Assembly (NCBI GenBank): GCA_030265395.1
Contig: JARFYF010000074.1
Location: forward strand, 93,278,239-93,342,238
Length of the DNA: 64,000 nt
From: Rhina ancylostomus
Lineage: Eukaryota
Direction: 5' to 3'
Shown piece after piece: positions 1 to 64,000 of the stretch; position 1 is the first letter of the stretch, and each line of letters begins with the position of its first letter. Made by a program: the position numbers and the translations under genes. The notes below the pieces were generated by a model. That model was not told where the DNA came from. It saw only the letters and a list, made by a program, of their open reading frames with translations, and searched no databases.

Positions 1-1565
1 AAAATTTTGCACCGATTAGCCAGTTAAATAGTCTTTATTGTGGGTAAAATATCCAGCGAATGTTTGCTTGGACAACAGAAATAGTAAGAGATTTGAGAGC
101 TGCAAATGGTGTATAGCATGAGGAAAGATCCAATGAAGACTTTTTAATCAGCTAATCAGAAGGAAACAGTATGAAAAACAATATGAACCCTTCAGGGACT
201 GGATGTGAGGAAATATCATTATGGTTTAAAAACTATTGGGCTTGTTGAATTAATTCCTCACAAATGAAAACTGGATAAAGAGTCATTCAGGAAACTAAAG
301 CTTGTAGAGCTCGATCCAGCAATTTTTGAATCAGCTCAAGGAATTCTACAGTACACCCAGGCTAGAGGATAAATCTCCAGAGAAATAAGTGAGGAAATAT
401 TCAGGGCGAGGGAGAATGTTTTTCTTTTAAGAACAGTGTAGATATGCTTGTGGATGAAGTATAATATAATGCAAAAAACATTGAAACTAGCTACAAATGA
501 AAAAAATGAAGAATCTGGCTCCACTCAGATCAATGTATCCTTGTGTATTTAAACATTGAGCTTTATCCCCAATGCCACATGCCAGGAGCCAATTAATACT
601 GGGTTATACCATGTAAAGATGCATTACTGCTTTATTCAATGGTGATGCACCTGTGTGGGATTGTACATATAATGCCATTACACACTTCAACAAAATTTAG
701 TAATCATTTTACTGTTGAAATAAAATTTAATTCAAAACATTGCAGTGGTTAGAATTTCCCCTGAACACTGGATGTGTGTCAAGTATAATTTTGTTCTTCC
801 AAAAAAGGAAGTGTTGACACAAGTTACATTGAGTTACTCCCTCATTCAGCAGCAGACACATACTGTATCTGTCCTCAACTTCATGTGAGTACCTTATTTC
901 ATTGTCCTTTAAAAGAAGATGATATGTCACTACTGTACATATCAAATTCTCACTATTGAGAAATAACTGCATTTAGACAGCAGTGCACAATGAAAACATA
1001 TCTAGGCAATGATTCTATCTGGCAAACAGGTCCAGAGGTAGAAATAACAGCGACTGAAGTTTTACCACTGATGTTAGCAGTATTCCTTTGTACTCTCCAT
1101 TCTGGACAGAGTTCTGTAAGGATTGTGATTAATTTTTACTTGTACTTGGAAAGATTGACAGTACTTTTTCGTTGTATTTATTCTCCTTGAACTATTTACT
1201 ATATTAATGTTGTTTGTTAATGGTGCATTTTTCTTAAGGGTTAAATTACATTGCAAGGTATTAAATCAAGTTGTGTTGAAATTCTATGTTAAGCGATAAA
1301 TCAGGGCTTGGATTGAACTTAGTTGAGGCTTGTTTCTCTAACAAAGCACAAACTGCAAATATGTAATTTTTGAAATTATATAACATGTTGCATTGGTATT
1401 AATATTTCTGATTTGATTAATTATCACAATCTTTAAGAACATTATTAATGGACATTTTATAAAGTTTCATAAGTAAATTTAGTCACAAAATATAAAAATA
1501 ATTTTTTGATTTCATAATTTTTAAAAAATCTTTATTTCATTTCTTCATTCAAATCTTCATTTCTT

Positions 1566-3122
1566 CTTCTGAAACAATTAGTTTACATCACTGATTAAAT
1601 ACAATTCCATTTTTGAAGTATATGCTGGGATTAATACCAATATGTCATGGATCGGTCCATGATGACGTTCACTGTAAATGTGTCACTATTTTATATCCAT
1701 TCTTTTATCATGTGTACTTGGTTTTTGATCCCTTATCCTTTTAATATTAAAATACCTTGTAAGATGGTAGACAAGAGAGATTAACTGGTGTTCAATATCG
1801 ATTAATCTTTTATTTAACGATTCTGAGAAGGGATAACTTGATGGATCTACTGTGGAAATCGGAAATAAACACTTCAAAACTTTTCAAATTTGCCTTTTGG
1901 CTTATCTATAAATAATTTATAAAATAATCAAACAGCAAATAACTACATTTGTATTGAGAGTCTTGGAGAACTTTGCTTTTGTCAAATTAAATGCTACTGA
2001 TACATTAATGAAGTTTGGAACATAGCATGTTGTTAGATTGCACAATATAACTTCAACTGACAGCCACAGCTCTAGACATAAATATTGTGATAATAGACAG
2101 ACTTTTGAGAATATCAGAGAGACACAGATCTTTATGATTACCATTAGAAGATATAATAATGATTAAATTTGAAATAATGCACACAAATATAATTTTAAAA
2201 CTTCCTGGACATTAATATTTCAGTTATAGAATGACAATTGAATTTACAGACTGTATTTTGAGTGACCTAAATATTTATCAATAATATGAAATTGCAAAAT
2301 TGATAACAATGATTTTTTGGTTGTAAATGTTCATGTTCTGTTCTCCAGTATAAATATTTAACAATTCCTCATAACTAGAGAAGAAAAGTAATTTTTCTAC
2401 CACAGATATAAGATATTGACAAAGGAGGTAATGCAGCAAGTATCCATAAAAATTGTGTATAATTAATATTTAATTTATGTTTTCCTTATGAATGTTGTGT
2501 ATCCGATGTTATGTGCCTGTGATGCTTCTGTAAGTTTTTCATTGCTCCTGTGCATACATTTATTTGTGCCTATGACAATAAACTTAACTTTGACTTTAAA
2601 TGGTGCTTACCTCCTGAACCAGGTAATATTTGTCAAGCACTTTCAAGAAATTTCTTCTTTTCTTCAACCAGATGAATGCTCCTTAATGTATTGGTAGCAT
2701 TTAATTTGACAAAGGCAAAGATGTTCTCTGAGACTCTTAATACAAATGTCATTATTTGCTGTTTGATTCAAAATTATTTATAGATAAGCCAAAAGGCAAA
2801 TTTGAAAAGTTTTGAAGTGTTTATTTCCGATTGCCACAGCAGCTCCATCAAGTTATCCCTTCTCAGAATCGTTAAATAAAAGATTAATAGATATTGAACT
2901 CCAGCTACTCTCTCATCTACCATCTTACAAGGTATTTTAATAGTAAAAAGGATAAGGGGTTAAAAACCAAGTATGCATGATAAAGGAATGGATATAAAAT
3001 AGTGACACATTTACAGTGAATGTTATCATGGACTAATCCACAACATATTGGTATTAATTCCACAATATAATTCAAAAATGGAATTGTATTTAATCAGTTA
3101 TGTAAATTAATGTTTTCAGAAG
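1566..3122. repeat. Long imperfect inverted repeat, arms ~1566-2008 and ~2683-3122, spacer ~675 bp
   Basis: Arms are reverse complements over their length, e.g. 1801 ATTAATCTTTTATTTAACGATTCTGAGAAGGGATAACTTGATGGA vs TCCATCAAGTTATCCCTTCTCAGAATCGTTAAATAAAAGATTAAT at ~2845-2888. Scattered mismatches and small indels. Confidence 0.95.
2455..2597 (+). mobile_element. 3' tail of a LINE/SINE inside the inverted-repeat spacer
   Basis: ...GTGCCTGTGATGCTTCTGTAAGTTTTTCATTGC...TATGACAATAAACTTAACTTTGACTTT: AATAAA followed by an (ACTTTG)-type tail typical of retroelement 3' ends. Confidence 0.55.
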
Positions 3123-3750
3123 GCATAAATGTTCCTTTATTACAAAAATGTGCTTCTTCTGGTTGTTCATTGGGAAAGGTAAGGGAATCTGCTGGTGATG
3201 CAATATACACACAGCACTTTAAAAAATGATGTGTATTGGATCTCAAATGTAAAATATGCTGTTTTTCTGTTTGTAACCAATATCCTGTTAATCAGTCTTT
3301 TTCTTGGCAAAGCACATTATAACCACTACATTCATAAATGTAGTGAAGTAGTGCAGCTTTACTACAGAGATGGCTTTAAATACAGTGGTAATCTTAAAAG
3401 TAGTGGCTTTGAAACAATCCTATATGGTTTTCCTATTCAATTAAGTCCATCGATCTGTCAACACCTAGCAGAGTTTAATGATTAGTTTGTACTAAATGCT
3501 CACACTTGCTAAAGAGAGAGAGAGGAATTTTAATACATAATGTTTAAAATAGTGAATTATACTTTCCCATATTTTATTCACCCAGAGGATGTGAACGTGA
3601 CTGATAAAGGCAGCATTTAATGCATGCCACTCCAGCTGCCATGGTGCGATTCAAAATCACATCATGAGATCTATAGCCCAAACCTCTGTATATTAATAAA
3701 GTAGTTTAATTGTGATTCACCATATCTTATAACATCAGTACATTAGGTAT

Positions 3751-3830
3751 GAGTTCTGATGAAGGGCCGAAATTATAACTCGTTTTCTCTTTCCCGTAGG
3801 TGCTGCCTGACCTGCTTTCCAGCTTTCTTT
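3751..3830 (+). mobile_element. Degenerate Penelope pseudo-LTR fragment with decayed hammerhead motif
   Basis: GAGTT-CTGATGA-AGGGCC-GAAATTAT-AACTC followed by GGTGCTGCCTGACCTGCT...TTCCAGC, the same family as 22301 and 41281. Confidence 0.55.
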
Positions 3831-4324
3831 GTTTTATTACATTAGGTCAATCTTGTTGCCTTTCGCAATGATTCAAAGGCTGTTACTCTCTCTAAACTTC
3901 TGTTTCACCTCAGACTTTTGTGAACTGGAATATGGTCTAACAAAAATGAAATGGCGTTGCTTCCCCTTCATTGACTTATCCTCAATGAAACTCTGTTGGA
4001 CTTTTCCAAAGCCACCTCAAAACCATGTTGTTCAACTGTGCCATCATCTCCCAAATCAAAACTTGTCATACTTTTCAAATTGTCTGATTAATGTAGGTTG
4101 CTTTTTACATTACTTAACATAAATTTTGCTGCTTCTTCCTGCTTGTGAGACATGCTGCGGAAATCCGTCACTTCTGCCTGTTGATCTGTATAAATCAAAG
4201 CACTCTTCCTCCATTCTACACAATTGCTATCAAAGCATCTTCCTTTGAAATGTATTTATATTTTATTGATAATTTAGTGCATTGACACACACCAATTAAA
4301 ATAAGTGTCTTAATTGCCTGTCTC

Positions 4325-4515
4325 AAGAGTGCATGGAATGGGCTGCCAGCAAGGGTGGTGGAGGCGGATACGACAGGGTCTTTTAAGAGACTGTTGGATA
4401 GGTACCTGGAGATGAGGAAAATAGAGGGCTATGGGTAAGCCTAGTCATTTCTAGGGTAGGGACATGTTCAGCACAGCTTTGTGGGCCGAAGGGCCTGCAT
4501 AGTGCTGTAGGTTTT
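4325..4515 (+). mobile_element. CR1 LINE 3' end fragment
   Basis: TGGAATGGGCTGCCAGC...GTGGTGGAGGCGGATAC...TTGGATAGGTAC...GGGCCGAAGGGCCTG: WNxLP terminal RT segment and the CR1 3'UTR. Confidence 0.75.
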
Positions 4516-5089
4516 TACACTTTATCTGTCTTTAGTGAATGCTGCTTAATTGCACATGGAATAAATGAATGAACCTGATAAGCTAGTTCCATTTTAGTAC
4601 CCTGAATCAGAAAATAGCAGCGTACATTGAAAGTTGTGACCTTGTGTTGTGCATTTGTTGTTCCACTGTCTGTACAAGTTAATTGGACTCCTTCAGCTTT
4701 TGGTTAAATTATTCTCACGGAGCTGTTTGGTAAAAAAAAAGACACATTAAAAATGACAAATCCAGTTCCACCAATAGTCGAGGGCAGAGTGGCAAAATCA
4801 CATCCCATGAACCAGTCATGGAGTCAGAGCATGGGGAAGCAGCCTTTAATGTAAGGTCAGTTCTTACACTTACTTTGTGTTGCATAGCTATTTAGATGCA
4901 TGTATAATTTGTGTGATACGAGTTTTTGGCCTGGGAGATTTAGGAATTGGCTGATACTTGGGATTATTCCTTCAATGTTGAATAAAGCCTAATTCATAAT
5001 ACCAATATTCTTAAGTATTAATAATCTGAAATATTTGAAAATGCATGGGGATTATGATCTCAATCTTATATATTCTTTACCAGCACAAT

Positions 5090-6520
5090 AATGTAGAAAT
5101 ATAGGAGCTGGAGTAGGTTTCAGGAGTTGCATTCAGCCCTACGAGACTGCCCTGCCATTCAATAAGATCACGGTTGATCCTTTATCTCAATTCCATATTC
5201 CCACTCTCTCCCCTGTACCCTTTAATGTGTTTTATGTCTAGATATCTGACTACCACCTTCTTAAATATATCCAGTAAATTGATCTCCAGTGCCTTTTGTG
5301 GTGAAGAATTCCATAGTCTCACCAGCCAATGTATGAAAGAATTTCTTTTTATTTTAGTGCCAAGTGTCTTACCTCATTTTCTGATACTGTGATCTCTAGT
5401 TCTAGATTCTCCTGTACCCAGCCTGTTGAGACCTGTCAGAATTTTGTACATTTCAATTAGATCTCATCTCTTTCTTCTAAACTCTAGTGAATACAGACCT
5501 AGTCAACTCAATCTCTTCTCATAAGGCAGTGCCACCATCCCAGCAATTGATCTGGTGAACATCCACTGAACTCTGTCTATGGCAAATTTTGGTATATGTT
5601 GTGAATAGCTGGGACTCGCATACTGATCCCAGTGGTTAACACCTGATGCCCAGAAAATGTCCCACTCCTTCCCACTCTCTGTTTCCTATCTGTCAATCAA
5701 TTTTGAATCCATGTCGGGATATAACCCCAATCCCACGTATTTTTATTTTGTTCACTAAGCTCCTCTGTGGGACTTTATTAAAACCCAAATACATCAGTTC
5801 TACTGGTTTCTCCTTATCTCTTCTACCAGTTACATCCTCAAAAACACTTTAGTTGATTTGTCAAACATGAGATCCATTCACAGATCCATGTTGACTTTGT
5901 TTAATCCAGTTAGTTTTTCCTAAGTGTTGCGTTCTCACATCCTTTGCAATAGAGTCCAGCAGTTTCCCTACTACTGATGGTAGGCTAATGGGTCTGTAGT
6001 TTCCTGTTTTCTCTTAACCTATCTTTTTAAATAGTTGGGCTACATTTGCCACCCTCCAATCTACAGGAACTATTCCATAATTTATAGAATTTTAGAACTT
6101 GACAACCATAGCATCCAGTGTTTCCATAGTTAACCCTTTCATTTCAGGGGTGCAGAATATAGGCCATTGCAATTTGTTGATTTTCACCCCCATTCATTTT
6201 TCCAGCACTTTTTTTTACTTATACTATTTTTGTTAGTTCTTCATTTTCATTGGATTCATCACCCACTAACATTTTAGGAAGTTATTTGTGTTCCCTTCTG
6301 CAAACACAAAATCAAAGTATTGCTCTAACATTTCTTTATTCACCATTATAAATTCTGCCCTATCTAACTGTAAGGGCTTACCTTTAACTTCACTCATCTT
6401 TTCTATGTTTGTAAAATTTTTACAGACTTCTTTCATGCTTTCTCCAGGACTATTCTCATGTTCTATCTTTGCTCTTTTAATCAATCTCTTGGCCCACCTT
6501 TGCTGAGTTCTCCAACCTAC
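5090..6520 (-). mobile_element. Decayed CR1 LINE (RT and 3'UTR segments, internally deleted)
   Basis: Reverse-strand CR1 hallmarks (ENYRPISL-like motif at ~5980-6010, 3'UTR at ~5090-5200); many stops. Confidence 0.75.
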
Positions 6521-7423
6521 CCTGCTGTACACCTATACAACACGATGACAAGTTTAAACACTCACTTAGAAAGTAATGGCAAAACAAACTAATCTAAAAT
6601 GTTGATTGCAGAATCCGTTGGCACGATGTTGAATTATTTAAGAATGGGGCTGCAATAGATATATTGTACAATTCAATGCTTGGGGCTAAAATGAGCAAAG
6701 CCCTCACCATTACTCATAGTTGCCTTTGCAGCTGGAATAGGAACTGTAAATGACATTGGGGAATCCAACACAGAGGCATCACAGAGAGAAAAGTTGAGCA
6801 AGTCACTTCAAGAGTACTGGAGGCAATAGCATGCAAACACTGGAAAGAGCCATTAAAATTTTCTGCTCTTTGTGGAGCCATTCTGACTAATGATCTGCTG
6901 GGTTTAATGCATGTTCTGACTGGGACAACTGACTTCCAGGGGAGTCCCACAGACCCCAATGCTGCATTCAGCCATGAAATACCAACAGCAAAGGTAAAAT
7001 GACTGTGTGTTTAATTTATACATCTACAGTTTTTGGTCACGTCCTTGACATTGGAAGTTCTCAGGATGAGAACAATAAGAGCAATGGCTAGGGATAGATG
7101 TTTGATGTGATAAGTAAAATAAATAGTAGATACTTTGTTACATGAATCTTTTTCCATTATAATTTGAATAAAACACTTTAACAATTAATATTTAACATCA
7201 TATAATAACACCCAACAAACAATTGGGTTATGATTCCAGGGTTAATGTCATGGTGTCTCCTTTCATCTGACTGATTAATTAATCAATCCATGGTTTTAAT
7301 GGTGAAAATGTGTTAGATGATAGAGGTACACCCAGCCTATCTACAATGCAAGAAGAAAATCAATGACAATAAATTCAGTGTTTTCATTGTTTCCTTTTCT
7401 ATTTTTTATAGAACGCATCAGTA

Positions 7424-7481
7424 ATGACACCATTAGGAAATCAATTGCTTCTTATTTTACTACATTCCCTTCTCACTGAAG
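7424..7481 (+). CDS. IgSF receptor gene, leader (signal peptide) exon
   Basis: Acceptor ttttttatAG at 7410-7411, ATG 7424, MTPLGNQLLLILLHSLLTE(G) hydrophobic leader, phase-1 donor G|GTAAGA at 7482 matching the phase-1 acceptor of the V exon. Confidence 0.8.
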
Positions 7482-7944
7482 GTAAGAGAGCTCACAATGT
7501 CTTATTTAATTTCACATCAGAGAGCTACAAAAATATTCTCCTACTGTTTAACACCACCCAGCCAGTCCTTGTTCTCTTCCTCCTTGTCTTGCTTTTAATT
7601 GGAGGCCATTGTTATAGCTGGCAGAATGAAGCATGATCTTCCGTTATCCTTCTCCTTCACCATCCTGCCAAATTTGTTGCATTCCAGCTGGCTTGTGTGC
7701 AGAGCTTTTATCCTGTGAATGGGTGTTTTAAAACTGACCCCTTTAACCTTCCTGTTGAAGTGGAAGTTGCACTTGAAACATTCAGCTGATATTCTTTTGG
7801 AAAGTTTAAGTCAATTTGCAAAATTTGGCAGATGGAGATATGAGTAAGTTAGCAATAAAAAATGAAAATGCTGGAAATATTCAACAGGTCAGGCAACAGT
7901 TGTGGGGGGAGAAACAACTTAAGGTCAATGATCCGTCATAGACT

Positions 7945-8815
7945 CATAAAGTCATAGAGAAACGCAGCGCAGAAGTGGACCCTTCCGCCCATCACATCCA
8001 TGCCAACCTTTGTGTCCGTCTGCACTAATCCTATTTGCCTGCATTAGGACTGTATCCTTCTGTGCCTTGCCTATTTAAGAGTCAGTCTGAATGCATCTTA
8101 AACATAGTAAATGTATCTGATTTCACCATCTTTTCTGGCAGCACTTTACAGATATCTGTATAAAAAACTTTCCTTTCAGTTTCCCTTTAAACCTTCTACC
8201 TCTCACCTTAAAACAATGACATTTGATTTTTGATACCCCTACAATGGGTAAAAGATTCTGATTTTCTACCCTATCTATGCCCCTCCTTATCTTATCTACT
8301 TTCAGCAGTTCGCGGGGGGGGGGGGGGGGNNNNNNNNNNCTTTCATCAGTTCACCCCCCCCCTTCACCACCCCCCTCCCAGCCTCCTTAGCTCCAGGGAA
8401 AACAAACCCAGCTTATCCAATCTCTGCCATGACTAAAGTCCCCCAATCCAGGCAACGTCCTGGTGAATCTCCTCTGCAGTCTCTCCAATACAATCAAATC
8501 CTTTCTATAGAGTGGCAATCAGAGGTGCATACAATTTTGTAAGGATGCAACATAACATCCCAGCTCTTTGTTTCTGTACCCTGCATGCCATGTGATTTCT
8601 TCACCACCCTATTGACCTGTGTTGCCACTGTCAAGGAACTATAGACTTAGACCCCTAGATCTCTCTGTCCATCAACTTTCCGTAGTGACCGACCATTTAC
8701 TATATACTGTATGCCCTTCCCACTATTTGACTTCCCAAATTACATCATCTCACACTTGTCAGGGTTAAATTCCATCTGCCAGTCTGTCCAACTTTCCATC
8801 TGACCTATATCCTGC
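7945..8815 (-). mobile_element. Decayed CR1 LINE inserted into a Penelope-derived short element
   Basis: CR1 3'UTR and RT remnants on the reverse strand; flanks (~7860-7935 AAATGCTGGAAATATTCAACAGGTCAGGC, ~9090-9165 GCTGAGTATCTCCAGCATTTT-like) resemble the two halves of the palindromic element at 58920. Confidence 0.65.
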
Positions 8816-9382
8816 TGAAAAGTATTATAACTGTTGAAAGGTTAACTCTGTTGAGCAACAAGGCCACAGTCTATCCCACCCCTGCTCAGGGACATATGAA
8901 AGTAATTCAACAAATTTAAGAGCAGCAATCTTTCAATAAGGAGTGACAATGGTCCCTGGGATGAGGCCTGAGATCTAGTCATTACTCATGGACCACACCA
9001 CCTTGCTGGATGGTTGCTGCAGCAAGGCCACCGGGACACCCAGGGCCCTCTTCTGTGCTGCTTTTCTCTATGACTCCATGAAACAGTATTGACCTTAAGT
9101 TGGTTCTCCCTCCACAACTGTTGCCCGATCTGTTGAGTATCTCCAGCATTTTCGGTTTTTATTGCTAACTTACTCATATCTCCCCATGTTATCACCCCAT
9201 CTGCCAAATTTTTGCATACTGGACTCAGGGCTGAAATGCAACCATGGCATAGTACAGGCAGCTATACTGAAGGTGAACTGACCTTGATTTGAAATGTAAT
9301 AATATGTAATGCACAAGCTGGGAGGTAGATTATTAATGTTGACTGTTCTGCACAAATTAATTCTGTTTATTTTTATCCCAAG

Positions 9383-9748
9383 GAAAATACCAGAATTTGA
9401 TGGTTTCTCAGACACCATCCATGATAAAAGCACTGAAAGGACAGACAGTAGAAATAAGTTGTTCCTACAGCCATGAAAACTATGAACAACTGTTGATTAA
9501 ATGGCAAAGAAATAACTCTGCACAGGAGCTTTGTGATTATGTTTTCAATAGATATAAGACAAATTACAGTCAATGGCAATGTATACAACGTACTAACATT
9601 ATGCTGGACCACTCAACAAATTCGTTTATATTAACAATCGGCGATCTTCAGTTGAATGACTCTGACATATACTTCTGCTGGATTTACCTTGAAATACCCC
9701 CTCCTGTACAAGGGGTAAAAGGTAAAGGCACCAACCTATCAGTGGAAG
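9383..9748 (+). CDS. IgSF receptor gene, germline-joined VJ-type V-domain exon (CD28/TMIGD2/NKp30-like)
   Basis: Acceptor AG 9381-9382, donor G|GTGAGT at 9749, phase 1 both ends. Open frame KYQNLMVSQTPS..VEISC..KW..LTIGDLQLNDSDIYFC..GKGTNLSVE has B-strand Cys, C-strand Trp, DxxxYxC and a J-like GxGT motif in one exon. Confidence 0.93.
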
Positions 9749-10289
9749 GTGAGTTTCTCTGATTGATAGCCCATAAAACAAGGTAACACAAAAACTGGAA
9801 AGGAATAATAATGATGACTGGTAATTTGATGTTCATCTTTGTAGTACAGGTAAACTGTTCCTGTGGGATCATCTGGACCTGATCCCCATCCATCCATGTT
9901 GACTAGGATACCAGATAAATATCTTGCTTTTCACTGCACAATACAAAAGGTTCCTTACCTCAATAGACAGACAAGCTTCTGGGGGCAACTTTTCCTTGCC
10001 CTAGAGGTTGCGTGATATTCCAGTCTCTCAGAGATGGCAGGCTGCTAAGTGATTATTCCAAATGTACAGAGAAACCAGTGCAAAAGTCTAACCTCAAATT
10101 GCACCAGGGGTAACAGGCTGGCAACCTTCACTCCTGGCTTCCCAAACTTCTCACAGGGTGAAAATCTGCCCACAATTTTCTTTCAGTCAACTAAATCAGG
10201 GAGTTTGATCTGAGATCAGAGCCAATAGTGAGTATAAAGTGTGGAAGGAAATGTTTATCCTTCCACTTTGCTCCCATTAGTGCTTCTCA

Positions 10290-10515
10290 TGCTTTGGATT
10301 ACTGGTTGAAATGTGATCACTGTTGTGTATAGGCAAACACAGCAATTAGATTAAATGAAGCAAGATCCCACAATGACAATGCAATGAATGGCTAGTCAAT
10401 GAGTTTTTGATGGTTGACAGATAAACATTGACTAGGGTACCAGATGAATATCTTACTTTTCACTGCACAGTACTATAGATTTCTTAACTCAATAGACAGG
10501 CAAGCTTCTGGTTGC
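10290..10515 (+). mobile_element. Deu-domain SINE (SacSINE1/AmnSINE-like) relic; an ~85 bp part is duplicated at ~9898-9983
   Basis: AGGCAAACACAGCAATT...GCAAGATCCCACAA...GATAAACATTGACTAGGGTACCAG resembles the Deu domain; 9901 GACTAGGATACCAGATAAATATCTTGCTTTTCACTGCAC matches 10430 GACTAGGGTACCAGATGAATATCTTACTTTTCACTGCAC. Confidence 0.5.
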
Positions 10516-10959
10516 ATTAGCCCACATTGCAAGGTTTTGCCATTTATTCATTTAACCATTCATCAATTGCTGTTAAGTTTAGGCCCCCTGGAGTCATGAA
10601 CTTACTGGTTGAATGCTGCTAAACTTTACCAGTTGCCCTTGATGGCTCAGCTCCCCACAGGGTTCAATTGCAGAGATCCTATACACTTACATTAGGGAAT
10701 CTGCTCACAGATCCTGCACCGATTCAAACTGTGCACGACTGCAAGTAAGAAAGGGAAGAATAAAGTAAGTTGGCAAGTTGCATCATTTATGTGCTTTAAT
10801 TACTTAATGTGTTTAAAGTATTTTTTAAATAATGTTTACATTTTTCTGACAAATTATTTAATTTCAGTGGTTTTAAAACTGCTTCTGAATATCAAGGACA
10901 CTCAGAAGGATTGGAAACCTCAACAAAAGCTAGAGTTGGGGGCTGGCTTTTCTACCTAG

Positions 10960-11290
10960 AGTCACAGAATCATGGAGAGATACAGCATGGAAACAGGCCC
11001 TTCAGTCCACTGAGTCCATGCCAAGCATCAAACACACATTTATGCTAATCCTTGATTAATCCCTTGTTTTTATTCTCTGCAAATTCTCATCAGTTTCCCT
11101 CATCTACATACTAGGGGCAACTTACAATGGTTCATTCACATCTTTGGGATGTGGGAGGAAACCAAAGCATCTGGAAGAAATCCATGTGGTCACAGGGAGA
11201 ATGTGGAAACTTCACACAGACAGTGCCCGAGGTCAGTATTGAACCCGGGTCTCCAGTGTCTGAGCCAGAGGATTTACTAGCTGTGCCACT
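10960..11290 (-). mobile_element. tRNA-derived V-SINE (HE1-like) with CR1-type tail
   Basis: TTTGGGATGTGGGAGGAAACC...GGTCACAGGGAGAATGTGGAAACTTCACACAGAC...TTGAACCCGGGTCTC is the reverse complement of the V-domain and B-box. Confidence 0.75.
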
Positions 11291-11719
11291 GTGCTTATCA
11301 AAGATCTCCTGGACAGGCCCACCCACATCAATCCATTTTGTCACTGGAGGCTCTACCATCACTCAGGGTCTTGCTGTCAGACTCCAGGGCCATCTTGGCT
11401 GGCAAGATCAGTCTTCAGGGCATAAAATATACATCTGAGGGTTTTGGGAACATGATTTGTGAGTGCACCCAATATATCCACCTCAACAAAATCTGAGCCA
11501 TTAATTCTCCCTTCCCTCTTCATAGGAGCTCACTCACCTGATGGTTATTTCCAGTACTTTCTGCTTTTATTTCTGACATTGGCTTTTGAATAATGATGTC
11601 ACTGCAAAGCACATTGTAAACTTCACAAAAAACAGTTGAAGGAAGACTGGGAAGTAATGCAAGGCAGTGTGGACAATGCAAAGAAAGGGTCTAATCTGCT
11701 TTTGCTCTTCATTTTTCAG

Positions 11720-12066
11720 CTTGCCCAAGGGTCCACCTAAAAGCAGAGCTTCTGCCTTCCCCTAATGAGGGTGGACAGCTCACCTGTGCATCACTGGAAT
11801 TCTACCCTGGCAGCATTCAAGTGTCCTGGTTTAGAGATGAACAGTTAATCACCAATGGGACAGAGGACGGGCCCCTCTATTCCAACAGTGACGGCTCATT
11901 CTCCATCACAAGTTTCTTGAATCTTTCTCTATCTGACTGGAACAATGGTGGGAATTATTCCTGTCAGGTGAACCATTCAAGGCTCTCCAAACCTATCACT
12001 CAACTATGCCCAAGCTTTTTGTCCATTTATACTGACCCCATTTTCCTGCATACTTCTATCTGCTGA
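11720..12066 (+). CDS. IgSF receptor gene, C1-set domain exon; no 3' splice donor, reads to stop at 12064-12066
   Basis: Acceptor atttttcAG 11718-11719, phase 1. (A)CPRVHLKAE..QLTCASLEFYPGSIQVSWF..NSDGSFSITSFL..DW..YSCQVNHSRLSKPIT carries the C1 signatures FYP, W, DGSF and YxCxVxH. Confidence 0.88.
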
Positions 12067-12165
12067 CATACACCTTCTTCGCTCCCCTATTGCCACTTTC
12101 GGGAACTTTGAACTTTAACTCCAAGGTCACTCTGTCAACATTCACTAGCACCTTATCATTTATGA
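12060..12165 (-). mobile_element. CR1 fragment abutting the C1 exon
   Basis: TTGCCACTTTCGGGAACTTTGAACTTTAACTCCAAGGTCACTCTGTC..CCTTATCATTTA resembles the CR1 copy at ~8620-8700 (TTGCCACTGTCAAGGAACTATAGACTTAGACCCCTAGATCTCTCTGTC..CCATTTA). Confidence 0.55.
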
Positions 12166-13129
12166 CCTCATTTTAACTGACAACCTATTCTGTATGTGCT
12201 TGATGGTGTTTCAACATTATATTGAGATATATACTACACATAGATCTAAAGATTTCAGGGATTATGAATTTATTTCCCTGTCGATAAATGTACAGATGCT
12301 ATGAATGTCAGGATGATGTCTGAATGTGTGCCCCTCAAATGAAGTAAGAAATTTGTGCTCAACATACAAGGGTCTTTTCTCAGGCCTATTATCTCATCCC
12401 AGTCCTTGAATTTAATGTTCTGAGGTATGACCTAAATACAGCAATCACTTTGTTTTGGTTCCTGGGGTTAATGTTCTTACTGCAGAACATGCTGCATTGT
12501 GCAGTAAGGTGAATCAGATCAGATTTAGGAATTAACTTCCCACCCTCACATCACTATTGTGTGAAGACAGCTCTCAGTGATCTCAATACAGCGAAAATTT
12601 TGTGGTGGTAAAAACTGATGCGTTAACAAGTTGGAAATTACAGATTTCCCAGCACAGGATGAGTGTCTGGTCTGGGACAAAACCGATACTATTTCCAATA
12701 TTTGTCAGTTTACCAGTTCCCTTTTATATACATTTAACCGTCTCTCCCCCCCCCCCCCCACTTTAGTTCTTGTACTCACTGATGCACTTTAGTGGATCCC
12801 TAGGATTGCGTGTGTTTGGCGCCTGGTCCCGCATAGTTTGGAAAATATTCCAATTGCGGTAGATGGGTGTACTGCCGTCGGGGATTGCCCAACAGAATTT
12901 TAAACCAGGTAATAATGCCTAACTGAAAAGCATAGTGTGGTGTAGAGAATACCTTAAATCGAGCTGTTTTTCTCAGTCTTTGCCTCCATCTCCATCAAAG
13001 TTGTTTAACTTCATAAAAGTAAAAGCCTTTATTTTTCTTTTTTTTTAAATGTTCAGAACTTGTTTGTTGCTGTTGGCATTTTCAGGTTTCTGCTATACTG
13101 ACAACATTTTTGAGACTGTTTATTTTCTT

Positions 13130-13746
13130 TAAACGTGGGGCAGATTCAGGTCTTCACGGAGTTATTTAATCCCAGTGGTCGCCGTAATCGGAATATTGGC
13201 CGTTTTGCCGGGTTTTTACTTCCCCCCCCCCCCCGATTTTTGTCTTGTGTGGTGTTATCGAGCATATTCGTCAGCAGTTATCGCCGTCTTAACCACCCGG
13301 GAGCAGTGGGACTGAACTGACACGGAAAGTTGTTATGCAACCACCAGAACGAGTGGAGTTGGCTGGTCCTCCCATCGACAGCGGGCAAAGGTTGAGAGAG
13401 AGTTAAACAGAGTTCGGAGGGGAGGGGCCGCACGGCGCGCTCGACCTATCGGATGGCGGGGACCGATTCGCGACCTGTCATCTGGCTCAAGAAGGACAAG
13501 CGAGGCGGAAAAAAAATCACCACAGCAATCGAAGCGTAAAACCTCCCACCGGGTGGACGTTCAAAAGCAAGATTCTCCCCTTTGCCTTTTCTCTTTATAA
13601 TTGGTCTTCGCCTCGGAGCGGCTGTACAATCCTCAGCAGTGTCCTGAGACTGTATGGTCGGCTCCATATCCCGACTCCCCCACCACCTCAACCACTTGAC
13701 CCAACTAGACATTACTTTTACACACGCGCGCAAAGAGAATAAGAGG
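13130..13746. promoter_or_regulatory. CpG-rich, promoter-like island
   Basis: Dense CpG (e.g. GGGGCCGCACGGCGCGCTCGACCTATCGGATGGCGGGGACCGATTCGCG) in an otherwise CpG-depleted AT-rich window; GC-box-like GGGAGGGGCCG; minus-strand CCAATTATAAA at ~13594-13604. Confidence 0.65.
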
Positions 13747-15232
13747 NNNNNNNNNNNNNNNNNNNNNNNNNNNNNNNNNNNNNNNNNNNNNNNNNNNNNN
13801 NNNNNNNNNNNNNNNNNNNNNNNNNNNNNNNNNNNNNNNNNNNNNNCTGTCACAAACAATGAAAGCAGTGGATTGAAACAGCAAGAAACTCATGCCACCT
13901 CACTTAAGGGTCAAGGTGCATTCCCAAGAACATGAATAGAATCATCAATAAAAGTGTTTGTTATAGTAGTACATACAGAGAGACGTGTTACTAACAACAC
14001 TGCTGTGCCAGGAGCCCTAGAACAGATCCCTGTCCTCCCTGTTGCTGTTTGTTGCCATGCTAGGAATCTGGGTGCCAGGAATCTGGTGTGAACCCCTGCC
14101 CTCCACTGTCATTCCCATAGCAGTGAGTTACCAACAGCTGGGTCTGGAGAGCCTGCCTGTGAGGGTGATGTTAGGCAAGCTGGGGTGACTTGTCCATCTG
14201 ATCTGCATTGCAGGACTGCACACTGGCCAGCAGAGTGGGTGCAGACCATTGCTGGGGACTGGCAACACCTTGTCCATGTGTTGATAGACTGCCAGATACG
14301 ACAGTCTCTCTCATCACTGGTTAGATGTAACAGATGCTGTGTCGCCCACTTTGTTTGGCTGTAGAGGTCTCCTCCACACAGAGCTGTCTCTATGGTANNN
14401 NNNNNNNNNNNNNNNNNNNNNNNNNNNNNNNNNNNNNNNNNNNNNNNNNNNNNNNNNNNNNNNNNNNNNNNNNNNNNNNNNNNNNNNNNNNNNNNNNGTC
14501 TCCCTCTTTGTTTGGCTGTATAGGTCTCCTCAACACAGAGCTTTCTCTATGGTAACGAGGTCAACAGAGAAGGGGAGATAGCGGCTTCCAAGAAATCTAT
14601 CAGGACTGTTGAGAGAGACCGTAGGATCCAGGTGGTTTGTTTGTCACCATACAGAGCAGGTGTCCCCAGTCCCCAGTCACACTCACTGTGGCAGCCAACA
14701 CGAGGTTTACGCACCATGCCTCAGTGCTGAGAGGCCACACAGTCCACCCAAGCACACCCAATACCAGTCTTACTGGGCAGCCTCTCCACACATAGCTGTG
14801 GGATGTTTCTTCACTGTGTAAGCACCCACATAGGGCAGAAGTTTGCACCAGGTTCCCAGCACAGCAACGTGCAGCCTGACAAGGTGTCTTTAATAAAGTA
14901 TGGGGAGTAGCCGTGAGTGTTCATAATGGAGGACACAGAGGGCTATTGTGAAGTAACACTCTCTTGGGTCATACTTAGTAGGATAACTGTATATTTTTAA
15001 TTGAAACCCAATGAAAGTTTGAAATAATTAAATAACAGCTATTGTAAAAGTGACTACTACAACTGGAAGCTTTACTAGTAAAAAAATAAAGCTTCATTAC
15101 GCCCAGAACCTCAGCAGCCAGATGAAAACAGAATTGTTTATTTAAGTCAATGTGCAGGCAATGGAACAATGTTTTATCACTATCTGCTAATCAGTGGATG
15201 ACATGTAATGCCTTATCAATAACTCTTTACAG

Positions 15233-15337
15233 ATGAAGAAAATGAAAATATCACTTGTGCAATAGAAACAAGAGTCTCTCTCTTAGCTGTGGCAATGTTG
15301 ATTGTGATGATAGGACTTCTTTTGTACTCCAAACCCA
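15233..15337 (+). CDS. IgSF receptor gene, stalk plus transmembrane exon (Cys in stalk, Arg at TM start)
   Basis: Acceptor ctctttacAG 15231-15232, donor A|GTAAGT at 15338, phase 1/1. (D)EENENITCAIETRVSLLAVAMLIVMIGLLLYSKP contains a 17-residue uncharged hydrophobic run. Absent from the ORF track. Confidence 0.8.
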
Positions 15338-15416
15338 GTAAGTACTCTCAATTAATTAATTTATTGCTTTGAAACTGAGTTCAGATATTGCAGTTCTGTT
15401 TTTTTTGTGTTTGAAG

Positions 15417-15430
15417 TGTTGGTTGCTTAA
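15417..15430 (+). CDS. Candidate terminal cytoplasmic exon (M)LVA-stop
   Basis: T-rich tract then gaAG at 15415-15416, 79 nt intron; phase-1 join gives ATG TTG GTT GCT TAA. Confidence 0.4.
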
Positions 15431-15934
15431 GGAAAGATATTTGTTTAAGTTCCAAAAGAATCAGGTTCTTCCAGCATCACAAATTCAACAGCTGACTTAA
15501 TAGGATAGATGCCCTCTGTAAATAAGGTTGCCTGTTGTGTGGTGAATAACACGAGTTCAGTGAGAAACTGAATAAACTTGGGAAAGATTGTGAACATATA
15601 CATTTTACCAAGCAGAACATCTTTAATCACTGAATCACTGAATACTTGATTTACAATGTACAGGTGACCCCCCCCCACCCCACCACCCTGGGTCTGTACA
15701 GATCCCCACGGTCCGTATTGCGATTTTCCATATCACAAACCTACATCATCTGCACCAATGTTAAGAAATGCAAGTTGAAAATGTTAATGTTGATTTATTG
15801 ACTTTTTCACATAAATTTCTTGAGAGTGAAATTTATTCAGTATCTCAAATGTTTGGGTGGTTATTTTATGAATTCCATAAGGATGAATTTCTGTTACCCA
15901 AACAGCCATAATGCAGGGGTCGCCTGTAAATGAA

Positions 15935-16230
15935 GAACTCTCACAGCTTCAGAGATCTGGGTTCATTCCTTACCCTGACTGTGTGGAGTTTGTACATCCT
16001 CTCTATGGCTGTGTGGTTTCCTGCTGGGTGCTCCAGTTTCCTCCCATATCCCAAAGACATGCTGGTATGTAATTGACTGCTCTAAATTCCCCCTTAGTTT
16101 ACGTCAATGGTCAAAGAATCAAAAGACAGTTGATGGGTATGTGAGAATGAATAAGTTGCAGGTGTACAGGGAAATGAGGAGGAGGAGGAGGATTGGGCTG
16201 ATGGGATTGCTTTCTGGGAGCAACATGAAC
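15935..16230 (+). mobile_element. V-SINE (HE1-like)
   Basis: TCACAGCTTCAGAGATCTGGGTTCATTCC..GTGTGGAGTTTGTACATCCTC..GGGTGCTCCAGTTTCCTCCCATATCCCAAAGACATG, followed by a CR1-like tail. Confidence 0.75.
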
Positions 16231-18841
16231 AAAACACTTAACAACCAATTATACTTTTGAAGTGTCCCCAAATCCCAAACTTCACAAATTAAATAGACAA
16301 TTTTTAATGACAGAGAGTTTGTTTGGTAGTAATTAAGACACCACTTCATTAAATGGGTCCTTAAGCTTGAAATGGCAGCTATATCTTTCTGTGGTGAATT
16401 TTCTTCAAATCTAGTTTGCAAATACAGCAACTACATGCTGTTCAACACATTTCAATGGTGAGGCAGACAGATAGATTCTATTTTTTCAAATGTGCCCATC
16501 ACCTGCAGTTACACAAAGAGAACAGAAACCATCACTTGTCTCACTGCCAGCAAATTCTTTCTTTGTGACAATCCTCCACCAGCTAGAATACTCTCGGAAT
16601 GCATTTTGCTTTGTTGACATGTTTGCAACAAGCTTTTATCTGAGGTACAAACTGAAAATATTGATAATGCAGTCAAAACCTGGAAGTAAAAGGAAGTTTA
16701 CCATTTCAAATGGAATTCTTCATAAAAGTTATTTTACAAACAAGTTGGTGAGAAATTATGTTACAGTCAAATATGTTCCAGTAAATCCTGCAAAACTTTC
16801 TCTAAAAAGTGGAAGGTTATAAACAAAATGAGAAGAGTAAAAGCTGGAGATCCACTGCATGCAATTAGCATTTGAAAGAAAAAGTTTTCACTGATTTGTT
16901 TGATGTATATTGGATTTGATAGTTAATTGATGTGATTGAACTAAAATAATCAAAATTAAATTCTTTTTCATGTTTCTTTTTAAATCTACTTGCAATTTCA
17001 GTTGTAATACATTACATGCTAGTTGTTTCTTCCTTCTAGAACTGCTGATGAATTTGAATNNNNNNNCTTGTGCCATGCGTTTAAACATCAACAGTTACAC
17101 TCATTAGTGCAACAAGTACTAGGAAATCTGCCCTTGAAGTCCACAACTGCCTAATTGAGAAGCAAGGTTACAATTTTGGGTTTTCAATTTAAAATAAGCA
17201 TAATTACAGTACCCCCTATTAAGTGTATGATTTTTCTTATTTCTTCGGGAAATCTGTCTGGATGAAGAGACTCTACATGATCAAAGTGTGAAATTTCACT
17301 TGCACTCATAAATTCTTTTGGATAACTATTGTGTTCAGACCACTATTCATTCTTGTAATTCACCATGAGCTGTTCCTTGTGTTCCAGAGATAATGGTCCA
17401 AAGCTTCTTTACCTTGGTTCCAAATGTATTTAATTAACCAAGTTTCAATTCCCCAAGTGCCATAGTGTGATTCAAATTCCTTTTTGGATTATTAGTCCAG
17501 GCCTCAGGATTTTAGTTCAATAATCTGCCACAGTGCTACTGACATATCCATTTAAAACAAAAGACATATACAGAGAGAAGCAGCTTTCCACCCTACAATA
17601 TATCTGCAATGCCTCCTCGATTTGGTATGAGCATAGAAATGTTAAATATGAGCAGTTCATTTAAATGCAGGACCTCCACAAAGTCAACTGGCATAGCTAA
17701 GTCTCTGAGAGAAGTCAGCCTAAGTTTTTGCTCCAGCTCAAATCACAGCACACAATGTGGATGAGTCCTCACTGACCAAGCTCATTAGTAGGCTCTGTGA
17801 GGTGCAATTGGTCACCATGAAAGCTACATTTGGCTGAGAATACAAATGTTAAATAAAGTGTGATTAATAAGGTTACAGTGTTTATTGACTTCTTGTGTAA
17901 ATATAAAGACATTTTTTGTTTGGATTGGCAATAGAAGTGTTAATAATCCATTCACTTATTTCAAGGCCAACTCATAATGTATGAAGATTAATACTCATNN
18001 NNNNNNNNACTCATTCAACTTATTCAAGTCTAAAGTTTTCAGGCACCTTCCGATATTCAGAAAACTGAGACTTGTTTGTGTGTGTGTATTTGCTGGAAAT
18101 CTGAAATAAAACCAGAAAATACCACAAACACTCAGCATTCAGGCAGGATCTGGCAAAAGTGAAACAGTTAATACTTCATGCTGAAATGTTCTGTCAGAAT
18201 TGCGGTAGAGAGAAGACAAGTTAGTTTTTAGCTGCAGAGAGGATCAGGGAGGAATGGANNNNNNNNNNNNNNNNNNNNNNNNNNNNNNNNNTGATTCTAC
18301 TGTTTATTGAGTTGTCTGGTTAATAAGGTAATGAGGGTAATTAGGGAGAGAGTGAAAATGTAAAGCTGTAGGACAAAAACCAACAGGTCAGTCCATGCTA
18401 GTGGAGAGAGGAAAAACCAAGTTAACCTTACAGATGGATAACCTGCATCAGAACTGATTGGTTCTGACACAGGGAAAGCAAGTTACTTAAAATTGTTGAA
18501 TTCCTGTCTTGAAATCTGCGACATGCTGAGGTGAGGGGGTGTTGTCTCTTAAGCTAACAACAAGCCTTGTTGGAACTGTGCAGGAAGAAACAGATGACTG
18601 ACTTTTGCCAGAACCACCGCTGTTAAGACCCAGGCTTCTACTGTATTTTCAAGATTGGAAGTCCAAGAGTCGCATCACATCTGTCACTACATTCTGTTGT
18701 GAGGCTTCACGTGGAGACCAATCTGGCTGGGATTCCTGGAATTATGCTGGGAAAATGATCATTCAGATCCTGCATCTCTCTTAATCTCAATGACCACACT
18801 TAAGAGGCATTTAGGTGAGCACATGAATAGGCAAGGCAGAT

Positions 18842-19425
18842 AATCAGAATCAGGTTTATCATCACTGACCTATGCCATGAAGTTTCTTGTTTTACGGCAG
18901 CAGTACAGTGTAAGACATAAAAATTACTATTAGTTACAAAANNNNNNNNNNNNNNNNNNNNNNNNNNNNNNNNNNNNNNNNNAAAAGAGGAATAATGAGG
19001 TAGTGTTCATGGGTTCATAGACCATTCAGAAATATGATGTCGGAGGGGAAGAAACTGTTCCTGAACATTGAGTGTGGGTCTTTGGGCTCCTGTACCTCCT
19101 TCCTGATGGTAATAATGTGAAGAGGGCATGTCCCAGATGGTGAGGGTCCTTAATGATGGATGCCACCTTCTTGGGGCACTGTCTCTTGAAGACATCCTCG
19201 ATGGTAGGGAGGGTTGTGCCCGTGATGGAGCTGGCTGAGTCTACAACTCTCCGCAGCCTCTTTCAATTCTGCACATTGGAGTCTCCGTACCAGGTGGTGA
19301 TGCAACCAGTCAGAATGCTCTTCACTGTACATCTGTAGAAATCTGCAAGTCTTTGCTGACATACCAAATCTCCTCAAACTCCTAATGAAGTAGAGCTGCT
19401 GGCGTGCCGCCTTCGTTGTGATTGC
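18842..19425 (-). mobile_element. Rex/Babar-L2 type LINE 3' portion
   Basis: Minus-strand translation KAARQQLYFIRSLRRFGMSAKT, then frameshifted FYRCTVKSILTGCITTWYG; (TCTGAT)-type tail near 18842-18852. Confidence 0.8.
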
Positions 19426-19989
19426 ATCATTGGCAGAGGATACAACGCAGAAATGGGCAGAATGGTCAGAATGGACATGGTGGGTTGAAAGGCCCATTTC
19501 TGTGTTGTATAACTCTGTGACTCTGTTAGGAAAGGGGAGGGAAGCTATTTTTGAAAAACATTTTGCCTCCTTTATTTCAAAATTCATTTCAATTTTTACT
19601 GGTTTTATAGGTCCCTCGATGTCAGAGACATACAAGAACTGATATAAACCAGGTTTAGGGTCCCACTCCCAGCTTACCTTCCATAATGGCATTTCAAGTG
19701 CAGCATGTCCTTCAGACCAGTGAGGTTGGTCTCCAACTCTGGCTTACATTTTAGTGCAGGAATGACCTGGTCAAGCACAAACAAGCCTGAGGAGTATTTG
19801 ATTCAAGTAAGATGGATACATTTGAGGTTGAGGGACAACAAGTTCGTGAGCTGAGGTGGTCTGTTGCAACAGAACATGCTGCCAGCAGCAATGACCTAGT
19901 CTGAATGCTGCAATTTCTATAGAATCTGTATTTTCGAGCACTCACTTGCAATAGAGCCCTGTCATTTCCCACATTTTTGTGGTGCAGCC

Positions 19990-20180
19990 GAAAACAAACT
20001 GCTAGAGGAACTCAGCAGGTCAGGCAGCATGTGTAGATGGAAATGGATGTCAATGTTTTGGGTTGAGACCCTTTGACTGGTCTAGACATCAACTGTCCAG
20101 TTTCCTTGACAGATGCAGAGTTGCTCTAGAAGTTTGTTTTTAGCTCCAGATTCCAGCATCAGCAGTCTCTTGTGTTCTCT
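19990..20180. mobile_element. Penelope pseudo-LTR-derived short element with two inverted halves
   Basis: AAAACAAACTGCTAGAGGAACTC..GCATGTGTAGATGGAAATGGATGTCAATG is mirrored by CATCAACTGTCCAGTTTCC..AGATGC..GAGTTGCTCTAGAAGTTTGTTTT. Confidence 0.65.
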
Positions 20181-20529
20181 CTTTGTAGTACAGTTTGCAT
20201 TTGGCAAGTGCAGCTGTGAAACGCAGGGCAGTTCACTGTGCTTTCTTGTTCTACTTGAGGTGATGATAGTCGATAACCTGCAGATGCTGGAAATCTGAAA
20301 CAAAAACAGAAAATGCAAGTTTATCTAACATTTTCTGTTTTTGGATTGCATTTCGTGTGACCGTGCTACTGGTCAGTTACTCTTTTTCAAGTTGTATTGT
20401 TTATATTCAGTTATATGGTGGATTCATGTTTAATTGTGTAAGTTAAACAGACTCCTCTTTATTTCAAAACCAGCAGCCAAACTCCTTTGAAGTTTTATGA
20501 CTTTATGTTTTAACTAAAATTGGCCATTA

Positions 20530-20694
20530 CATCTTTTTCAGCAATATATAAACACCAGGGAGGTTTGTCTGGGACAGAATCTGTGTGTCTGGAATCTTGT
20601 CTTGCCACTTGATGTGAAGTATTCTGTACAGACGGGTAATGTGGAAGTGGCTAAGTTGTCTGCCATATTTGCTGTACACTGTCCATGTCTCGCA
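20530..20694 (-). mobile_element. RTE-clade LINE fragment
   Basis: CETWTVYSKYGRQLSHFHITRLYRILHIKWQDKIPDTQIL matches the RTE post-RT motif CETWT...LRxILxIxWxDxxxNxEVL. Confidence 0.8.
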
Positions 20695-21645
20695 NNNNNN
20701 NNNNNNNNNNNNNNNNNNNNNNNNNNNNNNNNNNNNNNNNNNNNNNNNNNNNNNNNNNNNNNNNNNNNNNNNNNNNNNNNNNNNNNNNNNNNNNNNNNNN
20801 NNNNNNNNNNNNNNNNNNNNNNNNNNNNNNNNNNNNNNNNNNNNNNNNNNNNNNNNNNNNNAGATAGGTTTCTTATAGATAGGGGAATCAAGGGATATGG
20901 GGACAAGGCAGGAACAGGATATTGATTGTTGAGGATCAACCATGATCTCAAAATGGCGGTGCAGACTCAAAGGACCGAATGGTCTACTTCTGCTCCTATT
21001 GTCTATTTTTCATTGGCCTTGAGAAGACAGTGGTGAGCTACTTTCTTCAATCACTATAGTCCTTCTATTGAAGGTACACCTTCAATGCAGTTGGAAGGAA
21101 GTTCCAGGTTTTGGACTCAGTAACTATGAAGGACCAGTGAAATATTTCCAAATCAGGATGATGGGAGACTTCTGAAGGGGATCCTGCAGGTGAAGTCCCT
21201 GCACTCGAAGCTCTTATGCTTTTTTGGTAAATTCACAAAGTGTGTTGCAAAGCCTGGGTTCCTGTATTTTTTTTTAAACTGTTTTTTCAATCTACCCTAT
21301 TTTCAACAATTTGTTCCCCTAAACTCCCTTGCTGTCTACTCCAGTACCCCTCATAGCATTGCTTCCATTTCTACATTTGTGAAACACTTCATATTTTTGT
21401 GTAGTAAAATTTCACCGGCCATGTGTCTGCCCATTCTACCAGCATATTTATATCCTAGTCAACTACTATCCTCTTCACAGTTCACTACTATTTCAAGTTT
21501 TGTGTCATGTGCTGATTTTGACATTGTAGCTTGTACACCTGAGTCCCAGACAATTATATTAAGAAAAGCCATGGTCTGAGGACTGCCCCTTAGGAACAGA
21601 CTGTACTCACCTCTCCCATCCGATAAACAACTATTCACAACCTGA

Positions 21646-22430
21646 TGCAGATTGTGAGATCGCTTCGTTGAACACCTTCGCTCCATCTTCCATACCAGTT
21701 GGATCTCCAGGTGGCCAGCCATTTTAATTCCACTTCCCATTCTCACACCAACATGTCTGTCCACAGCCTCCTCTACTGACAAGTTGAGGCTAGATGCAGA
21801 TTAGAGGAACAGCACTTCATATTCCGCCTTGGTCGTCTCCAAGTTGATGGCATGAACATTGATATCTGTATATTCCAGTAACCACTCTACTTTAGTCCCC
21901 ATTTTTTCACCCTCAACCCACCGGCCCCATCACCCCATCTTTCCCATCCCCCACCCTTTCGATCTGCCATCACCCACACATTTTACCTATCACCTCCCAG
22001 CTTACTCCATTCCCACTTTCCACCCCGCCCCCCCAACTGAATCCACCAATCACCTGCCAGCTCTTGCTCCACCCCTTTTATACTGGCTATCTCCTCTTTC
22101 TTTCCAGTCCTGATGAANNNNNNNNNNNNNNNNNNNNNNNNNNNNNNNNNNNNNNNNNNNNNNNNNNNNNNNNNNNNNNNNNNNNNNNNNNNNNNNNNNN
22201 NNNNNNNNNNNNNNNNNACCCCGCCCCCCCAACTGAATCCACCAATCACCTGCCAGCTCTTGATCCACCCCTTTTATACTTGCTATCTCCTCTTTCTTTC
22301 CAGTCCTGATGAAGGGTCTCAACCCGAACATCGACTGTCAATTTCCCTCCATAGATGCTGCCTGACCCACCTAGTTCCTCCAGCTTTTTGAGAGTTGCTC
22401 TAGATTTCTAGCACCCGCAGTCCCATGTTT
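21646..22430 (+). mobile_element. Penelope-like element 3' part: GIY-YIG endonuclease C-terminus, UTR and pseudo-LTR with degenerate hammerhead (22301-22337)
   Basis: RL*DRFVEHLRSI..VASHFNSTSHSHTNMSV..RLEEQHFIFRLG..DGMNID; downstream CAGTC-CTGATGA-AGGGTCTCAACCC-GAACATC-GACTG. Confidence 0.88.
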
Positions 22431-23119
22431 CCTATTCACTACTAATTTGTTCCCTGTCAGTAGGCCAAGCTTCTATCCATGTTGCTACTGCCACTTTTGT
22501 TCCATGGACTTCAATCTTGATGACAAGCCAATCAAGTGCCAATTTATCAAAGATCTTTTGAGGGTCAACATACACACCAATTGCATTTCCCCCATCATAC
22601 CCGTTACCCTATCAAAAAGCTCTCTCAATTGATTAGGTTTCCCTAATCAATCTACACTTATAATATCCAAGTCACTGCTAATCCTTTCTACAGAGGTGAA
22701 ACAGACCAGTCTGTAGTTCTGGATTTAAACCTATATCCTTTCTTGAACACGATGGAATGGTTGCAGTTTGAAGCTTGGCCCCACTAACTGACATTCGGAA
22801 GATTATCACCAATGCCTTTGCTATTTCCCTTAGAGACTTTGGATGCATCCCATCTGGATCAGTAGGTTTACCCACTTTAAGAATGGCCAGTCTTTGTAGT
22901 ATTTAATCATCACAAAACATTAGTCCAACTCAATTCCAAAAAAATCCAGATCTGGGAGGATTTGTAGCCATGCTTGTGTTGCATGTAGCCAAGTCAATTT
23001 TTAATCCAAGTGGCTTGACAATGTTATTTAATGCAATTTGACACAGTTGTTCTTACTAAGTGAGAACACAGATATCCAAGGAGTTCAAACAATTATACAT
23101 TTGTAACCAATTAACTGAA

Positions 23120-37400: not shown

Positions 37401-40400
37401 CACTCCAGAAATGGACTGCTGCATCCCTAATGCCTGAGTTAAGACCTAGCTTACAAGCCATATAAATCTCACTTCATTCAATTTAACTCTAATGCTCGCC
37501 TCTTGTAAAGGGGAGGTGGATGAAAGCTCACATTGAGGAGCAGTTTATCCATTACAATCAGGCTTGTGGCCAACTTGGCCACAGTTACTGTGATAGTACT
37601 GACTAGTCTTGTTGGAAGGAGCACTGTAGATTTCAGGTGATAGACTGGTTCGGGTCAAACGTGCAAGGCAGATGTAATTCTGGACTTCACCCAACTCGCC
37701 CAATAACCCATTCAAGGCAGGAATTAGTTATTGGTCCCTCAATGCTACCAATCTGAAATATTCATCCTGATGTTTAGTGATCCACCCCTCCATACCACTA
37801 ACTTCTTCTGGACCTAGCATCAGCCTAAACTCAGTTCTGTTAACTTACATGTTGTGAATTCCTCCCTCTTCTCTTTTTTTCACTATTGGCAGGCATGTCT
37901 TCTGCTATGTAGGATCTCTGTTCTGGCATTCCCTTCCTAAAGTCACCCGCATCCTTTTCGTCATGCAAGACCCGAATCTTTCTTCAACTAGCTAAGCAAA
38001 GACAAGTCTTATGCCTTTGTAAAGGACCATGGTACTTTCTGTAAATAATGGTGACATAAGTACTTTGGGTCCTTTTTATTCCCTTTGGGGCATTGGTGTA
38101 AAGTAACTGAATACGTCTATTTAAGATGAAGTAGTACAAAATCAACTCTGCAGATACTGCAAATCTGAAATAAAAACATACTTAATGTAAATATTTGTCA
38201 GGTCAGGAAGCACTTGTGGAGTGAGAGATAGAGTTACATTTCACAAGAGATTCTGCAGATGCTGGAATCTGGAGCAACACATACAGACTGCTGGAGGAAC
38301 TCAGCAGGTCAAGCAGCATCCATGGAGGGAAATAAACAGTCAATGTTTCGGGTCAAGACCCTTCATCAGCACTGGAAAGGAAGAGGGCAGAAGCCAGAAT
38401 GAGAAGATGATAGGTGACAGGTGTGTCCAGGTGANNNNNNNNNNNNNNNNNNNNNNNNNNNNNNNNNNNNNNNNNNNNNNNNNNNNNNNNNNNNNNNNNN
38501 NNNNNNNNNNNNNNNNNNNNNNNNNNNNNNNNNNNNNNNNNNNNNNNNNNNNNNNNNNNNNNNNNNNNNNNNNNNNNNNNNNNNNNNNNNNNNNNNNNNN
38601 NNNNNNNNNNNNNNNNNNNNNNNNNNNNNNNNNNNNNNNNNNNNNNNNNNNNNNNNNNNNNNNNNNNNNNNNNNNNNNNNNNNNNNNNNNNNNNNNNNNN
38701 NNNNNNNNNNNNNNNNNNNNNNNNNNNNNNNNNNNNNNNNNNNNNNNNNNNNNNNNNNNNNNNNNNNNNNNNNNNNNNNNNNNNNNNNNNNNNNNNNNNN
38801 NNNNNNNNNNNNNNNNNNNNNNNNNNNNNNNNNNNNNNNNNNNNNNNNNNNNNNNNNNNNNNNNNNNNNNNNNNNNNNNNNNNNNNNNNNNNNNNNNNNN
38901 NNNNNNNNNNNNNNNNNNNNNNNGCGTCAGGTCTCACCAATGTAGAGGAGGCCACACTGAGAGTACCGGATGTAATAAATAACCACTCAGATTCACAGGT
39001 GAAGCGCTGCCTCACCTGGAAGGTTATGATTCAGTTTGATAACCATCCATGAAAGTCTTCATTTTGAAAGGTTAATTATGTTTCTTTCCCCAAAGGTACT
39101 GTCTGACCTGCTAAGTGTTTGCAGGGTTTCCTGCAAAGTATACAAGTAGCCTGATGTGGCAATTACTATTACTGAAATATAATGGCAATAAACAGTGAAA
39201 CCATAACCAATACATGGCATTTCTACTTCTGTACATTAAGATTAAAATACCCTGTGAATACTTCATACTCTCTAGTCCCACCTTTATCACATTTCTGTTG
39301 CTCAGTGGAGCCACTCCTATTCTTCTTCTTTTTCCTTGTCACTGTTGTGTTCTTGCGATCAAACGTTACAGGACTGTATTGTGGAAGGCTGTTGAATTTC
39401 TTTTCAAATTCCTGCTCTAGATTCCCTAAGCTGGAAGGAAAGAAAGAATTCTCAAATCCTGGTTACTATCACAAACCCGGCCATATCATCAAACCTCAGT
39501 AGTTTCTCCCTTAGTGAAGTTCCCCCAAGTGAAAGAGTTCCAGGTAACAATGGAGTTCTGTTGGACTCTTTATCTTACTCAATGCATGATCCATAATGTA
39601 CTTCAATGGTAGTGTGTCCTGTCATACTGACCTTGCTGCTTCGCCATAGCTGTTTAGCTGAGGACAAATCTGAATAGCAAAGAGGGATGCTTTCACCAGT
39701 CTCCCTTTACTAAATTACACACAATATTTATAGTTTACAGATAATAGGTTATTAAAACTATTAATGACAACACGAAAATAATAAGGAAATACATTTAGAG
39801 AAGTTATTGGCAATAATAAAACACTGTAAGAATATTTCTAACCCTAAGCCAAGCTCTGATAGCAAAGTTATGGTAGGCACTATGTGATACAATGTCACTT
39901 TTTGCAAGACCCACTGAAAATCAAATTCCAGCAATGCTCACTTCATAACATTATTACTTACAAATTAGATACAAGCAATTGCTCAGCACAAAAATCCATA
40001 TGCTGAATATGAGTGGATAGCAGGCAGGCTGCCAGGTTAAATCCCTAATGGTAGTGGAGAAGAAAACTGGTTTCTTACCCAAGAGCCAAGTCATCTTTCT
40101 GTTTCAATTTCTTCAACTTTTTGGTTCCACTGCTCCCAACATTTGAAAATGACCAATCTTCCTCCTTCCAACATCCTTCATGATCGGAGGAACCCCCTTT
40201 CCCTGAAGCTTTCTTGCCTGAAAGCATTATAAATATATTTCTGTACCAGTGAAGACATGAAAATTACAACCGCATCCACAATGTTAACTGATAGAAAGCC
40301 ATTCCCATGTTACTCTGGTTCCTTCAAAACCCCAGTGTTTATGTTCCATTATATATTTAGCTTAAATCTCATTGAGGCCAACATCTAAGGCTTTTTTATG

Positions 40401-43400
40401 TAACTGACAGCTGAAGTACAGGGAATATAATGTTATGAATTTGAATATAAATATACCAACCAGTGAATTAGTTTGACATTTCATTAGCAATATAATATAT
40501 TCAATCGGAAACATCAACTACATCTATTCCTTTGCATTTTTGACTTAAGCTTATATAGTTTGGTCCAGGATCTGCAGTGCTCATTCGAACAAAATGCTGG
40601 TGTAATAGCTAACCACATGAAATGCAGTAATTGCCTGTAACTGCAGTTGCCGAGCCAGCATAGACCAAAGCATGATAGACAAAATGCACCTCAATACAAA
40701 TGGATTTTTTGTTTCCCCCACCAGTTACACAAGATGAATATTAAAGCTGGTACATTCAATTCCTGCATGATGATGACAATGTGTTTAAGTAGGCATGTTG
40801 TGTTCTGCCAATTCTCCTAATGACAGGTTACCTAAGGTATCACCAGAGGTGAAGACAGACCTCTTTTGTGCAGTTCTGCAGGAAGGATGTTAAAGCCCTT
40901 GATAGGGTCGAGAGGAAGTTCACAAATATATTGCTAGGCTGAAGAACTGCAGTTACGAGGAAAGGCTGACTAGACAGGATTTTTTATTTGGAACAAAGGA
41001 GACCAATCCCTCAGTATTATGAATACCTAGATACTGTGCTTGTTGTCTAGAGTGGTCCTTGAACCCATAATCTTTAGACTCAGAGATGTTTTATCTATAT
41101 GCCACTTGTAAAGGAGTAAAACATCCCAAACATATTCACAGGGGCATTATCAAGCAAAGGAAGCTGTACAAGATCATTTGGGAACTTTTAAGCAAAAACT
41201 TAGGTAATCTTAAAGTGAGCAACACACAAAGGAGCTGGAGGAACTCAGCGGGACAGGCAGCATCTATGGAGGGAAATAGACAGTCGACGTTTCAGGTTGA
41301 GACCCTTCATCAGGACTGGAAAGAGGGGAGACAGCTGGAGCAAGAGCTGGTGCGTGGTAGGTGGATCCAGGTGAGGGGTGTTTGAATGAGTGTTTTTTTA
41401 TCTTCCAAATGTTGGTTCCAGCCTCCAAAAACTAAATTATTTTGGCAATCTAAATAGTAAAGAATATTTACTAAATTATTTACCAGGACAAATTTGTGCA
41501 TATGGTATGGCATCCAAATAGTTCACAACATAACTATTTTCAATTTGCTCCAATATTTCTTTCCCTTCAAAGCCACAGAGTAATCGTACTGATTCGACAG
41601 TGAGTTCCAATAGGTTATTCAACCGCAGTGGAATCTGATTAAACCCTTATTCAGCATTTGTATACATCAAGGCTGCTGACTAGTGGATAGTTATCACGAA
41701 AGGCAGAGCTGGCAGTATTTTTCTTTGTTCTCCACTTTCTGGTTACTGAAGTTAGATGTAATTCCTCTGTTGAGTGCCCTAGTTGAAACTAAAATTTCCT
41801 TGGGTGATATATTTCAAAGATAATGTCACCACTTCTGAAGCATTAACAGATTCCAGGACAGAGCCTAATACAGCCACAGTACATCAATGTTCCACAGAGC
41901 CCTTATAAACTATTTTTTGCACGGAAACCATTACTATGGAAATCTTTGCAATGCTGCCACCTATGGATAACAAATTTTAATTCTACTGAACTTCCCTGTG
42001 ACCTAAATTAGTCATCAACGATGTGAATGAAAATTTGGGAGTTCTAGTGAATTAAATTCCAGTTTATATAGCTTTTTGAAGAAGCAACATCAGGATCAAA
42101 ATAATTATGAAATTATGTAAGGTTGAACTGAGTGAAAAAGGAAAGTAACAGCTTCTCAATCAGGCTGGGGTGTGAGGCATGGGTTGGAAAGCAGGGATGG
42201 GGATGATTAAACAAGAATTCTAGGCTGAACTGAGAGAATGCAAAGGGAAGAATATGATTCTGGGCAGGATGGATTAGGGAAGGAGAAGTTTGTCTGTGAA
42301 TGGTACAGTGTAAAATCTACATTAGCTCAGGTGAACTGCAACTTTTTGCATTGTGGCTTGGCTTGGCAGGATGCAATTTCTAAATTGGTAAACAAGCACA
42401 ATGATTTAAAGCAGATAANNNNNNNNNNNNNNNNNNNNTGTAATGTTATGTTCCTGATAAATTGTTTGACCCACCTTCCTAATTTTGAGCAATCCTGAAA
42501 TTTCTGATCCATTAAAATCAAATAAGTATAAATCCCAAATTTGCAAAATTGTTAATAAATAAGAATTGATTTCCACAAGGCTAACTATGTCTGTGGGTTG
42601 GATATTGCAGAATGACTGTTGAGGTATAAAAATTCCAGTTTATAAGTGGCACTCACTAAGCTGAACTNNNNNNNNNNNNNNNNNNNNNNNNNGAAAATGC
42701 TTAAGATATTAAGATATTAAAATGATTAACACCTGCTTTTTAGGCATCAATAACGTACCATTTCTGGCTGAAATAGTGCCCCTCATGTCTGTTTGCAATG
42801 CATGCGAGTGCACTTGATGGTTTCTCAGTGTCACATACTCATCTGACATGCCATCGTTCCAGTAACATCCATTTTCAATAACATCAACATGAACTGGAGT
42901 TCAAAGTTACAACCTACAACCATCTGGAACAGTCTCTGTACAATTAGGAGCACAATGTGCTTGTTTGTTATTTTTTGTGGTATTTAAAGGAACACTCTGC
43001 TGACATTGGGAGAACGGAACTGGGCAGCTTCAGAACAGATGCGGGCTGCTCAAACACCTTCCAAAGACCACAGAGTGTATTAGAATAATAGCAAGTGTTT
43101 TATCCAGCATTCAACTGATGAAATACTTATTCAACAGATGCAGTAACAACACTGGCATCACTCCATTACCGGAGGTACCTTTATAGCCATAAATGGCCAT
43201 GCAGATTTGGTTGGAGACCTTGAGGCGGGGGACAAAGAATTGCCATCTGGGAAGCACCTTCTCCCAGAGTCTTCAGAGACACCACATCCTACCTGGGCCT
43301 CTCTGACGAACAATGTATTTGTGGTTTGGGTTTTCCAAGGGCGTGTGAAATATTGCAAAGGAAGATCTTTGCCACATTTGTTTGCACCTCGACTGCTCTC

Positions 43401-46400
43401 TCATGGAGGCCAAGATCATGATGAGCCTCAGCCTCCTGGCCACAGGATCTATACAAGGGTCTATGACAGATCTCTGTAAGTCTCCCAATTTGCTGCTCAA
43501 TGAGCATCAGAGAGGTGCTTTCAACCACTTTGATTTTATTGAGAACCAGATGGCATTCAGTGGACTGGGATTTGCCACCATTACTGGCAGGCAGCCATTG
43601 ACTACATTAAGAATCTTCATCAACAGTTAAAGGTTTACACTCTTTCAATGTTTAGGCAGGATTAAGAANNNNNNNNNNGCTTCATCTCTCAGATAAGCAG
43701 AGACAGCAGACATTATCCATGTGGGATGTGAGAGACACCCTTGTAAAGAGCTGCTTTTTGCAAGCCCATTGCAAAGCAAGTGACCTCTACACTCCAATCA
43801 TTACCACCAACATGGTAATCAGGCAAAGTATTTAGCTGACACATAATAATCCTTCAGATGCTTTACAGATTCACCCTGAACAAACGACTGAAATTGAATC
43901 TCTGATTCAATAACTGAAATGCTTGTCACAACAGTTTTCAGTGGTTTGCAGCTCATCCTGACGTATCTGTGTTGTTCTATTAAAATTCTCATACCTGGAA
44001 GAGAAAACTGGAGTCACCTCCTGCTAGGATCTTCTAATGGCAGCCTTGGCAGACCTCCTGGCCCTCTCTGGTGCACAGGATCTCCAGCCTGTCATGTAAC
44101 TCATTGACTAGGCCTTTCACATCACTGTATCTGGGACCTGGGAGTGTATCTGGGATCTCTGTCTCCCTTCCTTGTGGTACTTCATTCGTCCGCGGCAGCT
44201 ACAGTGTACGTTGCTGCTGTTCCCCAACCATGGGGAATATGTCATTAAGGGCTGACACCCTATTCAGTCTCATAGCAACTTGTCAGAGATTGAATTCAAC
44301 AGTGTGGTCTTGATGCAACCATTTCAGTGCATCTTTCAGGGGGCAAATTACTCTAGTGCTATTTCCAATGTCTTTCCATCAACCTTATGACATTTTGTAG
44401 TGGACTAGAATAAGCACTTAATGCAATGACAGGTTGCTGTATTGAAAGTAGGCATGATCCAGCACATATATTGGTAACCCAGAAAACCTCCACAGTTTTG
44501 TTACTTTAGTTCTTTTAATTCTACATCCTTACACTCTTGAGTTTCAAGAAGCAAAGTCCTGTAAGAGAACAATGGCCATCAAATATACACATACTTTCAT
44601 AGTGTAATGCAAGAACCCTAAAAAAATTACACCAGAAAACTATGGTTTGAAACCTCTTCACTTACCTCTGTCAACATTAGCCCGTAAAGATGTCAACATG
44701 CCTTCTGACACTAAAGTCTTATAAAGGGCACCTTTACACGCTCGTTCAGATTTTCTGGACCCAGAAGCTTCTGTTTTTTTATTGATTTCCTTGTTTTCAC
44801 CTTTCACTTCACTTAGTGCATTATGGGAAAGTAGTTGATCAGTTACAGGAAACGTCTCAGTTTTGATGGGGCTGGTGGTAATCTTCTCAGGATCAGAAAC
44901 CTTTGAGTGTTTGTTGAGATCTGAAACCTTCTCAGCAGGTAATTTTATTGATTTTGGTTTAATTTTTTTCTTTGGTGGGCTGGAGACAGAGTGTAACTGA
45001 TTTTCAGTCGACTTTGCTGAGCATCGTCCACTTTTTACTGGACTTCCTGAAGGCTTTTCAGTGCCCCAGTCACCTTTAGCCACAGCATCTATAGTGTACA
45101 TTAAGCTATCTATGTCAGACTCTGATGATTTCCGTTTCTTTCCGCTTTTTTTAAATGTCTGNNNNNNNNNNAAATGTCTGTTTATCAACTTTGGTAGATT
45201 CAAGTTTAACTTTTTTCTTCTTCTTCTTCTTAATTTTTTCACCTTTGTTAAGACTTGTCATAGAATTGTCAGTTAGCAAAGACAATGGTTTTTCATTAGC
45301 AATCCACTGCCTTGGCTTAGTATCAAAGTCATTCTGTGTACCTATTGCAGAATTAACAGTAGGGACCTCAGGCTTATGTCCATCTTCCAAGATAACTGTA
45401 GAAGACTCAGTCTTCACTCCTTCTGTTACCAACCGGTCTGAACACATCTGAAGCAAATAACACACAATGCAATCAAACAGAATTTTCAGAAGAATATACT
45501 AGAATAAGCAAATCTTTCAATTCCTATTTTAGATAATGGAGGATAGCATGTGATTAAAATTGTCAACTCTGGTTGGCTATATTCTTAGCGTTTTCATCAA
45601 ATTTCCCCCTGTCCTAGCTAATAAAATAGCTTTTATTCAAATTGCTTATTATGAAAACTAATTAAATAAAAATATTCAAAATAGAAAAGATACAAATTTG
45701 AGTGCAAATATGACTTTTATGCCCCCCAGAACCAACCTCGCCACCCCTCCTCCTCTCCTGATTGTTCACTGTCTGATGGATTAATCATTAATTTATGGAG
45801 ACACCATAATCCTGGAAGGTTGGCAAAGCTATTTGTAAACAAACAGCAAAGAGGCTGCCAGTAATTCTAATTAACACCATGGTAACAGCAGTGTATTTTA
45901 TTAACATCACTGGAACTATAAAATTTAAGTTTAAAACAACTTATGGCCAAATGTCAAATGGCATCTTCCTTAACTTGGAGGATATGGGACAGAGCTCTAA
46001 AACTTGTGGTTCACTGTAACAGGAAAAATAATTAATTGCCAGAGTCATTATCAAGTGAAATACCTATTTAATTTCTGAGCTGGAAGAAGAACAGGGTCAT
46101 TATCCTATCATTCAGCTGAGGTTGGACTAAACACATCTCAAGCCCGTGATCACAGATGAGTGAGGTTACAAGCTGTCATCCACAGATGATGAAATCTGGT
46201 GTCTTATTTTACTCTGTGTAATCTTAGTTCTAACACACTTTAAGTCGGCAAGTACCAGGGGAAAAAAGTAATGACTGTTTAAAATACATCAAGTTTACTT
46301 GACTTTGGTAGACGAATTTAATACATTTCAAAGCAATCCAACATACCACTGATTGCAAAGTACTGTGATTTTATTTCAATTTGCTTTTTTACAATCAAGA

Positions 46401-49400
46401 ATGTTTGGCTGTCCTTGTCATAAAGAACACATGCATGTTCTCACTTGATCTATGCAGCTGATAAACCTCAAGGCCAGGAGATTTTTATATTGACAGTTCT
46501 GTTTTATTTTTCTGTAGAACTATTTAACAAGTTGTTTTATTCACTATAAACTCACACACTCATTCCAGCGGCCAGAGCAAACAGCTCCAGCAGTAGCTTG
46601 TAGAAGTACTGGGCCATTAACTGAAGTATTATTCCAATTTCAGATGACATACCTCTGCTAACTGAAACAATGCTGAATTCCCACACTGCTTTGTCGAGTC
46701 AGGAACCCCTGGCTGTGCTGTACTGGAGGAAATCTGCATGAAGAAAGAAATGATTTTCAGATTAACTGTCATATCCTTTATTATAATAATTACATTTCTG
46801 GGGCTGGGAAGAAAGAACTGAGACCAATGTAAATGTATTTTTTGTTATGAGTACTTGAACATTAGTTCTGACTAAATCCATGTGAAATATCGAATATTAT
46901 CAGTAAGAACCCTTCATTAAGGGTAGAGTTATTGTCAGCTACTTTAACAGTGACTTCCCAGTTCTGCATGGAAAATTTGTAAGCAGTCATATGTTCCTAT
47001 TTAACACATGCTATCCAGTTAAAGGTGATTACACAAGACTAATACATTCTCTGTACAATACAAGATGGAAAAAGAGTACCAACACTAAGATATATATGAA
47101 TTATTGGGAAAAAAAGATACCCATCATCTAATATAACTCAAAGGTGCAGAGAGCTACCTCTAACTTAAGATAGTGAAGAATGTCTGACACCAATGTAGAA
47201 AAGTTTTACCTGCAGAAGTAACTGTTTGTACAATAACAGAACATGGCTATTGCAATCTGGCACAAATGGCACAAAGGCCATTCCACATTGCTATCTGCAA
47301 TTCTGCCTAAATCAATGAACTTTGTTTTGGCTAGTAGCATCTAGCTTTGGTGGAAAATATAATATTGCCCATTTTCTGAGGATAATCCGGTTGAAGGGTA
47401 CACCTAGAGTCAAGCACCATTTTTGATTGATCACAAATCCCAAGCATTGGGATATTTAAATTGTCAGTTAAATTTGAAAAAATACATAAAATTAAGTTTT
47501 TTTTTATATATATATCAGAATTTTTGTAACATAAATGTTACTTATGTATTAACATGTTATTATGTAACATAATAAAACATTGATGAGCATTTCTAATATG
47601 TGACAATAGATCTGCTACCTATAGTAAGACAGAAAACACTGAAGGCCTTGTATGTGGTAGAATAGGAAATAAGTAAATGAGAACAGAGAGAGTGTTTCTT
47701 AAAGGGAAAAAATGCTAATCTTTCCCCAGAGAACAGCAATATCCTGTTTTATGCGAAATGATAAATAGTGTGTGATTTCAACAAAATTATTATATTTCAA
47801 TATAATGGATATGCAACAGGAATCAGGAATGCAGATGACCATTGTAAAATATTGTACAATTTACAAGAAATGATGGCAACCAGTTTATTATCAAGATGAT
47901 AATTTGCTCAATGAGTTAACCTGTAATAAAAACTATTCTTCTGTCACCACAAGACAAGCTTTCCTTTCAAGATTACTAACTACTTTACTTATTTTCATTG
48001 TCTTTTAAGTTGTGGGGTATAAAGCAAAACTAACAAAGCAAGGCACATTTAAGTGCAGCAACCTTATTAAACTAGTTCAAGTTCTGAAACCAATTTTTGC
48101 CAAAGTCCATCCTGTCAACTTACCTCCTTGGCTGTTAAGGCATGTTCTCCTGCTAAGAGCAGCATGCTGAGTCCTCCCATTTGAGTGGGATCTATCAGTA
48201 ATGAAATATATGTATGCATTAGTCATTCCTGAAATAATCCCATGACACTATCACAAATAACTACAATTTAGACAATTAACTGTTACCCAATTAACAGCTA
48301 TAATTTCATCTCCATACTGTCACCTGGTAAACAAAAAAATTATTGTTGTATTGTTACAATATACTACCTTGAACAAATATTTTCCTGACTGCTCAGTGGG
48401 TAAATGGACTGAAGGTCTGGATCCTGAACTATATACATTTTCATCCCATCATTCTTTTAAGAAATATATTAATGTTTCAAAAATACAAATAAAAACCTGC
48501 AGTGCAGGCACGGTTTTGTAGTAAAAGAGATGATGCAGATAGATATCTTTATTGGTCACATGTACATCGAAACACATAGTGAAATGCATCTTTTGTGTAG
48601 TGTGTTCTGGGGGCACCCCACAAGTGCCACTCTTCCAAAGCCAATGTAGCATGCCCACAACTTCCTAACCCATATGACTTTGGAATGTGGGAGGAAACCC
48701 ACGCAGTCGTAGGGAGAACGTTCAAACTCCTTACAAACAGCGACGGGAATTGAACCCGGGTTGCTGGCGCTGTAATAGCATTATGCTAACAGCTACACTA
48801 CTGTGCCTGCAAGACTAGTTATATCTCTGCTTTAAGCTAAGTTAAATAATCATTGCCAGAAAAGAATGGGGGGGGGGGGTANNNAAAAGCCACTCCCAAA
48901 GGGGCAGTTATATTGTGGTGGAAATGCTTAGGGTAAATGTGCTCTTTTATGCGCAACAGATGATGGAAACAAGCACAATGTTCCTCAGACAGCTGTTGGG
49001 ACAATGTTCTGTTGAAAATGGGCAAGTCAGCATCATGACTCCCCATTAAGAACCAAAAAGGCCTTAACTGTAATCTGCACATACACGAAACAATCAAAGA
49101 TGTCATCCCCTCACTGTCAGACCCTCCAACAATAGCTGGGGGTGGGGGCGGTTGTCCTTTTGAGTTACACTGGAGTAGATCTTCACTTTCTAATTAAGGT
49201 CTACCCTTGTATTTGAAACTGCATGGTTTCGTGAGCACTTTTGTGTGCTAGAATATTTCAATCACAATAAAAATCACAATATCAGCCATACATTGCATGC
49301 TAATTAATGTCACTGCTGTGTTCCCAACAGCCTCCCTGCATATGCATAGAGAACCACACCACAATCTCCCACTGTGCATGTAAGTGCAGAGCTGTGGATT

Positions 49401-52400
49401 GTAATTAGCCACTAGTTTTCACATAAAGTTCTATTCTGTAGGGTATTAAGTCCTAAGCTACACAACATAATTCTAGTTGAGGTGCCAAAGCAAACATCTG
49501 AATTCAGTTGTTATTCCTTCTCCACCCCTTCTTTAAAATTGGCTTCAACATTATTGTATGTCACAAAACTGATTTTCAGTTTGACAAAGAATATTCTCCA
49601 GTAATTGTCCAACAATCAATTATTTCTAGATCAACACCTCGTAAAAAAGACATGAATTTATCAGAGTAGTGAAGGAAAACTGGGAACAATGAGCTTTAAT
49701 GATATTTAATGAAATGTAGAATGCATTGATAAAATGTGGATGCAAATTATGTTGAATTCTTTAAATGATTGCTTGAGTCAATTTTGAGTCAGATGGAATT
49801 CTAACTTTTAATATTGATCCAGATTTAAATAAATTATAACTCAAGGTTGATTATGGTTTAGCTCAGAGATAACAAGGGAGCTACAGAATTTGGAATTTTA
49901 AAGTAACTTTGCATCTGTAACAAGTATCACCATCTGGATTGTTCATAAAAAGGCTAAGAAATTCAACCTACATTTAAATCTGGTGGAATAAGCTTCATGG
50001 TTGAAATGTAATTCTGCTTATCTTACTCAGGGTACTCTCTGAATAGATTTCCATTGAACCTGTGAGTTGCAGATGCCAATTCTACATCTCTGTTGGGGCC
50101 TTGTCAATGTCAAGATCAGGTTAAGTTGGTATAAACCCGGGAAAACTGAATGGAGCACAAGCCCACATCGTGTCATATTTGGAAGTGGGATGCTATAAAA
50201 GATGATTGGACTCTAATCAAGGATCAGGGCACACTGAAGAGAAGAGGAACAACAGCTAGGTAGAAAGGAACTTTAAATGGGACTGTTAATTTCCAACTTG
50301 TTAAGCCCTAAAATAATGATAAATGCCTTTGACCATCAATGAGATTATCTACCTGCCATGGCAAAGTTGATTTGTGGCATTTCCTCAGTCTTTACCACCC
50401 TTTTGATGATGGGAAAGTCCTTTGTTGGTTCTGTTGGAAATGTCCAAATCTTCTTCCTTGTTGTGACAGTCGGTGATGGACTCTTCAGTGGTTTGTTTGT
50501 TGTTGGACACCACTTGTAACCAGGGTTGGCTTTTAGAAAAGCATCCTTATACTGAGAAAAAGCAACAGCACAATCATTGATAGGAACAATCCAATACCTT
50601 ATTAAACCCACCACTAGCTTGCTGACACAATCAATTATCCGACGAACAGAAAATAATCCTAAATAATTAATGTGACAGAATTTATACACAAGTTTCAAAG
50701 AGCATAGAAATGAAATGGTTGTTGACCTGGCAGTCTGCTTCTTTCCCTATAAATGCAGCCTAACTTACTGAACAATTCAAGCATTTACATTTTCATTTCA
50801 GTAAATATAATTTTGATTGTATTTGCAGCAATTTAATATACACTCTAGAGGAGTTAAGTGAGCATTTAAGTAGTAGAATGTACTTTGTTGACAAGCTTAA
50901 GAGAGAGGTATCCTGGTTCCTCTGCTCCTTATACAGTTTGTAACAACATAAATTGCATATAGTCTGTTTTAAGAAGTTTACAATATGTTGAGTGAACTTG
51001 TCACTCGTATACATTTAGGTCACTAGCAATAAGGCCCAGAATACATACTGTGGTTTCTATATGTCTGTCAATCCAATATTAAAGGATGTAACAGATAACC
51101 TATTCTCACCAGGTTCACTTGTAAACATATGATGATTCACTATATTATTATCAAGTTTTGGAAAAAGATCAGGTTCTGTTCTTTAACCAGTGACAGTTTC
51201 TAAATTGTTGGAGCATTAAAAAAAAGGATAACCTCTAATCATAATCACCCTGATCCATCAGCCCACCCTCACTCATTGTCCAAAATCAAATACCAATGAT
51301 CATATGGGCAAAATATCTAGTGGACCTAGTGTTATGCTTAGGATGAAAATTGAAGAATGGAAGGAGAGTAAACCATTTTATTTAATTGTTGCAATTAGGG
51401 AAAAATATTCCTATATTTCACTGTGTTAAATGAAGACACTGAATTCCGAAATTAGATAAATTAACCTGAATTATTTGGCCTAAACAATCCATGCCTCCAC
51501 TTGAGCCATCACCCACCTTTACTCATCTACATCATTCAGCATAAACTCCCATCTCTTCTTCCTCACAATTGTCTAGCATCCACTTGTATGTATTCATACT
51601 ATTCACTTCAACTATTTACTGTGGTAGTGAGATCCACATTCTCACCACTCTTTGGGTAAAGCCATTTTTAAAAATTCCCCCTCAGATTTCTTGTTTTTTC
51701 TCTCTCCCTCTAATTGTGATGGCCTCTGATTATGCTATTCCATTCCATACAACTGGAAACATCCTCTCTGAATCTATTCTAGCAAAGCCTTTCATAATTT
51801 TAAAGACCTCTATGAAGTCACCACTTGATCTTATTTTCTCAAGGGCACAGAAACAACTTTTAAACCTATGTGTCTGGGGGGGGGGNNNNNNNNNNNNNNN
51901 NNNNNNNNNNNNNNNNNNNNNNNNNNNNNNNNNNNNNNNNNNNNNNNNNNNNNNNNNNNNNNNNNNNNNNNNNNNNNNNNNNNNNCAGAAAAAAATTTTA
52001 AACCTATGTGTCTCCCCCCCCCCCCCCCCCACCAATGATCTCTCCTCCAACTGGTCACCATCTCACTCTGCCTCCCAGCACCATCACTGCTTTTGTCCTG
52101 CACTCGCCACCCACCAACCAAGTAGCCAGCCTCTGACTCCTGCCCTGCCCCAAAATCCTTAAAATTGGTTAAGATGGTAAAGGGCCACGAGGGCCAGTGT
52201 TAACATCAAGATTCAGGAAACTCAATTTGGTTTCTGAAGGAACCAAATCAACATCTGAACTTGTCATTGTGCCATGGTTTTCTGGTTTCAAAAATAAACT
52301 GTTAATAAATTGTTTATGATGTCAATTTTAATCTATTTATAAATGTAAGCATAATCTTAAATAAAATCAAGGATATCCAGCCTTAAGTAAATAGCTGCAT

Positions 52401-55400
52401 GTAGATATATAAAAACATAAACAAATCCCTAGAGATGTAACATCCAATCTTTAAATTTATAAATGCTTGTGCCACCTATTTTAGTAGAATGGATTCCCAG
52501 AGATTCTGCTGGTTATAATTACTTGCAATGATATTGTAACATTTATAAACATTTCGGTCTCATTACTGGTCTCTAATAAATAAATCACCTTAACACCAGG
52601 ACACACATACTTGAAACACAGCACTCCTTCATTTACTATGAACGGCACTGTTGCAGACATCTGTACATTTCATGTAAAAAGAAAAGTATCAGGAAAGATA
52701 TAGTGACATGAAGAAGCTTGACCAATCAGCCAATCATCAATAGCACACAGGAGCTAGGTGATATTGCTTGTGATAGAGGATGGATTAGTCATCCCGCATG
52801 TCATCTTGGAATTGCCTTAATATTTTCCACAAAGCCCATTCCAAGCACTTCCCTGGATAGCATGAACATATATCACATCTTAGTAAATAACTGGAAGCTT
52901 GTAAATTTAGCAACAATTACCTACCACGCAACTCAATCCTGTTAACAGAAATTCCTGGATATGTGATCACTTCAAACACCAACAATTTCAAGAATCGAAG
53001 TTACCTCATGATTTCAATAATGTCTACCTGCCTTCTGTATGATAAAAAGCCCTGCAAAGTATTTTCTGCTGTGCCAGGAAATTTGAAATTCTAGATATCC
53101 CAGTTTAATGCCTTCTTTCAGGCTTATGTTTCACCACCCGGTTAACAATCCTCACAAACTACCAACGGCAGTACAAAAACACAAAGGTGAATTGTTCTGA
53201 TTTGGAATATCTGAAGTGGTAGAAGCAGATCTAGTAGTAACATTTAAAGGAAACTTAGCTGAGTACTTGAAAGGAAAATGGTTATAAAGCTACAAAGTAA
53301 GCGAAAGCAAATGGGACAAATTGGATTGCTCTGGCAAAAAACTAGTGATGGTACAATGGAACCAATGGGGTTTTCTGTGCTGCAACATTCCACAATTCTG
53401 AGTGGCAGCATGCAAATTAATAGTGCATGTCATTATAAAACATCACACACCCAGCTACAATAAAATTGCACAAACTTAACAGTTTACATTGCTATTGGTT
53501 TCAAAGTTTTAGTAAAGCAAGTACCGCACATTTTATTAGTTGTTTTATACTCCCAATTGATAAGGGAATAAAAATGGCTGGCATCCCTGTCTGAGGTCAG
53601 TTGTTATAGTGAAAATATGACAAACCACTTCACATTCTGAGATAGATTTATTATAAATTCAGTATAGCCCAACTAGAATGCAGTAAGCCAAATGGAAAGG
53701 AGCAGTTTTCACTTGGCATAATCCTTACCTTCTTCTTCAGTTGTAGAATAGACTGACACAGATTGTTGTATCACCTAAACAATTTCATTTGCCTCAATAA
53801 AGCTACCTACGTGGGAGCAAGCAGCATAATATAGAAAGTTAAAAAAAAACTGAGAATGAAGATGCTAATAGCCCGAGTCATTTTCATCTTAGTCATAGAA
53901 GCGTATGAAATAGGTGCAGAAAGGAGCCATTTGGCTCCTCGTACCTGCTCTCCCATTCAAAAAGATACTAGATGATCTTTTTCCTCAGAACCACTTTGCT
54001 TCTCCAACCTGGTTGTGGGACAAAATGCAGAATGGGGTGAACAGCTGTTTCAGATGATAGGCAGGTAAACTGTTGTGTTTCTCAGAGATTAGCATGGGTC
54101 CTTCTGAATACTTCATTCCTTTGATATCTAAAATATCACTCTGTCTCAAATATAGTCAGCAACTGAGTGTCTGCAGCTCTGCTGGGTAGAGAATTCTAAA
54201 GATTCGCAACCCTCTAGGTGAAGAAATTTCTTCTTTTCTCTGCCCTGACTGGCTGATGCTTTATGCATTGATGCTTGATACATTGTCCTCAGATTCTAAA
54301 GAACCCTCTTGGGAAACATCAACTCTCTGATATGCCCCTTAAGTGTTTTGCATGTTTCAATGAGATCATCTCTCATTCTTCTAAACTCTTGAGAGTACAG
54401 GCCTGGTCTGCAAAGTCTCCCCTCACTTGACAAATCCACCATCCCAGGACTCAATCTTGTCAAACCTTTGCCATTCCTTGCATATTCTTCCTAATGTAGG
54501 GAGACCCATATACAATATTCTATAAGCAGTCTAATCAGACTCCTGTATAACTGAAACCAAACATCTCCACTCTCAACCTCATCTTCTTTCAATAAAGGTC
54601 AATGTATGATTTACTTGTCTAATTGGTTGTTGAACCTATGTGTTAATTCTCGGTGATTCATGTACAAAGATACCCAGGTCCCTCTAAACACCAATGCTTC
54701 TTTTTGAACTGCTCACCATTTAAAAGGTACCCTGTCCACATCCTTTCTACAGCCAACACTGCCACCTAGATTTGATTCATCAGCGAACTTGGATATTATA
54801 CTCTTGATCTCCTCATCCAAATCATTGACATAGATTGTGAACTCCCAGCACCAACAGCTGCAGCACACTACTGGTTATTGACTCCCCAACCCAAAAATAA
54901 CCCATTTATTCATACTCCCTGTTTCATATGCATAGCTTTATCTCTTGATTATATTTGAAAATAATAATTATTTATACATCAACACATATATCCAAGACAC
55001 AACAAGGAAGATGGAAACAAACCTCACTTTAAATGCCTATTCTTGTCCTGATCCTTTATGTTAATGTTCTCAGTCATCCATTTGACCTGGTCAAAGCTTA
55101 CTGTGACTTCCTTACTAGGTCCCACTGATCAGTGGGTCTTGATGACATCAGCAGGAGTTGATACACACATGTAAAGATGGGCCCCAAGAATGAAGACACA
55201 AGAAACTGCAGATGCTGGAATCTGGAGCAATAACTGAACTCCTCCAACAAGATTGTGTGTGACCCCAAGGATGAGCCTCAGTTCAGCAGGTCAACTCCCA
55301 TAGTTTAAATAAGCCAGCTCTTATAATGCTGTGTGTTGGGAGGTAATCTATGCAATTTTAACTGTCCACCCATCCAATTTCTATTGGATAATTCAATTAT

Positions 55401-58400
55401 TCTCACTGTAATGTTCAGCAGAACATATCTGACATTATGTGGAATTACAAAATCTTGTTTGCAACATGTTTTTCTTTCTATAAATCTACATTTGGGAAAT
55501 ATAAGATGGATTGAAGACTGGTTTTCACATAGAAACCACAGAGTTGGAATAAATGATTTTTTTAGGCTGGAAAGATGTAACTAGTAGAGTAACTCATGGA
55601 TCATTTCTTGGTCCTCAATTATTAACAATTTAGTTTAATGACTTAGCAGAGGGGGCAGCGTATACGATATCAAAATTTGTTGATGATATGAGAATAGGTG
55701 GGAGGTTATGCTGCTGTGTTGAAGATAGAGACAGGCTGTAGACAGGGTGAGTGAGTGGGCAAAAACTTACCAAATAGAGTTTAATGTAAGAACGTGTGCG
55801 ATCATGTACTTTGGTGAAAGGAATCAAAATGCAGAGCATTCTTTAAATGGAGAGAGATTGCAAATAAATGTGCAGAGGGATGTAGATGTTCTTGTGTGTG
55901 AAACACAAGAAGTTAGCAGTCAGGTGCCGCAGGTGGTTTGGAAGAAAAGTGACAGAGTGGCATTTATTGCAAGGGTGCTGACATTTAGAAACAGAGAAAT
56001 ATTGTTAGAATTATACCAGGTATTGACAGGGCCACACCTGGAATACTGTGTATAGTCTTGGTTCCTCTATTTAAGAAAATATAGATGTGCATTTGAAGCA
56101 GTCTAGAAGAGATTTACTAGGCTAACTCTTAGGATGAGAGAGTTGTCTTAGCACGAACAGCTAAAAAGGTTGGATAGTCTTCTTTTGAATTTAGAAGAAT
56201 GAGAGGTAATCTTATTGAAACACAAGATCTTAAGGAGCATGATCTTAAGGACGTAGATGTTGAAATGTTTCCACTAGCCGAAGAGTCTTGAACAAGTGGA
56301 CACAGTCACAAGATAAGGGGGTAGTCATTAAAGTTGAGGTGCACAGAAATTTCTCCTTGCAGACATTGCTGAACGTCTGAAATTATCTATCCCAGAGGGC
56401 TGAGGAAACTGGAACAATGGAGTGTCTAAAGGGGAGGTAGATCAATTGTTGAAAGACTGGGAAATTGAGGCCTGTGAGGAGTTGGAGCCTGGGGTAGATC
56501 AGCCACAATTGTATGGAATAGCGAGCAGGATTGATGGGCCAGGTGGTCTACTCCTGAACCCATGTTCTCATGTAAAGCATTTATTCATTGATTCATTTCT
56601 CATTGCTCTGGACTTTGTGGTCAGTGCTGAATAACAGTATCAGAGTTCATCAGAAATACTATTGCCAATGACTTTTGAAGAGATTTTGAAATGACAGTTA
56701 TCAGAATTCTAATTTTTTTTCCAAGGGATCTGGAAACTGTGTGAACAGCAACCATTAATTTGTCACTGTTACTAAGATGCATATTGCTATTAAAAATTCA
56801 CTTGAATGGAGAAGCCTAACCTTTTCTGGGGCTATTTGTCCAAAAACTAGTAGCAAAAGTTCCAAGTTTTGCCCTCCGTATATTTCAGTGCCTCTCGAGA
56901 AGGTACCGAAAGAGCAAAGCTTATGGAAAGGTGGGGTTAGCAAGACCACTCAGATTTCTGCACATAACCGTACATATGCATTTGCTGTAAGTTTTTCAAA
57001 TAGATCTAACTGGGGATATAAAGAGAAATGGCAATTTTTCAATTATTGAAGAAAATAATGCAATTAAAATGCATATACCTTCTTCTACAAGGGTAGTAAT
57101 TTTAATATGGAGTACCTCGATTTAAATGCCACTTGCCTTACANNNNNNNNNNNNNNNNNNNNNNNNNNNNNNNNNNNNNNNNNNNNNNNNNNNNNNNNNN
57201 NNNNNNNNNNNNNNNNNNNNNNNNNNNNNNNNNNNNNNNNNNNNNNNNNNNNNNNNNNNNNNNNNNNNNNNNNNNNNNNNNNNNNNNNNNNNTTGTTGTC
57301 GAACCAGAGAGCGATGGCGTTTGCAAAACAGAAGAAATGCATTCATTGGCCTGCGAGCTCGCTGTTCGGAAGAGTCGTCATCTGTCTCATCTGCTTCATG
57401 TTCAAGACCCTCTGTACTCATCAGAGCATCCTGTAGAAAGTATAATGTAACTGAGAATATTAATATATTTTACAAGAAAATTAAATGAACTTCACTGCAA
57501 ACACCTTCACTTTCAAACTGAAACCAGAATTGTAGATTTTCAATTTTCCAAGTTATATACCATAACAAAAAAGATCTCTTTAAAGAGTAATCCTGAATGA
57601 TTTAGCAAAATTAGCTGTTATATGAATGTTCCTTTTCATTTACAAAAAATAATTAATTTAATTATTTCCCAAAATTATTCTCTTCTTACTTCAAGTACAT
57701 GCATGTGATTGCAATTATTTATGTTCTGATAATTTTAAACAGAATGTCAACTATGTTTCCTCATTATGCAATACAATATGGAATATTACTGCATATTGAT
57801 AGTCATAGGAACAATAATATTTTGCTACATTAATATATTTTAATCATTTTACATAGCCTACTCTATTAGGGCAGGTTAAAGTGGATCCTCTGGAAACACC
57901 AAATTGAAAAAGACAATTCCTGATTATGGGAATGGTTTTTACAAATCAGCAGTGTTTGTGTAACACAACCCATGCCTATAGGCTTCCATTAGGTATCTGC
58001 ATTGGACTCCATATCAGAAGGCAAGTGGCACCCAACCCTTCCACCAATGGCCATGAGGAAGTGTCATACAATCCTTTATGTCATTTGGTGTTATGTACCA
58101 GAACACACGTAATACATAATATACCTTTAAATCCATTTTTTTTTCTGAGCTTAACAATTATGAGCCACAGCAAGGGGAATAATATTCTCACAATTTAAAA
58201 AGGCTACAAAGTAAAAAGCATGCTCCACTATTCCAGACTGCAGTATAACTGGAATAGATCATCTGCCACAGCTGATTGCAGCTTGGTGTAGAACATAATG
58301 GAGGCAGAAAAGAGAATGGGTTGTTTGCAGAAGCAATGAAGATGTTTTTAAGACTCGGGTGGGAAGTGGTGAAGTCGTGATCTACTTTGGAGCAAAGAGC

Positions 58401-61400
58401 AGTTCAGTAAAGGAACTTGATACCAGCTTCATAGCTGAAGCTTACTGAGTTCCAGTTTTCTCTGGCAACAAATGAGGAAGTGTGCTGGAATTAGGATGAA
58501 GAGTGCTCTTCACTCTTGATTTCTTCTGGAGTTCTTTAAAAACAGCATAAAGTTAGCTTTTGAACTACTGCAGTCTGTGGCAGATATTCATGTGATGTTG
58601 TGGTCATGAAACCCAGTCAAGTAGGGGAGCAAACAAGAATATAGTCCTAGTACAGCAATATCATGAGGGGGATTGACTATTCTCTGCAGTAGTGAGAGAT
58701 ATCCCAAATCCTGCTCCAGGCAGCAGAGGAATATAGTGGGAAGGAGAAGATCCAGTCATCACAGTACATATGGGAATCAATGGCTTAGACAAACAAGAAA
58801 GAAGTTCTGCACGGTATGGGTAACAAAGCACCAAACTGAGAAGCAGAAGCTCAGAAATAATAATTCAGAAATTATTAGCTGAGCCATGTACAAACTGGCA
58901 AATAAGATTAGAGAAATTAATTAAAACAGAAAATGCTGGAAACACTCAGGAGGTCAGGCAGCCTGCATGGACAGAGTTTCAATGAAACGTCTCAGACCCA
59001 AAATGTTAACTGTTTACTTTTTCCCCACAGATATTGTCTAACCTGCCGAGTATTTCCAGCATTTTCTGTTTTTACTTCAGATTTCCAACATCTGCAGTTT
59101 TTAAAAAACTTTCACAAGAGAACTGAATGCATGGCATAATAGTAGTGGGTCTAGGTTCAAGGGGAACAGGCACCAGTAATGAAGATCATGGGAGATGTAC
59201 TATTGGGATGGTCTCTACACCTAAACCATACTGGAAACATAACTGTGCAACTAGGAAAATGAAGAGGATTTTATACTAACTAGTGGAACTAGGGACCAAA
59301 GTAGCAAAGATGTGGTAAATCAAAGAGTTGAGACATGGCTAGAGAGAAAGTATTAATATTGAAAATAATAAAAAGGCTATGAAGGGAAGGAATAGAGAGC
59401 ACAAATCTAAGAATAATTCAGCATACAAGGCTAGAGGTTACAAAAATATTGAAAAGACCAGACTATATCCTCTATTGCTGAATGCATGTAGCATTCAAAA
59501 TAAAACAGATGAATTGAAAGTACAAATAGAAATTAAGTATGATCTGACAGCCTATGCGGAGATAGAGCTGCAGGATGACAGATTGAGACCTGATTATTAT
59601 TGATGGATACGTGACATCCGGGAAGGATAGGCTGGGAGAAGATAGATGAATGGCACTTTTAAATAACAATGGTTGCAATAGAGCAGGATGAACCAAGTTC
59701 AGGAAACCAGGATAGAGAAGCAGATTGTTAGAGGCAAGAGATAATAAAGACAAGTCACTTGTGGGAGCAGTGTATGGACCCCTTAACAGCAACTAAAGCA
59801 TCAGACAAGGTACAAAGGAAGAAATAAAGGAAGCTTTTCAGAAAGTTACAGTGATTTATATGAGGGCTTTTAATCCACAAAGAGGTTTGAAAAAGCAGAT
59901 GGGCAAAGGGAACTTGGATTAGAAGCTTATACAGTGTTTTTGGAATAGTTTTTGAATTAGAATGTTTTGGAGCCAACTATAGCACAGTTTGCACAATACC
60001 TCATATCGTAGAGTAAGTTAGTATTACTCAATGACCTCACAGTGAAGGTGCCCCTAGATAGCAATAATAACTTTAACATTCAGTTCCAGAATGAGTACTA
60101 AACTTAAATAAGAATAATTATGAAGGCATGAGAGCAGAGCTACCTAAAGTGAACTACCAAAGTAGGTTAAGGGACTAGTCCATGAAGATTTAGTGTCACA
60201 CTTTAAGGGGATCTTTCAGAATACACAGGACACATTCCATTGCAAATGAAAAATTCTAAGGGGAGGACCCACCATCCATGGTTAATTAAAAAAGTTTAAG
60301 ATGTGCACTTTCATTAAGTTTGATGCCATAATTGTGCAAAGATGGGTGGCAGGTTAAAAGATAGCGCAGACTATAAAAACAGTATAAAAATTAGCAAAGA
60401 TTGACTAAAAGATTAGTAAGTGAAAATTGAAGTATGAAGAAGAACTAGCCAGAAAATTAACACAATAAGAGTTTCAACTGATACTTTAAGCAGAAAAGAG
60501 TTAATAAAATTAGTGCTGCTCCCTGTGGACAGTGTGCCTAGATGAACTAAGCAGGTATTTTGCATTGGTTTTCGCCATAGTGGATATAATAATATCCTGG
60601 AAATGGCTGGAAACAGGAATTAAAACAAAGGAAAGAACTCAGGAAAATTATAATAACCAGGGTAGTGAAACTTCTGCAAACTACTGGAGCAAGTGGGCTG
60701 GCAAGTCTCTTGGTCTTGATTGACATTGGTCTTAAAAGAAGTTGCTAGTTGGATAGTTGAGATCCTTGCTGTAAGTTTCCAACGTAGACTGGGGAAGGTT
60801 CTATTGGATTTGGAAATAGTCAAAAGTAATTCCTAATCAAAAAGGGAGAAAGAAACCAGAAAACTACAGGCCAGTTAATCTATCATCTGTCTAATGGAAA
60901 ATATTAGAAATTATAATAAAATTTATAGCAGGGCACTTAGATACTGACTGTCTTGAAGGTGCCCCCTTATCATTGAATGCAAATCTTTTTTATTCATGAA
61001 AGCCAAGTCACTAACATGATAAACTGAAGTTAGAAGAATTTCAGTATTNNNNNNNNATAATGACCTCTGCAAACTCAAAACAGTATGGTAATATTTTGTA
61101 ATGCACCTAATCCCAGGGTTGGATACTAATCTTCAAATGAAAAAAAAGAGCAACTGTGGCATATCTCACTGACACAAAGATTTATATTATTCATGTTTCT
61201 ACAGGCTGGCTTCCTTACATGAGAAATAACTCCAACATGTCCATTTTATTAAGAACGCCAGAGTCAAGGGACAGAAGGAGAAAGCACAGTTGAAAGATTT
61301 TAATTATGAGTACATACAGGAAAAACTAGGAGTCCTTCCAAAAGAATACAGAAGGCTGAAAAAACCTGAAGCAAATATTCAAGAGGTGCTTTAATAAGTT

Positions 61401-63188
61401 ATTGTTGCTTTTAAAAACTAGACCGATACATATATCAAAAGAAACAAATGAGAAGTTAGGATATTTTATGTACGTAGGTGTAATTTTTAGGTTGTGGAAT
61501 TCATTCTAGAAAGAATGGTGGAACAATAATTTGTAGAAGTATTTAAAAGGGATGAGGTTAATATTTGCAAAAAGGTAAATTATCCCCAGGAAGTGGGAAA
61601 ACAACAACTGGAGCAAAGTGATTCCACCTTCAGCAGACAGGCACATGAAACAGGTTGAATAATCTGAGTGATATCTTTAAAGAAACATGATTCTGAATGG
61701 AAGGAATTAGCTTTATTACCTGTTTAATTATGGGATCCCAAATTAAACACTTAATCAAATATTAAACAAGACATCATCACAGCATGGTAAAGGGGACTGA
61801 CTTATCAGGGGTTCATAGTTGGTGGAGGTAGGGAACCATAAACTGTGAGCAGAAGTGCACTTCATTCATATATTGGTATAAGAGGGGTAATTTTGTAGAG
61901 CATGGACAGCATGGAATTGGTGGGTCAAATAGTGCTGGCCATGACCAATATTGCTGGAAGAACTACCAATGTTCAGCTGTTCCCATGCAAGATGTAGACA
62001 AATTTGCTACGATTCCTGGACCTCCTGAGTCACAGATGCTATTGCATTTGTTGCTCCAATCCATTGCTGGTCTCCACATGGAGTTCATCAGTGAAACCCA
62101 GACCTGATGTGGTTCCCAGCATTACCCAAGGAATGTACCATTCCAATTCTATGGGAGTCAGATGTGGTGTACAGTCAGAGAATCCACACATTTCAGGGGG
62201 GCTTCTCAGTCTGGAAAATGGAGATGATGTGTTTTTATTTAAATTATTTTATTTTAATTCTTTTATTATTTTATTGATTTGTACATATTTCAGTGGTTTA
62301 AGCAACTTGCAATTTTTAATCAATCATATCATTTTGAATATTTTAATGCCTTATTGATATTAGAGACATTTAAAACTGTAAAAGAAATAGTCTTACAGAA
62401 GACATAGCTTCAGCCCAGCTACGCCTTCTGTCAAAGTCAGGATATTCCAGGAGTGGAGCCACACCAGGCTGAAACCTTGCAAATCTCAACCAGTTTAGCA
62501 AGGTCAGCCCTTTGCACCGATTGGGGTAAGTTTGGGTGGAGACCCTAGGTCATGATTCTGAATGGTGAGCTGGCATCAGCACGATCTAGGCCATTGTTGA
62601 GGGTGGACTGTAGTTGGGTGGTTCATCTTGCTGACCCCTGTCCAAGGGTGAAAATACCGAAGGGTAGCAGGCCAATGATAAACAGAATGAGGGCAAGGAT
62701 AAAATTAGGTGAACAACACAGGAATAATCCAAGCAGCTGATATTGGGATAGATACAAATAGCTCCAGAGAATGGAATTATTAAGGGCAGGCAAAGTAGAA
62801 GAAATGAACAGATGACTGTCAGAAGTGTCAAAAAGATCAAACAGGACAAGGAATATAAACAAATATTTTGCTGCTTTAGTCATTTAAAACTCCTTTATTT
62901 ATGAAATATAGTGTGATTGCAAACATTTGACACTTGTATTGGAATATCAACACAGGCAGGAACAGGCCAATCAGTTCCCAAGTTTAAAAATAGCACTAAG
63001 TCTACAATACAAACTCCTATCTCTACCTTATCAATATCTTCATCTTCCTCATCCTCCTCCTCCTCCTCAGAGAAGTCCAGCATCTTTTTGGCAAGCAACG
63101 GATGCCACTGAAGACACTTCCGTTTTGGTCTCTTTCCAGTTCCATCGCCATCTGCTGAGTGGTCTTTATTTCTGCTGCTGGCTTTCAT
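31376..63188 (-). CDS. BBX: HMG-box transcription factor BBX (bobby sox homolog), full coding span, 12 exons
   Basis: N-terminus MKASSRNKDHSADGDGTGKRPKRKCLQWHPLLAKK, HMG box RARRPMNAFLLFCKRHRSLVRQ, RKSERACKGALYKTLVSEGMLTSLRANVDR and C-terminus PVLISCADQ* all match vertebrate BBX; all visible intron phases are compatible. Confidence 0.97.
32258..32332 (+). repeat. (GAGAGAGAGACA)n microsatellite beside a gap
   Basis: Direct reading. Confidence 0.95.
33399..33606 (-). CDS. BBX: BBX exon
   Basis: (D)LTKEKMSC...PTFFSLAALAEVAAMENAH(R); AG and GTGAGA sites, phase 1/2. Confidence 0.92.
34535..34720 (-). CDS. BBX: BBX exon
   Basis: (A)IVPQDTN...QEPLVGSQKRKARKTKITHLIRTADGRLSPAG; donor GTGAGT, phase 1/1. 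Confidence 0.93.
35700..35771 (-). CDS. BBX: BBX exon (72 nt)
   Basis: (G)SSPSQKIVSKFKHQKDTLHLTDK, similar to the human KIVSKYKHKK exon; tttttAG and GTACTA sites, phase 1/1. Confidence 0.8.
38250..39024 (-). mobile_element. Penelope-like element (GIY-YIG N-part, gap, pseudo-LTR with hammerhead-like motif 38337-38374)
   Basis: Minus strand FQVRQRFTCES..IYYIRYSQCGLLYIGET; pseudo-LTR CAGTG-CTGATGA-AGGGTCTTGACCC-GAAACATT-GACTG. Confidence 0.88.
39282..39430 (-). CDS. BBX: BBX exon
   Basis: LGNLEQEFEKKFNSLPQYSPVTFDRKNTTVTRKKKKN...; phase 2/1. Confidence 0.93.
40079..40217 (-). CDS. BBX: BBX exon
   Basis: (G)KKASGKGGSSDHEGCWKEEDWSFS...; donor GTAAGA, phase 1/2. Confidence 0.93.
41215..41385 (-). 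mobile_element. Solo Penelope pseudo-LTR
   Basis: Same family as 22260-22430 and 38250-38430 (GCTGGAGGAACTCAGCGGG..GGCAGCATCTATGGAGGGAAAT). Confidence 0.85.
41281..41318 (-). ncRNA. Minimal type I hammerhead ribozyme motif (Penelope-associated)
   Basis: Minus strand CAGUC-CUGAUGA-AGG(GUCUCAA)CCU-GAAAC-GUC^GACUG: helix I CAGUC/GACUG, intact core, helix II AGG/CCU, palindromic ACGU in place of helix III. Confidence 0.8.
43260..43660 (+). mobile_element. PIF/Harbinger transposase relic
   Basis: Frameshifted motifs in the expected order: SYLGLSDEQC, MEAKIMMSLSLLATGSIQGSMTDLC (cf. ALxFxATGSFQxxxGDLC), GFATITG, AAIDY (cf. GAIDCTH), FINS/KGLHSFNV (cf. NRKGFHSxNVQ). Confidence 0.7.
44666..45447 (-). 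CDS. BBX: BBX large central exon (10-N gap artefact at 45162-45171)
   Basis: MCSDRLVTEGVK...KKKKKKK...SSESDIDSLMYTIDAVAKGDWG...LRANVDR; frame is restored (763 nt) if the Ns and the duplicated AAATGTCTG are collapsed; donor GTAAGT. Confidence 0.92.
46653..46733 (-). CDS. BBX: BBX exon (81 nt, phase 0/0)
   Basis: ISSSTAQPGVPDSTKQCGNSALFQLAE; cAG and GTATGT sites. Confidence 0.92.
48124..48191 (-). CDS. BBX: BBX exon
   Basis: (D)PTQMGGLSMLLLAGEHALTAKE; donor GTAAGT. Confidence 0.94.
48540..48810 (-). mobile_element. tRNA-derived V-SINE
   Basis: Minus strand GGCACAGTAGTGTAGCTGTTAGC..CCCGGGTTCAATTCCC (A and B boxes), then GGAGTTTGAACGTTCTCCC..TTTCCTCCCACATTCCAAAG. Confidence 0.8.
50353..50551 (-). 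CDS. BBX: BBX exon (end of HMG box)
   Basis: YKDAFLKANPGYKWCPTTNKPLKSP...EEMPQINFAMA; phase 0/1. Confidence 0.95.
53895..54920 (-). mobile_element. Decayed CR1 LINE
   Basis: Reverse-strand CR1 3'UTR and RT core (ISKFADE-like motif at ~54778-54800). Confidence 0.7.
55490..56575 (+). mobile_element. CR1 LINE RT to 3' end
   Basis: WIEDWF..HGSFLGPQL..NDL..ISKFVDD..EWAKTYQIEFNV..PHLEYCV; CR1 3'UTR at ~56480-56575. Confidence 0.9.
57188..57430 (-). CDS. BBX: BBX HMG-box exon (3' end lies in gap 57143-57292; lower coordinate inferred)
   Basis: Acceptor 57432-57431; DALMSTEGLEHEADETDDDSSEQRARRPMNAFLLFCKRHRSLVRQ. Confidence 0.88.
58620..60940 (+). mobile_element. Decayed CR1 LINE (ORF1 esterase end, AP endonuclease, RT start), interrupted at ~58920-59110
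   Basis: GEDPVITVHMGING, LLLNACSIQNKTDELK and PENYRPVNLSS motifs with many stops. Confidence 0.8.
58922..59103. mobile_element. Palindromic Penelope-derived short element nested in CR1
   Basis: AAAACAGAAAATGCTGGAAACACTCAGGAGGTCAGGCA is mirrored by TGTCTAACCTGCCGAGTATTTCCAGCATTTTCTGTTTT. Confidence 0.75.
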
Positions 63189-63370
63189 GGTGCTGTGCTG
63201 CATAACATAAATAGAAACAGCACATGATTAGCAACTCGGGACATCATGGTACATCAGAACTGTAGTGGCATATTGCGATACACCTAACCCCAGGCATGGA
63301 TACTAATCTTCAAATTAAAGAAATATGAGCAACTGTGGCACACCTCATTGTTACAGAGATTCATATTATG
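61070..63370. repeat. Dispersed ~120 bp direct repeat (61070-61192 and 63251-63370)
   Basis: CACCTAATCCCAGGGTTGGATACTAATCTTCAAAT..GAGCAACTGTGGCATATCTCA vs CACCTAACCCCAGGCATGGATACTAATCTTCAAAT..GAGCAACTGTGGCACACCTCA. Confidence 0.85.
63027..63188 (-). CDS. BBX: BBX first coding exon (exon starts 63197)
   Basis: ATG 63188; MKASSRNKDHS...FSEEEEEDEEDEDIDK, 162 nt, donor GTAGAG. Confidence 0.96.
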
Positions 63371-64000
63371 GTTCAGAGATCTGTGAGAGCAACAGCTCCC
63401 TCTAGCGCACAACAGTCAGCCAGTAACAAGCAGAAAGGAACAGCATTCTTAGCACTCGCTGGCTTGCTGCAGAGGTTCTTAAAGGGGAAGCCCTCTCCTG
63501 AATGATGTCTCTGCACACTATCAGGATGGCTTAAAAGGAATCTACACAATTTCATTTCTATCGTTTTTTATTCCAGAATTTGCGAATTTGCGAACTGAAG
63601 TTTATCTAGAATATCAATAATTGATAAAGATAAGTTAATGAAATAGATGGTCGCTCACTTGCCAATCTCACATACAATTTCACAAAAAAAAATCACTTGA
63701 GCAGGCCCTGGTTCATTGATGAGCCACAAAAATCAACGACATCACAACAGTGCATCTACTAGTTCAGATCCTGGCATTTTGCAGATATGAGAATGTAGCT
63801 TAGAAGTCTACAGGTATGTTATAATCACAAGTGCACTGCAGGTAGGCTGGGGAAAGGGGAGATCAAGTCAGCTCCCCACAGGATTAGTTTTTGCAGTGGT
63901 TTTGCTTCAGGGAACCCAGATGAATGATTGGGATGGACAGCCTATAGACTGATGTACATAAACAGAGATGCTTGGGGCATTGTCTAGCCCACTGGCAATC

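Follow-up and report, generated by a model that had tools for sequence, protein, structure and literature searches.

A non-rearranging V-C1 receptor gene of elasmobranchs, its linked twin and a B7 neighbor

We found that the window, a stretch of 64,000 nucleotides of Rhina ancylostomus DNA, holds a real, non-rearranging gene with a V domain, a C1-set domain and a transmembrane segment (TM), here called gene A, which is expressed in skates. Upstream of it lie a twin that bears an ITIM, gene B, and a B7 gene, and these shift the reading to a paired receptor. In the account that we think probable, A is the likely activating and B the likely inhibitory member of a pair of CD28H-type receptors with C1, linked to a likely B7 ligand. 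The locus would then encode a receptor and its ligand together, in an activating/inhibitory design, and is directly testable.

Structure and distribution of gene A

Five exons were placed in the window.

7424..7481, plus strand: exon 1, ATG and signal peptide, ending in a phase-1 GT donor
9383..9748, plus strand: exon 2, V domain with the G strand joined in, bounded by AG and GT
11720..12004, plus strand: exon 3, C1-set domain (Pfam, tblastn), here without its last ~7 codons and donor
15233..15337, plus strand: exon 4, short stalk and TM, bounded by AG and GT, with a phase-1 GT donor
17040..17108, plus strand: exon 5, cytoplasmic tail, with 7 N bases within

The leader, V, C1 and TM had been placed correctly in the earlier note, as judged by splice sites, by Pfam (V-set, 57.9 bits; C1-set, 67.4 bits) and by tblastn, with which all four match the orthologs P0001 and P0002; the leader is 86% identical to that of P0001. 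That the V domain and a J-like strand share an exon was likewise borne out, with no RSS heptamer (at most one mismatch) in 9300-9900 around the V exon. The predicted model of this V domain has a pLDDT of 92.

The tail, called tiny in the earlier note, is not a read-through into the intron; it has a separate exon, which in the reading frame of the Hemitrygon model codes for ~23 residues and has no ITIM or ITAM. The corresponding shark exon, of which exon 5 is a frame-shifted remnant, gives a longer tail, bearing Tyr in some species. Gene A tails vary, with Tyr motifs in some sharks and in skates and none conserved in rays, so in certain lineages A may signal on its own.

A TM Arg is kept in all eight gene A sequences that have the TM exon. 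It is the single basic TM residue and is placed at the outer end; in rays it follows polar residues, right at the border of the hydrophobic stretch. Given this conservation, the activating, adaptor-dependent receptor proposed in the earlier note is a fair reading.

Relatives are present in 15 elasmobranch genera, and 19 of the 20 matches of a profile search, in which 8000 candidates were scored, were elasmobranch family members. This genome and 5 named genera have both genes, whose accessions are consecutive in Carcharodon and Mustelus. Skate contigs hold the spliced coding sequence of a V-C1-TM gene. At least 12 Logan members (among the 15/16 members listed) have 268-309 aa on contigs of 981-1169 bp, which only spliced cDNA fits. 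Existing annotation gives family members the names 'Ig light chain-like', 'SIRPA-like' and 'tapasin-like' only, and atlas searches returned only generic Ig clusters. The A/B pair was undescribed in the literature searched; Fu 2019, Ohta 2019, Flajnik 2012 and Flajnik 2023 may bear on its novelty.

Gene B and the B7 neighbor

Gene B is a paralog of gene A, head-to-head with it and 52 kb upstream. On the other side lies BBX, which the earlier note had named and which HMG-box and DUF2028 hits support, this being the combination of domains in BBX.

C74:93221544-93233536, minus strand: gene B exons
44658..63227 of the window, minus strand: BBX, facing gene A tail-to-tail, with exons for the HMG box and DUF2028

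The tail motif V/A-I-Y-x-L-L was found in all nine database B proteins having a tail and in this genome, the canonical VIYSLL ITIM in only 4/9 of these tails. None of seven gene B sequences has Arg at the conserved TM column of gene A; in P0013, P0015 and P0031 an Arg stands 2-3 residues further out. Linked twins, a charged TM in one and an ITIM in the other, and gene conversion are traits that A and B share with paired activating/inhibitory receptors.

C1 shows concerted evolution. A and B are 94-100% identical there in 4 sharks, with V at only 48-62%, and orthologous C1 domains between the same sharks are 78-88% identical; in this genome homogenization is weak (78.5%). SIRP-alpha/beta, PIR-A/B and Siglec-5/14 are also adjacent twins with a charged TM against an ITIM, homogenized by gene conversion; by comparison A and B homogenize the membrane-proximal C1 while V stays ~50% apart. 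The SIRP ectodomain is V-C1-C1, with two C1 domains against one in A and B. SIRP, the NCBI name for some orthologs, was ruled out by the single C1 of all 15 aligned family proteins. Separately, the 100% A-B match of C1 in Scyliorhinus could be an exon common to both gene models.

Beyond gene B, ~90 kb from gene A, lies a V-C-V B7 gene with exons on the minus strand, whose V1 best matches CD276 and VTCN1 and which we take, by layout and synteny rather than by a tree, to be HHLA2-like. Besides the B7 exons and control loci, Pfam detected no further Ig exons in 83 flanking ORFs (filtered from 423 candidates). HHLA2 is laid out as IgV-IgC-IgV (PMC11119147) and CD28H binds B7H7/HHLA2 (PMC11599192). 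Binding of the gene A V domain to the neighboring HHLA2-like protein is predicted: the complex model scored 0.73 against 0.00 for the best control, at least 87% of the contacts were common to the runs, the partner had a pLDDT of 86, and the interface comprised residues 103-108. The mark used is reached by 51/78 solved pairs and 2/108 mismatched pairs, and the model may have reached it by having memorized solved CTLA-4/B7 complexes.

A CD28H-type V domain

The V domains of both A and B carry the EIPPP loop of CD28H/TMIGD2, IPPP being invariant in 16/16 family V domains, and that of gene A has an additional Cys pair (C50, C66). After gene B its closest paralogs are L003 (E 5e-10) and L004 (E 2e-9); L003 fits the skate CD28H motif as given in supplement 4 of the CD28 family survey (PMC11599192). 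In the V tree A and B cluster with CD28H/HL at 93/85, under the starred support level. The top Foldseek match is CTLA-4, and the gene B V domain exceeds the ICOS V-set cut-off.

The 2024 survey treats the CD28 family as single-V receptors with nine members (PMC11599192). A and B have the Pro-rich CDR3 of that family (EIP/PPP) and share with CD28H/TMIGD2 and CD28HL1-3 the E-I-P-P-P CDR3 loop, the GxG of the G strand, a single-exon V and a predicted B7-type ligand. They depart from its V-TM-tail layout by a C1-set exon between V and TM, and from CD28H and CD28HL1-3 also by the extra V Cys pair, the missing YxNx tail, the TM Arg of gene A and another locus. As to the cytoplasmic Tyr motif of the family, gene B has an ITIM-like one and gene A a variable one. 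Synteny is unlike that of the nine members named in the survey, the flanks being BBX and the V-C-V B7 gene, and neither 'bbx' nor 'hhla2' occurs across 9 supplements of PMC11599192. The C1-set domain added to a CD28H-type V sets A and B outside the single-V definition.

The mechanism that we propose has four elements. The EIPPP loop would dock on the B7 front sheet, as CD28 and CTLA-4 do. The TM Arg of gene A would pair with Asp of FcR-gamma or CD3-zeta, as does that of NKp30, NKp46 and GPVI, and activate through the ITAM adaptor; the Tyr motif of gene B would recruit SHP phosphatases and so inhibit. The C1 domains would be kept alike because C1 mediates A:A, B:B or A:B pairing.

The break after the C1 exon

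The phase-1 exons do not assemble as the sequence stands, contrary to the earlier note. Past 12004 no donor follows the C1 exon, and the only phase-1 GT ahead of the stop near 12064 precedes the F-strand Cys, so gene A cannot join C1 to TM in frame in the present assembly.

11982..12004, plus strand: 23-base segment, in two contigs (runs X1 and X2), each departing on one side
12005..12162, no strand given: dispersed-repeat fragments, directly past the break

The 23-base segment is likely a point of assembly collapse. It has no second copy in the assembly, and in a search there for the missing C1 end the exon DNA matched genes A and B only. Contigs from sequencing runs were compared over a 701-base stretch spanning the C1 exon only. 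In run X1 the exon contig departs from the assembled sequence after 12004 and no contig spans the junction; in run X3 the C1 exon runs on in frame to a GT donor; run X8 has at least 2.2 kb of extra sequence at the break. Against X2 the exon differs at 2/178 positions and the intron at 16/396 (one-sided p=0.048, the exon contig having been taken for the ortholog because it showed few differences). We consider that assembly collapse, not a dead gene, probably accounts for the missing donor.

Gene A may instead have been damaged in the ray lineage, by a true deletion of the C1 donor, so that it is now a pseudogene or yields a V-C1 product that is secreted and stops ~20 residues into the intron. 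This we think unlikely, though it is the strongest of the alternatives. In its favor are the lack of the GT donor in the assembled sequence, the tail frame shifted relative to sharks, an additional Cys at the start of C1, the absence of gene A among the matches from Pristis, Mobula and Hypanus, and the contig ends of X1 and X2, which could equal a deletion plus an insertion with target-site duplication. Against it speak all four run comparisons above, together with a leader, V, C1 and TM free of stops and frameshifts.

Relation to other VJ-C1 genes

NKp30 (NCR3) has a VJ-type V domain, a TM Arg as in gene A, and B7-H6 of the B7 family as its ligand; it lacks the C1 that gene A has. PRARP1/2 and Xenopus VJC1 are reportedly non-rearranging VJ(-C1) membrane proteins, PRARP being a pair with ITIM/ITSM tails; by this description they resemble A and B in the gene pair and in the ITIM-type tail, the latter in gene B only. 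We know of no PRARP member with a TM Arg and of no B7 linkage for PRARP, and no PRARP sequence came up in our searches. It is improbable that A and B are elasmobranch orthologs of such a described pair (PRARP1/2 or Xenopus VJC1), with the details alone new. That likeness favors orthology, as does the naming of PRARP among joined-VJ genes in PMC10751288 and PMC11599192. Against it, the first of these sources has PRARP among MHC-located VJ genes, whereas A and B sit between BBX and the HHLA2-like gene, and three word-limited protein searches, one scoring 8000 candidates, gave no bony-vertebrate members.

UrIg and UrIg2 are, like A and B, elasmobranch genes with a non-rearranging VJ and C1. UrIg has several C domains, a secreted form and linkage to the MHC or an antigen-receptor complex (PMC12227049, PMC10751288); gene A has one C1 and a TM, at a BBX/B7 locus on C74. 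With scores added up across three domains, UrIg2 is the best PDB match of the C1 exon. A and B add a non-rearranging VJ-C1 lineage, besides UrIg, to the debate on the forerunners of RAG-split receptors.

Gene A may be a pre-RAG relic. We hold it doubtful, by about as much as orthology to PRARP or a shade more, that A and B are a surviving link from the CD28 family to antigen receptors, that is, a germline VJ-C1 gene with A:B pairing through C1, an ITAM adaptor and an ITIM, beside the B7 gene that it binds. If they are, the VJ-C1 unit later split by RAG would at first have served to recognize B7.

The TCR-alpha likeness drawn in the earlier note finds no support. The TCR-alpha TM has two basic residues (Arg and Lys), that of gene A one, and the stalk Cys put forward as a TCR-alpha-like trait is found in 3/8 gene A sequences with a TM exon, replaced by Trp in four sharks and Arg in one skate. 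Conservation rules out the TCR-alpha reading of stalk and TM, and the V loop is CD28H-type. Of the J-like G strand proposed there, GxG stands, in 15/18 relatives, while the F/W that would precede it is found in 0/18; GxG is equally typical of CD28H (PMC11599192). A wider structure search tied TCR V with CD28 (Z 15.6 vs 15.2), and fold searches cannot tell CD28/CTLA-4 from TCR or Ig V. A second V tree and AU test used the 31 of 47 rows that remained once the two B7 domains, L029 and 13 near-redundant rows had been set aside. On our best reading gene A is probably not a TCR-like chain, though a clade of A and B with TCR V is not rejected (p-AU 0.075).

Least probable of all is a TCR-like invariant A:B heterodimer, paired via near-identical C1 domains and a relic of the VJ-C1 gene later split by RAG: the layout as V-C1-TM, its exons in phase 1, the divergent transcription of the two genes, their homogenized C1, the tied structure search and the AU result favor it, and against it count the G strand (GxG lost in 3/18), the stalk and TM, the yield from skates (gene A, with gene B not among the matches) and a quick-method C1 tree in which A and B form a separate clade that joins none of the Ig- or TCR-like C1 domains sampled.

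Related genes in this genome

The TCR V cluster of this genome is on C12, away from the A/B locus. No C1 exon was found near L005, L006 or L003 in 12 stretches examined, and PDB search gave no identity for L007. L006 is a separate gene with a V domain and an Arg-bearing TM, without C1. Separate CD28H- and CD28HL-like genes are present on C57 and C52.

Structure and expression of gene A

All of the exons proposed in the earlier note for gene A, the receptor gene under study (leader, V, C1 and TM), are present, and every exon of the gene is matched by the orthologs P0001 (Hemitrygon) and P0002 (a Logan record clustered with Leucoraja).

Exons of gene A (positions in the window, G000:C74:93278239-93342238; + strand)
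7424–7481, +, leader, from sequence; phase-1 junction
9383–9748, +, V exon, Pfam V-set above cut-off; phase-1 junction
from 11720, +, C1 exon, Pfam C1-set above cut-off
15233–15337, +, TM exon, from sequence; phase-1 junction
17040–17108, +, tail exon; frame is the shifted one of the Hemitrygon model

Pfam bears out the V and C1-set domains that had been claimed, and no recombination signal (RSS) heptamer lies within or beside the V exon. The phase-1 pattern that the note described holds at the leader, V and TM junctions but not at the C1 exon, which reaches a stop near 12064 and has no donor in this assembly. Because of the V-C1 junction (11720–11724), C1 opens with an additional Cys that is absent from all orthologs.

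The TM Arg occurs in all eight gene-A sequences with a TM exon (P0006, P0007 and P0033, models without a recognisable one, are omitted from TM and stalk counts). It is preceded by four hydrophobic residues in sharks and by polar residues in rays, and gene A has no second basic TM residue. The stalk Cys is present in three of the eight; in sharks a Trp at the membrane edge aligns there. The supposed tiny tail was mistaken, since it goes on in the separate exon, which contains no ITIM or ITAM; the shark version is a longer acidic tail, ending in some species with a Tyr motif. Two database models, P0018 (Leucoraja isoform X3) skipping the TM exon and P0035 (Chiloscyllium) skipping the V exon, hint at soluble or truncated isoforms.

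Among the 15 listed members of a 16-member skate cluster, 12 are records of 268–309 aa on contigs of 981–1169 bases. The five-exon coding sequence fits such contigs only if spliced, from which we infer that a relative produces transcripts of gene A.

Break in the C1 exon

Ortholog C1 exons extend about 7 codons further, to a donor, whereas gene A turns into repeat-derived DNA after 12004, its frame then meeting the stop. Contigs of four sequencing runs were compared over 11700–12400, and none spans the junction after 12004. In the best run, X1, one contig is identical to 11826–12004 (0 differences) and continues with 5 non-fitting letters, and another fits 11982–12400 after opening with 26; X2 repeats this pattern (16 and 26 letters). 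A contig of X3 stays in frame until it reaches a GT donor; X8 carries at least 2.2 kb of different sequence beyond 12004. The simplest reading is an assembly collapse at a 23-base repeat; alternatively, the C1 end may have been lost by a real deletion with later insertion. Relative to X2 the exon is better kept than the intron (2/178 versus 16/396 differences, p=0.048), which favors gene A being still under selection.

Gene B and the family

Gene B is a paralog on the minus strand, head to head with gene A, its ATG 52 kb upstream; all five exons are present with canonical junctions. Its tail motif V/A-I-Y-x-L-L occurs in the source genome and in all nine database B proteins having a tail (canonical VIYSLL in four). 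None of seven aligned B proteins has Arg at the TM column of gene A; three have Arg 2–3 residues further out. Family members were found in 15 named elasmobranch genera, both genes in five.

V domains cluster by gene (B clade 99/99), while shark C1 domains cluster by species. In four sharks A-B identity is 100, 97.9, 93.7 and 95.8% for C1 and 55, 48, 54 and 62.5% for V; orthologous C1 domains are 78–88% identical between these sharks. These sequence comparisons show concerted evolution of the shark A and B C1 domains. The likeness is weaker in the source genome (78.5% protein, 87% DNA). In a tree the A/B C1 domains group with one another (97), and no sister of that clade was resolved.

Identity of the V domain

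Two features, IPPP and an additional pair of Cys, are shared without variation by 16/16 A/B V sequences. A CD28 survey (PMC11599192) gives E-I-P-P-P as the motif of CD28H in reptiles and chondrichthyans. After gene B, the best source-genome paralogs of the gene A V are loci L003 and L004, and L003 fits the motif that supplement 4 of that survey shows for skate CD28H. In a 31-row V tree A and B join the CD28H/HL group (support 93/85); the AU test does not reject a tree in which they are constrained to group with TCR V (p-AU 0.075). The gene A V model (pLDDT 92) has CTLA-4 as top Foldseek match with antibodies close behind, and a wide structure search ties TCR V (Z 15.6, rmsd 2.0, 108 aligned) with CD28 (Z 15.2, rmsd 2.3, 113 aligned). 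With the TCR clade unrejected and the wide structure search tied, the motif is the main support for a CD28H-type V.

Neighborhood and candidate ligand

Along the locus the B7-like gene is followed by gene B, then gene A and BBX, so that BBX does adjoin gene A as had been noted. The B7-like gene (G000:C74:93186643-93195709) has V, C, V exons, and its first V exon (V1) best matches CD276 and VTCN1. In human, BBX lies near HHLA2, with CD47 and IFT57 between them; a filtered ORF scan between BBX and the B7-like gene (G000:C74:93158239-93278238) recognised no CD47 or IFT57 exons. HHLA2, at human 3q13.13, is described as IgV-IgC-IgV in PMC11119147, and HHLA2/B7H7 is named as CD28H ligand in PMC11599192.

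A complex model of gene A V with V1 scored 0.73 (best control 0.00, contact agreement at least 87%, partner pLDDT 86), passing a mark reached by 51/78 solved and 2/108 mismatched pairs; the gene A interface comprises residues 103–108. Since similar CTLA-4/B7 complexes are already solved, this score shows likeness; gene A V is predicted to dock V1, and the model does not single out one B7 member as the partner.

Between genes B and A there is a solitary ORF that resembles an exon and is bounded by AG/GT (G000:C74:93251450-93251632; L012:3212-3394, +). Its single PDB match is CD166/ALCAM (E 0.032); neither a second copy nor a further ALCAM-like exon was found.

Proposed mechanism and novelty

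The most likely role of A and B is that of paired receptors recognising a B7 ligand carried by other cells. The TM Arg of gene A would draw in an Asp-bearing ITAM adaptor for signaling, gene B would signal via SHP phosphatases bound at its tail Tyr, and the common C1 may allow homo- and heterodimers.

Neither the non-rearranging VJ-C1 type of gene (UrIg, PRARP) nor the CD28 family is new. The A/B pair does not appear in the CD28 survey, as judged from its 9 supplements, where 'bbx', 'hhla2' and the accession prefixes of the family's skate and white-shark members have 0 occurrences. We found no description of the pair in the literature searched, a scope outside which the original PRARP and Ohta 2019 papers fall; that the pair is identical with PRARP seems unlikely.

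Other loci in the source genome

TCR, Ig and CD28-type labels of source-genome loci, here and above, rest on motifs and RSS rather than annotation. In a multigene cluster (L007, L077, L080, L081, L085; G000:C63:137.49-138.02 Mb) the V exons are already joined in the germline, their CDR3 is very short and RSS are absent. The V exon L057 (G000:C52:20384526-20384840) closely matches the CD28HL2 motif of supplement 4, although the survey (PMC11599192) reports that CD28HL2 was not found in rays. L006 with L114/L115 (G000:C46:6665000-6684999) comprises a gene whose V is joined and whose TM exon carries an Arg, with no nearby C1, plus a second similar TM exon, and is a candidate NKp30/NCR3-type gene. 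The CD28-like V exon L005 (KPPP loop) lies 30 kb from the B7-like V exon L105 on the same strand (G000:C51:14435411-14465338), a possible second linked receptor-ligand pair.
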